A DNA stretch of 63,432 nucleotides, filler included. It is 5 parts of 5 records of this genome, joined end to end, with 100 filler letters (N's around TTAATTAATTAA, not from the genome) between each part and the next. Parts side by side here need not be neighbours in the genome. Positions count along the whole stretch, not along the records: positions 29,141 to 39,275 come from DRR723986_1368; 4 more parts are not named here. One strand, 5' to 3'. Of the stretch, positions 1 to 63,432 are shown one piece after another. The position numbers and the translations under genes were made by a program. Position 1 is the first letter of the stretch. Every line of letters begins with the position of its first letter. Below the pieces are notes generated by a model. The model was not told where the DNA came from and did no database searches. It was given only the letters and a program-made list of their open reading frames with translations.

Positions 1-371
1 CAATCTGCTTCATTCATCACATTCACGGCTGGTAAAATTTTTTCTATTCTGGAAACCAACTGCCCAAACTCATTCTCTTGGTGCAAATTCCAACTCCACT
101 CTTCGCCTACCGTGACCTCCAGCATTTTCCTAAACTGAGCAAATTGATCAAAATACAACTCCTGCAATTCCTCGTCAGCATGACCGATCTCTATTCCAAT
201 CGACGCAAAATCACGCTCAGCTTTCATCCTGAAATAAATATTCCGAACGCCTGTTTTGTAATTCGGCCAGTTAATTCGCCTTCCTTCCGCATTCGGAATG
301 GGTTTCATGTATTGCCCAAAAGCAATCCAAAACTCCGAACGGATTCTCGATGTTTCAGCTTTGTTGTACAA
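1..371 (-). CDS. DUF4268-like protein, runs off the window start (partial)
   Basis: Manual translation from TTG at 371: MYNKAETSRIRSEFWIAFGQYMKPIPNAEGRRINWPNYKTG..., open to position 1; starts directly after the stop of the upstream gene; missing from the ORF track. Confidence 0.7.
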   Translation of the reverse strand, partial: MYNKAETSRIRSEFWIAFGQYMKPIPNAEGRRINWPNYKTGVRNIYFRMKAERDFASIGIEIGHADEELQELYFDQFAQFRKMLEVTVGEEWSWNLHQENEFGQLVSRIEKILPAVNVMNEAD

Positions 372-373
372 GA

Positions 374-1237
374 TTAATAGGTAGTATGGCTGTCGCTAGG
401 TAAGACAAGGATAATTTCACCGGCTTTTGCATTTTCATCATCCAGTTTATCCAATTGATCTTGTGTTACCATGTGGATATCTAAAATTTCCAGATCTGGG
501 AACTCTCTTTTCAAATACCACAAAATACCCTCTCCGTCTTTGGTATGGTAGGAACCATTGATATGATAGATCTGCTTTCCTTCACGAATAGGCTCAAAAA
601 GTGATTCTGCCATGGTCGCATCTTTCAAAGCCTGAGCTTGAATCATAAAATCGGAATTGCCCGGCGCGCCATGCATCATATCCTTCATGGCAACATAGCC
701 TGGCATGCTCATATCTACCTCAACTGGCAGTTTTGCAAAAAAATTCTTAGCCTGAGGGGAAAGCGAATCCAAAGCGCTTAAACCAGCCTTACTGACTAGA
801 GAAGCATACTTTCTTGGAACATTTGTGGCAATAAACCTTAACCCTTTCTCCTTAGCATAGCGCAAAATAGGGCGGTAATCGCTATTGTAATTCTTCCAAA
901 GATTTGCCTCAGCTTCGAAATTGCTTTCGGTAATTTGACCTGAAAACCACTCGTCCAAGTTCAACTGATCTTCTCGCTCAAAAATCTCTGATCCTACCAC
1001 CAAATCAGGATTCTGCGCTTGCAATCCTTTCAGCACCTGCAATTGTAACCAGTGCCCAAGACTGTTATTATGAAGCTCTCCAAAGAAAACCGCATCAACA
1101 TCTTTAGCGTCTTTGAGAACATCCTTCAAATCTATTTTTTTGCCTTTGTTAGTAAAAAACTGATAGGCCTCTCCCTGAGCTTTGAGGGTTCCAAATGAAC
1201 CAAAAACTAGCAGGAACACTAGAAAATAATTACGCAT
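374..1237 (-). CDS. ChaN-family (putative heme/iron-uptake) exported protein
   Basis: Signal peptide; FFGELHNN, EIFER, NVPR, KDATMA and HINGSYH motifs typical of ChaN/EreA-like proteins. Confidence 0.75.
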   Translation of the reverse strand: MRNYFLVFLLVFGSFGTLKAQGEAYQFFTNKGKKIDLKDVLKDAKDVDAVFFGELHNNSLGHWLQLQVLKGLQAQNPDLVVGSEIFEREDQLNLDEWFSGQITESNFEAEANLWKNYNSDYRPILRYAKEKGLRFIATNVPRKYASLVSKAGLSALDSLSPQAKNFFAKLPVEVDMSMPGYVAMKDMMHGAPGNSDFMIQAQALKDATMAESLFEPIREGKQIYHINGSYHTKDGEGILWYLKREFPDLEILDIHMVTQDQLDKLDDENAKAGEIILVLPSDSHTTY

Positions 1238-1595
1238 AATCTTCCGGGTATTGAATTTGCACAGAGGAGAAGCTTACTAATCCTCCGAGAGCAGGATGAT
1301 GCTTTTTAAGCGTTAATCTAATTGTTGTGGTTTTGGGATAGGCCTCTAAAATATCGGTCACAATCATGTGGCCCAGATGTTCGAGCAGTTTCACTTTCAC
1401 ATCCATTCTGGCTTTGATCAATTTGTACAATTTGGAATAATCCACAGTTGCACTCAAGTCATCATGAAGCATCGCCTGTCTGAAATCTGTTTCCAGTTCG
1501 AGATCCAAGGTAAAGCGATTTCCAAGTATGGATTCCTCGGGATAGGCTCCGTGGTAGGCGTGAAACTCAATCCCTTCGAGACTTACTTTCCCCAT
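1230..1595 (-). CDS. folB: dihydroneopterin aldolase
   Basis: FHAYHG...EE..LGNRF, DDLSATVDY, LLEHL motifs; 121 aa. Confidence 0.95.
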   Translation of the reverse strand: MGKVSLEGIEFHAYHGAYPEESILGNRFTLDLELETDFRQAMLHDDLSATVDYSKLYKLIKARMDVKVKLLEHLGHMIVTDILEAYPKTTTIRLTLKKHHPALGGLVSFSSVQIQYPEDYA

Positions 1596-2557
1596 CAGTC
1601 AAATTGGTCAAAAAATGAACCTGATTGGTTCTTAGCATCATCAGTATATTTCGGTTGGGTAGCCTGAGGCTTGAGCGGTTCTTCAAATGGCTTCTTCTCC
1701 TTAGCCTCCTCTATTTCTTCTATATCTTCTTCAAGAATCTCGTCTTCCAGCTGCATCTTGGTGTCTTCTAATTCCAGCTCCTCCTCTGCATCTTTTTCGA
1801 TTTCTATCTCCAAATCAGGTGTTGAATCATGATCTTCTAGCTCTAAGTCCTCTTCTATCACTTCCATTTCAGCTAAAGGACTTTCATCTATTTCTTCTTC
1901 GAAAATCTCCTCTTCGTATCCAAGATTCTCAAGATTTCCGAAAGTGAATGTTTGTGACCTGCTTAGTTCATCTATCGCTCTGGCATGAGCCTTGGCGTCA
2001 ATTCTAGAGTAATGCGCTTCCGAAAGATCGATTTGATTCAAGGTATCCTGAGCAATTCTCTTCAGACTTTTCACCATAGACTCTCTTTGCTCAGCTAGGC
2101 CTTCATACGAACGGACTAGGCCTTGCATGCTTTCTCTGAGCTCTACGATAGTCTCTTTCGCCTTGGTTTCCGCAGCGCCGATGATCGCAGCAGCCTGCTC
2201 CTCAGCTTGTTTCCTGGAGTCAGCCAGCATCTGATCAACGTGCTTAGTCGCATTGTCAGCAGTTTCATTTGCATCAGCGATAATCAAGTCCGCAGCTTCA
2301 TTCGCTTCAACGATTATTGCGGCTCCGGTATCTTCCGCAGTTTTGAGGGTACGGAAAAGTGATTCCTCCACATCCTTCAATCGCTTTGCCTCTGCTTCTG
2401 TATTTTGAAGCTTAGTTTTCAGCTCCATATTTTCTTTGTGAAGCAGGTCGACTACTTCAGATATTTCGTCCAGAAATGCGGTCACTTCTTTCTTTTCATA
2501 TCCTCTGAATCCAACTTCAAAGGTTTTTTGCCGAATGGCTGCTGGTGTGATCTTCAT
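1595..2557 (-). CDS. DivIVA domain protein with coiled coil and acidic tail
   Basis: N-terminal ITPAAIRQKTFEVGFRGYEKKEV DivIVA motif, long coiled coil, Glu/Asp-rich C-terminus. Confidence 0.85.
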   Translation of the reverse strand: MKITPAAIRQKTFEVGFRGYEKKEVTAFLDEISEVVDLLHKENMELKTKLQNTEAEAKRLKDVEESLFRTLKTAEDTGAAIIVEANEAADLIIADANETADNATKHVDQMLADSRKQAEEQAAAIIGAAETKAKETIVELRESMQGLVRSYEGLAEQRESMVKSLKRIAQDTLNQIDLSEAHYSRIDAKAHARAIDELSRSQTFTFGNLENLGYEEEIFEEEIDESPLAEMEVIEEDLELEDHDSTPDLEIEIEKDAEEELELEDTKMQLEDEILEEDIEEIEEAKEKKPFEEPLKPQATQPKYTDDAKNQSGSFFDQFD

Positions 2558-2651
2558 GTGTTTATAATTTGTCTTTTAAAGGCCCCATGGAATCTCGCGT
2601 GGCTATAATCCGATATGCTTTGAGACCTTGAATCATGCTCGATTTCATAGG

Positions 2652-3566
2652 TTAATTCGCTTCAATTTGCCAAATAGAAATAGTACGGTCGTCTGACACA
2701 GAAATTACATTGCCTTGATAGCTACTCCAAATCACCTTGTTTATTGAAGTACCATGACCTGCATTTCTTGCTTTGTCTATGACCTTGAGGAGTTTCCGTT
2801 CGCTTGCATCCCATACCTTGATAGACTTATCCATGGAGCAGGTGACTAGAAGGTTTCCGTCCTCCTTGAAATATAAATAATTAATGGCATACATATGTGC
2901 CACAATGTTTTCTTGTAGAGAATAGCTGTCAGTTTCCCAGAATTTCAACCGAGCATCCCGACCGGCACTGACCAAAATCGACTCATCAGGAGAATACGAA
3001 AGTGCAAATACAGAATTGGTGTGGCCTGTTAAATTTGCAATGGGTTTAAAACTGTCTGATAAATCAAGAATTTTTACGGTATGATCACTCAGGCCAATTG
3101 CCAGTTCGCGTTTATCTTTTGCCAAAGACATCACGCGAATACTCTTCTCACTCAATTTGATGTGCTTTTTGATCGTTTTTGAATTAATATCAACTACAAT
3201 AAGCACCCCGTCACCTGTACCAATGTACGCTTCGTCCCCAAAGATTTTGATATCAAAAATTGCCTTATCCGTCAACTTCAATGACCAAATCTCCTTGCTT
3301 TCATTCAGGTCAATGACGTGAATCCCTTCGAAATTATGGCCTATAAAAAGCAAATTCCTACTTGGGTCTATTGCAAGTCCATAAACTGAATGTGGCAGTC
3401 TAGCTATTAACTTACCATCTTTCGGCTGATCCAAGTCCCATTCCACTACCATACCATCTCCAGCTCCGGTATAAAAAAATCTGGGATCACTCCCTTCTAC
3501 CAATGCATAGATGCAGTCATTGTGTCCTGTTAGTGTTTGTAATTTATTAACTTCTATTTTTGACAT
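2652..3566 (-). CDS. WD40-repeat beta-propeller protein
   Basis: Repeated GH...W[DE] units (LTGHNDCIY...VEWD, LTGHTNSVF...KFWE, AHMYAIN...KVWD); start at 3566 (MSKIEV) avoids overlap with the divergent gene. Confidence 0.85.
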   Translation of the reverse strand: MSKIEVNKLQTLTGHNDCIYALVEGSDPRFFYTGAGDGMVVEWDLDQPKDGKLIARLPHSVYGLAIDPSRNLLFIGHNFEGIHVIDLNESKEIWSLKLTDKAIFDIKIFGDEAYIGTGDGVLIVVDINSKTIKKHIKLSEKSIRVMSLAKDKRELAIGLSDHTVKILDLSDSFKPIANLTGHTNSVFALSYSPDESILVSAGRDARLKFWETDSYSLQENIVAHMYAINYLYFKEDGNLLVTCSMDKSIKVWDASERKLLKVIDKARNAGHGTSINKVIWSSYQGNVISVSDDRTISIWQIEAN

Positions 3567-3600
3567 ATATTGGACTGAGACTTTGGTTGCCCTGCTGGCT

Positions 3601-4230
3601 ATGCAAACAAAAATAGAAAAAATAGATTCTTCCTCGGCTTTGGCCATCAAGATTATCGAAACTCAAGATGAAAACGACCTGGATTTTCTCAGCTTTAGGG
3701 AGAAACTTGGTTACGCCAACATTTCGCATCCCGAGAAAAAGAGAGAATGGGCCACTGCTAGAATGGCAATCCGAGATGCTTTGGATGTTTTGCATGTTCC
3801 ATATCCTGGTTTTTTCAAAGATGAGCATGGTAAATCTCAAACCATGAATGGACATGGATATATTTCACTTTCACACACCATGGGATACGCTGGCGCTATT
3901 TATCACAGGGAAAATCCGGTTGGAATTGACATGGATTTGATACGGGAAAAAATCCTGAGGATTGGATTTCGGTTTCTGGATCAATCAGAATTAGACTTCT
4001 TGGAAAAGGATCCTTTACATTACACCATGGCTTGGTCAGCTAAAGAGTCTATCTTTAAATGTCAGGGGAAAAGAGGCGTTTCTTTTCGAGAAAATATTCT
4101 CTTAGAACCATTTGACCCAAAGGCAGGAATCATCAGAGGTAAAGTCCGAGGTACGGATTTTACAGATCATCATTACACAGTACAGGTTCGGGTGATCTCA
4201 GACGTTGTACTAACATACACTATTTGGTAA
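3601..4230 (+). CDS. 4'-phosphopantetheinyl transferase superfamily protein
   Basis: ISLSHT, VGIDMD, WSAKESIFK motifs; likely start ATG 3601. Confidence 0.85.
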   Translation: MQTKIEKIDSSSALAIKIIETQDENDLDFLSFREKLGYANISHPEKKREWATARMAIRDALDVLHVPYPGFFKDEHGKSQTMNGHGYISLSHTMGYAGAIYHRENPVGIDMDLIREKILRIGFRFLDQSELDFLEKDPLHYTMAWSAKESIFKCQGKRGVSFRENILLEPFDPKAGIIRGKVRGTDFTDHHYTVQVRVISDVVLTYTIW

Positions 4231-4800
4231 ATGCAAAAGCTAAGCTTAATTATACTCATTCTTCTTTCTATAACTTTTTCGCTTTCCGCTCAAAGTCTAG
4301 AAGAGATCAATCTCACTGATGCGGTAACTGGCAAAGAGGTTAATGTAGCTTCTCAAATTAAGGGAAAAGGTTTAGTCTTGATTTTCCATAGTTTGGGATG
4401 CCCTTTTGCAAAAATGTATGAAGCTCGTTTGATTGCTTTGCGAAGCAAATACCAAAATCAGGGTTTTACATTTATGCTCGTTAACCCAGAAGTGAGTCAA
4501 AAAGAAGAAGATAAAACAGCCTTGCGAAGCTATATAGATCAGTCCGATATAAACATGTCTTACTTGATTGATGATAGCCAAGCGTTGACCAAATTCTTTA
4601 AAGTCACCAAAATCCCTGAAGTAATTTTACTTACCCCAGGAGCTGTGGTCAGTTATAGAGGAGCGATTGATAATAATCCTCAAGCTGAAAGTGCCGTGTC
4701 ATCAAACTACCTCGACAAAGCAATGGATTCCTTATTGAAAGGTGAGTCGCCGACACCAAGTCAAGTTAGAGCTGTTGGCTGTAATGTGCGTACTTATTGA
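4231..4800 (+). CDS. exported redoxin/thioredoxin-fold protein
   Basis: Signal peptide, GCPF, YRGAIDN, C-terminal GC motif. Confidence 0.75.
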   Translation: MQKLSLIILILLSITFSLSAQSLEEINLTDAVTGKEVNVASQIKGKGLVLIFHSLGCPFAKMYEARLIALRSKYQNQGFTFMLVNPEVSQKEEDKTALRSYIDQSDINMSYLIDDSQALTKFFKVTKIPEVILLTPGAVVSYRGAIDNNPQAESAVSSNYLDKAMDSLLKGESPTPSQVRAVGCNVRTY

Positions 4801-5645
4801 TCGTTCAGCAAGGCTATTAATTCCTTAATCTCTTGAACTTTGTCAGCCTCGCCAAGCTTCTCGAATGAATTTTCCAGGTTTCTGAACATTCGAAGCATAA
4901 TTTGTAGATGCGCACAAGGTTCGAAGTAATCCTCTTTTGGCTCGATCTTCAATTGCTCCAGATAGTTAAAAATATCCTTTCTACTAAAAATCAATCCTTT
5001 GTTAAAGGCATTGATGTAAAAAGTGACATCGGCTGATTTATAGGTGAGTACAAAAAGATTTGGGAGGTTCACACCATAAATCGGTAACCCCAACTTTTTT
5101 GCTACCAGTAAATAAATTGAGCATAATGTCAGGGGATTTCCACGTTTTGAATCCAAAACCGAGGAAAGCATACTATTGGCCGGAGAGTGAAAGTTTTTGG
5201 TATTCGCAGAGAATCGGAGGGTGTTGAAAAGCACATTGTTAATTGCCCTCACCTGCTCATATGGACTCAAATCATTTTTGAAAGCAGTCCAAACCTCGAA
5301 GTAAATCTGATGCATCTCAGCGTTCAGCCTCGCATATTCGAGATCTGGATACTGATAGGTATTGATAATCCACAGCCCAGTCAGCAAGTCCCGATCGTCG
5401 GTATCCCGCCAATCTTTCAACCTTTCCTTTAGCAGAGAAAACTGAAGATCATGAACCAATTCTTCTATTTCTTTCTGAATATCCGGATTGAAGCTATTCT
5501 CCCATTTTTTCTCCAAAAAGGGAATAATATCATTCCCCAAAGAAATGATTCTATCCCTCACATGCATTCTTACTTCACGATCGGAATCATCCAATAAGGA
5601 AACCAAGGCATTTAATTCTCCGGGTGTCAAATCACTCATCGTCAA
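4794..5645 (-). CDS. SirB1/transglutaminase-like domain protein
   Basis: VLDSKRGNPLTLCSIY, GVNLPNLF, LRMFRNL motifs. Confidence 0.8.
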   Translation of the reverse strand: MTMSDLTPGELNALVSLLDDSDREVRMHVRDRIISLGNDIIPFLEKKWENSFNPDIQKEIEELVHDLQFSLLKERLKDWRDTDDRDLLTGLWIINTYQYPDLEYARLNAEMHQIYFEVWTAFKNDLSPYEQVRAINNVLFNTLRFSANTKNFHSPANSMLSSVLDSKRGNPLTLCSIYLLVAKKLGLPIYGVNLPNLFVLTYKSADVTFYINAFNKGLIFSRKDIFNYLEQLKIEPKEDYFEPCAHLQIMLRMFRNLENSFEKLGEADKVQEIKELIALLNDQ

Positions 5646-5696
5646 AAGGCTACGGTTAATGGAAGGAAACTATAAAATAAGATACTAAAAATTGGC

Positions 5697-7325
5697 TTAA
5701 GTTTGAATCACGCCTACATTAAATCTTTCAGTTATCGGAGCATGATTAGCTGCTTCTATACCCATGCTGATTACCTTTCTAGTCTCACGAGGATCGATTA
5801 CTCCATCCACCCAGAGTCTCGAAGCCGCATAAAATGGGCTCAGTTCCTCATTGTATTTGGAAGTGATTTCATCCAGCAATTCCTTTTCATCTTCAGGCGT
5901 GATCTCCAGCCCTTTTTTCTTCAAACCTGCTACTTTGATCTGAAGCAAAGTATTTGCTGCTGCAGCTCCCGACATCACTGCCATCTCAGCTGTAGGCCAA
6001 GAATATATCAAGCGCGGGTCATATGCTTTGCCACACATGGCGTAATTACCGGCTCCGTAAGAATTTCCTAGTATAAAGGTGAATTTCGGCACCACAGAGT
6101 TAGCCATGGCATTGACCATTTTGGCTCCGTCCTTAATAATCCCTCCATGCTCAGCTTTGCTGCCAACCATAAAGCCGCTGACATCCTGAAGGAAAACAAG
6201 TGGGATTTTACGCTGGTTGCAATTCATGATAAATCGAGCTGCTTTGTCTGCTGAGTCAGAATAAATCACTCCGCCCATTTGCATTTCTCCCTTGGCAGTT
6301 TTGACGATCTTTCGCTGATTTGCTACTATTCCCACTGCCCATCCATCAATCCTTGCAGTGCCACAAATCAATGTTTTGCCATAGTCTTCTTTGTATTCAT
6401 CGAAGTCACCAGCATCCACAAGACCTTTTACGATCTGCAACATGTCGTATGGCTTCACACGCTCAGTCGGGAATGAGCCAATAAGTTCATCTCCTGTCAA
6501 GCCTGACTTGTGGGACTCTACGCGATCAAAACCGGCGGTAGGATTATGACCTATTTTATCAAAAATCTTTCGGATCGCATCCAGACAATCCTGATCAGTA
6601 TCGTATTTATTATCCGTCACTCCTGATATTTCGCAGTGCGTGGTAGCACCACCTAGTGTTTCATTATCAATCGTCTCACCGATTGCTGATTTCACCAAAT
6701 AGGAGCCTGCCAGGAAGATAGACCCAGTCTTATCCACTATCATTGCCTCGTCGGACATAATCGGCAAGTAAGCGCCCCCAGCCACACAGCTTCCCATGAT
6801 CGCTGCAACTTGTATAATTCCCATCGCAGACATTTTCGCATTGTTTCGGAATTGACGCCCAAAATGCTCTTTGTCTGGGAAAATCTCATTTTGCATGGGG
6901 AGGAAAACACCTGCGCTATCGACCAGATAGATAACAGGAATCTGATTTTCCATGGCTATTTCCTGAGCACGAAGATTTTTCTTTGCAGTCATCGGAAACC
7001 ATGCTCCTGCCTTCACAGTCGCATCATTGGCTACGATCATGCACATTCTCCCACTCACATAGCCAATTCCAGTCACAACGCCACCGGAAGGACAACCTCC
7101 CTCCTCTTCATACATGCCGTCAGCTACGAAAGCCCCAACTTCTAAAAAATCTGTGGTATTATCACGCAAGTAGTCTATTCGCTCACGAGCGGTGAGCTTC
7201 CCTTTAGAATGTTCTTTTTCTATTCTTTTGGCACCTCCACCTAGTTTAACGTGCTCATATTTTTCTTTTAACTCATGGAGTAGACCCTCCATGGTTGGAT
7301 TAGAATTTCCAGTAGTTGCTGTCAT
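5697..7325 (-). CDS. acyl-CoA carboxylase carboxyltransferase subunit (methylcrotonyl-CoA carboxylase beta-like)
   Basis: GKLTARERI, ANDATVKAG, GSCVAGGAY, GFMVG, SYGAGNYAMCG motifs. Confidence 0.9.
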   Translation of the reverse strand: MTATTGNSNPTMEGLLHELKEKYEHVKLGGGAKRIEKEHSKGKLTARERIDYLRDNTTDFLEVGAFVADGMYEEEGGCPSGGVVTGIGYVSGRMCMIVANDATVKAGAWFPMTAKKNLRAQEIAMENQIPVIYLVDSAGVFLPMQNEIFPDKEHFGRQFRNNAKMSAMGIIQVAAIMGSCVAGGAYLPIMSDEAMIVDKTGSIFLAGSYLVKSAIGETIDNETLGGATTHCEISGVTDNKYDTDQDCLDAIRKIFDKIGHNPTAGFDRVESHKSGLTGDELIGSFPTERVKPYDMLQIVKGLVDAGDFDEYKEDYGKTLICGTARIDGWAVGIVANQRKIVKTAKGEMQMGGVIYSDSADKAARFIMNCNQRKIPLVFLQDVSGFMVGSKAEHGGIIKDGAKMVNAMANSVVPKFTFILGNSYGAGNYAMCGKAYDPRLIYSWPTAEMAVMSGAAAANTLLQIKVAGLKKKGLEITPEDEKELLDEITSKYNEELSPFYAASRLWVDGVIDPRETRKVISMGIEAANHAPITERFNVGVIQT

Positions 7326-7470
7326 TAGTCAAATTTGGGTTTAGAAATCATAACCAGTGCTTTCTGCAAATAGTTAAGCTTCCAAGTTAAAAAAGAAAAA
7401 GCTAACAGTCGTAGTATTCTAGGTTGCAGTCACCCTATTCAGTCTCAAAACAGTATTCTGACAATCCCAC

Positions 7471-7501
7471 AAAAAAGCCCTTTACTCACAAGAAAAGGGC
7501 T
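7471..7501 (-). terminator. intrinsic terminator of the amidase gene
   Basis: AAAAAA-GCCCTTT...AAAGGGC hairpin; U-tract on the minus strand just after the amidase stop. Confidence 0.6.
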
Positions 7502-7525
7502 CTAGAATGTTAAATATTATGAAAA

Positions 7526-8326
7526 TTAATTTTTCTCGATTGACTCTTTGTAGTCTCTTATTGACCGGTAAATCGCAGAGGCCATGTATTCTTTTCCTTG
7601 TTGACTCATTAGGAATTGCTCCTCTGTTGAATTGGATAAAAAACCCAATTCCACCAAAACAGATGGCATTGAAGGAGTCCAGAGCACATAAAAAGGCCCT
7701 TGCTTCACGCCTCTACTTTTGCGACCAACTCGATCTCTAAATTGAGTTTCTACATTATCTGCTAGAGTCACGGAGTTCTCGAAATGAACTTTAGACATTA
7801 AATTGAACATCATGTAGGATTCAGGTGAAGATGGATCAAACCCTTCGTAGTTTTCCTCGTAGTTATCTTCCAACAGGATCACCGAGTTTTCTCGTTTTAC
7901 AATATCAAAGTTTGCATCAAAATGCTTTGTCCCCATCACGAAAGTCTCTGTTCCAAATGCTGATTTATTTGCAGCAGAATTGGAATGAATGGACACAAAG
8001 AGATGTGCTTTGTTATTATTGGCGATCATAGGTCGTTCCTTGAGTGAAGGAAAACTATCATCGTCCCGAGTGTAAATCACCTCTACATCAGGCAAGTTTT
8101 CCTTGATGTATTTTCCAACTAAAAGTGTAACTGCAAGATTAATGTCTTTTTCCTTTGACCTAGAACCCAGATTACCAGGATCTTTACCTCCGTGGCCGGC
8201 ATCCAAGACGATCTTTGTCATCTTAAAAGATGGTACCATGGATTCATTTGTGATAAATCCGCCAAATACAAAGGGAATACATAAAATTAGACTAAGAAGA
8301 ATTTTTTTGTTTTTGGACCGTTCCAT
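7526..8326 (-). CDS. N-acetylmuramoyl-L-alanine amidase (Amidase_3)
   Basis: IVLDAGHGGKDPG, EKDINL, SIHSN, VLVELGF Zn-binding motifs; start 8326 (MERSK) gives a signal peptide and no overlap with lptD. Confidence 0.92.
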   Translation of the reverse strand: MERSKNKKILLSLILCIPFVFGGFITNESMVPSFKMTKIVLDAGHGGKDPGNLGSRSKEKDINLAVTLLVGKYIKENLPDVEVIYTRDDDSFPSLKERPMIANNNKAHLFVSIHSNSAANKSAFGTETFVMGTKHFDANFDIVKRENSVILLEDNYEENYEGFDPSSPESYMMFNLMSKVHFENSVTLADNVETQFRDRVGRKSRGVKQGPFYVLWTPSMPSVLVELGFLSNSTEEQFLMSQQGKEYMASAIYRSIRDYKESIEKN

Positions 8327-8387
8327 GAGGGCAATAAAATTAACTTTACACGAAATTTCACTCAAATTAAATAAAGCGTAAGCAACA

Positions 8388-11123
8388 GTGCAGGGATTCA
8401 GGCTCTTTTTATTTTGCTTTTTTGGGCTATTGATTGTTCCGCTGTTAGCGACTGCGCAAGACCCAGTCCGCAAGCTTGAAGAAAAACCACTAGTCGTTCC
8501 AGATTCTTTAATGCCACTTTCTCGGGAATTGATGGCTATGGACACTTTGCCCACTACTGCTGATACGCTCGCACTTACTGATTCGACAAAAATTATGCCC
8601 AGGAGTGATATCACCACAGATATTACTTATTACGGTGAAGATAGCATCGTATCAGATTTCACGGAAAACAAAGTTTACCTCTATAACCAAGCTTGGTTCG
8701 AGTATGGTACCATGCGTTTGGAGGCTGACTTGATCATTATTGACTGGAAAAACTCAGAGCTCTACGCCTCCGGAGTTACGGATAGTTTGGGGAATGTGAA
8801 AGGAAATCCATTTTTCAAGGATGGAAACTCCTCCTATGAAATCAGGAAGGAGATGAAGTATAATTTCAAAACCCAAAAAGCTATTATCAAGGATGTCGTT
8901 ACGGAACAGCAAGACGGTATTTTAAGAGGAGAAACGATCAAAAAAACAGAAGATGGGAGTATTTACTTAGCCAATGGTTATTATACGACCTGTACACTCA
9001 CTACTCCACATTATCATGTGGCAGCCAACAAAATCAAGTCTATAGAAGGAGGTCAAGTAGTAGCTGGCCCTTTCAATCTCTACTTTAATGGCATCCCCAC
9101 GCCACTTGGGCTACCTTTTGGGATCATACCAAATACCCCGGAAGAAAAAGCCTCAGGATTGATTTTCCCAAGTTATGGGCAAGAGCAAAAAAGAGGACTG
9201 TACCTTCGTGACTTAGGCTATTATTTTGCAATCAATGATTATATCCATGCCAGGGTAACGGGTGACATCTACTCTAATGGAGGCTGGGGTTTGAAATCAC
9301 AATCTGTGTATAAAAAGCGATATAGATTTAGCGGCTCTTTCAATATTGACTTCCAAAAGTTCAAATCTCCAGAAACAGAGCTGAACCCTGTCGATTACAA
9401 CACATTCAGAATTCAATGGTCACATAACCCTGAATCACGCGGAAATAGCCGATTTTCAGCCTCTGTAAATGCTGGCTCAACGAGCTACTTCAACAATATC
9501 GTTAATCCGAATAATTTCACGAATAACGTAACTTCGGATTTGTCCTCAAATATCAATTATAGCAAGACATTTACGGGAACTCCATTTTCCTTTGGAGCGA
9601 GTATGAGACACTCCCAAAGTGTTCAGACTGGAGAAGTTCAATTAAGTCTACCTACCATGAATTTGAGTATGAATAGACAGAGTCCGTTCAAAAATGTGAA
9701 ATTCGAACCGCTCAAGACCTTAAATATCGCCTACAACTTTGACCTCCAAAATTCTGTCACCAATAAGGTGACTCAGGAATTCGGAGTAGATCCTGACTTA
9801 GTTGAAAATACAGATACTCCTGACTTGGTACCTTTCACCCCTTCTAATTTTGGGTACTTACTTCAGAATGCTAATAATGGCGCAAGAAACAGAATTCCAA
9901 TCAGCTCAAATTTCAGGCTTTTTAAATATTTCACAGGCACTGCATCTGCCAACCTAACTGAATTATGGTACCTGAAAAGGATTAATTATTTCTATAACCC
10001 GTCTGAAGAGCGAGTGGATAAAATAATAGAAGAGGGATTTAACAGAGTTACTTTTTATTCTAGCTCATTCAGTTTGAATACCAATATCTATGGATTTTTC
10101 AACTTCAAAAAAGGGAAAATCCAGACCATACGTCAGCATATTCAGCCTTCTTTGAGTGTAAACTTTTCTCCTGATTTCTCAGATCCTTCTTTAGGGTATT
10201 ATCAAGAGGTAAAAGTTAATAATGATGGGGACACTCGTTTGTTTGACAGGTATCAAGGATTCTCCTATAGCGGTGCTCCATTAGGAGAAAGTAGAGCGAT
10301 GGCATTTAGCATCCGAAGTGTATTAGAGGCAAAGGTGATTGATAAAAAGGATTCTACTCAAGAGAATGCTACTAAGAAAATACCTTTACTTGAAAATATC
10401 GATCTGAACTCCAGCTATAATTTCGCTGCAGATTCATTTAAGCTAGCTCCCATCCGAATCAGTGCTCGAACCAGCTTTTTCGACAGAAAGCTCTCGGTGA
10501 ATATGAGTTCTACGCTTGACCCCTATGCCACGGAGACATATATTAATTCCAGTGGTTCTAACGCCACACGCTCCATCAATCAATTTGCTTGGAAAAATGG
10601 ACAGGGGCTAGGATCCATTCGAAATGCTTCGCTAAACATGAATGCCTCCATCAACCCAAGTAGTGCGCAAAATCCTGGGGAAGTACGAGATGAGCTTACC
10701 AATGAATTTTTGCAGCAAGGCGGTGTGATGAATGAATTTGTAGAAAGTGAGATTAACAGAATCTCGACTGACCCTAGTCAATACATAGATTGGAATATTC
10801 CTTGGAACATGTCATTTGGCTATGTATTATCTTACAGTAATCCGGTATCCGGAAATAAGAGAGTCACGCAAACTCTCAGCGTACGTGGTGATTTCAAACT
10901 TTCTGAGAAGTGGGCAGTAAACTTCAATACAGGCTATGATGCCCAAACCAAGAAGCTTACCCAAACAATGGTAGGTATAGCTAGAGATCTTCACTGCTGG
11001 CAGATGAATGTCAATTGGGTTCCTTTTGGCGCCTTTACTTCATACAATATTGACATTCGAGTGAAATCAACAATCCTTCAAGATTTGAAGGTATCTAGGA
11101 GACGATCCTTTTTTGACAATTAG
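8388..11123 (+). CDS. lptD: putative LPS assembly protein LptD (Bacteroidota type)
   Basis: 911 aa, signal peptide, YTTC motif, C-terminal RDLHCW beta-barrel end; divergent from the amidase as usual in this phylum. Confidence 0.8.
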   Translation: MQGFRLFLFCFFGLLIVPLLATAQDPVRKLEEKPLVVPDSLMPLSRELMAMDTLPTTADTLALTDSTKIMPRSDITTDITYYGEDSIVSDFTENKVYLYNQAWFEYGTMRLEADLIIIDWKNSELYASGVTDSLGNVKGNPFFKDGNSSYEIRKEMKYNFKTQKAIIKDVVTEQQDGILRGETIKKTEDGSIYLANGYYTTCTLTTPHYHVAANKIKSIEGGQVVAGPFNLYFNGIPTPLGLPFGIIPNTPEEKASGLIFPSYGQEQKRGLYLRDLGYYFAINDYIHARVTGDIYSNGGWGLKSQSVYKKRYRFSGSFNIDFQKFKSPETELNPVDYNTFRIQWSHNPESRGNSRFSASVNAGSTSYFNNIVNPNNFTNNVTSDLSSNINYSKTFTGTPFSFGASMRHSQSVQTGEVQLSLPTMNLSMNRQSPFKNVKFEPLKTLNIAYNFDLQNSVTNKVTQEFGVDPDLVENTDTPDLVPFTPSNFGYLLQNANNGARNRIPISSNFRLFKYFTGTASANLTELWYLKRINYFYNPSEERVDKIIEEGFNRVTFYSSSFSLNTNIYGFFNFKKGKIQTIRQHIQPSLSVNFSPDFSDPSLGYYQEVKVNNDGDTRLFDRYQGFSYSGAPLGESRAMAFSIRSVLEAKVIDKKDSTQENATKKIPLLENIDLNSSYNFAADSFKLAPIRISARTSFFDRKLSVNMSSTLDPYATETYINSSGSNATRSINQFAWKNGQGLGSIRNASLNMNASINPSSAQNPGEVRDELTNEFLQQGGVMNEFVESEINRISTDPSQYIDWNIPWNMSFGYVLSYSNPVSGNKRVTQTLSVRGDFKLSEKWAVNFNTGYDAQTKKLTQTMVGIARDLHCWQMNVNWVPFGAFTSYNIDIRVKSTILQDLKVSRRRSFFDN

Positions 11124-11124
11124 A

Positions 11125-11256
11125 CGATTTCGGGTTTTGATTGCATTTCAGATTTTGGTACTAGGAATTAAATGTAGATTTCCCCATCCATCAATTACCA
11201 TTCTTACTTGAGGTAAATATCAGGTTCGCTGATCCGACATCAAACATCCGAAATCG
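11125..11256. repeat. inverted arms of degenerate 7-mers between convergent genes
   Basis: CGATTTCGG (11125-11133) vs CCGAAATCG (11248-11256); right arm is CCGACAT-CAAACAT-CCGAAAT. Confidence 0.5.
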
Positions 11257-12471
11257 CTACACTCGCGATCTACTAATCGGCATAGTCATGCATCTTGGTC
11301 CGCCAAGGCCCCTGGAAAGCTCCGAAGATGGGATTTCCAATACCTCCACTCCCATATTTCTTAATGCCCGGTTAGTATGAATATTTCGGTTATAAGAAAT
11401 CACTCTTCTTGGGCCGATGGCAAAAACATTTGCACCGTCAAACCACTGCTCTCGCATCGCATAATCAGGATTTCCTGCTGCGGTGTGCAAAATTTCCAAA
11501 TGCGGAATCTCTCTTTCCAAAATAGTCAATAGTGACTCTTTTAGCACTTCTCGCTTGATGTGGACTTTGTCATCCTTGATTTCTTTCAGGGTATAAAGGG
11601 ATGTTTGCAAGACTGCATTCATCGCATCAGGGTAAGTAAGCACCAGATTCTCATCCAAAATTGTAAATACTGTATCCAAATGCATAAACTGACGCTTCTG
11701 AGGTAGGTGTACTTCATAAACACGCTCCACAGTCCCTTCAGCTAATAGTGCTTTTGCGGCATGGTAGATTGCCTTTTCATCCGTACGCTCCGAATTTCCG
11801 ATTGCTACCGCCTTTTGAGATAAGATAATAACATCTCCTCCTTCTATGCTCGGCGGATTATCATGCCCTAATACTGGATATAGTTGATGGATATTATCTT
11901 TAAAATCCATGTGATTTTCAAAAATAGTCCGAAGTAAATCCGCCTCGCGTTGTCTTCCTTCCATCCTCATACTAGAAAAAATAACCCCGCCCGGAGTTAT
12001 AGCCATGGGATCCCTCTGAAAGTACAAGTTTGGACAAGGAGATATCACAAAGGCAAATTCCATCAACTCCCCAGCATTCAGTTTAGGTATTTTACGCCGC
12101 AGTTCATGCACCTTCAATCCAGCTGTCAAAATCCCTGCACATTCGGCAGTAGAATAACGCTCCAGTATGTCTTCTGCCAAATGGACCATGCCTGATCTCT
12201 TCAATGATTCTCGCATCAATTGAAGCAGGATTTTCTGATCATAAAGCACTCGAATCAATAATTCCCGTAGTTGATAGACCGTAGCACCCGTAGATTCCTT
12301 GATTAGATTGGAAAAAGCATCGTGTTCCTGCTGCAAAGCTTCCAGATATGGCACATCATCAAACAGCAAAAACTCCTTATTATAGGGAGTTAACCGGTCA
12401 ATTTCCTTCCCGGGTCTATGCATCAAAACTGCTTTGAGGGTACCGAATTCTGAATTAAGTCTAAGATTCAT
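11257..12471 (-). CDS. arcA: arginine deiminase family protein
   Basis: SEFGTLKAVLMHRPG, LFDD, NLYFQRD, IEGGD, MHLDT, ELSRGLGGPRCMT motifs. Confidence 0.85.
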   Translation of the reverse strand: MNLRLNSEFGTLKAVLMHRPGKEIDRLTPYNKEFLLFDDVPYLEALQQEHDAFSNLIKESTGATVYQLRELLIRVLYDQKILLQLMRESLKRSGMVHLAEDILERYSTAECAGILTAGLKVHELRRKIPKLNAGELMEFAFVISPCPNLYFQRDPMAITPGGVIFSSMRMEGRQREADLLRTIFENHMDFKDNIHQLYPVLGHDNPPSIEGGDVIILSQKAVAIGNSERTDEKAIYHAAKALLAEGTVERVYEVHLPQKRQFMHLDTVFTILDENLVLTYPDAMNAVLQTSLYTLKEIKDDKVHIKREVLKESLLTILEREIPHLEILHTAAGNPDYAMREQWFDGANVFAIGPRRVISYNRNIHTNRALRNMGVEVLEIPSSELSRGLGGPRCMTMPISRSRV

Positions 12472-12663
12472 TTCATTAACAGTTTATCAGCTATTTTAAG
12501 TAATAATTGCCATATCTCAAAAATATAAGCTTTTGTTTAAGAAAATGAAAATAATGATTTTTGTAAATGCGTCTAGATTAGTATATATTCTAGTAACAAT
12601 TACCCTCAAATTTAATTGAGGTATCATTGTTGAATGGAAATAGGCTTACTTAAGATAATTCCA

Positions 12664-13404
12664 ATGAAATTAGAAAATACGAAATTCAAAAAACTTTCCT
12701 TCACTTTTGCATTAGCCAGTGCCCTTTTTCTTGGAAGCTGCGAAACACTAACTCAACTGAGCAAAGGCTTAGACTTCGGCACTCCAACGGATGCTGAAAT
12801 CAATTCAGGTCTAAAAGAGGCATTGGAATTTGGAACCAGCTATGCTTCAGAGCGTCTTTCAAAAGAGGATGGATACTTGGGAAATTTGGCTATCAAAATT
12901 GCTTTCCCTGAAGAAGCGAAAAAGGTCGAGAACACGCTTCGCTCTCTGGGCTTAGGAAGTCTTTGTGATCAGGTAATCACAAGTGTAAACCGCGCCGCTG
13001 AAGATGCTGCCATAGAAGCTAAACCGATATTTGTAGCAGCAATCAAAGAAATGAGCATCACTGATGTTAAGAACATTCTTTTAGGTGCTGATAATGCTGC
13101 TACGCAATATTTTGAAAATAAAACGACGGCCTCGCTAGAAGGGAAATTCAAACCAATTATTGAAAGTAGCCTGACTAAAGTAGGAGCGACCAAATACTGG
13201 TCCGATGTAGTGACACGATATAATAAAATTCCGCTGATGACTCCGATCGAAGCCGATCTATCCAAGTATGTCACACAAAAGGCAATAGAAGGTCTTTTTT
13301 ATGAAATAGCTAAAGAAGAATTGAAAATCCGGGAAAATGTAGCAGCCCGGAGCACTATTTTATTGCAAAAGGTGTTTGGCTATGCAGACGCCCAAGGATC
13401 TTAA
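12664..13404 (+). CDS. DUF4197 family lipoprotein
   Basis: Lipobox LGSC; GLKEAL, NRAAEDA, IAKEE..IR motifs. Confidence 0.85.
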   Translation: MKLENTKFKKLSFTFALASALFLGSCETLTQLSKGLDFGTPTDAEINSGLKEALEFGTSYASERLSKEDGYLGNLAIKIAFPEEAKKVENTLRSLGLGSLCDQVITSVNRAAEDAAIEAKPIFVAAIKEMSITDVKNILLGADNAATQYFENKTTASLEGKFKPIIESSLTKVGATKYWSDVVTRYNKIPLMTPIEADLSKYVTQKAIEGLFYEIAKEELKIRENVAARSTILLQKVFGYADAQGS

Positions 13405-13601
13405 TTAAAATAATCTTAATTCCTCAAGGCTAACTCCACTGGAGTTTGATTACCAGATAAAATCTAATTCACTGATTTTATAATTTCCTAAACCCAGCTA
13501 TTTGACCGACATACCGTCGATCCAATTCCATAGTTACTCCATTATATTTCTAATATATTTGTAGTGGCCTTGAAATAGAAGGCTACTAGTAAATCTTTAC
13601 C

Positions 13602-14039
13602 ATGAACGAAAAGTTAACAATCTTTTATACTGATGACGACATTGATGACTTGGAATTTTTCAAGACCATTGTAAATATGATTACTGATGATTATGCGGTG
13701 GTAACTCATATGGACGGAAATCAATTGCTTCATGCACTTGACAATCCTCCTCCGACTCCCTACCTGCTTTTCTTGGACATTAACATGCCCGGAATGAGTG
13801 GTTTGGAAGTATTACAGACCGTAAGAAAATCAGAAAAGCACGCCTCTTTGCCGATAATTATGTTTTCTACTACTCAGGATAAATCTGTCATAGAGAAAAC
13901 AAAGGTATTAGGAGCAAACTATTACCTACCAAAAGCAGAAAACTTCAAGCTTCTTCGCAAGTCTATAGAGCACACACTTAAGATCAATTGGAGTAGTTTC
14001 AGCGCTGACAATACTAATTACCTCTACAACAATAATTAA
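13602..14039 (+). CDS. single-domain response regulator
   Basis: DDD acidic pocket, FLDINMP phospho-Asp, FST, conserved Lys (LPK). Confidence 0.9.
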   Translation: MNEKLTIFYTDDDIDDLEFFKTIVNMITDDYAVVTHMDGNQLLHALDNPPPTPYLLFLDINMPGMSGLEVLQTVRKSEKHASLPIIMFSTTQDKSVIEKTKVLGANYYLPKAENFKLLRKSIEHTLKINWSSFSADNTNYLYNNN

Positions 14040-14051
14040 CAGTTTGCCTGC

Positions 14052-14654
14052 ATGAGTAACGCAGTTTTCACTAGTACTTTTCCTCAGAGATTGAAAGTTG
14101 AAACTTCAATTCTCCATCAAGAGTTGGAGGATCTTCCTCTTTCTAAAGCAATCCTGAAGGAAGACATTTCCACTAGGGATTACATGGAGTATTTGCATCG
14201 CATGCATGATGTGATTAAGGAAGTAGAGACCTTGGTTTCCCCACTACTCTACACTGAGCTATCCGATCTTTCTCAGCGAATTAAAACTCCTTTATTGGAG
14301 CAGGATTTCAATAGCCTTAGCTATATAAAAACGCAATCCGCCCCCGTTTTCAAAAACCTAGACAAGCAAATCTCAACTGCTTTTGCCTTGGGTATGCTGT
14401 ATGTGATAGAGGGCTCAACGCTTGGTGGGCGAGTGATTTACAAGCACATACACAAAACACTAGGATACGACAATCAGTCTGGAGCTGCTTATTTTTCCGG
14501 ATATGGCGAAGAAACTGGATTGTTTTGGAAAAACTTCATGACTACACTTGTAGCCTACGAAAAAAATCATAATACTTCGGAAAAGATTATTGAGGGGGCT
14601 AACTATACTTTTCAAGCAATCAGAACTCACTTTCAAAGTGAGTCCGAGCTATAG
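14052..14654 (+). CDS. bphO: biliverdin-producing heme oxygenase
   Basis: LKVETSILHQELE proximal His, LYVIEGSTLGG distal helix motif; adjacent to a phytochrome. Confidence 0.88.
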   Translation: MSNAVFTSTFPQRLKVETSILHQELEDLPLSKAILKEDISTRDYMEYLHRMHDVIKEVETLVSPLLYTELSDLSQRIKTPLLEQDFNSLSYIKTQSAPVFKNLDKQISTAFALGMLYVIEGSTLGGRVIYKHIHKTLGYDNQSGAAYFSGYGEETGLFWKNFMTTLVAYEKNHNTSEKIIEGANYTFQAIRTHFQSESEL

Positions 14655-14659
14655 GTAAT

Positions 14660-16912
14660 ATGAAGGTAAAGGACATTGTTAATAGGGAAATTGTAAACCT
14701 CACAAATTGTGAACAGGAACCTATCCACATTCCCGGCAGCATTCAACCTAATGGGTTTCTTATCGGTCTGAAGGAAGACTCGCTTCTAATTGACTACTGC
14801 AGCGCAAATACCATTGAATATATTGGTAAAGCGCATACAGAGTTATTGGGAAAAGCATTCGGTGTCGCTTTTGGAGAAAAAGCCAAAAAAGAATTACTGG
14901 ATTACATTTCCAATGACAGGATGCTGTCCTCGCTCCTACTTAAAACTACACTTCTAGAAAAGGAATTTCTTTGCACTGTGCACAAAAGCAATTCTACGAT
15001 CATCATAGAAGCTGAACCGATCAATTCAAAAGTCAAAAAGGCAAATGAGGTATATGATCACACCTCGCAATTCCTTTCCTACATGCATACCACTCAGAGC
15101 CTTCAAGATCTTTGTAGTCTGGTAGCGAAAGGAACCCGAGAAATCACTGGGTATGACCGGGTGATGATCTATCGATTTGATGATAATTACAATGGGGAGG
15201 TATTTGCAGAAAGCTGTCGAGAGGACCTTGAGCCATTTTTGGGATTACATTATCCTCACACGGATATCCCGCCACAGGCAAGAGAGCTTTACATGAAAAA
15301 CCTATTGAGGATAATCACAGATATTGATTATTCCCCAGTTCCGATTTACACTATAGATGATCAGAAAGACAAAAACCTAGATCTCAGCCTTGCTATTTTA
15401 CGCAGTACATCTCCCATCCACGTGCAATACCTGCACAATATGGGCGTAGGTGCTACATTGACGATCTCTCTGATTTATAAACAAAGACTCTGGGGTCTCA
15501 TTGCCTGTCATCATTATTCGCCTAAAAACCTGACGCCAGAATTGAGGTTGGCGGCACAGCTTCAGGGGCATTTCATCACTTCCCAGATTGATGTAAGGCA
15601 ATCCAATGAAGAATATGAGGTTTCCAGAAAAGTCAATGCTTCCTACGATAAAATAAATGCTTTCGAACTTACTGAAGGGGCAGAATCCTTAGCAAAACTG
15701 ATTAAGCAGCCAGAACTTATCGGCCTTTGCAATGCAAATGGCGTTTCTTTGTTTTTTGAAGGAAAAGTCTACAGCAATGGTGTTACCCCTTCAGACGATG
15801 AGGTGAAATTCTTAGCAAGCTATTTTGCAGAATACACTGAAAACACGAATATCAGCACCAGCAAATTGTTGGATTTACTACCAGATTTTAAATCACTCTG
15901 CGAAAACACCCCAGGAGCAATTTATCATTCACTGGATGTAGAAGGCGACAATTGTATAATCTGGTATAGATCGGAAACTAAAAAGGAAGTAAACTGGGCC
16001 GGGGATCCGAGCAAGTCTATCATTCTGGATAAAAAGGGCTTGTCTCCTAGAAATTCCTTCGAATTATGGAAGGAAATCGTGGATTGTACCAGCAAACCTT
16101 GGCTCCAACCTGAGTTGGACACAGCGGCGGCCTATGCTAATGGACTGCAGCGCCAAATTAACTTAATCAAAATCACACAGGAGGAACAAAAATATCGCAA
16201 GCTCAGCGAAATGCTCAGAGAGGCAAATGCTGAACTTGAAAACATGAACTGGATCAGCTCGCATGACCTTCAGGAGCCGTTGCGTAAGATGCAGCTGATT
16301 TCATCTCATTTACTTTACGAAGATGAGGTTCCCGAAAACGTTCAAAAATCCCTTAAGCGCCTTAATATTTCCGCAGAGCGAATGCGAACTTTGCTTCAGG
16401 ACATCCTAAAATACACGCGCCTGAAATATTCTGAAGAGGATTTTGAACGGGTAGATTTAAACAAACTAGTAGGAGAAGTAGCACGAGAACTTGGTGATGA
16501 TTCTGATCCTAACACCATCCAATTGGACGAATTACCAACGGTGCTGGGCGTACCATTTTTTCTAAAACAGCTCTTTTCTAATTTGATTTCAAATTCTATT
16601 AAGTATGCGAAAGCAGACGAGCCAATTAGAGTAAAGGTGAAATCAGCGCCAAAGCCAGTAAATTACCCAACTGAAAAAGACGAACCGTATTATCTGATCA
16701 AGGTGATTGACAATGGGATTGGTTTTGACCAGAAATATGCAGAGTCAATTTTCAATATTTTCACCCGTCTCCACCTAGCCACAGAATACAGTGGATCAGG
16801 AGTGGGATTGGCTCTTTGTAAGAAAATAATGAAAAACCACCGAGGATACATAAGCGCTGAAAGTACTCCGGGGAAGGGCACAGAAATCAGCATTTACTTT
16901 CCGCTTAATTGA
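14660..16912 (+). CDS. bphP: bacteriophytochrome histidine kinase (PAS-GAF-PHY-HisKA-HATPase)
   Basis: N-terminal Cys17 in NCEQEPIHIPGSIQP, DRVMIYRF, PHTDIP, SPIHVQYL, LWGLIACHH, WAG and PRNSF tongue motifs, SHDLQEPLR H-box, DNGIG/GSGVGL ATP-binding boxes. Confidence 0.93.
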   Translation: MKVKDIVNREIVNLTNCEQEPIHIPGSIQPNGFLIGLKEDSLLIDYCSANTIEYIGKAHTELLGKAFGVAFGEKAKKELLDYISNDRMLSSLLLKTTLLEKEFLCTVHKSNSTIIIEAEPINSKVKKANEVYDHTSQFLSYMHTTQSLQDLCSLVAKGTREITGYDRVMIYRFDDNYNGEVFAESCREDLEPFLGLHYPHTDIPPQARELYMKNLLRIITDIDYSPVPIYTIDDQKDKNLDLSLAILRSTSPIHVQYLHNMGVGATLTISLIYKQRLWGLIACHHYSPKNLTPELRLAAQLQGHFITSQIDVRQSNEEYEVSRKVNASYDKINAFELTEGAESLAKLIKQPELIGLCNANGVSLFFEGKVYSNGVTPSDDEVKFLASYFAEYTENTNISTSKLLDLLPDFKSLCENTPGAIYHSLDVEGDNCIIWYRSETKKEVNWAGDPSKSIILDKKGLSPRNSFELWKEIVDCTSKPWLQPELDTAAAYANGLQRQINLIKITQEEQKYRKLSEMLREANAELENMNWISSHDLQEPLRKMQLISSHLLYEDEVPENVQKSLKRLNISAERMRTLLQDILKYTRLKYSEEDFERVDLNKLVGEVARELGDDSDPNTIQLDELPTVLGVPFFLKQLFSNLISNSIKYAKADEPIRVKVKSAPKPVNYPTEKDEPYYLIKVIDNGIGFDQKYAESIFNIFTRLHLATEYSGSGVGLALCKKIMKNHRGYISAESTPGKGTEISIYFPLN

Positions 16913-16951
16913 TTTAATTAGAGGCACCAAATTACTGGTACAAACCAGAAA

Positions 16952-18400
16952 TTACTTACCAATTAGCTTGATCAGCATCCCTTTACTCAGCTGGTCTGTC
17001 AGGTGCATCCCATTCAACAAAGAAAGCTCCTCATATCTCTCCGCTGGCATTCCGTAGTACCTAAAGGCAGCTTCCAGCGACATAGCATTTGGGACAGTTT
17101 TGATCTTAATTACATCAGGTTTACGGTTTAGCTTTTCCGAATCCCGTAATTCCCTGAAGTCTCTGATGGTTTTAGAAAATATGGGCTGATACGAATTAAA
17201 ATTAGCTATATCCGTCACTCCCATGAGACTGTAAATATTCCCTTCAAACTCAATAACAGAAGAAAGGACTCGAAGCGTAGCTGCTTGCTCCTGTAGACGA
17301 TCCCCAACCAACAGAACTGTAGGCATTCCATTGATAGTTTCCTTTTTAGATTCTACCAGCGTCAATCCATAGTTTTCTAAAATTGCATTCGCAGCCTCCT
17401 CTAGGTTAGCTCCAGAAGCTAAGGTGAGAATCATTACCGCATCGCCTTCTGCTGGCGCCATTTGAAACTGTTGTGGAGAATTTTGATGCTGCCACCCAGT
17501 TGGGATAGGAAACTGGATTTTCAAAACTGGATGATAGAATGCACTGTTCTCCACAAAGCCTTGTTTGGGATCTGCACCCACAATCAAGCCATCAATTTTC
17601 CTCAGGTAACTATCTCGATTTATCTCAAACTCGGTCAATTTGGACTTATCCTGCCACTTTTGCGCAAGCACTTCCACGGTTGCATTTCGTTCTACTGGGG
17701 ATGGGTGGGTGGAAAGAAAAGGTGGGATTTCATCCGCTCCGGTATTTGTTTGCTGTCTTTCCAGAGTCTCAAAAAAGTCAGCCATTTCTCTGGCATCGTA
17801 CCCGATCTGGGAAGAATATTCCACGCCTAGCTCATCTGACTGCCTCTCAGCATCTCTACCAAACTTCAATAAAGCTAATTGCATTCCTTGGGAGAGAGGG
17901 TCTACAAACTGACCAAGTTCAGGCACCAAAATAATTCCTGCCAAAAGACCTATTTGCCCCAAAATCTGGTTTCGTTGCTGGATCACTGAGTGCCTGGCAG
18001 TCACGTGACCTATCTCATGTCCCAGCACTCCGGCAAACTCGGCTTCATTGTTAAAGTGCGCCATGATACCGCGGGTAAAATAAACAAAGCCACCCGGCAA
18101 GGCAAAGGCATTAATCACAGGTGAATCGACTATTTTGAACTCATAGGCCAACTTTGGCCGATGTGAGATCGCAGCCATTTCAGATCCTTTAGTGGTAATA
18201 AACTCTTGGAGTTCTGGGTCTTCATAAAGCCCAAAAAAAGCAACCACTTCAGGATCCGATTGCTGTCCCATAGCAATTTCCTGAGCTTCAGACATCAGAA
18301 CAAGTTGCTTTTTTCCAGTTACTGGATTGATGGCGCATGATCCTAAACTCAAGAGAAAAAGGGCCGAAAAGAAGCTAAGGTAATTCTTAAAAGTTCTCAT
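16952..18400 (-). CDS. M48 family metalloprotease lipoprotein
   Basis: Lipobox LGSC, NAFALPGG, HEIGH Zn motif, FLSTHP. Confidence 0.9.
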   Translation of the reverse strand: MRTFKNYLSFFSALFLLSLGSCAINPVTGKKQLVLMSEAQEIAMGQQSDPEVVAFFGLYEDPELQEFITTKGSEMAAISHRPKLAYEFKIVDSPVINAFALPGGFVYFTRGIMAHFNNEAEFAGVLGHEIGHVTARHSVIQQRNQILGQIGLLAGIILVPELGQFVDPLSQGMQLALLKFGRDAERQSDELGVEYSSQIGYDAREMADFFETLERQQTNTGADEIPPFLSTHPSPVERNATVEVLAQKWQDKSKLTEFEINRDSYLRKIDGLIVGADPKQGFVENSAFYHPVLKIQFPIPTGWQHQNSPQQFQMAPAEGDAVMILTLASGANLEEAANAILENYGLTLVESKKETINGMPTVLLVGDRLQEQAATLRVLSSVIEFEGNIYSLMGVTDIANFNSYQPIFSKTIRDFRELRDSEKLNRKPDVIKIKTVPNAMSLEAAFRYYGMPAERYEELSLLNGMHLTDQLSKGMLIKLIGK

Positions 18401-18602
18401 TAAAAGTTGAAGTTGGTGGCTATCTGTTAATGAGGTATTGAAAATTTCATTCCAATTAATTTTGGAACATTCATAGCGACAGAGCTTAGGCTCTTTGACA
18501 GTAGCAAGACTAACTATATCGCCTACACTCTTTCTTTGAGCTTAACCCCTCCGCGACTCTCTGCGCAAAACTCCGCGCCCACCGCGGTAAAAACCCAGCC
18601 AC

Positions 18603-18633
18603 AAAAAAAACCGAGCCTCGCAGCCCGGTTTTT
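18603..18633 (-). terminator. intrinsic terminator after lysS (possibly bidirectional)
   Basis: AAAAAAAACCG...CGGTTTTTT hairpin just after the lysS stop. Confidence 0.65.
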
Positions 18634-18653
18634 ACTTTTATATCAAGTTGGAA

Positions 18654-20360
18654 TTAGTCGACAAGAGATACAGTGATAGCATCACCCTCTTTAGTCACTT
18701 TAGCGACTCCCTTGCCTGTTAGGCCTTTCATCGCTACATCCCATTTCTTTCCGCTTAGTCCAGCTTTTCCTTTCAGATCAGCGATAGCCACTGGAGACTC
18801 TGCTTTCAGCAATTCGAAGATGCCTTTTTCTTCTTCAGTCATTTCCACCTGCTTTTTCTCAGGTCTCATCTGAGGGAAGAACAATACCTCCTGAATAGTG
18901 GTATTATTTGTCAACAACATAGTCAAACGATCAATACCAATACCCAAACCTGAGGTTGGAGGCATTCCATATTCCAAGGCACGAAGGAAATCCTCGTCCA
19001 TCGCCATCGCCTCATCGTCACCACGCTCAGCCAATTTCAACTGATCTTCAAAACGCTCACGCTGATCGATAGGATCGTTCAATTCAGTATAGGCATTTGC
19101 GATTTCTTTTCCATTAACAAATAGCTCAAAACGCTCCACCAAACCTGGCTCAGTTCTATGCTTTTTCGCCAAAGGCGTCATCTCAATAGGATAATCCGTG
19201 ATGTAAGTTGGCTGGATCAAATTAGCTTCCACCTTCTCACCGAAGATCTCATCCACCAATTTGCCTTTGCCCATAGTGGCATCGGTCTCAATGCCCATCT
19301 CAGCGCAAACCTTACGAAGACCATCCTCATCCATTTTGCTTACGTCGATACCTGCATATTCCTTAATGGAATCATACATAGTCAATCTTCTGTATGGACC
19401 AGCAAATTCAATTTCATTTTTGCCTACTGTGATTTTGGTTTTGCCGTGAATCTTTTCAGTTACCTGCTCGATTAGCTCTTCCACCATTTCCATCATCCAG
19501 ATGTAGTCTTTGTAGGCCACATAGATTTCCATGGAAGTGAATTCAGGATTGTGCGTGCGGTCCATGCCTTCATTTCTGAACATTTTCCCAAACTCATACA
19601 CCCCATCAAATCCACCTACGATCAATCTCTTCAGGTATAGCTCATTCGCAATTCTCAGGAAAAGTGGCATATCCAGAGTATTGTGATGCGTATCAAATGG
19701 ACGCGCTGCAGCTCCACCATGCACAGCTTGCAGGATTGGGGTCTCTACTTCAAGCCATCCATGATCATCAAAATAGCGACGCATCTGAGTGATAATTCTA
19801 GAGCGAGTAATAAAGGTCTTCTTCACCTCAGGATTCACTGTCAAATCCACATAACGCTGACGGTATCTCATCTCAGGATCAGTAAATCCATCGTGCACAT
19901 TGCCGTCTTCGTCTCTTTTCACCACCGGAAGTGGCTTTACAGATTTAGAAAGCACGGTCAACTCAGTTACGTGAAGAGAAATCTCTCCAGTCTGCGTAGT
20001 AAAAATATAGCCTTTCAGCCCTAAGAAATCACCAATTCCCAGAAGCTTTTTGAAAACTGTATTATATAAGGTCTTGTCTTCGCCTTCGCAAATATCATCG
20101 CGACGAACGTAAAACTGTAATCTGCCAGTAGCGTCTTGGATCTCGCCAAAGGAAGCTGAACCCATGATCCTACGGCTCATCAATCGACCTGCTATTGAAA
20201 TGCTCTTGTAGTCATTCTTGCGATTTTCATAGTTACGATGAATATCCTCGGTGGTGACATTGATCGGAAACGCCTCAGCTGGATAGGGATTGATCCCTAG
20301 CTTCATCAGTTCTTCCCGATCTTTACGTCTTTCTATTTCCTGTTCGCTCAAAAGTTGCAT
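18654..20360 (-). CDS. lysS: lysine--tRNA ligase (class II)
   Basis: OB-fold N-terminus, YRQRYVDL, FRNEG, HNPEFT, YGMPPTSGLGIGIDRL. Confidence 0.97.
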   Translation of the reverse strand: MQLLSEQEIERRKDREELMKLGINPYPAEAFPINVTTEDIHRNYENRKNDYKSISIAGRLMSRRIMGSASFGEIQDATGRLQFYVRRDDICEGEDKTLYNTVFKKLLGIGDFLGLKGYIFTTQTGEISLHVTELTVLSKSVKPLPVVKRDEDGNVHDGFTDPEMRYRQRYVDLTVNPEVKKTFITRSRIITQMRRYFDDHGWLEVETPILQAVHGGAAARPFDTHHNTLDMPLFLRIANELYLKRLIVGGFDGVYEFGKMFRNEGMDRTHNPEFTSMEIYVAYKDYIWMMEMVEELIEQVTEKIHGKTKITVGKNEIEFAGPYRRLTMYDSIKEYAGIDVSKMDEDGLRKVCAEMGIETDATMGKGKLVDEIFGEKVEANLIQPTYITDYPIEMTPLAKKHRTEPGLVERFELFVNGKEIANAYTELNDPIDQRERFEDQLKLAERGDDEAMAMDEDFLRALEYGMPPTSGLGIGIDRLTMLLTNNTTIQEVLFFPQMRPEKKQVEMTEEEKGIFELLKAESPVAIADLKGKAGLSGKKWDVAMKGLTGKGVAKVTKEGDAITVSLVD

Positions 20361-20400
20361 TTGTATTGATTTGAGATTTGTTGTCTATATTATTGTTGGG

Positions 20401-20471
20401 TGTCAGATGACCGATACCCGGTGTTCGTCAGAACCTTGTCACTTTACTTGGCAAACATCGGTCACCCGACA
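20401..20471 (-). repeat. imperfect inverted repeat upstream of lysS
   Basis: TGTCAGATGACCGAT (20401-20415) vs ATCGGTCACCCGACA (20457-20471); both mismatches are G.U pairs on the minus strand. Confidence 0.55.
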
Positions 20472-20487
20472 TCGGACATCTAGCCTT

Positions 20488-21666
20488 TTATTTCTCCTTC
20501 TTCCTTCTCTCCACTTCTTTCTTGATCATCGAAAACTCGCGACTGCTTTGACCAGCTATACTGGAATTCTCAGAAGCTCTACGTATCAGGTAAGGCATTA
20601 CCTTTTCCACAGGTCCATAAGGCACGTATTTCAAAACCCGATAACCTGCATCTGCTAGATTAAAGGAAATATTATCACTCATCCCATAAAGCTGAGCAAA
20701 GAAAACACGGTCAGACTTTTTGTCAATTCCATACTTTTCGATCAGCTCAACTACGAGATGGTTACTTGCTTCATTATGCGATCCACTTACTAAGTATACT
20801 CCATTAGCAATGCAAAACTCCACACCTAGATTATAGTCCGTATCAGTTGCCGATTTGCTAGGTTGAATAGGACTAGGATAGCCCATTTCTTCCGCTCTCT
20901 CTGCCTCTTTCTCCATGTATGCACCACGTACCAACTTAGCTCCTAAAAGAAACCCAAGTTCATCTGCCAAAACTTTAGCTTCCTTCAATCTCCCCTGCAT
21001 GTCGTGGCGATACATCTGATATGTATTGTATACCACACATCTTTCCTTATTGTATTTCTCCATGGCTTCATAGGTCAGCGTGTCGACCACATCTTGAAAC
21101 CATGACTCTTCTGCATCGATCAAGATCTTCAATCCTAAATCATAAGCAGTTTTGCAAAGTAGATCCACTCGGGCTTTACAACGCTCATACGCCTGATATT
21201 CGGCTGGAACGAGAGCCTCACCTGCTTGGATTTTGATCAGAATATGATAATCTCCCAAACCGGTAACCTTAATTACTCCAAAAGGCATATAATCAGTCTT
21301 GGCAGACTCCACCATCGTTTGGCGGATTTCCTCATAGGTTTTATCAAAACTCTCTTCGTCGCCTTTTCCCTCCACGGAGTAGTCCAGGATTGACTCCACT
21401 CCAAATTTGGCAAGACTTTTACAATCTTCGATAGTTTCTGAGATTGTTTCACCCCCACAGAAATGCCCAAACATAGTTTGCTTCATAATACCTTTGATTG
21501 GCAAATGAAGCGCAAAACCGATTTTGGTCAGTGCAATCCCCATATCTGAGACAAATTTATTGTTCAACATGGCAAAGACTAAATGCATTTTCTTCAGTTC
21601 TGCGTCACTTTTTGAGGCAAAGGCAACTTTTAAGTTGTCAAAAGAAATAGTGGGTTTGGCGGGCAT
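20488..21666 (-). CDS. proline dehydrogenase (monofunctional)
   Basis: HFCGGE, IDAEES, KLVRGAY, SHN, QLYGM, YLIRRASEN motifs; likely start ATG 21666. Confidence 0.92.
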   Translation of the reverse strand: MPAKPTISFDNLKVAFASKSDAELKKMHLVFAMLNNKFVSDMGIALTKIGFALHLPIKGIMKQTMFGHFCGGETISETIEDCKSLAKFGVESILDYSVEGKGDEESFDKTYEEIRQTMVESAKTDYMPFGVIKVTGLGDYHILIKIQAGEALVPAEYQAYERCKARVDLLCKTAYDLGLKILIDAEESWFQDVVDTLTYEAMEKYNKERCVVYNTYQMYRHDMQGRLKEAKVLADELGFLLGAKLVRGAYMEKEAERAEEMGYPSPIQPSKSATDTDYNLGVEFCIANGVYLVSGSHNEASNHLVVELIEKYGIDKKSDRVFFAQLYGMSDNISFNLADAGYRVLKYVPYGPVEKVMPYLIRRASENSSIAGQSSREFSMIKKEVERRKKEK

Positions 21667-22052
21667 ATTCCAGAAATAAAGCTGCAAAGATATCAAAAAA
21701 ACTGCTTTTGGGTTGGTTTTGTTGGGATAATTGAACCAGTGAAAAGCGACTGTATTGTAGGCATTAGAGACTGAAGAAAAGCAATTGCTTGTTTCCTTAT
21801 GTGATTCATTGCAAGTAAAAGTAAAATTTTACCCAGACGCTTATTCTTTCTAAAACCAATATCCTTTCTCCTTAAACCCTGCCAGCATTTTTAAATTATT
21901 CCAAAAAATATTTTACAGCTTTAAAGAGAAGTATTTTCATGTAAGCCAAAATATAATTCCGAAAGCACTGAATATTTTGTCAAGATTTAGAAATATTCAA
22001 CAAATCACCTGAATCTTTGCCGATTAAATAATACCTGTGGCAAAAAATTAAT

Positions 22053-22083
22053 TTTGATTTTAAAAATCACCACTTTACATTTG
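22053..22083 (+). promoter_or_regulatory. Bacteroidota housekeeping promoter (-33 TTTG / -7 TAnnTTTG)
   Basis: TTTG at 22053-22056, 19-nt spacer, TACATTTG at 22076-22083. Confidence 0.7.
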
Positions 22084-22087
22084 GCAC

Positions 22088-22177
22088 ATGTTAAACACAG
22101 CAGCGACATATTTTAGCTTCTTTTACTTTTACTTTCGAAGACAAAATCGAATCGGAGTTGTGTATTGCCTTGCCTAA
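22088..22177 (+). CDS. Phe/Tyr-rich attenuator leader peptide MLNTAATYFSFFYFYFRRQNRIGVVYCLA
   Basis: 29-codon ORF with 5 Phe and 3 Tyr in 9 consecutive codons, directly upstream of Phe/Tyr biosynthesis genes. Confidence 0.85.
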   Translation: MLNTAATYFSFFYFYFRRQNRIGVVYCLA

Positions 22178-22232
22178 ACTTAGAAACAAAATATAACACA
22201 TAAAGCCCGATTCGAAAGAGTCGGGCTTTTTT
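22147..22232 (+). promoter_or_regulatory. transcription attenuator (antiterminator plus terminator)
   Basis: Terminator AAAGCCCGATTC-GAAA-GAGTCGGGCTTTTTT (22202-22232); TCGAATCGG (22147-22155) is the exact complement of CCGATTCGA (22207-22215) in the terminator 5' arm. Confidence 0.85.
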
Positions 22233-22247
22233 CATTTAAAGCTCAGT

Positions 22248-23348
22248 ATGATGAAAGAACACAAGCAAATCAAAGACTGGGGCCTAGGACTAACAGGCCC
22301 AACAATTATCGCAGGACCTTGCTCCGCTGAAACTCCAGAACAAATCGAACAGATTTGTATCGAGATGAAGGAAAATAATGTCATCCCTTCTATGTTTCGA
22401 GCAGGAATCTGGAAGCCTAGAACTAGACCAGGAAGCTTCGAAGGCATCGGGGAAGAAGGATTGAAGTGGATGGAGATTGTTCGTCACCACTTGAACATTC
22501 CGATCACGGTAGAAGTGGGAAATGCAGCTCATGCTGAAATCGCCCTTAGAAATAATGTAGACGTGGTTTGGGTAGGCGCTAGAACTACTGTCAACCCATT
22601 TGCAGTTCAGGAAATTGCTGATGCATTGGCAGGTTCTGATATCCCAGTGATGGTGAAAAATCCGATGAACCCTGATCTAGATCTTTGGATGGGGGCTTTG
22701 GAAAGATTCCATGCCGTAGGACTTACTAAGTTAGCTGCGATTCACAGAGGATTCTCTGATGCATACGACAAGAGATTCAGAAACAAACCAAACTGGTCTA
22801 TGCCAATGCACTTGAAGCGCGTTTGGACTGGAATGGAAGTAATCAACGATCCTTCTCACATCGTTGGAAAGAGAGATGGAATTCTTGAAATCTCCCAGAA
22901 GGCAATGAATTTCGGTTTGGATGGTTTGATGATCGAAACTCACCACGATCCGGACAAAGCTTGGTCTGATGCTAAGCAGCAAGTGACTCCAGCACGATTG
23001 AAAGAAATTCTATCTGCTATAGATTTCAAAAAACCAATGGAATCTGAGCAGCCAAGTGAGCGTCTGAACGACTTAAGAAGGGCTGTTGACCACATGGATG
23101 ATCAATTGTTGGATATCCTTCAGGAGAGATTTGCAGTGATCGATCAAATCGGTGCGCATAAAAGAGAGCATCATCTATCCGTATTTCAGTCTGATCGCTG
23201 GAAAGATGTGATGGAGAGCCGTACCCAAAAAGGCGTTGCAAAGAATCTTAGCGAAAAATTCATGAAGGAGTTGCTTTATTGTATTCACGAAGAGTCAGTA
23301 AAGCGTCAAGAAAAGCAGCTACGAGAAGCTGATCCAGTAAAAAAGTAA
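22248..23348 (+). CDS. bifunctional DAHP synthase / chorismate mutase
   Basis: IAGPCSAE, WKPRT, GART, DPSH, GLMIETH motifs plus C-terminal AroQ-type chorismate mutase domain. Confidence 0.92.
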   Translation: MMKEHKQIKDWGLGLTGPTIIAGPCSAETPEQIEQICIEMKENNVIPSMFRAGIWKPRTRPGSFEGIGEEGLKWMEIVRHHLNIPITVEVGNAAHAEIALRNNVDVVWVGARTTVNPFAVQEIADALAGSDIPVMVKNPMNPDLDLWMGALERFHAVGLTKLAAIHRGFSDAYDKRFRNKPNWSMPMHLKRVWTGMEVINDPSHIVGKRDGILEISQKAMNFGLDGLMIETHHDPDKAWSDAKQQVTPARLKEILSAIDFKKPMESEQPSERLNDLRRAVDHMDDQLLDILQERFAVIDQIGAHKREHHLSVFQSDRWKDVMESRTQKGVAKNLSEKFMKELLYCIHEESVKRQEKQLREADPVKK

Positions 23349-23372
23349 ATTCATAATCACTGAGCTTTTAGT

Positions 23373-23405
23373 AAATCTGAGGGGAATATTTCTCCTCAGA
23401 TTTTT
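23373..23405 (+). terminator. intra-operon hairpin with U-tract
   Basis: AAATCTGAGGGGAA / TTCTCCTCAGATTT stem ending in TTTTT. Confidence 0.6.
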
Positions 23406-23439
23406 ACTCTAATTTTAAGTTCAGTAAAATTTCTTCTTC

Positions 23440-24483
23440 GTGAACTCAATTATCTTTTCTGAAAATGCATCTGTCGATTTGACTGCCGTACTCGGTGAGA
23501 TCAAATTTTCAAGTCTTTTTATTCTGACAGATGAAAACACCAAGGAGCATTGCCTACCCTTGGTTGAAGAAGTTTTTCCTTCCAACACCACTTTTTATAC
23601 GATTGATTCTGGTGAAAAAAACAAAACCATCGCTACCTGTATGAATATCTGGGCTGCGATGACCGAAGCGCAGCTTGACAGAAAAGCTCTTTTCATCAAT
23701 ATAGGAGGCGGCGTTTTGGGCGATATGGGTGGCTTTTGCGCCAGCATATACAAAAGAGGAATCCGTTTTATCAACATGCCTACTACCCTACTTTCCCAAG
23801 TAGATGCTAGTGTTGGCGGAAAATTAGGAGTGGATTTCGAAGGATTGAAAAATCACTTGGGCGTATTCAATGAACCAGAAACGGTCATTGTAGCATCCGA
23901 ATTTTTAAAAACTTTACCTCAGCACGAATTAAGATCAGGCTTTGCTGAGATTATCAAGCACGGTTTGATTCGGGATAAAAAATATTTCGAAAGCTTGGAT
24001 TTTGACCACTGGGAAAAATCCTACTGGACTCCCTTGATCCATCATTCTGTGGAGATCAAAAAAGCCGTGGTCAAAGAAGATCCTAAAGAAGCAGGCTTGC
24101 GCAAAATCTTGAATTTTGGGCATACAATAGGACATGCTTTTGAAACGTACTTTTTGGATGGACCTAGACATTTATTACACGGAGAAGCCATAGCAGTTGG
24201 AATGATTTGCGAAGCATGGCTTTCACACAAGAAATTAAACCTTTCGATGGCAGAAGTGGAGCAAATCCAGGCTGCCTTTTTGAAAGTTTATGGCAAAATA
24301 CAAATCCTGGAAACTGACCTGCCTGCGGTCCTTGATTTCTGCCTGCAAGACAAGAAAAATGAAGGCAAAGAACTGATGTTTTCTTTACTACGTTCGATCG
24401 GCGATTGCACTTATAATATTCCAATTACACGGGAAGAAATCCGGGAAGCAATCCATTATTACCAAAATTTACCTCAGACCTAA
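23440..24483 (+). CDS. aroB: 3-dehydroquinate synthase
   Basis: GGGVLGD, PTTLLSQVDASVGGK, LNFGHTIGHA, HGEA motifs. Confidence 0.95.
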   Translation: MNSIIFSENASVDLTAVLGEIKFSSLFILTDENTKEHCLPLVEEVFPSNTTFYTIDSGEKNKTIATCMNIWAAMTEAQLDRKALFINIGGGVLGDMGGFCASIYKRGIRFINMPTTLLSQVDASVGGKLGVDFEGLKNHLGVFNEPETVIVASEFLKTLPQHELRSGFAEIIKHGLIRDKKYFESLDFDHWEKSYWTPLIHHSVEIKKAVVKEDPKEAGLRKILNFGHTIGHAFETYFLDGPRHLLHGEAIAVGMICEAWLSHKKLNLSMAEVEQIQAAFLKVYGKIQILETDLPAVLDFCLQDKKNEGKELMFSLLRSIGDCTYNIPITREEIREAIHYYQNLPQT

Positions 24484-24494
24484 TTACCAATATT

Positions 24495-25736
24495 TTGACT
24501 ACTGAAACCAAGGAAACGATTCATCTGGCTCAGAAAACAGATTTTTCGGCTACACATATCCCACTTCCGTCTTCGAAAAGTGAATCAAATAGAGTTCTTA
24601 TAATTGATGCGCTGACAGAAGGCAAAAACGAACTCAGCAATCTCGCCGAGGCTCGTGATACGCAGACTATGATCTCCTTGCTGGAGAAAAATCCACCAGT
24701 TTTTGATGTCTTGGACGCAGGAACGACAATGCGGTTTTTGACAGCTTATGCTGCCATCACCAATCAAAACAAAGTCATGACTGGAACTCCACGAATGTGT
24801 GAGCGTCCAATCGGGATTTTGGTAGATGCGCTACGAACTTTAGGAGCTGAAATTCATTATTTAGGTGTGGAAGGATACCCACCTATGGCAATTCATGGAC
24901 TTTCTGAGCAGAAGAGGAATCAAGTAAAAATACGAGGGGATGTTTCCAGTCAATACATTTCTGCCATTCTCATGATCGCACCTTTATTGCCTCAAGGCTT
25001 GGAACTCGAATTGGAAGGAAAGGTAGGATCGCGTTCTTACATTGAAATGACCTTGGATTCCATGTCTCAATTTGGGATCAGCTATGAATGGGTAGAAAAT
25101 AAAATATCCGTTGCACATCAAGCATATCAACCAACCACGTTCGCAGTAGAAAGCGACTGGTCAGGCGCTGGATACTGGTTCAGCTTATTAGCCTGTGCTG
25201 ATTCCGGAGAGCTATTTCTTTCTGGCTTGAAAGAAAATAGTCTTCAAGGAGACTCTGCCGTGGTGGAAATCATGGGGCAACTAGGCGTAAAAAGCACTTT
25301 TAAGGATGGTGGCGTCTTATTGGAAAAACAAGCAGTGAAAGGGTTAAGACATTGGGATTTCACACATTGCCCAGACTTAGCGCAAACTATCGCTGTGACA
25401 TGCGCGATTCTAGGACAAAACGCGACGTTCACAGGATTGGAAAGTTTGAAAATCAAAGAGACAGATAGAATCTACGCTTTGCAGCAAGAGCTGGCGAAGT
25501 TCAATGCAGACCTTAAGGAAATCGAACCGGAAGTTTATCAGGTGATTCCTTCAGTGACCATGCCTCCTGAAGTAAAAATACATACTTACGATGACCATAG
25601 GATGGCTATGGCTTTTATGCCTTTGATCACCAAGACGCGCGTAAGTATTGAAGATCCGTCCGTGGTGGATAAATCTTATCCAAGTTTCTGGAAACACTGC
25701 CAGCTTGCAGGAATCTCTATCGTCAGCCAATCATAA
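24495..25736 (+). CDS. aroA: EPSP synthase
   Basis: SKSESNR, AGTTMRF, SSQY, KETDRI, DDHRMAM, KSYP motifs. Confidence 0.95.
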   Translation: MTTETKETIHLAQKTDFSATHIPLPSSKSESNRVLIIDALTEGKNELSNLAEARDTQTMISLLEKNPPVFDVLDAGTTMRFLTAYAAITNQNKVMTGTPRMCERPIGILVDALRTLGAEIHYLGVEGYPPMAIHGLSEQKRNQVKIRGDVSSQYISAILMIAPLLPQGLELELEGKVGSRSYIEMTLDSMSQFGISYEWVENKISVAHQAYQPTTFAVESDWSGAGYWFSLLACADSGELFLSGLKENSLQGDSAVVEIMGQLGVKSTFKDGGVLLEKQAVKGLRHWDFTHCPDLAQTIAVTCAILGQNATFTGLESLKIKETDRIYALQQELAKFNADLKEIEPEVYQVIPSVTMPPEVKIHTYDDHRMAMAFMPLITKTRVSIEDPSVVDKSYPSFWKHCQLAGISIVSQS

Positions 25737-25763
25737 GGAGATTGTAAGCTCTGTAAAATCATT

Positions 25764-26297
25764 GTGGGAAATCATAAAATTTTTGAAACTGAAAGACTTC
25801 TGCTCGTTCCTATATCAGTAGAGGATGCAGAATTCATCTATGAGCTTTTCAACCTGCCCACATTCATAGAAAACATAGGAGAAAGAAATATCAAATCTGT
25901 GGACATGGCAAAGGAGTATATTTTAAATAATATGCTTCCTCAACTGGAAAAACTCGGTTATTCTACTTACACAATTGTCACCAAAAATAATCATATGAAA
26001 GTTGGAACATGTGGCTTGTACGATAGAGGTGGATTAGAAGGCATAGATATTGGGTATGCGCTGTTGACAAAATTTGAAAAAAGAGGATATGCTTTTGAAG
26101 CCGCTGAAAAATTAAAAACACTTGCATTCACTGAATTTGGTCTTGAAAGACTGAGTGCTGTTACTTCGAAAAATAATTTGGTTTCACAAAAGCTATTGGA
26201 AAAACTGGGTTTGACTTTGACTGGAACGACCAAATTACCAACTAGTGAAGAGGAGTTATTTTTGTTTGAAATAAAAAAAGAGTCTTTAGTAAAATGA
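25764..26297 (+). CDS. GNAT (RimJ/RimL-like) acetyltransferase
   Basis: ETERL, DIGYA, RGYAFEA, N..SQKLLEKLG motifs. Confidence 0.85.
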   Translation: MGNHKIFETERLLLVPISVEDAEFIYELFNLPTFIENIGERNIKSVDMAKEYILNNMLPQLEKLGYSTYTIVTKNNHMKVGTCGLYDRGGLEGIDIGYALLTKFEKRGYAFEAAEKLKTLAFTEFGLERLSAVTSKNNLVSQKLLEKLGLTLTGTTKLPTSEEELFLFEIKKESLVK

Positions 26298-27118
26298 ATA
26301 AACTTAAAATAGCCATTCAGGGAGTTCCTGGCTCTTTTCATCATCAAGTTGCTCTGCGCAATTTCGGTGAAGACATAGAAATCCTAGATTTCACCACCTT
26401 CGAACCGGTAGCAAGAGCTGTAGCAAATGGCGATGCAGACTTTGCCGTGATGGCAATTGAGAACTCCATTGCCGGTGCGATTTTGCCAAATTATGATCTA
26501 ATAGATCGCTATGGCCTGAGCATTCGAGACGAATATTACCTTCCTATTGGGCATCAATTTATGGCTCTTCCTGGCCAAACTATTCAGGATATTTCAGAAG
26601 TTCGCTCCCACCCTATGGCTCTTTTGCAGTGCAAGGCCTTTTTTGCGCAGCATCCACATATTTCACTTAAAGAAGATACCGATACGGCTTCTGTAGCAAG
26701 AGATATCGCTGCCGGAAACTGGAAGGGAGTAGCTGCAATTGCTTCGAGTATTGCTGCTGAAATCTATGGAATGGAAATTATTGCGCCGGATATTCAGACG
26801 GTTAAAAGCAATTTTACCCGCTTTATTATCCTTCAAAAAGAATCAGTCGAAGCTGTTGAAGCTGTAAACAAAGCATCAATTAAAGTCACCATTCAAAATC
26901 AAAAAGGTGGGCTGGCAAAATTGCTAACCTTGATTTCTGAGAAAGGAATTGATCTAAGTAAGATCCAGTCGATTCCTGTAATTGAAAAACCTTGGGAATA
27001 TGCATTTTTCATCGATCTGGTTTTTGAAGATCAAACCGTCTTCACTCAGACAATTGAAGAAATTCGAAGTAGCTTTGGTGAAGTGAAAATTTTTGGGGAA
27101 TACCTAAGTAGAAAATAA
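26294..27118 (+). CDS. pheA: prephenate dehydratase
   Basis: IENSIAG, SHPMAL.QC, NFTRF, C-terminal ACT domain (LSKIQSIP). Confidence 0.92.
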   Translation: MNKLKIAIQGVPGSFHHQVALRNFGEDIEILDFTTFEPVARAVANGDADFAVMAIENSIAGAILPNYDLIDRYGLSIRDEYYLPIGHQFMALPGQTIQDISEVRSHPMALLQCKAFFAQHPHISLKEDTDTASVARDIAAGNWKGVAAIASSIAAEIYGMEIIAPDIQTVKSNFTRFIILQKESVEAVEAVNKASIKVTIQNQKGGLAKLLTLISEKGIDLSKIQSIPVIEKPWEYAFFIDLVFEDQTVFTQTIEEIRSSFGEVKIFGEYLSRK

Positions 27119-28263
27119 TGAAGGGCTTTGCAGATCGAGTGAGTAGTGTAGAGGAATATTACTTTTCCTCCAAACTACGTGAGGTGAATCAGATGATTGC
27201 TGATGGAAAACCTATCATTAACCTAGGAATTGGGAGCCCGGATTTGGCTCCTGACAAACTTGTGATAGATGCGCTGAAAAACACAGCTGACAATTCCCAA
27301 GCTCATGGTTACCAAAATTATCAGGGAATCCCACAGCTCAGAACTTCCATTGCCTCCTTTTATTCAAGAGAGTATGGTGTCACCTTGGACCCTAACAAAG
27401 AAATTCTCCCTATGATGGGATCCAAAGAAGGAATCATGCATTTAAGCATGACTTTTTTGAATCCAGGAGATGAGGTATTGATACCAAACCCAGGCTATCC
27501 TACTTATACTTCAGTGAGTAATTTGGTTGGTGCACAACCGAAATATTATGGGATTGACCTGACAAGGGCAGGTAGACCAAATCTGGAAGAGCTGGAAAGT
27601 CAAGACCTTAGTAAGGTAAAAATCATGTGGATAAACTATCCTCATATGCCAACTGGCGCACCTGGAAACAAAGCTATTTTACAGGAGTTGGTAGCTTTTG
27701 CCAAAAAGCATCAAATCGTCTTGCTTCATGACAATCCTTACAGTCACATTTTGACGAAGGAGCCAATCAGTATTTTGTCAATCCCTGAAGCTAAGGATGT
27801 TGCAATGGAATTGAATTCACTAAGTAAGGCTTTCAATATGCCAGGCTGGCGAGTCGGAATGCTTGCAGGTCGGGAAGACTGGATAGCAAAAGTCTTGAAG
27901 GTGAAAAGCAACATGGATTCCGGGATGTTTCTGGGAATTCAGAAAGGAGCAATAGCCGCTTTGAATTTAGGGGAAAGTTGGTTTTCGGATATTGAAAGCA
28001 CTTACCAAAGCCGCAGAAAATTGGTGTGGAAACTTGCAGACAAGCTTAATCTGACCTACGACACCAATGCAGCAGGACTATTCGTCTGGTGCCAAGTGCC
28101 TGAAGGAAAGACGGCAGATCAGGTGGTTGACGAGTTACTTTATGAGAAAAACATATTCATAACTCCCGGAAAAATCTTTGGATCAGCCGGAGAAGGCTAC
28201 GTTCGCTTTTCGCTATGTATGCCTGAGTTCAAGATTTTGGAAGCAATAAACAGGATTAAGTAA
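27118..28263 (+). CDS. PLP-dependent class I/II aminotransferase (probable aromatic amino acid/prephenate aminotransferase)
   Basis: NYPHMPTG, SLSKAFNMPGWRVG PLP-lysine motif; lies within the aro operon. Confidence 0.85.
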   Translation: MKGFADRVSSVEEYYFSSKLREVNQMIADGKPIINLGIGSPDLAPDKLVIDALKNTADNSQAHGYQNYQGIPQLRTSIASFYSREYGVTLDPNKEILPMMGSKEGIMHLSMTFLNPGDEVLIPNPGYPTYTSVSNLVGAQPKYYGIDLTRAGRPNLEELESQDLSKVKIMWINYPHMPTGAPGNKAILQELVAFAKKHQIVLLHDNPYSHILTKEPISILSIPEAKDVAMELNSLSKAFNMPGWRVGMLAGREDWIAKVLKVKSNMDSGMFLGIQKGAIAALNLGESWFSDIESTYQSRRKLVWKLADKLNLTYDTNAAGLFVWCQVPEGKTADQVVDELLYEKNIFITPGKIFGSAGEGYVRFSLCMPEFKILEAINRIK

Positions 28264-28411
28264 TATCTTAACCGCAATTTTATTATTGGCTTAAATTTCT
28301 TTGGTTCATGGGCTGGAAGACCGAAGACAGGAGACCGAAGAGGCCTCAATACCTGAATTAAGCATATAATTAAGCTTTGAGAAAAGCAGAAAAAAATTAA
28401 AAAATAGACAC

Positions 28412-29040
28412 ATGAAAAAAATACATATTATCGGCTTAGGACTTCTGGGAGGCTCTTTTTCCTTGGCGGCAAAGGACAAATTTCCGGAGATTTTCATCAC
28501 AGGAACTGATGCTGATGAGAAGAATTTGCAGGATGCATTGAATCTTGGAATTATCCAGGAAGCTAAAGATACCCCTGCTGCTGATACTGACATCGTTATT
28601 TTAGCAACTCCAGCAGATACCTTGGGAGATCTTCTACTCAAAACTCTGGATCAGGTCGGTGAAAACACTCTGGTTTTTGATGTGGGATCTACGAAAGCTA
28701 AACTTTGTGCCATGGTGGCTCAACACCCAAGAAGAAAGCAATACCTCGCCGCTCACCCGATTGCCGGAACGGAGTATTCGGGACCAAAAGCAGCTTTTGG
28801 GGATTTGCTAGATCGCAAAGTCATGATCATCTGTGAGCTGGAACAAACTGACCTAAGTCTGAAAGAGAAAGCTTATGAGCTATTTGATGCGCTGAATCTG
28901 AAATTGAGATTTATGGATCCAGAGGAGCATGACCGCCACTTGGCTTTTGTGTCTCACCTTTCGCATATTTCTTCTTTTATGCTGGGCAAAACTGTCTTGC
29001 AGAAAATGGCAGATGAGAAAAACATCTTCGATATGGCGGG
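28412..29040 (+). CDS. tyrA: prephenate dehydrogenase, 3' truncated by contig end
   Basis: GLGLLGGS Rossmann motif, DVGSTK, HPIAGTE, HDRHLAFVSHLSH. Confidence 0.92.
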
Positions 29041-29140
29041 NNNNNNNNNNNNNNNNNNNNNNNNNNNNNNNNNNNNNNNNNNNNTTAATTAATTAANNNN
29101 NNNNNNNNNNNNNNNNNNNNNNNNNNNNNNNNNNNNNNNN
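29041..29140. other. artificial contig linker (N44-TTAATTAATTAA-N44)
   Basis: N runs around a 12-mer with stops in all six frames; identical at four places; composition changes across it. Confidence 0.97.
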
Positions 29141-29141
29141 A

Positions 29142-32100
29142 GGCAGCCAGTGGTGGGGCATGGCCCGCGACCTGCTGCAACGCAACGCCGTGTTTTCGGA
29201 TGCTGTTGACGCCTTTGATGCTGAGTTTATTCCGGTGGCTGGATGGTCGATCCGCGCAGAGCTGCTCAAGGATGAAGGCAGCAGCCGCATTGACGACACC
29301 ACCGTCACCCAGCCGGCGCTTTTTGCCATTCAATCGGGCCTCGCCGCGCTGTGGAAAGAATTTGGTGTTGAGCCGGATATGGTTGCCGGCCATTCGATTG
29401 GAGAGGCCGCTGCCAGCTATATCGCAAATGGTCTGTCACTGAGCGGTGCGGCCAAATTCCTGTCCAAGCGCGGCGTGATCCGTGACCAGCTGGGTGCCAA
29501 AGGCGCGATGGCGGCCATCGGCATGAACCAAGCTGACGTAGAGGCGATCCTGCCGACACATGGCAAATTGGGTATTGCTGCGATCAACGGTCCTGGCTCG
29601 ACCACAATCAGCGGCGACTATGATGCCCTGCACGAGTTCGTGGAAGAGTTCGAGATGCTCAACCCCGATACCTTCATTCGGGCTTTGACGGTCGATACCG
29701 CATGGCATTCCTATCATCTGGACGCTGGCGAGGACTGGTTCCGCCGCGAAATGGCGACGATTGATTGGTCTGTGCCAACCTTGCCGTTTATTTCGACGGT
29801 GACGGGGCAGCCTGAAACGAGATTTGATACAGACTATGGCTGGCTCAACCTGCGGCGGCCGGTCCGGTATCAGGCGGCGATTGAGACCGCCATCGACATG
29901 GGGGCGAACCTGTTTGTGGAGCTGGGCCCGGCGGCAACCCTCGCCGGCCCTACTAAAAGTACCGCCCTCGAAGCGGGCGCATCTGTCACTGTTCTGAACT
30001 CGATCAACCGCAAGGACAACGATTTTGACACCATGGCCCGCGCTGCCGCGGCGCTGTTTGCCATGGGCTACCCGCTGAATTGGCAAGCGATCACGGGCGC
30101 GCCAATATGCCATGTCGAATTGCCGCAAAACCAATGGGTGGAAGAATCGTTTTGGCAAGACAGTGAAGAAAGCCGTGGTCTGTTGTTCACGCCTGTCAAA
30201 CACCCGTTTCTGGGAATGCCGGAACGCGGCAATGGCACAACATGGACATCCGAGATCAACCTCAAGGCCTATCCTTATCTCAAAGATCACCGGATGCAGT
30301 CCGATGTGATTTTCCCCGCTGCGGGTTATGTCGATACGATGATTGCCCTGTGCCGAGATCAGTTTGGCCCCGACAAAATCATCGAGGTTGAAAACGCGAT
30401 TATCCATGAGGCCCTGTTCATCAATGCTGATGACGAGGTGTTGTTCAGCAATGTCTACGATCCCGAACGAGGGCGGGTGAAGCTGTATTCGCGGATCCGC
30501 GACGCCGAGGATGATTGGATTCTGCGCAGCGAAGCGAAAGTGCGTGTTCTGGATGTGAAGGCCCCCAAAGTGCGGCCCTTTGATCCTGAAGATCCATCTT
30601 ATGAAAAGATTGACGTAGCCTACGTTTATGATGTCGATGCCTCCACCGGATTGATCAACTACGGCACAGCGTTTCAGACCGTCCAAGATCTGTGGATGTC
30701 ACGGTCCAAAACCGTCGCGCGGATTGCCTTGCGCAAAGAGGGCGAGCCGACCAAAGACCGGCACCATCTGCACCCCACTATGTTCGACGGCTGTCTGCAA
30801 ATTCTTGAGCCAAGCATGACGCTCAAAAAGGTTGCGCAGGGCCGTCAGCCCGGTGATCCCGTTTGCCTGCCGGTTGGTCTGGGCCGGATGCGCGTTTATG
30901 CGGATTTCCCGGATGAGGTGATTGTCAGGGCTGATCAGTTCAAAAACACCAAGGGCTCAGACGCCTCCATTGGCTTTACCGTGATGGATCTGGACGGCAC
31001 CGTTCTCATGGTGGTTGAGGACGTGCGCGTAAAGCTGTTGCCGTCAAAGCAGGCCAAAGAAGAGGTCGACAGCGTTCCGGCGCATTTTGTCCGGCAAGAC
31101 ATTGTCGAACTGCGCGAGCCTTTGAGCGCAGATCCGAACACAGGACAGTGGATCGTTCTGACGCACGGCGGCGCGGACGAACCCGAGCTGATTGCGGCGA
31201 TGCAAGGGCTTGGCGCTGATGTTCGCTGCATCGCGCGGGATGTGTTGGGCGATGATCCCGGCGGCACCTTGGCCGATATGCTGGGCACCCAGATCGAAAG
31301 CGGCGGCCTGAGCGGCATTGTCGTCGGCTGGCCGCTTGGCCTAAGCGAGGCGACCGAGGACACCGGAACAAACGCATTGTTCGAACCCATAGACGCTTGC
31401 GTAAAAGACATCATTTCGCTTGGCGAGTTGATGGATTATGCCCGCGCTGGCACAAATGGATTGCCTGACTTTGTCTTTCTGACCTCGGGTGCCTATCCCG
31501 ACACAAACGGCCATGCACGCGGCGCAGCGATCCTTTCGCAAATGCCGATTGCTGCCATGGTGCGCGGGCTGGCCACAGAGGCACCCGAGTACAATGTGCG
31601 CGTGATTGATGCTGATGAACAGGCGCAGTCAGCGCCGCAGTTGTTGGCCCGTCAGATCCTAACGCCCAGCCCGGATACCGAAATCATCCTGCGCGGCGGC
31701 ACATGTTTCGCGCCGCGTTTGCATCATGCCGATCCTCAGGATTTTGACCCAAAGACACTGACTGTCCTTTCAAGCGATAACACCACCAACTTCCATGCGA
31801 CCATGCCATCACCCGGCGTGATCGATCAGGTTGGCTTGGTCGAAATCCCGCTCGCCTCCATCGGGCCAGAGGAGGTGCGTGTGCGCGTTTCTGCGGTCGG
31901 CCTGAATTTCCGCGATATTATGGCGGTCACAGGACTGTTGCCCATCGAAGCCGAGCCAGAGCCCGCATGGCAAAACCTCGGGCTTGAGTTCGGCGGCACA
32001 ATCGAAGCGGTTGGCACAGAGGTCAGCCGCTTTCAGCCTGGCGATCGGGTTATGGGCCTTGGCAAACGGTGCCTGCAACGTTTCATGACCATCCATCCTG

Positions 32101-35096
32101 ATGCGTTGACACTGGTGCCTGATCACATCTCACTGGCCGAAGCCTCCACCATTCCTAGTGCATTTGCGACGGCCCATTACGCGCTCAACCACGTGGGCCG
32201 AATGCGCAAAGGGGAGAGAGTATTCATCCACGTGGCGACAGGCGGTGTGGGCACGGCGGCCGTTCAACTGGCGCAAGCAGCCGGTGCCGAGATTTTTGCG
32301 ACAGCAGGTAGCCCGGCCAAACGGCGGCATCTAAAGGCGCTGGGCGTGCAGCATGTGATGGATTCACGCTCGCTCAAATTTGCCGATGACGTGATGCGGA
32401 TCACCAAGGGCAAGGGCGTTGATATTCTGCTCAACTCCTTGCCGGGGGACTTTATCGCCAAGGGGCTTGATATCATGGCGCCCTATGGCCGGTTTCTGGA
32501 GATCGGCAAGCGCGATGTCTACGAAGACGCCGCCATTGGCATGAAGGCGCTGCGCCGCAATGTGTCCCTGAGTGTGCTCGACCTTGCCGCGATGGGCGAG
32601 GAACGGCCGGATTTGATGGCAGACCTCTTTGCCGAACTGGCCGAGATGTTGACCGCGCAATCCCTGACGCCTTTGCCTCTGACGGAATTCCCCGTGAGCC
32701 AGGTAAGTGACGCGATCCGCTTTATGAGCCAGGCCAAACATATGGGCAAAGTGGTCGTGTCGTTGGATGAAGACCGCTTTGTGATCAAACGCGATGACAC
32801 GCGCGAAGTGAGCCTGTCAACGGATGCGAGCTATCTTGTGACTGGGGGCACCGGCGGGTTCAGCTTGAGTATTGCCGACTGGTTGTCCCGCGTCGGGGCA
32901 GGACATCTTGTTCTTGCGTCCCGCTCTGGCAAGATCGCCAAGGCAGATGAGAAAAAGATCAAGAAAATGCGGGATCGTGGCACCGAGGTATCTGTTGTTG
33001 CGCTGGATATCAGTGACACTGATGCAGTGGAACAGTTTGTCAGCGACGCGCAGGCCAGTGACCGACCGCTCAAAGGTGTGGTGCATGGCGCGGCGGTGAT
33101 CAAAGATGGATTTGCCAACCAGCTCACGCCAGAAATGATCACCGATGTGCTGTCTCCCAAGATCAAAGGGGCATGGAATCTGCACCGTGCCTTTGCTGCC
33201 ACCGGTACAGAGCCTGATTTCATGATCGGTTTTTCCTCCATTGCGCAGGCAACGGGATCGGCAGGGCAGACCAACTACATTGCCGGCAACGCCTTTTTGG
33301 ACGCGCTTGCACATTACCGGTTGTCATTGGGCCGTCCGGGCACCGCCATCGACTGGGGTGTGATTGCAGATGCAGGGTTTGTGTCCCGCAACAGCGCCTT
33401 GGCCTCCTATCTGGAAAGCGTAGGACAATTCGGGCTTGATCGCAAAGACACAGACGCCGCCATGGAATTGGCAATTGCCCGCGATGCGCCGACGTTTGTC
33501 TACTCCCGCGCGGACTGGGCGCAGGTGGCCCGCGCCAACCCTGCACTCGGCGCATCGCCGCGTCTGGCCAGCGTTCTTGATGCGACGGGCGGTGGCACAA
33601 CCGAAATCCGGGCGCGTCTGATGCAATTGTCGGGCGAGGAATTGATTTCTGAGGCCGAGGATTACATTAAGGATGAGATCACCAACGTCCTGAAGATCGA
33701 AAAGAGCGTCATCCAGGTGGAGCGCCCGATGAGCGAACTGGGCCTCGACAGCCTGTCTTCGTTTGAACTGAAGATCCGCATAGAAACGGCCCTGCAAGCC
33801 ACGATCCCAGTGTCAAAGTTCCTGCAAGCGCCCTCCATCCGCGAATTGTCAACCATGCTTGCCGCCGAGATTGAATTGATCCGCCGGGCCGAGGCGGCTG
33901 CTTTGGCGCAGGGAGAGGCGTCAGGGGTAACGTTGGGCGAAGGAAAAACTTCTGGAGGATTCGCCGCAAGCAACAGGCAGATCGGGGTGCTGCGCGATGT
34001 GGCCGCGCCTATGACATCGGAACCTGCGCAAACCGCGATGGAACATTCCGCCATTTGCAATCTGGAGAAACACATCGCCGCAGGCGACCTTGAAAAAGCC
34101 CTCCGCAAAGTCGAACGCCGCCATCCGCTGTTGACCATGAGGGTCGGGTTGGATGGCCAGATCAAACCCGGCGGTCCGGGTGTGACGCTTATCCAGGGAA
34201 CAGATGATACGCCTCTTGAGGTTGCAAACGGCGCATGGGCGCGGCTGTCCTGCCAATATCAGGGCGATCAGACGTTTCTTGCCCTGCGCCTGCATCACGC
34301 GGCCGGGGATGCCGCTTCGGCAGATTTGCTATTGCAGGAAATCACGCAGGTGCTGGCGGGCGAAGCTTTGGCAAAACCGGTACCGCGTCGCAAGCTCTTG
34401 TCACATCTGGCCAACGGCCGGTTTGACGCGGAAGACCCGGCTTCACAACAAGACCGTGCGTTCTGGTGGTACGCGCTTACTGCGGCGCCAGCCCGCCCGG
34501 TGCCTTTCAGCACCCGCAGTCGCGCGCTCGTGCCGCCTCTGGCTGGCCGAAACCACGGGCCAGCGGAGGTGATCACTGCATCGGTTACAGGCGTGCGGAC
34601 AACCTCCACATTGCTATGTGCTTTTGCAACGGCCCTGCGCGATGCCACCCGCAGCACAGGTCCGGTTCTGATCGGACGAAGAACCTCACTGCGCGCGGGT
34701 TTGCCGACGGGATCGGCCATTGGCCCCTTTGACGTCGAGCAGCCCCTGCCAGTGCCGACCACCCGTGCAGGACGCGCCGATCTGGCGCAATTTGACCGCG
34801 TTCTGGCCGCCGCGGATAAGCACCGCAAATTTGACAGCTATGCCGCCGCGGCGGAGTTCGCGTCGGCCTTTGAAGATTGGGATGTCTCGCCCTTCCAGAT
34901 CCTCTTTGAAGAGGTTGATACGTTTTCCAGCGTTGCGCCGCGCAATCTGTTGCATGATGTTTGGTTGCAGGTGTGCATTCAGGACGGCCAAACCCGTTTG
35001 CGTCTGATCTATGACCGCGACGTTGTATCGCCGCAGACGGCACAATCTGTTTCAGACAACCTACTGACCAGCCTGACGCAGGTAGAACCCGTTTGA
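29142..35096 (+). CDS. highly reducing type I polyketide synthase, 5' truncated: AT-DH-(pseudoKR)-ER-KR-ACP-condensation-like domain
   Basis: Frame open from the contig edge (GSQWWGM); AT GHSIG; DH HPFLG...DHRMQSDVIFPAAG and DGCLQ; ER GLNFRD, HVATGGVG; KR GGTGGF, GQTNY; ACP LGLDSL; C-like HHAAGD. Confidence 0.92.
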   Translation, partial: GSQWWGMARDLLQRNAVFSDAVDAFDAEFIPVAGWSIRAELLKDEGSSRIDDTTVTQPALFAIQSGLAALWKEFGVEPDMVAGHSIGEAAASYIANGLSLSGAAKFLSKRGVIRDQLGAKGAMAAIGMNQADVEAILPTHGKLGIAAINGPGSTTISGDYDALHEFVEEFEMLNPDTFIRALTVDTAWHSYHLDAGEDWFRREMATIDWSVPTLPFISTVTGQPETRFDTDYGWLNLRRPVRYQAAIETAIDMGANLFVELGPAATLAGPTKSTALEAGASVTVLNSINRKDNDFDTMARAAAALFAMGYPLNWQAITGAPICHVELPQNQWVEESFWQDSEESRGLLFTPVKHPFLGMPERGNGTTWTSEINLKAYPYLKDHRMQSDVIFPAAGYVDTMIALCRDQFGPDKIIEVENAIIHEALFINADDEVLFSNVYDPERGRVKLYSRIRDAEDDWILRSEAKVRVLDVKAPKVRPFDPEDPSYEKIDVAYVYDVDASTGLINYGTAFQTVQDLWMSRSKTVARIALRKEGEPTKDRHHLHPTMFDGCLQILEPSMTLKKVAQGRQPGDPVCLPVGLGRMRVYADFPDEVIVRADQFKNTKGSDASIGFTVMDLDGTVLMVVEDVRVKLLPSKQAKEEVDSVPAHFVRQDIVELREPLSADPNTGQWIVLTHGGADEPELIAAMQGLGADVRCIARDVLGDDPGGTLADMLGTQIESGGLSGIVVGWPLGLSEATEDTGTNALFEPIDACVKDIISLGELMDYARAGTNGLPDFVFLTSGAYPDTNGHARGAAILSQMPIAAMVRGLATEAPEYNVRVIDADEQAQSAPQLLARQILTPSPDTEIILRGGTCFAPRLHHADPQDFDPKTLTVLSSDNTTNFHATMPSPGVIDQVGLVEIPLASIGPEEVRVRVSAVGLNFRDIMAVTGLLPIEAEPEPAWQNLGLEFGGTIEAVGTEVSRFQPGDRVMGLGKRCLQRFMTIHPDALTLVPDHISLAEASTIPSAFATAHYALNHVGRMRKGERVFIHVATGGVGTAAVQLAQAAGAEIFATAGSPAKRRHLKALGVQHVMDSRSLKFADDVMRITKGKGVDILLNSLPGDFIAKGLDIMAPYGRFLEIGKRDVYEDAAIGMKALRRNVSLSVLDLAAMGEERPDLMADLFAELAEMLTAQSLTPLPLTEFPVSQVSDAIRFMSQAKHMGKVVVSLDEDRFVIKRDDTREVSLSTDASYLVTGGTGGFSLSIADWLSRVGAGHLVLASRSGKIAKADEKKIKKMRDRGTEVSVVALDISDTDAVEQFVSDAQASDRPLKGVVHGAAVIKDGFANQLTPEMITDVLSPKIKGAWNLHRAFAATGTEPDFMIGFSSIAQATGSAGQTNYIAGNAFLDALAHYRLSLGRPGTAIDWGVIADAGFVSRNSALASYLESVGQFGLDRKDTDAAMELAIARDAPTFVYSRADWAQVARANPALGASPRLASVLDATGGGTTEIRARLMQLSGEELISEAEDYIKDEITNVLKIEKSVIQVERPMSELGLDSLSSFELKIRIETALQATIPVSKFLQAPSIRELSTMLAAEIELIRRAEAAALAQGEASGVTLGEGKTSGGFAASNRQIGVLRDVAAPMTSEPAQTAMEHSAICNLEKHIAAGDLEKALRKVERRHPLLTMRVGLDGQIKPGGPGVTLIQGTDDTPLEVANGAWARLSCQYQGDQTFLALRLHHAAGDAASADLLLQEITQVLAGEALAKPVPRRKLLSHLANGRFDAEDPASQQDRAFWWYALTAAPARPVPFSTRSRALVPPLAGRNHGPAEVITASVTGVRTTSTLLCAFATALRDATRSTGPVLIGRRTSLRAGLPTGSAIGPFDVEQPLPVPTTRAGRADLAQFDRVLAAADKHRKFDSYAAAAEFASAFEDWDVSPFQILFEEVDTFSSVAPRNLLHDVWLQVCIQDGQTRLRLIYDRDVVSPQTAQSVSDNLLTSLTQVEPV

Positions 35097-36469
35097 TGGC
35101 ACAAAAAGAGTTAGCGGCACCGGCAAAGCCAACGATCTACCCTGTCACAACATGGCAGCAATACCTGCTGGATGAGGCGACCCATCCTGACTGTACCGAC
35201 GATCTGCGGGACAGGTTTATCCTGTCCAATGCCTTTCTCGTGCGCCCCAAAATTGATCTGCGCCGCCTGCGCCGGGCCGTGGACAAACTGCGAGAACGGC
35301 ACGACAGTCTGCGCATCCGGCTTTGCCAGATCAAAGGCAAATGGCGTGCCGTGATTGACCCGCCACGTGGTGAAACCATCCGCGAAGTGGATTTAGGGGA
35401 CCTGAGCGACGAGGACTTCTTGCCCTCAATTTCGGCGATTTCCAATGCGCCGATGCCGTTGATTGACGCCCCCCTCGCCGAGGTCATCGTGGCCCATTGC
35501 GGCATGCGCGGCGATGTCCTGATCACGCGGGTGCATCATGCGATTACCGATGGGTACGGCATGGTGGTCCTTACGGAAGATCTGACGAAGTTCCTGATCG
35601 GACTGCCAGTTACGGGCAAGGCTGTATCACATGCCGACTACATTAAGCGGTTTCAATCCCCCCGACCCAGCCACGCAGCCAAGACCGAAGCCTTTTGGGA
35701 CGCACTGCACCGCGACCTGCCGCCAGAACCCAATGTCGGGCGCAAGGCAAAGGGGATAGAACCGCTGTCTTATGCGCTGGGAAAGGTCGACCAACGGCAA
35801 CTGACCTGCCGGGCCACTCCAGACAGCCTTCGATCCTTCGAAGCGCGGGCCAAGGCGGCGAACCTCAGCGCGACAACGCTCTTGTTCGCAGCCTACCTCG
35901 AAGCGATCTGTCAGTGCTACGATCTGGACCGGCTGATGTTTATGGTTGCGATCTCTCGCAGTGATCCGGCCCTTGATACCTATGCGGGGGATCACACGCT
36001 TGATCCAATTTTGCCATATCGCCGCTTCGGATCATTGCGGATCATTGACGCGGGCAAGGCACTTGCCGACTCCTTTGCCGAGGCGATGGCCCATCTGCCA
36101 TCTGATGCGGCACGCCGGGGAACAGCCTATCAGCGGAGGTTGATCGAACGTGGGTGCAATCCGAGCCAGTTTTCCGTGCATCAACCTCGCGCCATGTCCC
36201 GCCAAGACAGATCCATGTTCAGCGAGGGGTTTTACGCGGGCGTCGGGGTTATCCAGAAGATCGGACCCTTCACGCTTGAAGCGTTGGATATTTCGGTCCG
36301 GCGGCGACGATTTGCGGATATGCGACTTGAGGTGGGATCGGCCAAGGTTCGCACAGGGTTTGGCCTGTCTTATGACGGGATCAGCTATACCGAGGACGAA
36401 GCCAGAAAGATTGTAAACACGATCTGCCAATTTCTTGACCTGGAACCGGTGGGCATGGATTTGACATGA
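35093..36469 (+). CDS. stand-alone condensation-domain / PapA-like acyltransferase
   Basis: RHDSLR, HHAITDG (HHxxxDG) and AFW motifs; no A or T domain; overlaps the PKS stop. Confidence 0.85.
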   Translation: MMAQKELAAPAKPTIYPVTTWQQYLLDEATHPDCTDDLRDRFILSNAFLVRPKIDLRRLRRAVDKLRERHDSLRIRLCQIKGKWRAVIDPPRGETIREVDLGDLSDEDFLPSISAISNAPMPLIDAPLAEVIVAHCGMRGDVLITRVHHAITDGYGMVVLTEDLTKFLIGLPVTGKAVSHADYIKRFQSPRPSHAAKTEAFWDALHRDLPPEPNVGRKAKGIEPLSYALGKVDQRQLTCRATPDSLRSFEARAKAANLSATTLLFAAYLEAICQCYDLDRLMFMVAISRSDPALDTYAGDHTLDPILPYRRFGSLRIIDAGKALADSFAEAMAHLPSDAARRGTAYQRRLIERGCNPSQFSVHQPRAMSRQDRSMFSEGFYAGVGVIQKIGPFTLEALDISVRRRRFADMRLEVGSAKVRTGFGLSYDGISYTEDEARKIVNTICQFLDLEPVGMDLT

Positions 36470-37638
36470 CCAAGAAGCCCGCCGCCAAAGAACCGATCAA
36501 CCTGCGCCAGTTCGGGTTCCACCCGTTATCGCTGCGGCTTTGGCATGGGATGGCGCTGGATGCGTGGCTTCGTGCGATGAAGGGCAAATGGCATATGGTC
36601 TCGCCCAGCCGTTACCCGCTTGTTGCGATGATCACCCTTTTCAGCATCGGCAACTTGGGGCTCAAATGGCTGTCGCAATTGATCTACGGACGGCGGTTGG
36701 CCAAAGTCGAAATTGTGCCAGACCCGATATTTGTCATCGGGCATTGGCGCAGTGGAACTACTTGGCTGCACCAGTTGATGATCTCTGACCCACGCCATGC
36801 GGCCCCGGATGTCAGGGCCTGTTTCCGCCCGGAAACATTTCTGGTCGGGCGCGGGATTTTGACACCGGTATTGCGCTGGGCGCTTCGGGAAAAACGCCCG
36901 ATGGACAATGTCCGCCTGAAACTGGATAGCCCTGAAGAAGACGAGCACGGAATAACTCTATCCGGCGCATTGTCTCCGTACCGTCACAACATGTTTCCCG
37001 ACGATGTACGTCGGGTGCCCACGAACCCTGATGAGATGACCACCACGGAGGCAGTGTTCTGGCGCAAAAAATGGCTGGCATTCCTAACGCGGGTCCAGTT
37101 TGTGAACCCAGGAAAACGTCTGGTGCTGAAATCGCCAACGCACACGATGCGTACCAAAGAAATCTTGCGGATTTTTCCGAATGCAAAGTTCATCCATATT
37201 GTTCGAGATCCCTATAAAGTGCTGCTGTCCAATCGAGACATGCGCACTGCGATCTGGTCAGTGTGCTCGCTGCAAGACCATTTGCCCTCGCTGGAAAACC
37301 GCGACGCCAGTATGATCAAGCGTTCCGTGGCGTTTCACAAACAGTTTGACCAGGATCGGCGCCACATTCCCGATGACCAGATTATCACTCTGCGATATGA
37401 GGATTTGAGGGCAGATCCCATTGCGAGTATGCGCACAATCTACTCTCATCTAAACCTTGGTGATTTTGCGTTGATTGAGGGCAATCTCGGCACGATGGTC
37501 GGGCCTGCGCGTCCCTATCAAAACAACCGGTATGAGCTGGACGATCAAACCCGGGCGATGGTGGATGATCAATTTAGCGACTTCTTTGAGCAGTACGGCT
37601 ACGTGCCGATGGATCAACGCCCGGCAGCCGCGCCATGA
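36466..37638 (+). CDS. PAPS-dependent sulfotransferase
   Basis: PIFVIGHWRSGTTWL 5'-PSB loop, LKSPTH, IVRDPY 3'-PB, RYEDL; N-terminal hydrophobic segment. Confidence 0.9.
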   Translation: MTKKPAAKEPINLRQFGFHPLSLRLWHGMALDAWLRAMKGKWHMVSPSRYPLVAMITLFSIGNLGLKWLSQLIYGRRLAKVEIVPDPIFVIGHWRSGTTWLHQLMISDPRHAAPDVRACFRPETFLVGRGILTPVLRWALREKRPMDNVRLKLDSPEEDEHGITLSGALSPYRHNMFPDDVRRVPTNPDEMTTTEAVFWRKKWLAFLTRVQFVNPGKRLVLKSPTHTMRTKEILRIFPNAKFIHIVRDPYKVLLSNRDMRTAIWSVCSLQDHLPSLENRDASMIKRSVAFHKQFDQDRRHIPDDQIITLRYEDLRADPIASMRTIYSHLNLGDFALIEGNLGTMVGPARPYQNNRYELDDQTRAMVDDQFSDFFEQYGYVPMDQRPAAAP

Positions 37639-39275
37639 CCCTGTCCGAGCGGATCACCCACTGGCTGTTCCGGTTTCGGATTGTTGCATTGGTTTTGTTT
37701 GCAGCGCTGATCGTTGGTCTGTCATCCGGTATCCCCCGTTTGGAATTCTCATCCGACAGTCGCGGGTTCTTTGGGCATAGCAACACAGAATTCGCGGATG
37801 TTTTACAGATCGAAGAGACCTATACGGTTTCCAACACTCTGCTTTTGATGGTTGTCCCACCGCCGGGCCGCGCCTTTGCCCCCGACAGCTTGAAGATCTT
37901 GCAGCAGATGACCGATGACGCATGGCAAATGCCCTATGCCCTGCGCATCGATTCCGCGATCAACCACATGCATTCCTATGCCCAAGGCGACGACATCCTT
38001 GTGGAGCCGATGCTGGATGAAGATGCCGAGATCACGCCAGAGGCGGCGGAACGGTTTCGCGAATTGGCCATGGCATCCGGCACCCTGCGCAATACGCTTT
38101 TGTCCGAGAATGGCGATGCCTATGGGATCACCATTCGCGTTATTCTCCCCAAGGAAGAGGGCAAACCGGCGGCGCGCAAAGAGGTCGAGCAGTTCCTCAA
38201 ACAATTGCGCGATGATTGGCAAGCTGCCTATCCGGGTTGGCAGGTGCGCATTGCTGGCGGTCTGCTAGGCAACACCCTTTTGGCTCAGGTCGCGGTTGAG
38301 GATATCCTCTATCTCGTTCCTCTTGCGCTTATGGCTGTGGTCGTTCTTTTCATCGTTGCACTCGGCTCCTTTGCGGCTGTCGCGGCGTCGGTTGTTGTCT
38401 TGGTCTGTGCAACACTGGCCACCTTTGGATTTGCCGGATGGGCCAATGTCGCGTTGACGGCGGGCACGGCGATTGGCCCGCTTGCGGTGATGGTTCTGGT
38501 CTCAACCAGTTGCGTCCACATCGTGCTTGGCACCATCCGCGCAGCCGAAGCGGGGCAGGAGGGTGATCCATTTCGCCATGCCATCACGCAGAACCTAGCG
38601 CCGGTGACGGTCAGCCATCTGACAACGGCTTTTGGATTTTTGTGCCTGAATTTCGCCCCGTCGCCGCCCTTGGCCCAGATGGGCAATATCGTGGCATTTG
38701 GGTTGATGGTCGGCCATGTGTCGGTGTTTGTAGTCCTGCCAAACGTGTTGCACGCCGCCTATCCACGCCGGGCAAGCCGCCTGATGGTCAGTGGGCAGGA
38801 TATGCGCCGGTTCGCTCGGTGGGTTCTAGGAAAAAGCCGGATCTGGCTGATGCTGTTTCCGGTCACCGGTGGACTGGCTGTTTTGGGTGTCCTGCGGCTG
38901 GACTACGACGACAATGTCATCCGCTATTTTGATCAACGCTACGAATTGCGGCAGGACGCCGAGGCCATTCAACAACGGCTGACAGGCCTTGAGGCGATGC
39001 AGTTCAATCTGCAAGCTGAGGGTGGTCAAAGCGTATTCGAACCGGAGTTCTTGAAAGCGGTGGATCGCTTTGCCCTGTGGTTGGAGGCGCAGCCGGATGT
39101 TGTGGCGGTGTCCTCTCTCACCCGGATCATCAAAGACCTGAACCAAAGCATGAATGGTGACGCGGAAGACGCCTTTGCAATAGCCAAGACCCAACCCGCG
39201 AACGCGCAGCTATTGATGTTCTACGAATTGTCTTTACCCGTCGGGATGGATCTGAACGTGATGATGGATGTGGAC
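37635..39275 (+). CDS. MMPL/RND family transporter, 3' truncated
   Basis: TM - large periplasmic loop - TM bundle - second loop architecture; LTTAFGFL motif. Confidence 0.85.
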
Positions 39276-39375
39276 NNNNNNNNNNNNNNNNNNNNNNNNN
39301 NNNNNNNNNNNNNNNNNNNTTAATTAATTAANNNNNNNNNNNNNNNNNNNNNNNNNNNNNNNNNNNNNNNNNNNN
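39276..39375. other. artificial contig linker
   Basis: N44-TTAATTAATTAA-N44. Confidence 0.97.
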
Positions 39376-39769
39376 TCGCCTTCGCCCTCCGCCTTAATGC
39401 CTGTGCTGTCGATCAGCAGGTTCAGCGACCCGTGCGAGCCTCTGTAGGGAATGGACACGGACAGGGTTTTCTTGCGCCGGCTTAAGGTGCTGAGGTCCGG
39501 CACCGTCCAGTGGAGGCCGACTAGGCGGAGCAGGCTCTCCACGAACCCCGTCGTCTGCCTGAGGGCCATGCTGAAGAGGACTTCATCGTCAGGCACGTCT
39601 GGATCGCGGCATCGCTATACCGCGGCTGCCTGCCTCGCCTGCCGGTTGGTGGCGGCACCCACACCATGTCCGGATCGAACCAGATCGTCAGGGAGCCGCG
39701 CTGCTTCAGCGCTTTGTTGTAGGCCGGCCAGTTCTTGGTCTTGTAGCTCGGCGGGATGGGCCTGCTCAT
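39376..39769 (-). pseudogene. frameshifted IS5 transposase
   Basis: NWPAYNKALKQRGSLTIW...AIQTCLTMK continues in another frame as VLFSMALRQTTGF...IDSTGIK; apparent 1-nt deletion near 39581. Confidence 0.8.
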
Positions 39770-39832
39770 ACAAGCCAGCTACCACGCTGCATTCGTGAAA
39801 TGAATCCCCTTCAGCCTTTGCGCAACAAAGCC
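39376..39832 (-). mobile_element. IS5 family (IS903-like group) insertion sequence, left part
   Basis: Terminal GGCTTTGTTGCGCAAA (39832-39817, minus strand) resembles IS903-type IR; transposase N-terminus follows. Confidence 0.85.
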
Positions 39833-40172
39833 CGGGTCAACGCACCGGCAAACCCTAGGCATCGCGGTGCGCGCGATCTGCTGGTCTTGACCGGGCTCGT
39901 GTAAAAGAGATCGGTTGTCCGGATCTGCTGACATTTCATTGCATGTCTGATCAGTAAACAAAAATGACACCACGCCGGTTCCGGCGCACTTCTGCGAGTG
40001 CGGCGCCACTGGCACCCCGCGGATACGCCAGCGCCGCGTGACGTTCGCTCATCCCCGTTCGAGAGCGTCATCGCCGGCGTGCTGCCCCCTGCCTCAGGTT
40101 CAGGCAAGGGGCTTCAGTACGAATGACCCGTCATTCAAGGATCAGTTCGCGATGGGCATGCCGTGCATCGCA

Positions 40173-41234
40173 CTAGGCCGTGATCTGGCCAAGTTCGTGA
40201 TTGTCGGGAAGATTGGCCACGGCGAAACGACCCGATGCCGGTCGAGACATCCTGGAGATGCGCTTTCCGGCGGTATAGTCGTTGATAACATCGCAGGGCG
40301 TGTAGTTTCTGCCGATTTCATGCAGTTCGTCTTCGTCCAGCGTCAGCTCCAGAGCCGACAGGGCGCTGTCGATCTGATCCTTGCTATCGGCACCGACCAG
40401 CATTGAGGATACTTCGGCCTTTTGCAGCACCCAGGCCTGCGCCACCTGCGCGGGCGTCGCGCCTCGCATCTCGGCAACGCGGGCGACGGACATCGCGACG
40501 TCCCGCGTGGTTTGATCGCCATACATCTCGGCGGTGAAGAAATCCGTCTGGTTGCGGATCGAGTTCATGTCGCTGGTCAGGATGCCCCGCGCCAGCGGGC
40601 TGAAGACCGACACGCCCACGCCCTGATCCGCGCAGAACGGGATCATCTCGCGTTCTTCCTCGCGATAGGCGCAGTTCAGTTGCAACTGCATGTTGATGGG
40701 CCGTGCCCAGCCATTGCGGTCGCAGGCGTTCAGGATCTTGGCGAATTGCCACGTATACATGGTCGAGACGCCGACATAGCGCGCCTTGCCCGCACGGATC
40801 ACGTCATTCATCGCCTCCATCGTTTCCTCGATGGGGGTTTCGGTGTCGAAGTAATGCAGCATGTAGATATCGGCGTAATCCATGCCCATCCGCGACAGCG
40901 ACCCGTCGATGGCGTTGAAGACATGCTTGCGGGAATGACCGCCATTGTTGACGCCGCCACCGATCGGATAGCCCAGCTTGGTGGTGATCACCAATTCATC
41001 GCGACGAGCCAGGCGACGCAGCACGTTGCAGACGACCTCTTCCCCGGCACCTGCGGAATAGAAATCCGCGAGGTCGATGAAATTGACGCCATTGTCCAGC
41101 GCGTGGCCGATGATCGGCTCGCTTTCGGCCTCGTCATAGATCCAAGGCTTCCACTGCTTGGAACCCATGTTCATCGTGCCAAGGCACAGGCGCGAAACTT
41201 TCAGGCCGGACCGGCCCAGTCGGACATATTCCAT
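40173..41234 (-). CDS. aldo/keto reductase
   Basis: LGRSGLKVSRLCLGTM, D-x4-Y, TTK, MLH, GKARYVGVS, SPLARG. Confidence 0.92.
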   Translation of the reverse strand: MEYVRLGRSGLKVSRLCLGTMNMGSKQWKPWIYDEAESEPIIGHALDNGVNFIDLADFYSAGAGEEVVCNVLRRLARRDELVITTKLGYPIGGGVNNGGHSRKHVFNAIDGSLSRMGMDYADIYMLHYFDTETPIEETMEAMNDVIRAGKARYVGVSTMYTWQFAKILNACDRNGWARPINMQLQLNCAYREEEREMIPFCADQGVGVSVFSPLARGILTSDMNSIRNQTDFFTAEMYGDQTTRDVAMSVARVAEMRGATPAQVAQAWVLQKAEVSSMLVGADSKDQIDSALSALELTLDEDELHEIGRNYTPCDVINDYTAGKRISRMSRPASGRFAVANLPDNHELGQITA

Positions 41235-41303
41235 TAGAACAGCTTTCGATGAAGGTAAGGGGGTGGGCGCGGCCGTGTCCGGCCGCGCGTGATGCCGGGG
41301 CGA

Positions 41304-42812
41304 TCAGGCGTCGCCGTAATAGATCCAGGTGCCCTTGGTCTTGGTGTAGGACGACAGCGAATGGATCGCCATCTCCTTGCCCCACCCGCTTTCCTTGAAA
41401 CCTCCGAAGGGGCTGGACAGGCCGTAGCAGCCATAGCGGTTCACGAAGACCATGCCCGCATCCAGCCGGTCGGCCACGCGATGGGCGCGGCTGATGTCGC
41501 TGGTATAGACGCCGGCGGCCAGCCCGTAGGCGGTGTCATTGGCCATTGCGACGGCCTCTTCAGCGGTGTCGAAGGGCGTGCAACACAGGACCGGGCCGAA
41601 GATTTCCTCTTGCGCGATGCGAGCGGTGTTCGGGACATTCGAAAAGATCGTCGGGCGGATGTAGAAGCCGTCGGCATTCGCGCCATCGCGATCCGCACGG
41701 CCGCCCGCGACCAGTTCGGCCTCGGTCTTGCCGATCTCGATATAGTCCATGATGCGGCGGAACTGCGCCTCGTTGCATTGCGGGCCCTGATCGGACAGCG
41801 GCGACAGCGGATCGCCGCAGACCACCGCATCGGCCTTGTCGATCAGCCGCTGAAGCACGCGGTCATAGATGCCGCGCTGGATCAGGAACCGCGTCGGCTC
41901 GGAACATTTCTCGCCCTTGTGCGAGAACATCACCGTGAAGGCGCGATCCACGGCCGCATCCAGATCCGGCGTGTCGTCGAAGAAGATGCAGGGCGATTTG
42001 CCACCCAGTTCCAGCGTCACCGCCTTCAGGTTCGACGCGCCCGAGTTCTGGACGATCTTGCGCCCGACCACGGTGCTGCCGGTGAAGGACACCTTATGGA
42101 CGTCGCGGCTGAGCGTCAGCTGGTTCGCGGCCTCGCCATCGGTCAGCACGAGGTTCAGGATGCCCTTGGGCAGATCCAGGTGGCGGTCGATCAGTTCGAA
42201 CAAGAACAGCGTTGCAAGGGGCGTGTATTCCGACGGTTTCATCACTACCGCATTGCCCATCGCCAGGGCCGGCGCGATCTTCAGGCTGGCCTGATAGAGC
42301 GGGAAGTTCCACGGCGCGATCAGGGCACAGACGCCGACAGGCTCTTTCGTGGTGAAGTTCAGGAACCCGTCCTCGACAGGCGAAACCTCGCCATAGAACT
42401 TGTCGGTCCAGCCCGCGTAATAGTCGAAGATATCGGCACAGGTCGGAATGTCGTCGGCCAACGCCTCGCGATACAGTTTGCCATTGGCAAGGCTTTCCAG
42501 CAGGGCCAGCCCCTCGACATTCTCGCGGATCAGGTCCGCGATGGCATGCAGCATGTCGGCGCGGTCCTTGCGAGAGGATTTGCGCGACCAGTCGCCGCTG
42601 CGATGCGCCCGGTGGGCGGCGGCGGCGGCCTGATCGACCTGTGCGGCGTCGGTCAGTGCGATCTGGCACAGGCTGCGCCCATCCGCAGGGTTGGTGACCG
42701 CCCAGTTGCGGCCCGCACCGTCGACCCAGTTTCCGTCGACATAATGCCGCTTGGGCTGGGTCAGCCAGTGATTGGCCCATCCCAGATCGGCCTGCTGCAG
42801 AACGTCTTTCAT
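41304..42812 (-). CDS. aldehyde dehydrogenase
   Basis: PWNFP, FTGS, LELGGKSP, GEKCS catalytic Cys, EEIFGP, PFGGFKESG. Confidence 0.93.
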   Translation of the reverse strand: MKDVLQQADLGWANHWLTQPKRHYVDGNWVDGAGRNWAVTNPADGRSLCQIALTDAAQVDQAAAAAHRAHRSGDWSRKSSRKDRADMLHAIADLIRENVEGLALLESLANGKLYREALADDIPTCADIFDYYAGWTDKFYGEVSPVEDGFLNFTTKEPVGVCALIAPWNFPLYQASLKIAPALAMGNAVVMKPSEYTPLATLFLFELIDRHLDLPKGILNLVLTDGEAANQLTLSRDVHKVSFTGSTVVGRKIVQNSGASNLKAVTLELGGKSPCIFFDDTPDLDAAVDRAFTVMFSHKGEKCSEPTRFLIQRGIYDRVLQRLIDKADAVVCGDPLSPLSDQGPQCNEAQFRRIMDYIEIGKTEAELVAGGRADRDGANADGFYIRPTIFSNVPNTARIAQEEIFGPVLCCTPFDTAEEAVAMANDTAYGLAAGVYTSDISRAHRVADRLDAGMVFVNRYGCYGLSSPFGGFKESGWGKEMAIHSLSSYTKTKGTWIYYGDA

Positions 42813-44215
42813 CTGCGGGTTCCTTCCTTGTCGTTATGGGGTTTGGACAGGCGCGCGATATGCTGACGGATCACCGCCAGATCGCCACCTGCCTGTTTCG
42901 CGATGTCCGAGGCCGCGCTGTAGCCCGCCACCTGTTTCAGGCGGATCAGCAGGGGCAGCACGCTGTCCGCATTGGCATCGTTTCTGGCCGCGTTGGGCAG
43001 CATGCCCTGCACGCAGTGACGGCGCAGGCTGGCGATGCCGCCGTCCAGCAGCGCCATCATGTCCAGCAGATTGACGATCACCACCGACTGCCATGGGCTG
43101 TAATCCAGCTCGCCGTGATCCTGCGTCATGCGAATCGCGGCGGCGCGGCCGCAGGCGGTCATCGCCATCTGGATCATGAATTCGGGCAAGGTCGGGTTGA
43201 TCTTGCCCGGAATGGCCGAGGATCCGGGCTGCACCGCAGGCAGCCGCAGTTCCGTAAGCCCGCAATGCGGCCCCGAGGCCATCAGGCGAAGGTCCTTGGC
43301 GAACCGGATCAGTCCACGCGCCAACTGCTCCAAGGTCGCGGCAAGGTTCAGCAGCGCGTCATGCGCCTGCGATGCCGCGAAGAGATCATCGGAGCGGGTC
43401 AGGTCGGCGGGCAGGCCGCCGTCGGACAGCACGCGGTTCAGATCGTCGATGGCGCGGGCAAAGAAGGCGGAATCGCAGTCCTGCGAACGCCCGATGATGT
43501 TGCCACCCAGATTGACCCGACGCAGGGCCAGCGCATCGGACTGCGCCCGGTCCAGGCCGCATTGCAGATTGGTAACGACGCCGCCCAGATAGTCGCCAAA
43601 CCGGATATCGACCGCATCCTGCAGGCAGGTGCGCGCAAGTTTCCGCTGCGCACCCCAGGCGTCGCAAAGCCCGCGCAGATCCGCGATCAAGCCCGCTATC
43701 CGCGCCCCCAGCCCGGCCCAGACATGCCGTGCGGCGATGTGGCAGGCGGTCGAGAACGCGTCGCTGGTGGAATGGTTCAGGTTCACATGGTCGTTTGGAT
43801 GGATCGGATCGTAGCTGCCGAAGGCGCGGCCGAACCCGTCGCGGTTCGCCAGATTGGCCAGAACCTCGTTTACGTTCATATTGAAGGACACGCCGCCCCC
43901 GCCATGCAGCGCGTGGACCGGGAAATGCAAGGCTGGGTCTCTCAGCGCCCCCTGCCCCGCCGCATCGATGGCACGGGCACGATCGGCAGGCAGCGCCCCG
44001 ATTGCGGCATTGGTTGCGGTCGCGCCGCGCTTGACCGCGATCAGTGCGGACAGCAGCGCCGGATAGTCGCCGAAACGCCCGCCCACCTGCGCCGGGTACA
44101 GCGCGATCGCCCGCGCCGTCTGTGCACCCCATGGGGCATCGGCGGGCACGCGCACGGGGCCAAGGCTGTCAGCCTCGTCGCGCCAAACTGTCTCGGTTGC
44201 CTTGCCCATCGGCAT
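42809..44215 (-). CDS. aspartase/fumarase-superfamily lyase, divergent
   Basis: WGAQTARA, NMNVNE, HPNDHVN, RTCLQDA, GSSAIPGKINP. Confidence 0.85.
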   Translation of the reverse strand: MPMGKATETVWRDEADSLGPVRVPADAPWGAQTARAIALYPAQVGGRFGDYPALLSALIAVKRGATATNAAIGALPADRARAIDAAGQGALRDPALHFPVHALHGGGGVSFNMNVNEVLANLANRDGFGRAFGSYDPIHPNDHVNLNHSTSDAFSTACHIAARHVWAGLGARIAGLIADLRGLCDAWGAQRKLARTCLQDAVDIRFGDYLGGVVTNLQCGLDRAQSDALALRRVNLGGNIIGRSQDCDSAFFARAIDDLNRVLSDGGLPADLTRSDDLFAASQAHDALLNLAATLEQLARGLIRFAKDLRLMASGPHCGLTELRLPAVQPGSSAIPGKINPTLPEFMIQMAMTACGRAAAIRMTQDHGELDYSPWQSVVIVNLLDMMALLDGGIASLRRHCVQGMLPNAARNDANADSVLPLLIRLKQVAGYSAASDIAKQAGGDLAVIRQHIARLSKPHNDKEGTRR

Positions 44216-44318
44216 GATCCTCTCTGCCTGCGGGACCAGCTATTTCCCGGACAGGGTGATTTGCGCAAACGACTTCGGCGCAGACCTCATTCCGAAAATT
44301 CATGGGCCGAGCACATGG

Positions 44319-45077
44319 TCAGATGATGTGGGACGACAACTGGCGGGCGGCCTGAACAATGTTCTTGGAATAGACCCGCGCGCTTTGATCAGTCAGCATC
44401 TCGCCGGTGAAACAGGCGCTGATCGCGGCAACAGGTTCGCCCTGCAGGTTCAGGACCGGCGCGGCAACGCACCCGACATCCTGCTGGATCTCGTTCACCG
44501 TCACGGCATAGCCCAGCCTTGCCGAACGCTCCAGGTCGGCGGCCATGCGCGAGGGCAAGGCATCACCCTCGGCGATCAGGCCTTCATTGGCGAAATATGA
44601 CATGCGCAGGAATGGCTGCTGCGCGGCCAAGATCGCCTTACCAGATGCCGATTGATGCATGGGCATGGTCCGCCCGACATAGGCGTTGAACGGCTTGCTG
44701 GCCGGGGCGTCGTGCTTGGCCACGATCACGACCTGATTGCCGACCGGCAGGCTCAGCAGGATCGTGCGGTGGATCTCGTTCTTCAGGATTTCCGCGATGG
44801 GGTTGAAATAGGGAACGATGGGCTGGCGACCCAGAATGGATGACGACAGCTGAAACACCCGCGAGCCGATGATGTAGGTCTTGCGCCGCCCCGGCGCCAT
44901 CGCGACCAGATTGTGCTGCAGCATCGCGCCGATGATTCGATGCGCGCTGGCCGAAGCCAATCCGGTCTGTTCGCAGATCTCGGACAGTTGCAGCGGATAG
45001 GGCGCACGGCCCAGCACCTCCATGATCGCCACCGATCCGTCGATGGCCGGTGCCGCCGTCTTTTGTTCCGAAGTCAT
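44319..45077 (-). CDS. IclR family transcriptional regulator
   Basis: N-terminal HTH, SASGKAIL, GCVAAPV. Confidence 0.9.
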   Translation of the reverse strand: MTSEQKTAAPAIDGSVAIMEVLGRAPYPLQLSEICEQTGLASASAHRIIGAMLQHNLVAMAPGRRKTYIIGSRVFQLSSSILGRQPIVPYFNPIAEILKNEIHRTILLSLPVGNQVVIVAKHDAPASKPFNAYVGRTMPMHQSASGKAILAAQQPFLRMSYFANEGLIAEGDALPSRMAADLERSARLGYAVTVNEIQQDVGCVAAPVLNLQGEPVAAISACFTGEMLTDQSARVYSKNIVQAARQLSSHII

Positions 45078-45122
45078 TGGAATCGCCTTGCTTGCATCTT
45101 CACCTCATCCCTATCTACAAAT

Positions 45123-45157
45123 TTCCATATATGGAATAGTTATTCCACTTATGGAAT
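45123..45157. promoter_or_regulatory. tandem palindromic operator TTCCA-N4-TGGAA x2
   Basis: TTCCATATATGGAA (45123-45136) and TTCCACTTATGGAA (45143-45156), 20-bp period, in the divergent intergenic region; TTGACA at 45163-45168. Confidence 0.75.
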
Positions 45158-45220
45158 TTTTGTTGACAGGTCCGTGACAGGGTGCAAGTTCCGGTTTGCA
45201 GCCAACAAGCGGAGGACGGC

Positions 45221-46645
45221 GTGCGTATCGACCGCAACTTCATCAACAACGAATTTCTGATCTCGGACGGGGATGAGCTGATCGCGGTCATCAATCCGGC
45301 GACCGGCGAACAGATCGCCCAGGTCCCCGCCGCCAGCGCGGCAGAAGCCCGCGCCGCGGTGGAGGCCGCAGCACAGGCGCAAAAAGCATGGCGTCGCATG
45401 ACCAGCATCGAACGCGCCAACCAGTTGCGCGCGCTGGCCGATGCGCTGGTCGCACGCAAGGACCGCATCGGACAGATCCTGGCGCTGGAATCCGGCAAGA
45501 GTGTCCAGGATGCGACCAACGAAGTGGTCTATGCCGCCGACATCACCCGCTATCACGCCGAATGGGCCCGCCGGATCGAGGGCGAGATCGTCCCGAGCGA
45601 CTCGCCCGATGAAAACCTGCTGTTGCAGCGCGAACCCATCGGCGTTGTCGCCGCCCTGATCCCGTTCAATTTCCCGGTCTACACGCTGATGCGCAAGATC
45701 GCGCCCGCGCTGATCACCGGCAACACGGTCGTCGCGCGGCCCAGCAACAACACCCCCTGCTCGGCGCTGGAAATTGCGCGGGCGGTCAAGGATGCGGGCT
45801 TCATGCCGGGCGCAATCAATATTCTGGCGATGTCGCATGCGACTGCCCAGACCATCTGCACCCATCCGCGCGTCGGCATGATCACCCTGACCGGCAGCGT
45901 CGGCGCAGGCCGCAAGGTGCTGGAGTACAGCCAGGTGAACATCGCCAAATCCTCGCTGGAGCTTGGCGGAAAGACGCCCGCGATCATCGCTGCGGACGCC
46001 GATCTTGAAACCGCGGCCGCTGCCGTCGTCGCCTCGCGCACCAGCCATTGCGGACAGCTGTGTACCGCGGTCGAGCGTGTCTATGTCCAGGCCGAAGTGC
46101 ATGACCGCTTCGTCGAGCTGCTGCGCCAGCATATGGAGGCGTGCAGATTTGGCGACCGCGCCCGGACACCGTCGCATATGGGCCCGCTGATCAACGCCAA
46201 TTCCCGGCTGAACATCCATCAGATGGTCGAACGCGCCATCGATGACGGTGCGACCCTGCAGACCGGCGGCTACATCCCCGAAGGTCCGGGCTTCTTCTAT
46301 CCGCCGACCATGCTGACCAACTGCCGGCAGGACATGGAGATCGTGCAGGAAGAGGTGTTCGGCCCGGTCCTGCCCGTCCTTAGCTTCGAACGGATCGAGG
46401 ACGCACTGGACATGGCAAATGACCACCAGTTCGGGCTGGCCTCGGTCGTCTATACCGAGGATTACCGCACCGCCCTGCGCCTTGCGAACAATATCGAGGC
46501 CGGAGAGGTCTATATCAACCGCACCCCCGCCGACCCCTATCAGGGCTATCACGCGGGCTGGAAACGGTCCGGGCTGGGTGGTGATGACGGCAAGCATGGC
46601 ATGCTGGAATTCACCCAGACTCGCCTGATCGTCCAAAGCTATTGA
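45221..46645 (+). CDS. aldehyde dehydrogenase (AldA-like)
   Basis: GTG start after GGAGG; PFNFP, LTGS, LELGGK, GQLCTA, EEVFGP, GDDGKHG. Confidence 0.9.
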   Translation: MRIDRNFINNEFLISDGDELIAVINPATGEQIAQVPAASAAEARAAVEAAAQAQKAWRRMTSIERANQLRALADALVARKDRIGQILALESGKSVQDATNEVVYAADITRYHAEWARRIEGEIVPSDSPDENLLLQREPIGVVAALIPFNFPVYTLMRKIAPALITGNTVVARPSNNTPCSALEIARAVKDAGFMPGAINILAMSHATAQTICTHPRVGMITLTGSVGAGRKVLEYSQVNIAKSSLELGGKTPAIIAADADLETAAAAVVASRTSHCGQLCTAVERVYVQAEVHDRFVELLRQHMEACRFGDRARTPSHMGPLINANSRLNIHQMVERAIDDGATLQTGGYIPEGPGFFYPPTMLTNCRQDMEIVQEEVFGPVLPVLSFERIEDALDMANDHQFGLASVVYTEDYRTALRLANNIEAGEVYINRTPADPYQGYHAGWKRSGLGGDDGKHGMLEFTQTRLIVQSY

Positions 46646-46664
46646 CCGACAAAGGAGCCGCCTG

Positions 46665-47900
46665 GTGAAACTGGCAAGCTGCGAAACCCACGTCGTCGCC
46701 GTCCCGCCCCCGCATATCGGCGGGATGTACTGGATCTTCGTCACCCTTCGCACCGAATGCGGGATCGAGGGCGTGGGCGAGGTCTATGCCGCATCGTTCC
46801 ACCCCACGGTGATGGAAGCCGCCATCGCGGATGTCTTCGGCCGCTTGCTGAAGGGCGAAGACCCGCATCATATCGAACGCTTTTTCCGCCGCGCCTATTC
46901 CAGCGGCTTCACGCAACGCCCGGACCTGACGATGATGGGCTGCGTCAGCGGGTTGGAAATGGCCTGCTGGGACATTATCGGCAAGGCGGCGGGCAAGCCG
47001 GTCTATGAACTGATCGGCGGACGCATCCACGACAAGCTGCGCTGCTATACCTATCTGTATCCCAGGAACGAGGCGGGCGAGTACGACTATGACAGTGTCG
47101 AACTTAGCGTCGAAACCGCGCTGGACTGCATGGAGCAGGGCTTTACCGCGCTGAAGTTCGACCCGGCCGGGCCCTATACCGCCTATTCCGGCCATCAGTT
47201 GTCGCTGGAGGACATGGACCGGTCGGAGACCTTCTGCCGCCGGATCCGCGAGGCGGTCGGCAACCGCTGCGACCTGCTGTTCGGCACGCATGGGCAGATG
47301 GTGCCCTCGGCCGCGATCCGTCTGGCACGGCGGCTGGAACCCTATGATCCGCTGTGGTTCGAGGAACCCGTGCCCCCCGGCAACAGCGCCGCCATGGCGC
47401 AGGTGGCGCAGAACACCCGTATCCCCGTCGCCACGGGCGAACGTCTGACCACCAAATACGAGTTCGCGGATCTTCTGGCGCACAAGGGCGCCTCTATCCT
47501 GCAGATGAACCTCGGGCGCGTCGGCGGCATCCTTGAGGGCAAGAAGATCGCGGCCCTTGCCGAAACCCATTATGCCCAGATCGCGCCGCATCTGTATAAC
47601 GGCCCCGTCGGCGCGGCGGCCAGCATCCAACTTGCGACCGCGACGCCGAATTTCCTGATCCAGGAAAGCATCGGCCAGTGGGACGGTTTCCACGCCGAGG
47701 TGCTGGAGGAAAAGCTGGAATGGCGCGATGGCTATATTATCCCGTCCGTCAAGCCCGGCCTTGGCATCACCCTGAACAAGGAAGTCGTCGCCGCCCATTC
47801 GCCCTATCGCGGCACGCGCCTGCACCTGTCGATGGCGGACACGCCACATGACTTCAAGACGCAGTCGGACGATCGCTGGAGGCGTCCGGCCAATGGCTGA
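46665..47900 (+). CDS. mandelate racemase/muconate lactonizing enzyme (enolase superfamily) protein
   Basis: WDIIGKAAGKPVYELIGG, LKFD, WFEEP, TGE, APH, IQE, PGLG. Confidence 0.9.
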   Translation: MKLASCETHVVAVPPPHIGGMYWIFVTLRTECGIEGVGEVYAASFHPTVMEAAIADVFGRLLKGEDPHHIERFFRRAYSSGFTQRPDLTMMGCVSGLEMACWDIIGKAAGKPVYELIGGRIHDKLRCYTYLYPRNEAGEYDYDSVELSVETALDCMEQGFTALKFDPAGPYTAYSGHQLSLEDMDRSETFCRRIREAVGNRCDLLFGTHGQMVPSAAIRLARRLEPYDPLWFEEPVPPGNSAAMAQVAQNTRIPVATGERLTTKYEFADLLAHKGASILQMNLGRVGGILEGKKIAALAETHYAQIAPHLYNGPVGAAASIQLATATPNFLIQESIGQWDGFHAEVLEEKLEWRDGYIIPSVKPGLGITLNKEVVAAHSPYRGTRLHLSMADTPHDFKTQSDDRWRRPANG

Positions 47901-49542
47901 CTATGACTACATCATTGTGGGCGCGGGTTCGGCAGGCTGCATTCTTGCCGCCCGCCTCAGCGAGGATCCATCGGTCCGCGTGCTGCTGATCGAGGCCGGA
48001 GGCAGCGACAAGTCCTTCTGGTTCGACATGCCCGCAGGCTATGCCCGATCCTATTTCAACCCCGCGACCAACTGGATGTTCAAATCGCAGCCCGAGCCGA
48101 ACATGGCGGGGCGCGAACTGTACTGCCCGCGCGGCAAGGTGCAGGGTGGGTCGGGTTCGATCAACGCCATGATCTGGGTGCGCGGCCAGCGCAGCGATTT
48201 CGACGATTGGAAGGCGGCGGGCAATCCCGACTGGGGTTTCGACGATGTGCTGCCCTGGTTCCGCAAGATCGAGAACCACCCGGCGGGCGACACCGAATGG
48301 CATGGCGCTTCGGGTCCGGTCGGCATCACGCCGATGAAGGGCCAGACCCATCCGATCTGCGACCGGTTCCTGACGGCGGCCCGCGAAAGCCAGCTGCCCA
48401 TGACCGAGGACATGAACGGCGCCCGGTTCGAGGGCGCGGGCATCTATGAAACAAACATCGCCCGTGGCCGCAGACAGTCCAGTTCCAAGACCTATCTGAC
48501 CCCCGCGCTTGGTCGCCCCAACCTGGATCTGCGCCTTGTCGCCCAGGCCGAACGGGTGCTGTTCGACGCCGAGGGCCGCGCCACGGGCGTCGCCCTGCGT
48601 GCCAAGGATGGCAGCCGCCACGACGTGCATGCACGGGCCGAGGTGATCCTGTCGGCGGGGGCCATCGGCTCGCCCCTGCTGTTGCAACAGTCGGGCATCG
48701 GGGCGGGTGGCGATCTTCAGCGGCTAGGCATCGACACGCAGCGCAACCTGCCTGCCGTCGGCCAGAACCTGCAGGACCATCTGTGCGCTAGCTATTACTA
48801 TCGTTCGACGGTGCCGACGCTGAACGATCAGCTGCGCCCCCTGTGGGGTCAGGCGATGGCCGGGCTGCGCTATCTGACCATGCGGCGCGGGCCGCTGGCC
48901 CTCAGCGTCAATCAGGCGGGCGGGTTCTTTCGGACGGAAACGGCCACCGACGGGCCGAATATCCAGCTGTATTTCAACCCGATGTCCTATCGCATCCCCG
49001 AAAGCACCAGGGCGCGGCTGCTGCCCGAACCCTATCCGGGCTTTCTGCTGTGCTTCAATTCCTGCCGTCCCGACAGCCGGGGTAGCGTCGCCCTGTCGCG
49101 TCCCGAACCCGGTGCCGCGCCCGATATCCGTCTGAACTTCTTGGCCTCCGAACGCGACTGTCGCGAAGCGGTCGAGGGCAGCCGCCTGATACGCCGCCTG
49201 ATGCAGGCCCCCGCCCTGTCCGCGATCACCGCCGAGGAGATCTCACCGGGTGCGCAATGTCAGGACGATCAGGCGATGCTGGACTATGTCCGCCAGAACG
49301 GCGGCTCAATCTATCACATGTGCGGGACCTGCGCGATGGGCCCCGATGCCGATACCGCCGTCGTCGATCAGCGCCTGCGCGTTCACGGCGTGCCGGGCCT
49401 GCGGGTCATCGACGCATCCGTCTTTCCCAACATCACATCGGGGAACCTGAATGCCCCCGTGATGATGCTGGCCGAACGGGCCGCAACGATGATCGCCGAG
49501 GATCGCAAATCCATTCGACGTGAGGTGCATCACAGCGCCTGA
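47893..49542 (+). CDS. GMC oxidoreductase (choline dehydrogenase-like)
   Basis: GAGSAG, GGSGSINAM, SAGAIGSP, NLQDH, YHMCGT, GNLNAP. Confidence 0.92.
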   Translation: MADYDYIIVGAGSAGCILAARLSEDPSVRVLLIEAGGSDKSFWFDMPAGYARSYFNPATNWMFKSQPEPNMAGRELYCPRGKVQGGSGSINAMIWVRGQRSDFDDWKAAGNPDWGFDDVLPWFRKIENHPAGDTEWHGASGPVGITPMKGQTHPICDRFLTAARESQLPMTEDMNGARFEGAGIYETNIARGRRQSSSKTYLTPALGRPNLDLRLVAQAERVLFDAEGRATGVALRAKDGSRHDVHARAEVILSAGAIGSPLLLQQSGIGAGGDLQRLGIDTQRNLPAVGQNLQDHLCASYYYRSTVPTLNDQLRPLWGQAMAGLRYLTMRRGPLALSVNQAGGFFRTETATDGPNIQLYFNPMSYRIPESTRARLLPEPYPGFLLCFNSCRPDSRGSVALSRPEPGAAPDIRLNFLASERDCREAVEGSRLIRRLMQAPALSAITAEEISPGAQCQDDQAMLDYVRQNGGSIYHMCGTCAMGPDADTAVVDQRLRVHGVPGLRVIDASVFPNITSGNLNAPVMMLAERAATMIAEDRKSIRREVHHSA

Positions 49543-49565
49543 CAATCACCTTGAGGGAGGGGAAA

Positions 49566-51140
49566 ATGCCAAGTTTCAAAGGATCGATCCGGCCACTTGT
49601 CTTCTGGCCGCCATTCGTTTTGCTGATCACGGCCGTTCTGATCAGCTTGGTCAATCTGGACCAGTTCCTGGCCGTGACCACCGGAATCAACAACTGGATC
49701 CTTTCCAGTTTCTCATGGCTGTTCAGCCTTGCCACGCTGATCATGGTCCTGACCCTGATCGCGGTCTTCTTCTCGCCGCTTGGCAAGACGCGGATCGGCG
49801 GCGACGCGGCGACGCCGCTGCTGACCAAGTGGCGCTGGTTCTCGATCTCGCTCTGCACGACGGTCGCCATCGGGATCATGTTCTGGGCCACGGCCGAGCC
49901 GATGTATCACCTGCATTATCCCCCGGTGGCCCTTGGCGCCGAGGCGGATTCGCCCGATGCCATGCGCTTTGCCCTGTCGACCATGTTCCTGCACTGGTCG
50001 TTCACGCCCTATTCGATCTACAGCGTACCCGCGCTGGCCTTCGCGCTGGCTTATTACAACCGCCGCAAGCCGTTTTCGCTCGGCTCGGCCCTTTCGCCGG
50101 TCTTTGGCAGCGCGGTCGAGGGCAAGGGCGGCCAGATCATCGACGCCATCGCGCTGTACACGCTGGTAGCCGGGATGGCGGCATCACTAGGAACCGGCGC
50201 ACTGACGCTGGCGGGTGGTGTCGACAAGTATTTCGGCACCGGCACCGGCCCGATCGTGCTCGGCTTTCTGACGGCGCTGATCGTGCTGAGCGCTGTGGCC
50301 TCGGCTGCCAGCGGCCTGCATCGCGGCATCGCGCGCCTGTCCAGCCTGAACACGCGCATCTTCTTCGTGCTGGCGGGCTTCGTGTTCATTGCGGGACCGA
50401 CCGGCTTCATCCTTGCCGGCGGGGTCGAGGCACTGGGCGATTATCTGGGCAACTTCTTCCAGAAAAGCCTGACCACGGGCGCCTTGTCGGGTGACACCTG
50501 GGCGCAGGGTTGGACGATCTTCTACTGGGCCAACTGGCTGGCTTGGGCGCCGATCACCGCGCTGTTCCTGGGCAAGATCGCGCGGGGCTATACCGTGCGT
50601 CAGTTCCTGCTGGTCAACCTTGTCGCGCCGTCGGTCTTCGCATGCGTCTGGATGTCGATCTTTGCCGGCACCGCGCTGTTCATGGACAGCAACAACGACA
50701 ACATGCTGTTCAACGCGCTGAACGACACCGGCCCGGAGTCGGTCGTCTACACGATGCTGTCGAACCTGCCACTTGCGGGGATCACCGCGGCGCTATTCAT
50801 CTTCACCTCGTTCCTCAGCTATGTCACCGCGGCGGATTCCAATACGGAAGCCATTGCGAACCTCTGTGTGCAGGACGCTGCCGAGCGGATGGCATCGGAG
50901 GACGAGCAATCTTCGAACAGCCTGCTAATGAAGATCGTCTGGGGTGGTTCGATCGGCGCCGTCGCTTGGGTGATGACCAGCTTCGCAGGGATCGACGGGA
51001 TCAAGATGATGTCGAATCTGGGTGGCCTTCCGGCGCTGTTGATCGTGATGGGCTGCAACGTCGTGCTGGTGAAGTACCTTCTCGACAGCCGAACCGTCGC
51101 GGTTCAGCAGGACGCTGTCGCCTCTGCGCAGGCGGTCTGA
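49566..51140 (+). CDS. BCCT family transporter
   Basis: AEPMYH, FLHW, WTIFYWANWLAWAP, IARGYTVRQF, TAADS; multi-TM hydrophobic profile. Confidence 0.9.
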   Translation: MPSFKGSIRPLVFWPPFVLLITAVLISLVNLDQFLAVTTGINNWILSSFSWLFSLATLIMVLTLIAVFFSPLGKTRIGGDAATPLLTKWRWFSISLCTTVAIGIMFWATAEPMYHLHYPPVALGAEADSPDAMRFALSTMFLHWSFTPYSIYSVPALAFALAYYNRRKPFSLGSALSPVFGSAVEGKGGQIIDAIALYTLVAGMAASLGTGALTLAGGVDKYFGTGTGPIVLGFLTALIVLSAVASAASGLHRGIARLSSLNTRIFFVLAGFVFIAGPTGFILAGGVEALGDYLGNFFQKSLTTGALSGDTWAQGWTIFYWANWLAWAPITALFLGKIARGYTVRQFLLVNLVAPSVFACVWMSIFAGTALFMDSNNDNMLFNALNDTGPESVVYTMLSNLPLAGITAALFIFTSFLSYVTAADSNTEAIANLCVQDAAERMASEDEQSSNSLLMKIVWGGSIGAVAWVMTSFAGIDGIKMMSNLGGLPALLIVMGCNVVLVKYLLDSRTVAVQQDAVASAQAV

Positions 51141-51216
51141 TCAAAGCTGACGTGACAGCCAGCCACGCTGCCAGTCATGGGGCGGCGTGGCCTCAACTAT
51201 CAGGCGGATCATCCTC

Positions 51217-52083
51217 ATGTCGCGCTCGCCGTCGTTGACATCCCTGCGCGCATTCTCGGTCGTGGGGCAATGTCTCAGCTTCACCCAGGCGGCGTACCGC
51301 CTTGGGGTGACCCAAAGCGCCGTCAGCAGGCAAATCCGTCAACTGGAGGAAGCTCTCGATACTCCACTGTTCAGACGCATCGGGAACGCCGTGGCACTGA
51401 CCGAGGCCGGTGCCGCTCTTCACGAGCGGCTTACCGACGCATTCGGGCAGATCGACGATGCGATCCGCGACGCACATGCCGTGGTTCCCAGGCAGAAGCT
51501 GACCGTGCTTGCTCCGCCAACCTTTTCGACGCGCTGGCTGGCAAGGCGCATGAAGGATTTTCGTTCCAAGCACGAAGATCTTGATCTCGCCATTCACACC
51601 AGGCCGGACGAAGCCGTACGCTTCGACTGCACGATCCGATACGGATGCCTTCCCCGTGACCGGCATCTCAGCAACCCCATACTGACCGAGCAGCATATCC
51701 TCGTCTGCGCGCCCGAGCTTCTGGACGAGGGCGAAGCGTGGAGAGCTACGGCGGTACTCCATGTCCTGGACGGCGTATCGCGCATGCAGACTTGGGAGAA
51801 TTGGTTGCAGCACTCGACCGAGTTTGCCGGCGCGCTGCCTCAGAATATCATGGAACTCGCAACCCTCGAAATGGTGATCGAGGCAGCTCGGGCCTGCGCC
51901 GGAATCGCTCTGATCGACCGCAACATGATCGAGTGTGAGCTGGCGACCGGCCAATTGGTTCCGATCGACCCGACGACGATGACCGGACCTTATACATATT
52001 GGCTGGATGTCACACATGATCAGATATCACGCAGTCGGGTTGCACGCTTTTCACGCTGGCTCAGGCAGTCTCTGGATGGCTAG
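51217..52083 (+). CDS. LysR family regulator (GcvA-like)
   Basis: PSLTSLRAF, SFTQAA..LGVTQSAVSRQIRQLEE, RWL. Confidence 0.9.
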   Translation: MSRSPSLTSLRAFSVVGQCLSFTQAAYRLGVTQSAVSRQIRQLEEALDTPLFRRIGNAVALTEAGAALHERLTDAFGQIDDAIRDAHAVVPRQKLTVLAPPTFSTRWLARRMKDFRSKHEDLDLAIHTRPDEAVRFDCTIRYGCLPRDRHLSNPILTEQHILVCAPELLDEGEAWRATAVLHVLDGVSRMQTWENWLQHSTEFAGALPQNIMELATLEMVIEAARACAGIALIDRNMIECELATGQLVPIDPTTMTGPYTYWLDVTHDQISRSRVARFSRWLRQSLDG

Positions 52084-52107
52084 GGTCAGGACTCATAGCC
52101 AATAGAT
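52080..52107 (-). mobile_element. right end of a second IS5-family element (IS427-like group)
   Basis: Minus strand reads ATC TAT TGG CTA TGA GTCCTGACC CTAG: IYWL-stop transposase C-terminus, short terminus, CTAG target; the contig breaks here. Confidence 0.6.
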
Positions 52108-52207
52108 NNNNNNNNNNNNNNNNNNNNNNNNNNNNNNNNNNNNNNNNNNNNTTAATTAATTAANNNNNNNNNNNNNNNNNNNNNNNNNNNNNNNNNNNNN
52201 NNNNNNN
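52108..52207. other. artificial contig linker
   Basis: N44-TTAATTAATTAA-N44. Confidence 0.97.
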
Positions 52208-52894
52208 CGCGATCCAGCCCACACCGGCGGTCATGCCCTCGGTCCATTGAGGCACGCGGATCAAGCTGATGTAAGCCCCGCCCAAACCGGCACAAGCGCC
52301 CCCAAACATGATGGCCATGATGCGGATGCGCACGACTTTGTATCCCAGCGCGTGTGCGGCATCGTGGTTTTCACCCACGGCCCGCAAAACCAGACCCATG
52401 CGAGTGAATTTCAACATCGCCCACACGGCGGCTGTCAGGGCGATGCCGAGGTATAACACCGGATCATGTCCAAATAGGATTGGCCCAATAACCGGCAGAT
52501 CGGTCAGAACCGGAATGTCCAGTTTGCTCATTTGGGGCGGTTTGATGCCAACATAGCTTTGCCCCATCAGCGAACTGAAACCAAGCCCGAACAACGTCAA
52601 CGCCAGACCAGAGGCCACCTGATTGGCCAGCGCAACTTGCGTGAGCAGCACAAACAGCAACGACAGAACTGCCCCACCAATGGCTGCGGCAAGAAAGCCC
52701 AGCCAAGGCGATCCGGTTTCGACAGAAATTGCAAAGCCGCTGATCGCGCCAACGATCATCATGCCTTCGACACCAAGGTTCAGAACACCGGCTTTTTCCA
52801 CCACCAACTCGCCAATGGCGGCCAACAGGATCGGAGTTGCTGCCACCATAAGCGAGGCAATCAGCAATACGGGGTTAATTGCAGATAGGTCCAT
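52208..52894 (-). CDS. nucleoside/purine ABC transporter permease, 3' truncated
   Basis: EKAGVLNLGVEGMM, LRAVGEN motifs. Confidence 0.88.
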
Positions 52895-53976
52895 TATGCG
52901 ACCTCCTTCCGGGCCGCACGGATGCGGTAGTTGGTCAACAGATCAAGCGCGAGCAGGAAGAACAACAACATCCCCTGAAATACCTGAATGGCCGAGGCTG
53001 GAAGCCCCAGTTTGGACTGTGCGATATCGCCGCCAATATAGGTCAACGCCATCACGCCCCCGGCCAGCAAAATCCCCACCGGATGCAGTCGCCCCAAAAA
53101 GGCAACGATGATCGCGGTAAAGCCATAGCCGACATTGAAATCAATGGTGATCTGACCCGCTGGTCCAGCAACCTCGAACAAACCGGCCAACCCGGCCAAC
53201 ATGCCCGACGTGCCCAGACAGAACAGGATCAGGCGTGACGGGTGTACCCCGGCAAACTTAGCCGCGCGCGGGGCCTCGCCAGTCAGGCGGATATGAAAGC
53301 CCAACATGTGACGGTTCAGCAAAACATAGGCAAAGATCACCGCGATCAACGCCGCGACAACGCCCCAGTGCATCCCTGTTCCGGCGAACAGTTCGGCATT
53401 ATGCGCGCTGTCATAGGATTGCAGGTTGCGCGAGCCGGGAAACCCATATCCTTGGGGGTTCTTCAACAATCCCAACGACATGGACGCCAGCAATTGCTCG
53501 GCCACATAGACCAGCATGAGCGAGACCAAGATCTCGTTGGTGCCGAATTTCACCTTCAGCAGAGCCGGGATCATCGCCCAGAACCACCCGCCCAAGGCCC
53601 CGCCCATGATCATCAGAGGAAAGATGTACCAGGCTTCCAGCGGATAGAACGCAAGGCCCACACCCGCGCCGACAATGGCACCCATGATGTACTGACCCTC
53701 GGCCCCAATGTTCCAGATCCCGGCCTTGAATCCAAGCGACAGGCCGATCGCGATCAACACCAAAGGCGCGCCTTTGATCAGCAATTGGGGCCGGTAATAT
53801 GAGGCGTGCTCGCCAAATAGCGGTTCCCAGAAAATGGTTTGAATGGCTTCAATTGGGTTTTTACCCAGGGCTGCGAACAGCATCCCGCCGAAAATCATAG
53901 TTGCCAGAACCGCAACGGCGGGCGTTGCCATCGACCATGCTTGTGACGGCTGTGGCCGTTTCTCCAGAACGATCAT
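52894..53976 (-). CDS. nucleoside/purine ABC transporter permease
   Basis: WNIGAEGQ, NEILVSLML, GYGFTAIIVAFLG motifs. Confidence 0.88.
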   Translation of the reverse strand: MIVLEKRPQPSQAWSMATPAVAVLATMIFGGMLFAALGKNPIEAIQTIFWEPLFGEHASYYRPQLLIKGAPLVLIAIGLSLGFKAGIWNIGAEGQYIMGAIVGAGVGLAFYPLEAWYIFPLMIMGGALGGWFWAMIPALLKVKFGTNEILVSLMLVYVAEQLLASMSLGLLKNPQGYGFPGSRNLQSYDSAHNAELFAGTGMHWGVVAALIAVIFAYVLLNRHMLGFHIRLTGEAPRAAKFAGVHPSRLILFCLGTSGMLAGLAGLFEVAGPAGQITIDFNVGYGFTAIIVAFLGRLHPVGILLAGGVMALTYIGGDIAQSKLGLPASAIQVFQGMLLFFLLALDLLTNYRIRAARKEVA

Positions 53977-54030
53977 GCGCTGGCTCTCCCGCTTGCGTGT
54001 TCTTTTTTGTGTGATGTCTGAGGGGCGGTC

Positions 54031-55548
54031 TTAAACATGTGCCACCTCCATTCCATGTGCGCCGCCCATCATCAGACCGATCTCTTCGACCGTCAGACCG
54101 GTGGTTTCGCGTGGCGCGCTCAGGCGGCCTTCGTTCAAGGCGGCGAAGCTGTCAGAAATCTCCATCAACTCATCCAGATCCTGACTGATGCAGACAATCG
54201 CCGTGCCTTTGGCCGCCAGATCCAAAATAGCTTGACGGATGGAAGCAGCCGCGGCCGCATCGACACCCCAAGTGGGTTGGTTCACGACCAACACATCCGG
54301 ATCTTGCAACACCTCGCGGCCAATCACGAACTTCTGCAGGTTCCCCCCCGAAAGCGACCGCGCCGCATTGTCCGGCCCCGGTGTGCGCACATCAAAGGCT
54401 TCGATGATCCGCTCGGCAAAGCTCTGCGTCAGTCCCCACTTGAGGAACCCGTTGCTTTCCAACCCTTCACGCACCGATCCTGTGAGCAGCGCGTTTTCCG
54501 TCAGGCTCATATCCGGGGCTGCGGCATGGCCCAAACGCTCTTCTGGCGCCGTTAACAGCCCCAACTTGCGTCGTGCCGTTGGCCCCATCCGCCCAACAGG
54601 CTGGCCATCTTTCTTGACCGCATCAGCAGCCGTCAGAATTTCACCCGACAGCACGCCTAGCAACTCATCCTGACCATTTCCCGCGACGCCACCAACACCC
54701 AGCACCTCGCCTTTGCGAACAACCAAATGCAGGTTTTTCAACGCCGTGCCAAACTCTGACGGTGACGGCACCGACAGCCCGGAAATATCCAACGCCACTT
54801 CGCCAAATTCGCGCCCTGACCGTTCCGGTGTCTGCAACGTTGATCCAACCATCAATTCGGCCATCTCTCGCGCGGACGTCTCAGCCGGGGTGCATTCCCC
54901 CACATTTTCGCCCAACCGCAGAATGGTCGCGTGGTCACACAGGGTTCGAATTTCCTCCAGCTTGTGCGAAATATACAGGATCGAGGTTCCCTCGGACCGC
55001 AACTTTTGCAACGTTTCAAACAGGATCTCGACCTCTTGCGGGGTCAGAACCGATGTGGGCTCATCCATGATCAACAGTTTGGGATCTTGCAACAGACAGC
55101 GAATGATCTCGACCCGCTGGCGCTCCCCTGCAGACAGATCCCCAACCGTACGAAACGGATCCAGTGGCAGGCCGTAATTCTCTGACACTTCGCGAATGCG
55201 CGCGGCCAGATCATTCATCGCGGGTGGGTTTTCCATGCCCAATGCGATGTTTTCGGCGACGTTTAGCGCGTCAAACAGCGAGAAATGCTGGAACACCATT
55301 GCGATCCCGTCTGCGCGGGCCGCTCGGGGTTCTGCCGGGGCAAAGGGTTGGCCGCGCAGAAGCATCGTGCCGCTGTCGGGCTTGACCAACCCATAGATCA
55401 TTTTCACCAAAGTGGATTTGCCCGCACCGTTTTCCCCCAGCAAGGCATGTACTTCTCCCTCACCAATATCAAAGGACACGTTGTTGTTGGCGATCACACC
55501 GGGATAGGCTTTGGTCAGCCCTTGCAGGCTCAAAAGAGGGGCTGTCAC
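54031..55548 (-). CDS. nucleoside/purine ABC transporter ATP-binding protein (fused double ABC domain)
   Basis: GENGAGKST, MDEPT, LSGGNLQK, QPTWGVD. Confidence 0.9.
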   Translation of the reverse strand: MTAPLLSLQGLTKAYPGVIANNNVSFDIGEGEVHALLGENGAGKSTLVKMIYGLVKPDSGTMLLRGQPFAPAEPRAARADGIAMVFQHFSLFDALNVAENIALGMENPPAMNDLAARIREVSENYGLPLDPFRTVGDLSAGERQRVEIIRCLLQDPKLLIMDEPTSVLTPQEVEILFETLQKLRSEGTSILYISHKLEEIRTLCDHATILRLGENVGECTPAETSAREMAELMVGSTLQTPERSGREFGEVALDISGLSVPSPSEFGTALKNLHLVVRKGEVLGVGGVAGNGQDELLGVLSGEILTAADAVKKDGQPVGRMGPTARRKLGLLTAPEERLGHAAAPDMSLTENALLTGSVREGLESNGFLKWGLTQSFAERIIEAFDVRTPGPDNAARSLSGGNLQKFVIGREVLQDPDVLVVNQPTWGVDAAAAASIRQAILDLAAKGTAIVCISQDLDELMEISDSFAALNEGRLSAPRETTGLTVEEIGLMMGGAHGMEVAHV

Positions 55549-56480
55549 GCGCGCATATCCTTCTGTCGTGTCTCGTGTTGCGCAGGCTGTAGCAATTCGG
55601 CTGCAACGCCTACGGCGATCATCTGCGGATGTTTGCCCAGATCAGGACGACCAATTGGGCAGGTAATGCGGCTGATCAACGCCGGGCTATGCCCTAGTGC
55701 TGCCAACCGCGACCGGAATCGCGCCCACTTGGTAGCTGAGCCAATCAATCCCGCAAAGGCGAAACTGTGCGAAAGCAATCGGTTGCACAGTTCTAAATCC
55801 AAAGTGTGTGAATAAGTCAGCACTAGATGCTCGGCCTCGGGGGGGGCATGGCGCACCAATTCTGCCGGTTTGGCGGCTGGCACGATGGTGACACCGGCGG
55901 GCACATCCGCCGGAAACCGCTCTGCGCCGGTATCAACCCAGGTGATCGCCAAATCGGGCAGAGGGGCCAGAACATTGACCATCGCACGACCCACATGACC
56001 CGCACCCCAGATCCAGATTTGTCGCGCCGGGCGATGAACAGGCTCGATCATCCACCCATCCAGCAACTGCGGTTCAGGCAAAACACCTTGTCCACGCGCT
56101 TGCGCCAACATGCGTGTCACCGAAACCGGCTGCTCGGCCTTCGCAACAGGCCGCGCGATGATCTCATGATCCAGTTCGGCAATCGTGGCCGCATCGTAAA
56201 CTTCGCTCAGCAGCGAAACGGCGCCTCCACAGCATTGGCCCAGATCAGGACCCAACGCATGGTGGCTCAAAATCCGTGCTGCGTCTTGGCGTCGTGCGCT
56301 GTCTGCCGCCTGAAACTCTAACGTGCCACCACCAATGGTGCCGGATTGCCCATCCTCCCAGACCAACATCGCAGCCCCCACTTCACGCGGGGAAGACCCG
56401 CGCAAACTGGCAATCACCACACGCGTCACACGCCCATGGGTTTTGACAGCCTCTCTCAAGACCTCCAGATCAAATCCCAC
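55545..56480 (-). CDS. xdhC: xanthine dehydrogenase accessory protein
   Basis: GSSPRE, GTIGGG, LGQCCGG, GAGHVG, GLIGS; GTG start at 56480 after GGAGG. Confidence 0.92.
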   Translation of the reverse strand: MGFDLEVLREAVKTHGRVTRVVIASLRGSSPREVGAAMLVWEDGQSGTIGGGTLEFQAADSARRQDAARILSHHALGPDLGQCCGGAVSLLSEVYDAATIAELDHEIIARPVAKAEQPVSVTRMLAQARGQGVLPEPQLLDGWMIEPVHRPARQIWIWGAGHVGRAMVNVLAPLPDLAITWVDTGAERFPADVPAGVTIVPAAKPAELVRHAPPEAEHLVLTYSHTLDLELCNRLLSHSFAFAGLIGSATKWARFRSRLAALGHSPALISRITCPIGRPDLGKHPQMIAVGVAAELLQPAQHETRQKDMRA

Positions 56481-57372
56481 TGTCACCTCCTGAGCGCACC
56501 CGACGGACACCACGCCATACTTCTTCTGCGGTTGCAGGCGCGTTGAGCGCCGGATAGGCATCGCCACAGGCCCCAACCGCATTGTTGAGCGCAAGATAGG
56601 CCGAAATCCCTAACATAAAGGGTGGTTCGCCAACGGCTTTAGAACGATAAATCGTCTCTTCCCGGTTAGACCCACCCCAAAGGGCAACGTTGAACACATC
56701 CGGGCGGTCTGAGCAGGCCGGGATTTTATAGGTCGATGGCGCATGGGTACGCAGCCGTCCTTTGTCGTCCCAGACCAACTCTTCTGTTGTCAGCCAGCCT
56801 GCACCTTGAACATAGCCGCCTTCGACCTGACCCATATCCAACGCCGGGTTCAAAGATTCCCCAGCATCATGCAGGATATCCACCCGTAAAATCCGGTTTT
56901 CCCCGGTCAACGTGTCGATCGCTACTTCAGTGATCGACGCGCCATAGGCAAAATAGAAAAACGGCCGTCCTTGGCCCTTGATCCGGTCCCATTCGATTTT
57001 GGGCGTTTTATAGAAGCCGGTCGCCGACAGGCTGACTCGCCCTTGATAAACCAGTGCCGCCGCCTCGGCGAAAGTATAGCGCGCCTCGCCGACCTCAACA
57101 TGCCCATCTCCAAACCGGACCGAGTTTACATCTGCCTGATGCCGCTCAGCCAAAAACGCGGCCATCCGGTCGCGAATGGTGTCACAGGCGGCTTTGACCG
57201 CCATCCCGTTCAGATCCGACCCGGAAGAAGCCGCAGTTGCCGACGTATTAGGCACCTTGGCCGTATCAGTCGCGGTGATCTTGATCGCGTCCAAACCAAT
57301 GCCGAACCGCGACGCGGCAACCTGCGCTACCTTCTGAAACAAGCCCTGGCCCATTTCGGTGCCGCCGTGGTT
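56470..57372 (-). CDS. xdhB: xanthine dehydrogenase molybdopterin subunit, 5' truncated
   Basis: EMGQGL, PNTSATAASSG, GQVEGG, SKAVGEPP. Confidence 0.93.
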   Translation of the reverse strand, partial: NHGGTEMGQGLFQKVAQVAASRFGIGLDAIKITATDTAKVPNTSATAASSGSDLNGMAVKAACDTIRDRMAAFLAERHQADVNSVRFGDGHVEVGEARYTFAEAAALVYQGRVSLSATGFYKTPKIEWDRIKGQGRPFFYFAYGASITEVAIDTLTGENRILRVDILHDAGESLNPALDMGQVEGGYVQGAGWLTTEELVWDDKGRLRTHAPSTYKIPACSDRPDVFNVALWGGSNREETIYRSKAVGEPPFMLGISAYLALNNAVGACGDAYPALNAPATAEEVWRGVRRVRSGGDSGI

Positions 57373-57472
57373 NNNNNNNNNNNNNNNNNNNNNNNNNNNN
57401 NNNNNNNNNNNNNNNNTTAATTAATTAANNNNNNNNNNNNNNNNNNNNNNNNNNNNNNNNNNNNNNNNNNNN
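57373..57472. other. artificial contig linker
   Basis: N44-TTAATTAATTAA-N44. Confidence 0.97.
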
Positions 57473-57473
57473 C

Positions 57474-57692
57474 GTTGAAGAAAAAGAGGACATGAGCCGC
57501 TTTATCCTAGACGTGAACGACGAGTTCGGCACCACCATCGCCCTGATCGAACACGATATGGGCGTGGTGATGGACCTGTCTGACCGGGTGGTGGTGATGG
57601 ATTACGGCAAGAAAATTGGCGATGGCACCCCCGACGAGGTGCGCAACAACCAAGCGGTGATCGATGCATATCTGGGGGTAAGCCATGACTGA
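57474..57692 (+). CDS. LivG-like ABC ATP-binding protein, C-terminal fragment
   Basis: LIEHDMGVVMDLSDRVVV...AYLG. Confidence 0.85.
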   Translation, partial: VEEKEDMSRFILDVNDEFGTTIALIEHDMGVVMDLSDRVVVMDYGKKIGDGTPDEVRNNQAVIDAYLGVSHD

Positions 57693-57753
57693 TGTTTGCC
57701 AAACCCTGCCGATTGCCTTGTTGGCCCTAACCACGCAAAAAGGAGCCTAAGCC

Positions 57754-58740
57754 ATGCCCGATCAACTGATTTTTGCGATGGAAGTTACCCTGAACGGCCT
57801 GATGGCCGGGGTGCTATACGCGCTGGTGGCCCTGGGCTTTGTGCTGATTTACAAGGCATCGGGCATTTTCAACTATGCCCAAGGTGTGATGGCGCTGTTT
57901 GCGGCCCTGACATTGGTGGGCATCATGGAGGGCCAAGTGCCCTTTAGCCACCTGATCAACGCCATTTTCGGCACTGATGTGCACCATTTCAGCTGGTCTG
58001 TGCCGGCGTTGGGTGCGATTTTGCTGACCATGGCTGTGATGGTGTTTTTGGCCTGGGCGGTGAACAAGATCATCTTCCGCCATCTGGTGAACCAAGAGCC
58101 GATCATCTTGTTCATGGCCACCATTGGCCTGGCCTATTTCATGGAAGGCTTTGGCGACATGATGTGGGGCTCGGACATCAAAAAGCTGGATGTCGGCCTG
58201 CCGCAGGGCCTGAACATGGTGATCGATGAAACCACCTATGGCATGTTTGGCTACGGCTTCTTTATCGACAATCTCGATCTGGTTGCCACGGTGATTGCCA
58301 TTTTGCTGGTGTCTGTGCTGGTTATGTTCAGCCAATACACCAAACAAGGCCGCGCCATGCGCGCTGTGGCCGACGACCACCAAGCCGCCCTCTCGGTTGG
58401 GGTTAGCCTGAATTTTATCTGGGTCATGGTGTGGTCGCTGGCAGGGTTTGTGGCGCTGGTGGCGGGTATCATGTGGGGCACCAAATCGGGTGTGCAGTTC
58501 TCGCTGTCTTTGATCGCGCTTAAGGCATTGCCGGTTTTGATGCTGGGCGGCTTTACCTCGATCCCCGGGGCGATTGTGGGTGGCCTGATTATTGGCGTGG
58601 GCGAAAAACTGTTTGAATTCCTGATGGGCCCCATCGTGGGGGGCGCCACAGAAAACTGGTTTGCCTATGTTCTGGCGCTGATCTTCCTGGTGTTCCGCCC
58701 GCAAGGCCTGTTTGGCGAAAAAATCATCGAGCGGGTGTGA
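57754..58740 (+). CDS. LivH-like ABC permease
   Basis: YALVALGFVLIY, GRAMRAVA, RPQGLFG. Confidence 0.9.
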   Translation: MPDQLIFAMEVTLNGLMAGVLYALVALGFVLIYKASGIFNYAQGVMALFAALTLVGIMEGQVPFSHLINAIFGTDVHHFSWSVPALGAILLTMAVMVFLAWAVNKIIFRHLVNQEPIILFMATIGLAYFMEGFGDMMWGSDIKKLDVGLPQGLNMVIDETTYGMFGYGFFIDNLDLVATVIAILLVSVLVMFSQYTKQGRAMRAVADDHQAALSVGVSLNFIWVMVWSLAGFVALVAGIMWGTKSGVQFSLSLIALKALPVLMLGGFTSIPGAIVGGLIIGVGEKLFEFLMGPIVGGATENWFAYVLALIFLVFRPQGLFGEKIIERV

Positions 58741-58744
58741 CGGG

Positions 58745-59002
58745 ATGCAAAAGGTAATCGCCCTATTGAACGTGATTGCCTGGGCCGGGTTCTGGGCATT
58801 TGGATACCTGGCGTTGACTGCGGGCGGCGGCAATTCCCAACAAATGGTTGTTGCCGCGCTACTGGCCGCCTTGGGCGGGGCAGTGGGGATCTGGGCCTAT
58901 TTCCAGCTGGTCCACTACTGCGAGCGCACGGGCTATGCGGCTGGCCCAAACCGGGCCAATCGCCAACATCTTGAAGACGAATACAACGAGGGGAGCCTCT
59001 GA
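58745..59002 (+). CDS. small hypothetical membrane protein
   Basis: 85 codons with two hydrophobic segments; fills the gap between the two permeases and is coupled to the next start. Confidence 0.6.
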   Translation: MQKVIALLNVIAWAGFWAFGYLALTAGGGNSQQMVVAALLAALGGAVGIWAYFQLVHYCERTGYAAGPNRANRQHLEDEYNEGSL

Positions 59003-60078
59003 TGTTCTATCGTGAAGCGGGCGATTTCAAAACGTCCTACAAGGCCGACAGCCAGACCTTCCCGATCAAATTTGACCGCTATCGCTATTATGTGGTTTTG
59101 TTCGTGGCCTTTGCGCTGATCCCGCTGGTGATCAACGATTATTGGGTAAACGCCATTTTCATGCCGTTCCTGATCTATTCGATCGCGGCGATCGGCCTGA
59201 ATATTCTGGTGGGCTATTGCGGCCAGGTTAGCCTGGGCACGGGCGGTTTTATGGCCGTGGGTGCCTATGCCGTGTATAAGCTGATGACCGCCTTTCCCGA
59301 GGTGAATATCTTTTTCCACGTCATATTGGCGGGGGGTATCACGGCTTTTGTCGGGGTGCTGTTTGGCCTGCCTTCGCTGCGCATCAAGGGGTTTTACCTG
59401 GCGGTGGCCACGCTGGCTGCGCAGTTCTTTTTGGTGTGGCTGTTTAACCGCGTGCCGTGGTTTTACAACTACTCGGCCTCGGGCCAAATCTCGGCCCCCG
59501 AGCGCACCGTTTTTGGCATCGAGGTGACAGGCGCCAATACAGATGCATGGGCCGCCTACCTGTTTTGCCTGGTCTTTACCTTCGTCTGTGCCTTGATCGC
59601 CCGCAACCTGACGCGCGGTGCGCAGGGGCGCAAATGGATGGCCATCCGCGATATGGATATTGCGGCTGAAATCATTGGTGTGGATCCGCTGAAAGCCAAG
59701 CTTAGCGCCTTTGCCGTATCCTCCTTCTTTGTCGGGATCTCGGGTGCGCTGTTCTTTGCCGTCTATCTGGGCGCGGTCGAAGTGGGCGAGGTGTTTGGCA
59801 TCAACAAATCGTTCCTGGTGCTGTTCATGGTCATCATTGGTGGTCTGGGCTCGATCTTTGGCTCGTTTGCGGGGGCTGCGTTTTTGGTGCTGCTGCCGGT
59901 GTTTTTGAAAAACGCGCTGGTGGGCGGGCTGGGCTGGCCCACAGATCTGGCCGCGCATCTGGAATTCATGATCGTTGGGGCACTGATTATCGTGTTCTTG
60001 ATCGCAGAACCGCACGGTTTGGCGCAGCTATGGCGCGTTGCGAAAGAAAAATTGCGCCTGTGGCCCTTCCCACACTAA
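59002..60078 (+). CDS. LivM-like ABC permease
   Basis: GYCGQVSLG, GFYLAVATLA, AIRD, IIGGLGS. Confidence 0.9.
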   Translation: MFYREAGDFKTSYKADSQTFPIKFDRYRYYVVLFVAFALIPLVINDYWVNAIFMPFLIYSIAAIGLNILVGYCGQVSLGTGGFMAVGAYAVYKLMTAFPEVNIFFHVILAGGITAFVGVLFGLPSLRIKGFYLAVATLAAQFFLVWLFNRVPWFYNYSASGQISAPERTVFGIEVTGANTDAWAAYLFCLVFTFVCALIARNLTRGAQGRKWMAIRDMDIAAEIIGVDPLKAKLSAFAVSSFFVGISGALFFAVYLGAVEVGEVFGINKSFLVLFMVIIGGLGSIFGSFAGAAFLVLLPVFLKNALVGGLGWPTDLAAHLEFMIVGALIIVFLIAEPHGLAQLWRVAKEKLRLWPFPH

Positions 60079-60199
60079 GCTTGTGGGCCGGGCTGGCAGG
60101 TGGCCAGCAATGCCTTGCCCCGCACCATGGGGCAAGGGGAGGAGTTCGGGGGACACCCCGGAAAAGTAGACATCGGAATAACCAAGGGAGGAAAACCCG

Positions 60200-61483
60200 A
60201 TGAAATTGAAACTGATCTCTGCCGCAGCGGCTGCGATGATTGCTGCAGCACCGGCCATGGCCGAGCTGACCTTTACAGCGCTGAGCTATCGCACCGGGCC
60301 TTATGCCGCAAACGGCATTCCCTTTGCAGATGGCTACCAGGATTATTTCACGCTGCTGAACGAGCGTGATGGCGGCATCGGCGGCGAGCGCGTGAACCTG
60401 GTCGAGTGTGAAACCGGCTACAACACTGAAAAAGGTGTTGAATGCTACGAATCGACCAAAGGCACCGGCGCATTGGTGTACCAGCCGCTGTCCACTGGTA
60501 TTACCTATCAGCTGATCCCCAAAGCCACGGCTGATGGCATTCCTGTGCACTCGATGGGCTATGGCCGCACCTCGGCCAAGAACGGCGAAGTGTTCCGCAA
60601 CATCTTTAACTATCCTGCAAACTACTGGGATGGCGCCTCGGTTGCTATCAAGCACCTGCTGGATGTGAACGGTGGCGCGCTGGACGGCAAGAAAATCGCG
60701 CTGGTCTATCACAACTCGGCCTACGGCAAAGAGCCGATCCGCACGCTGGAAGAGCTGGCCAAAAAGCACGGCTACGAGCTGATGCTGCTGCCCGTTGACC
60801 ACCCCGGCCAAGAGCAGAAATCGCAGTGGCTGCAAATTCGCCGCGAGCGCCCGGATCACGTGCTGATGTGGGGCTGGGGCGTGATGAACCAGGTGGCCAT
60901 TCAGGAAGCGGTGAACATTCGCTACCCGATGGAAAACTTTATCGGCATCTGGTGGTCGGGTTCGGAAAACGATGTGCTGCCTGCCGGCGATGGCGCCAAT
61001 GGCTATAAGGCACTGACCTTCCACAACACCGGCAGCGATTTCCCGCTGTTTGACGACATCCAGAAATATGTGGTTGGCGCTGGCAAAGCGGCTGGTGCAG
61101 GCGATCAGATTGGCACCGCGCTGTATAACCGTGGCCTTTATGCCGCGATGCTGGCTGCCGAAGCTGCAAAAACCGCCCAAGGCATCCACAACACCGGCCC
61201 GCTGACGCCTGCGCAGATGCGTGACGGTATGGAAAGCCTGGAAATCACCGAAGAGAAAATGGCGGCCCTGGGCCTGCCCGGCTTTGGCCCGTCGTTCAAG
61301 GTAAGCTGCCAAAACCACGGCGGCGACGGCCTGACCGCTGTTGTGCAGTGGGATGCTGGTGCCAAGCAGTGGAACAAGATCACCGATTTCATCGCACCTG
61401 ATGCCGATATCTTGAACCCGCTGGTGGAAGCCGATGCTGCCGCCTATGCAGCCGAAGCTGGCATTACGCCCGGCTGTAACTAA
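60200..61483 (+). CDS. ABC substrate-binding protein (Liv/HAAT type)
   Basis: Signal peptide, RTGPYA, ETGY; GGAGG RBS. Confidence 0.88.
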   Translation: MKLKLISAAAAAMIAAAPAMAELTFTALSYRTGPYAANGIPFADGYQDYFTLLNERDGGIGGERVNLVECETGYNTEKGVECYESTKGTGALVYQPLSTGITYQLIPKATADGIPVHSMGYGRTSAKNGEVFRNIFNYPANYWDGASVAIKHLLDVNGGALDGKKIALVYHNSAYGKEPIRTLEELAKKHGYELMLLPVDHPGQEQKSQWLQIRRERPDHVLMWGWGVMNQVAIQEAVNIRYPMENFIGIWWSGSENDVLPAGDGANGYKALTFHNTGSDFPLFDDIQKYVVGAGKAAGAGDQIGTALYNRGLYAAMLAAEAAKTAQGIHNTGPLTPAQMRDGMESLEITEEKMAALGLPGFGPSFKVSCQNHGGDGLTAVVQWDAGAKQWNKITDFIAPDADILNPLVEADAAAYAAEAGITPGCN

Positions 61484-61491
61484 GCACTGTT

Positions 61492-61519
61492 TCACGGGCC
61501 GCTTTCGGGCGGCCCGTGA
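61492..61519 (+). other. stable intergenic hairpin after the binding-protein gene
   Basis: TCACGGGCCGC-T-TTCG-G-GCGGCCCGTGA; no U-tract. Confidence 0.65.
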
Positions 61520-61542
61520 CCCAAACCAACGGAGCGTGGATA

Positions 61543-62370
61543 ATGCTGGACGCCGGTGAAGTCACCCAAGAGAACCTGCTAGAAGTTAACAATATCGAGG
61601 TGATCTATAACCATGTGATCCTTGTTCTAAAGGGCGTTTCGCTGCGCGTGCCCAAAGGCGGCATTACCGCCCTGCTGGGTGGTAACGGCGCGGGTAAAAC
61701 CACAACGTTGAAAGCCATTTCCAACCTTTTGGCCAGCGAACGCGGCGAGGTGACAAAGGGCAATATCATGCTGCGTGGCGAGCGCATCCAAGATCTGAAC
61801 CCCGCCGATCTGGTAAAGCGCGGCGTTATTCAGGTTATGGAGGGGCGCCATTGTTTCGAGCATTTGACGGTTGAAGAAAACCTGTTGACCGGTGCCTATA
61901 CCCGCAACGCCAGCAAAGGCGATATCAACGCCGATCTGGAAATGGTCTATACCTATTTCCCCCGCCTGAAAGAGCGCCGCCGCAGCCAGGCTGGCTATAC
62001 CTCGGGCGGCGAGCAGCAGATGGTGGCGATTGGCCGTGCCTTGATGAGCCGTCCCGAAACCATCTTGCTGGACGAGCCATCGATGGGCCTTGCGCCGCAA
62101 TTGGTGGAGCAGATCTTTGAGATCGTGAAATCGTTGAACGAAAAAGAGGGGCTGACCTTTTTGTTGGCCGAACAAAATACCAATGTGGCCCTGCGCTATG
62201 CGCATTACGGCTATATTCTGGAATCAGGCCGCGTGGTGATGGATGGCCCGGCCAATGAATTGCGCGAAAACCCCGATGTGAAAGAGTTCTATCTGGGCAT
62301 GTCTGACGAGGGGCGCAAATCGTTCCGCGATGTGCGCTCGTATCGTCGCCGTAAACGCTGGCTCAGCTGA
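61543..62370 (+). CDS. LivF-like ABC ATP-binding protein
   Basis: GGNGAGKTT, SGGEQQM, LDEPSMGLAP. Confidence 0.9.
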   Translation: MLDAGEVTQENLLEVNNIEVIYNHVILVLKGVSLRVPKGGITALLGGNGAGKTTTLKAISNLLASERGEVTKGNIMLRGERIQDLNPADLVKRGVIQVMEGRHCFEHLTVEENLLTGAYTRNASKGDINADLEMVYTYFPRLKERRRSQAGYTSGGEQQMVAIGRALMSRPETILLDEPSMGLAPQLVEQIFEIVKSLNEKEGLTFLLAEQNTNVALRYAHYGYILESGRVVMDGPANELRENPDVKEFYLGMSDEGRKSFRDVRSYRRRKRWLS

Positions 62371-62454
62371 TCAGTACCGAATTGCGCACCAAGCCAGCCT
62401 GCGCAAAGATTTTTTAAGACGCGGCCAAAGCGGCCGCCAGCCGGAGAAATACCG

Positions 62455-63432
62455 ATGGGTCGCTTTTTCGACGATCTGGAAACCCGCACGCCCCAGGCCC
62501 GCGCCGCGGCGCTGGCCACTGCCTTGCCAGCACAAATTGCCCGGGCCCAGGCCTTGGCGGGCTATGGCGATAGATTGAACGGGGTGGATGCATCTGCCAT
62601 TACCTCGGCCGCGGCGCTGGCCAGCTTGCCTGTCTTGCGTAAATCCGATTTGGGCGCCGCACAAACCGCAGGCAACCCCCTTGGTGGGCTGACCACCCGG
62701 CCGGCGCATGGGTTTGCCCATGTCTTTCAAAGCCCGGGCCCCATATACGAGCCGGGCGATACCGCCCATGACTGGTGGCGCATGGGCCGGTTTCTGAACG
62801 CCTGTGGTATTGGTGCGGGAGATGTGGTGCAAAACTGCTTTGGCTATCACCTGACCCCGGCTGGCATGATCTTTGAATCGGGCGCGCGCGCTGTGGGGGC
62901 GGCTGTTTTACCCGCCGGCACAGGCCAGACCGAGCTGCAGGTGATCGCGGCGCGCGATGTGGGCACAACCGCCTATGCGGGCACGCCGGATTACCTGAAG
63001 GTGATTTTGGACAAGGCCGATGAGATGGGCGTGCAACTGGGCATTACCCGCGCGGCTGTGGGCGGCGGCGCCTTGTTTCCCAGCCTGCGCCAGGAATATG
63101 CCGCGCGCGGTATTACCTGCCTGCAATGCTATGCCACCGCTGATTTGGGCAATATCGCCTACGAATCCGACGCGATGGAGGGCATGATCGTTGACGAGGG
63201 CGTGATTGTTGAAATCGTGACGCCGGGCACTGGCAATCCGGTGGCGCCGGGCCAGGTGGGCGAGGTGGTGGTAACGACACTGAACCCTGATTACCCTTTG
63301 ATTCGCTTTGCCACTGGCGATCTGTCGGCAGTGATGGAGGGGGCCAGCCCCTGTGGGCGCACCAACACCCGTATCAAAGGGTGGATGGGCCGTGCCGATC
63401 AAACCACCAAGATCAAGGGCATGTTCGTGCGC
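62455..63432 (+). CDS. phenylacetate-CoA ligase (PaaK) family protein, runs off the window end
   Basis: Manual translation from ATG 62455: MGRFFDDLETR...SPGPIYEP...YHLTPAG...YATADLG...RFATGDLS; missing from the ORF track. Confidence 0.85.
   Translation, partial: MGRFFDDLETRTPQARAAALATALPAQIARAQALAGYGDRLNGVDASAITSAAALASLPVLRKSDLGAAQTAGNPLGGLTTRPAHGFAHVFQSPGPIYEPGDTAHDWWRMGRFLNACGIGAGDVVQNCFGYHLTPAGMIFESGARAVGAAVLPAGTGQTELQVIAARDVGTTAYAGTPDYLKVILDKADEMGVQLGITRAAVGGGALFPSLRQEYAARGITCLQCYATADLGNIAYESDAMEGMIVDEGVIVEIVTPGTGNPVAPGQVGEVVVTTLNPDYPLIRFATGDLSAVMEGASPCGRTNTRIKGWMGRADQTTKIKGMFVR

Follow-up and report, generated by a model that had tools for sequence, protein, structure and literature searches.

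A candidate Roseobacter-group gene cluster for the synthesis and export of a polyketide-derived, usually sulfated acyl lipid

Four co-directional genes, encoding a polyketide synthase (PKS), a free condensation protein (C2), a sulfotransferase, and an MMPL/RND transporter, were found on one contig and represent the middle of a conserved cluster of marine, Sulfitobacter-type bacteria of the Roseobacter group, of whose six core genes four are visible. What the sequences show directly is which genes the cluster holds and in what order, how its domains fold, which motifs are conserved, how its parts are fused, and how rare it is. We propose, with moderate confidence, that its product is an acyl lipid, derived from a PKS and usually sulfated, which it also exports. 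The cluster most likely assembles a long fatty chain, joins this to a small acceptor, in most cases sulfates the product, and delivers it to the cell surface.

The window (the whole stretch of DNA that was analysed, 63,432 nucleotides) consists of five contigs from several organisms with spacers N...TTAATTAATTAA...N between them, and the finding is confined to exactly one contig at positions 29141-39275 (10,135 b, GC 0.579). In a sequence comparison, Sulfitobacter mediterraneus DSM 12244 was colinear with this contig at 90% nucleotide identity, which bears out the alphaproteobacterial (Rhodobacteraceae) origin proposed in a sequence-only reading of this DNA. The four-gene set described there (PKS with a terminal C domain, free C protein, sulfotransferase, and MMPL) was confirmed by ORF and Pfam analyses (Table 1). 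Overlaps of 4 nt had been claimed for every gene junction; two of the three are unambiguous (ATGA), but the PKS/C2 junction, TTGATG, gives a 4-nt overlap with the TTG start and a 1-nt overlap with the ATG start, and ATG was predicted as the start of the S. mediterraneus copy by ORF calling. Many antisense ORFs of 100-416 aa occur throughout the region, because the GC-rich coding strand produces such ORFs; they are not genes.

Table 1. Features of the contig, with positions counted along the window
Feature	Positions	Strand	Pfam match	Motifs	Remarks
Type I PKS, AT-DH-ER-KR-ACP-C1	29142..35096	+			5'-truncated by contig end; 1984 codons seen
AT domain	29142..30044	+	Acyl_transf_1 2.6e-55	GHSIGE 29388-29405; TAWHS 29697-29711	
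DH domain	30201..31052	+	PKS_DH_N and PS-DH (1.8e-13 and 1.5e-18)	HRMQSDVIFP 30288-30317; DGCLQ 30786-30800	
ER domain	31863..32759	+	ADH_N, ADH_zinc_N, ADH_zinc_N_2 (ADH_N/ADH_zinc_N 7e-13 and 9.7e-20)	HVATGGVGTAA 32229-32261	
KR domain	32826..33368	+	KR 2.5e-60	TGGTGGFS 32841-32864; NYIAGN 33273-33290	
ACP	33660..33860	+	PP-binding 2.8e-11	LGLDSL 33738-33755	
C1, C-terminal condensation-fold domain of PKS	33954..35084	+		HHAAGD 34293-34310	
C2, free condensation protein	35093..36469	+	Condensation 1.1e-20	HHAITDG 35534-35554	458 aa from TTG; 457 aa from ATG 35096
PAPS-type sulfotransferase	36466..37638	+	Sulfotransfer_3 1.1e-33; Sulfotransfer_1 2.5e-10	HWRSGTTW 36742-36765; RDPYKVLLS 37204-37230	390 aa
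RND lipid transporter	37635..39275	+	MMPL 4.6e-15		3'-truncated by contig end; 547 of about 762 codons

Judged from its sequence, the PKS is a fully reducing single module of the mycocerosic acid synthase (MAS)/Pks2 type, KS-AT-DH-ER-KR-ACP, the KS being supplied by full-length relatives of 2555-2595 aa that carry it at the N-terminus; domain content and MAS/Pks2-type similarity both support the earlier description as fully reducing. MAS was the best solved relative (1e-161), colinear over residues 1-1575 from AT to ACP. The NCBIfam model Pks2_ls1_myc matched the contig PKS at 4.1e-208, yet with 694 bits where the cutoff is 2400; the PKS stands below the equivalog level of Pks2, the phthioceranic acid synthase of sulfolipid-1, and the missing KS explains far too little of the shortfall. 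HRMQSDVIFP and DGCLQ are listed as DH motifs under definitions that we assume. In the AT alignment, the contig PKS showed GHSIGE/TAWH, DEBS GHSQGE/YASH, and the tylactone AT GHSQGE/TAGH; the methylmalonyl-type motifs of DEBS were not present in the contig PKS, which also had no C-MT domain. Under the motif rule that we take to hold for malonyl and methylmalonyl specificity, GHSIGE/TAWH points to a malonyl extender and therefore to a straight chain, with TAWH fitting neither canonical motif, and the "possibly branched" chain suggested earlier is not upheld. By its architecture and likeness to MAS, the module may work iteratively.

The C-terminal domain C1 matched Pfam Condensation weakly (0.0019 for the whole PKS protein and 8.4e-6 for the domain alone). 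Its AF2 model (pLDDT 87.2) gave 315 PDB matches at E <= 0.001 in Foldseek, the best being the enacyloxin chain-release C domain (6cgo, E 6.6e-19); most of those listed were C, E, Cy, or X domains, with the X-domain 4tx3 and the LovB/MokA-type C domain 6ad3 at ranks 30 and 36. An hhalign comparison of C1 with the C2 family gave a probability of 50% (E 1.6e-4, 356 columns). The model indicates a true C fold for C1, and the second, catalytic His is poorly kept across the family (3/12 and 4/11 members in two surveys), the first His and the Asp being likewise missing in some members. C1 of the contig itself keeps HHAAGD, second His included, so both C domains could be catalytic here. HHxxxD of C2 was kept in 19/19 and 22/23 proteins in two surveys, and the contig C2 shares 91% identity with its S. 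mediterraneus counterpart. Of the two C-type transferases proposed earlier, C2 stands, but C1 is weakened by the frequent loss of its second His.

The best PDB phmmer matches of C2 were the C domains of PvdL and tyrocidine (TycC) at 3e-9 (best 3.3e-9), and SgcC5 (4znm) was another PDB match for the cluster C proteins. PapA5 was absent among the matches to C2 at E <= 1, and no signature of PapA_C, which we take to be the PapA-specific Pfam family, was found in C1 or C2 even at E <= 5, PF00668 alone being reported. A PapA-type identity for C2 was ruled out by the missing PapA_C together with the NRPS C domains as closest matches. Four representative proteins of 3039-3112 aa combine PKS, C1-like, and C2-like parts in a single chain; the C2-like part was matched in 4/4 (E 1e-60 to 1e-65) and the C1-like part in 3/4 (E 6e-16 to 2e-43), and the C1-position stretch of P0283 gave a weak C2-type match only. 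One C1-C2 didomain protein (1016 aa) was also found. Given their fusion to the PKS in other lineages, C1 and C2 make up a tandem unit.

Family match and motifs place the sulfotransferase in the PAPS-dependent superfamily, HWRSGTTW and RDPYKVLLS being presumably the 5'-PSB and 3'-PB-like motifs. One moderately hydrophobic stretch covers residues 51-70. The closest solved chains were 2zq5 and 2z6v (7e-8), which we take to be mycobacterial Stf1 and Stf9 (database label "putative uncharacterized protein"), and JGI automatic names give Stf3 activity to many homologues of 37-51% identity. No Stf0-family Pfam match was obtained at E <= 0.01, only Sulfotransfer_3, Sulfotransfer_1, and Sulfotransfer_4 being reported, nor was there an NCBIfam match. 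Stf0-type enzymes presumably form a separate Pfam family, and the cluster enzyme appears to be Stf1-3-like, not Stf0. Stf3 has been linked to the sulfated menaquinone S881 (PMC3141025). Sulfation of a lipid omega-hydroxyl (Stf3-type) would need a hydroxyl site, and the cluster is without a hydroxylase. In the 13 loci with the position after C2 visible, this gene was a sulfotransferase in nine, a second C2 in three, and neither in one; some lineages do without the sulfotransferase. In L030, a sulfatase gene is a neighbour of the cluster, in keeping with a sulfated product. The broad logic of the earlier route (acyl chain, C-type transfer, sulfation, RND export) fits the cluster, but its sulfation step does not extend to the three loci with a second C2.

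The contig RND protein matched the NCBIfam models actII/MMPL (5.9e-13), HpnN (9.9e-12), and HAE3 (5e-10), and its full-length S. mediterraneus orthologue matched HAE3 (1.3e-26), HpnN (4.3e-22), and MMPL/actII (8.8e-15), all below the cutoffs; the transporter is nearer to HAE3/HpnN than to the actinobacterial MmpL (HAE2). The LolA-like protein, the outer-membrane barrel, and the KS lie outside the contig and are taken from relatives, the nearest of which is 90% DNA-identical. The LolA-like protein of relatives (LolA_like 2e-52) has a Sec signal and no lipobox. The barrel protein of relatives (430-477 aa, 35-70% conserved) has a signal peptide and a terminal F, and its moderately confident model (pLDDT 66.7) shows a beta-barrel fold matching porins and AlgE. 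The position of this RND/LolA-like/barrel set inside a biosynthetic operon suggests that transport is directed to export, although the one published MMPL-LolA-porin example considered, from Thalassolituus (PMC6304351), was read as uptake.

The conserved set in relatives comprises an outer-membrane beta-barrel, KS-AT-DH-ER-KR-ACP-C1, free C2, the sulfotransferase or, in some loci, a second C2 in its slot, the HAE3/HpnN-like RND, and the periplasmic LolA-like protein. All six genes occur together in seven loci (L003, L004, L011, L012, L013, L022, and L030) which are either complete or truncated at the PKS start alone, with variable gene order and different flanks, and the flanks of the cluster are otherwise unrelated from genome to genome. 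In complete relatives, S. mediterraneus included, the KS comes directly after the divergent barrel gene, and a LolA-like or barrel gene lies at the end. No A, TE, AMP-binding, or methyltransferase domain was found within the cluster among the ORFs scanned in complete relatives, and no PCP domain in any scanned cluster ORF; no FAAL was seen in the relatives' clusters, and the complete relatives had no loading gene, though the KS is present. As the proteins of the contig likewise had no A or TE domain (Pfam, E <= 0.01), the absence of both noted earlier holds for the contig and the scanned relatives alike. The cluster is rare (4/401 family genomes sampled), and no published description of it or its product was found in the literature, in agreement with the earlier remark that no product is described for this architecture.

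From these observations we infer iteration, malonyl use, an acceptor, an order of sulfation, and a direction of transport. The MAS-like single module would iterate with malonyl units on a fatty-acyl starter from primary metabolism, giving a long, straight, saturated chain held on the ACP. Without a thioesterase, the chain would be released by C2, which would transfer the acyl group to the hydroxyl or amine group of some small, polar acceptor that the cluster does not encode. C1, located between the ACP and C2, would mainly assist without catalysis or in an auxiliary role, by docking, by holding the substrate, or as a gate, and it may remain active in the lineage of the contig, where HHAAGD is kept. 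The Stf1-3-like PAPS sulfotransferase would sulfate a hydroxyl on the acceptor or the lipid, and lineages with a second C2 in its slot may add a further acyl chain. The HAE3/HpnN-like RND pump would lift the product from the inner membrane, the soluble periplasmic LolA-like protein would ferry it over the periplasm, and the dedicated beta-barrel would insert it in the outer membrane or pass it across.

A strict analogue of the mycobacterial sulfolipid SL-1, in which C1 and C2 are both active and esterify a sugar such as trehalose, sulfated before or after acylation, to give a cell-surface sulfoglycolipid with two acyl chains, is unlikely. The functional classes match the SL-1 pathway as published (PMC3318749), the contig C1 retains its motif, a GT2 gene adjoins C2 in L012, and in S. 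mediterraneus and L030 a Wzx-like (Polysacc_synt) flippase gene is next to that of the barrel (the pair being 47% identical). These points are countered by the lack of PapA_C, PapA5, and Stf0-family matches at the thresholds given above, the loss of the C1 catalytic His in most relatives, an AT that is not of the methylmalonyl type, the absence of a sulfotransferase from 4/13 loci, and the absence of any FAAL or sugar-synthesis gene from the conserved gene set.

We also regard as improbable a secreted anionic surfactant or signal, for which C2 would link the chain, as an amide or ester, to an amino acid, an amine, or a hydroxy acid. The sulfate would then be carried by a hydroxyl of the chain or head group, and the product would leave for the medium by way of the RND/LolA-like/barrel set. 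The closeness of C2 to amide-forming NRPS C domains is consistent with such a product, as are the enacyloxin C domain as the best fold match of C1, the automatic naming of sulfotransferase relatives for a lipid-hydroxyl sulfotransferase, a sulfatase gene adjoining the cluster in L030, which suggests sulfate-ester turnover, and the release of chains onto small acceptors by free or terminal C domains, as PMC5640695 reports. However, the cluster has no gene for chain hydroxylation or amino acid activation, and a LolA-like carrier with a barrel suits outer-membrane delivery of a very hydrophobic molecule at least equally well.

Acylation and sulfation of a polymer already present in the envelope (LPS core, lipid A, capsular polysaccharide, or exopolysaccharide), with no free lipid, seems very improbable. 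It would account for the Wzx-type gene adjoining the cluster in two lineages and for the GT2 and MOP-like genes in L012, but in the other genomes searched such neighbours were either lacking or did not turn up close to the cluster, the flanks show no other relationship, and an RND pump with a LolA-like carrier is a lipid route, not a polymer route. An ordinary hybrid NRPS-PKS with A domains just beyond the contig is scarcely credible: C domains are present, and a Sulfitobacter faviae cluster, which may be another one, is termed a "T1PKS-NRPS-like hybrid" via antiSMASH in PMC10221251, but this reading, for which upstream A domains had been named as a point to check, is contradicted by the complete relatives, which start with the KS, and by the absence of A and PCP domains from the contig and from the cluster ORFs scanned in those relatives.

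Returning to the PKS-derived, usually sulfated acyl lipid, we propose tentatively that marine Roseobacter-group bacteria have in the cluster a horizontally mobile, self-contained means of making a sulfated lipid of the outer membrane from a polyketide, with an ACP-pseudoC-C tandem and an envelope-spanning conveyor. If true, it would be a Gram-negative counterpart of the mycobacterial acyl-sulfolipids and would contain two undescribed devices, namely an ACP-pseudoC-C release unit, in which a degenerate C partners a canonical C, and an RND/LolA-like/beta-barrel conveyor across the whole envelope.

The SL-1 pathway of M. tuberculosis (Pks2, FadD23, PapA1, PapA2, Stf0, Chp1, Sap, and MmpL8) shares its classes of actors with the cluster, namely a fully reducing PKS, HHxxxDG acyltransferases in the role of a TE, a sulfotransferase that uses PAPS, and a lipid exporter of the RND class; Stf0, PapA2, PapA1 with Pks2, and MmpL8 are the steps set out in PMC3318749. 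The Pks2/MAS type is a true homologue of the cluster PKS. In contrast, C1 and C2 are not of the PapA family, the sulfotransferase is not of the Stf0 family and shows distant similarity to mycobacterial Stf1-3, the RND is closer to HAE3/HpnN, the AT is not methylmalonyl type, and the cluster showed no FAAL and nothing resembling Chp1 or Sap. For export, the cluster also has a LolA-like carrier in the periplasm and a barrel in the outer membrane; its PKS bears its own C-like domain, and its sulfotransferase is not needed in every lineage. Thus, the "same functional set" claimed earlier is right as to analogous classes, but apart from the homologous PKS, the likeness is mostly analogy from other protein families.

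MAS has the same KS-AT-DH-ER-KR-ACP order in one module, whereas the cluster PKS differs from MAS-like PKSs by its extra C-terminal C-like domain and GHSIGE/TAWH. The enacyloxin C domain (6cgo), SgcC5 of C-1027, crocacin, and FK520 likewise use a C-fold enzyme in place of a TE, with an external nucleophile; PMC5640695 describes C-domain release onto small acceptors for the last three systems and calls the mechanism rare. The cluster differs from them in its tandem of a degenerate PKS-fused C1 and a canonical C2, free or fused, and, relative to their modular lines, in a lipid-type synthase taken as iterative. The glycopeptide X-domain (4tx3) and the LovB/MokA C domain (6ad3) resemble C1 in having a C fold with a degenerate HHxxxDG. 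Such domains serve as partner or recruitment domains; unlike them, C1 has no P450 or trans-ER partner in the cluster, and its presumed partner is a canonical C protein. Finally, an MMPL-LolA fusion beside a porin-like protein in Thalassolituus, induced on long-chain alkane and interpreted as an uptake system in PMC6304351, resembles the HAE3/HpnN-kind RND, LolA_like, and unclassified barrel of the cluster, whereas the cluster system sits inside a biosynthetic operon.

The window of 63,432 b comprises five contigs with N-runs around TTAATTAATTAA at the joins and is not one continuous DNA (see the table). The nearest genome, G001 (99% complete), was 98% identical to contig 1, and no match was retrieved when it was searched with the finding contig (contig 2) and contig 3. 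G001, lacking a match to the finding contig, is thus no guide to the cluster. Over all 10,134 bases, the finding contig was colinear with a Sulfitobacter mediterraneus DSM 12244 contig at 90% identity, which confirmed the earlier assignment to Rhodobacteraceae. Contigs 4 and 5 were syntenic with S. mediterraneus in blocks at only 72-76% identity, and contig 3 matched it in short patches only (65-78% identity). Because the contigs differ in their identities to S. mediterraneus and G001, the assembly mixes several organisms, and it comes from a mixed culture, represents a bin, or is contaminated. By sequence identity, the host of the cluster is placed in Sulfitobacter near S. mediterraneus, and the other contigs of the window are uninformative on the cluster.

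The four co-directional genes claimed from the sequence alone are real and fill the finding contig. The first encodes a polyketide synthase (PKS) with AT, DH, ER, KR, and ACP domains at strong Pfam scores, and its C-terminus (C1) gave a weak Condensation match around HHAAGD. It is followed by a free protein of the Condensation family carrying HHAITDG (C2), a Sulfotransfer_3 protein, and an MMPL-domain RND protein ended by the contig border. Each gene had been described as overlapping the next by 4 nt; two junctions are indeed ATGA overlaps, while the first reads TTGATG.

Five genomic relatives and eleven metagenomic loci were compared, annotated by Pfam and by HMMs built from our own alignments. 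A six-gene set was common to seven loci (L003, L004, L011, L012, L013, L022, and L030), which are complete or cut at the PKS gene start only. No A, PCP, TE, AMP-ligase, or C-methyltransferase domain was detected in any cluster ORF scanned. An ordinary hybrid NRPS is ruled out by the complete relatives, which carry no A domain. One database protein of 1953 aa (P0060) combines the C-terminal half of the PKS, C1, and MMPL/RND and LolA-like fragments; as a real fusion, it was set aside as a likely frameshift, misassembly, or gene-call artefact.

Coordinates and sizes of the window parts, the shared gene set, and features near the cluster (L numbers denote loci of relatives)
Feature	Location	Strand	Size or GC	Remark
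Spacers between contigs	29041-29140, 39276-39375, 52108-52207, 57373-57472
Contig 1	1-29040		GC 0.41
Contig 2 (finding contig)	29141-39275		GC 0.58
Contig 3	39376-52107		GC 0.63
Contig 4	52208-57372		GC 0.58
Contig 5	57473-63432		GC 0.58
Protein without Pfam family (putative barrel)	seven loci		430-477 aa
PKS, KS-AT-DH-ER-KR-ACP-C1	seven loci		2555-2597 aa	5' end cut in L012
Free C protein (C2)	seven loci		447-464 aa
Sulfotransferase	seven loci		390-435 aa
RND protein	seven loci		759-791 aa
LolA_like protein	seven loci		265-267 aa
Wzx-type Polysacc_synt flippase	L030:17053-18372	+		after barrel gene; seawater-metagenome copy
Wzx-type flippase	L015:17399-18676			beside barrel gene; S. mediterraneus
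RTX/DUF4214 protein	L015:15365-17320	-	652 aa	S. mediterraneus
Sulfatase	L030:387-1877	+		seawater-metagenome copy
DDE_3 transposase	L011:16496-17383	-
C2/glycosyltransferase pair	L012:9714-12034	-
Orphan C2-like protein	L014:10403-11764 (= L010, L021 site)	+	454 aa	S. mediterraneus

The flanks of the cluster vary from genome to genome. A DDE_3 transposase lies directly after the cluster in L011, and this, together with the unrelated flanks elsewhere, is a hint that the cluster may be horizontally mobile. In two lineages, a Wzx-type flippase adjoins the barrel gene, and the two copies are 47% identical to each other. The flippase was rejected as a core member, with only 21% identity to the L012 neighbour, and searches of the other genomes showed no such gene close to the cluster. 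The S. mediterraneus flippase is adjoined by a protein with RTX calcium-binding repeats and DUF4214, and a sulfatase lies just upstream of the PKS in the seawater-metagenome copy. In L012, C2 lies outside the operon, divergent and downstream, and is paired with a family-2 glycosyltransferase (GT2); a membrane protein weakly resembling MatE/MOP lies alongside. None of these extras (flippase, sulfatase, and GT2) is general among the loci.

The best solved relative of the PKS was mycocerosic acid synthase (1e-161), with one colinear match from AT to ACP, and its best NCBIfam model was Pks2, yet the score lay far below the equivalog cutoff. Catalytic and cofactor motifs are readable in the window PKS for DH, ER, KR, and ACP, and the KS Cys and His motifs are kept in the family consensus of the relatives. 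In one and the same alignment, the AT motifs were GHSIGE and TAWH in the window, GHSQGE and TAGH in the tylactone synthase, and GHSQGE and YASH in DEBS. Malonyl-specific AT domains follow GHS[VIL]GE with a bulky aromatic residue at the third position. Under this rule, the motifs point to malonyl extender units and a straight chain, a prediction held with modest confidence because TAWH is non-canonical.

The HHxxxD motif of C2 is conserved in 22/23 aligned homologues and in all 19 locus copies, and the matches of C2 in the ESM Atlas were generic stand-alone condensation-protein clusters only. The AF2 model of C1 (pLDDT 87.2) retrieved the enacyloxin chain-release C protein as the best Foldseek match (E 6.6e-19), after which came numerous C, E, and Cy domains of NRPSs and the X-domain of glycopeptide NRPSs; judged from this model, C1 has a genuine C fold. 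Within the C1 motif, the second His, which is the catalytic one, was present in 4/11 and 3/12 members, with Q, N, S, A, R, or D in its place elsewhere. Ten members of the 12-row set kept the first His and nine the Asp, one lacked all three residues, and one was gapped at the motif; HHAAGD is retained in the copy from the window and in the two relatives nearest to it. Comparison of C1 with the C2 family by hhalign gave an end-to-end alignment at only 50% probability (E 1.6e-4). C1 and C2 are not equivalent.

A profile search of 1.84 billion representatives identified four fused proteins (3039-3112 aa) in which the PKS and a C2-like domain form a single chain. Their C2-like domains matched at E 1e-60 to 1e-65, with HHxxxD[GA] in three of the four. 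A C1-like domain was likewise found in three (E 6e-16 to 2e-43), and the stretch at the C1 position of the fourth (P0283) gave only a weak C2-type match. The C1-C2 didomain was also found as one 1016-aa protein. This fusion pattern, the one line of support drawn on, is good evidence that C1 and C2 would act together directly after the ACP. A complex prediction for C1 and C2 scored 0.00 in two runs that did not use our alignments and bears neither way. Chain release by C domains is described as rare in a passage of PMC5640695. A further C2-like protein (26% identical; profile E 1.7e-78) is encoded in S. mediterraneus by an orphan gene distant from the cluster, between LysR regulator and sugar-kinase genes, and orphan C2 genes occur in L028 and L029 too. 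Like the additional C2 in L004, the S. mediterraneus protein might act in the pathway of the cluster.

The sulfotransferase matched Sulfotransfer_3 and Sulfotransfer_1 in Pfam, and no Stf0-type Pfam family was matched. Its nearest solved chains (2zq5 and 2z6v, 7e-8) come from entries labelled uncharacterised, which we take to be Stf1 and Stf9 of mycobacteria. With 1235 proteins at E <= 1e-10, from 4210 candidates, the family is large, and many members with 37-51% identity are automatically named 'omega-hydroxy-beta-dihydromenaquinone-9 sulfotransferase' at JGI, which is the activity of Stf3, reported with the sulfated menaquinone S881 (PMC3141025). From this automatic label it follows only that, among characterised proteins, the nearest relative sulfates a hydroxyl on a lipid, not trehalose. 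Decarboxylative ST-TE chemistry of the curacin/olefin-synthase type was rejected because the cluster lacks a TE and encodes its sulfotransferase, of the Sulfotransfer_3 type, as a protein of its own, with only a weak match to the CurM ST (0.0066). Thirteen loci, including the window, show which gene comes after C2, namely a sulfotransferase in nine, a second C2 paralogue in three, and neither in one (an orphan C2); near-duplicates (L003/L022, L004/L025, L023/L024, and L028/L029) bring the independent count below 13. In L012, the sulfotransferase follows the PKS, and C2 is nearby on the opposite strand. A sulfotransferase is common in the cluster but not universal.

The protein without a Pfam family has a Sec signal and F as its last residue, and its identity among the five genomic relatives is 35-70%. 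Its structure model (pLDDT 66.7) is a beta-barrel matching porins and AlgE, and we assign it as a putative beta-barrel with moderate confidence. The position of the gene varies, as some loci have it upstream in divergent orientation and others at the 3' end. A signal peptide without a lipobox cysteine marks the LolA_like protein as soluble and periplasmic. For the S. mediterraneus RND protein, the HAE3 and HpnN models scored above the actinobacterial MMPL model. An MMPL-LolA fusion adjoining a porin-like protein is described in a section of PMC6304351.

C2 was detected in 4/401 genomes of a family-level sample (E <= 1e-20), including S. mediterraneus. The C2 profile matched 2/401 in a class sample (S. 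mediterraneus and one match within a 3127-aa frame) and 2/401 in a phylum sample, one being S. mediterraneus. A collection of 5.8 billion proteins gave 47 C2 clusters at E <= 1e-5 from 8000 scored candidates, with Sulfitobacter and Nioella as the named members; close relatives of the sulfotransferase were additionally named Marivita, Aestuariivita, and Oceanicola. In the representative library, about 18 representatives scored above 375 bits with the C2 profile before a fall to 320 bits and below. No description of the cluster or its product was found in the literature on Roseobacter/Sulfitobacter PKS, MMPL with LolA and PKS, and Mas-like PKS. The S. faviae genome paper, in the portion available, lists an uncharacterised 'T1PKS-NRPS-like hybrid' that may or may not be the present cluster (PMC10221251). 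The cluster is an uncharacterised, rare, island-like system for biosynthesis and export.

Three features stand out, namely the C1-C2 tandem for chain release, a trans-envelope route included in the cluster (RND, LolA-like carrier, and beta-barrel), and the sulfotransferase alternating with an extra acyltransferase. If these assignments are true, the pairing of one degenerate with one canonical C domain, which are on separate proteins here and fused in other lineages, would be a new release module for iterative PKSs, and the RND/LolA-like/barrel trio could explain how very hydrophobic specialised lipids are transferred to the Gram-negative outer membrane. S. mediterraneus DSM 12244 would then be a tractable and non-pathogenic system for the handover from a PKS to C-type acyltransferases and an RND exporter. 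Algae and particles are the habitat of these marine alphaproteobacteria, and there attachment and the interaction with hosts are shaped by lipids of the cell surface and by sulfated molecules.

The sequence-only reading had likened the cluster to the sulfolipid-1 pathway of Mycobacterium tuberculosis, for which part of PMC3318749 gives the background, and this was half right. The logic and the PKS are alike, whereas the acyltransferases, sulfotransferase, and transporter of the cluster belong to other families. If true, a lipid-assembly logic held to be a hallmark of the mycobacterial envelope would be found in marine alphaproteobacteria too, in a version rebuilt mostly from non-orthologous parts.
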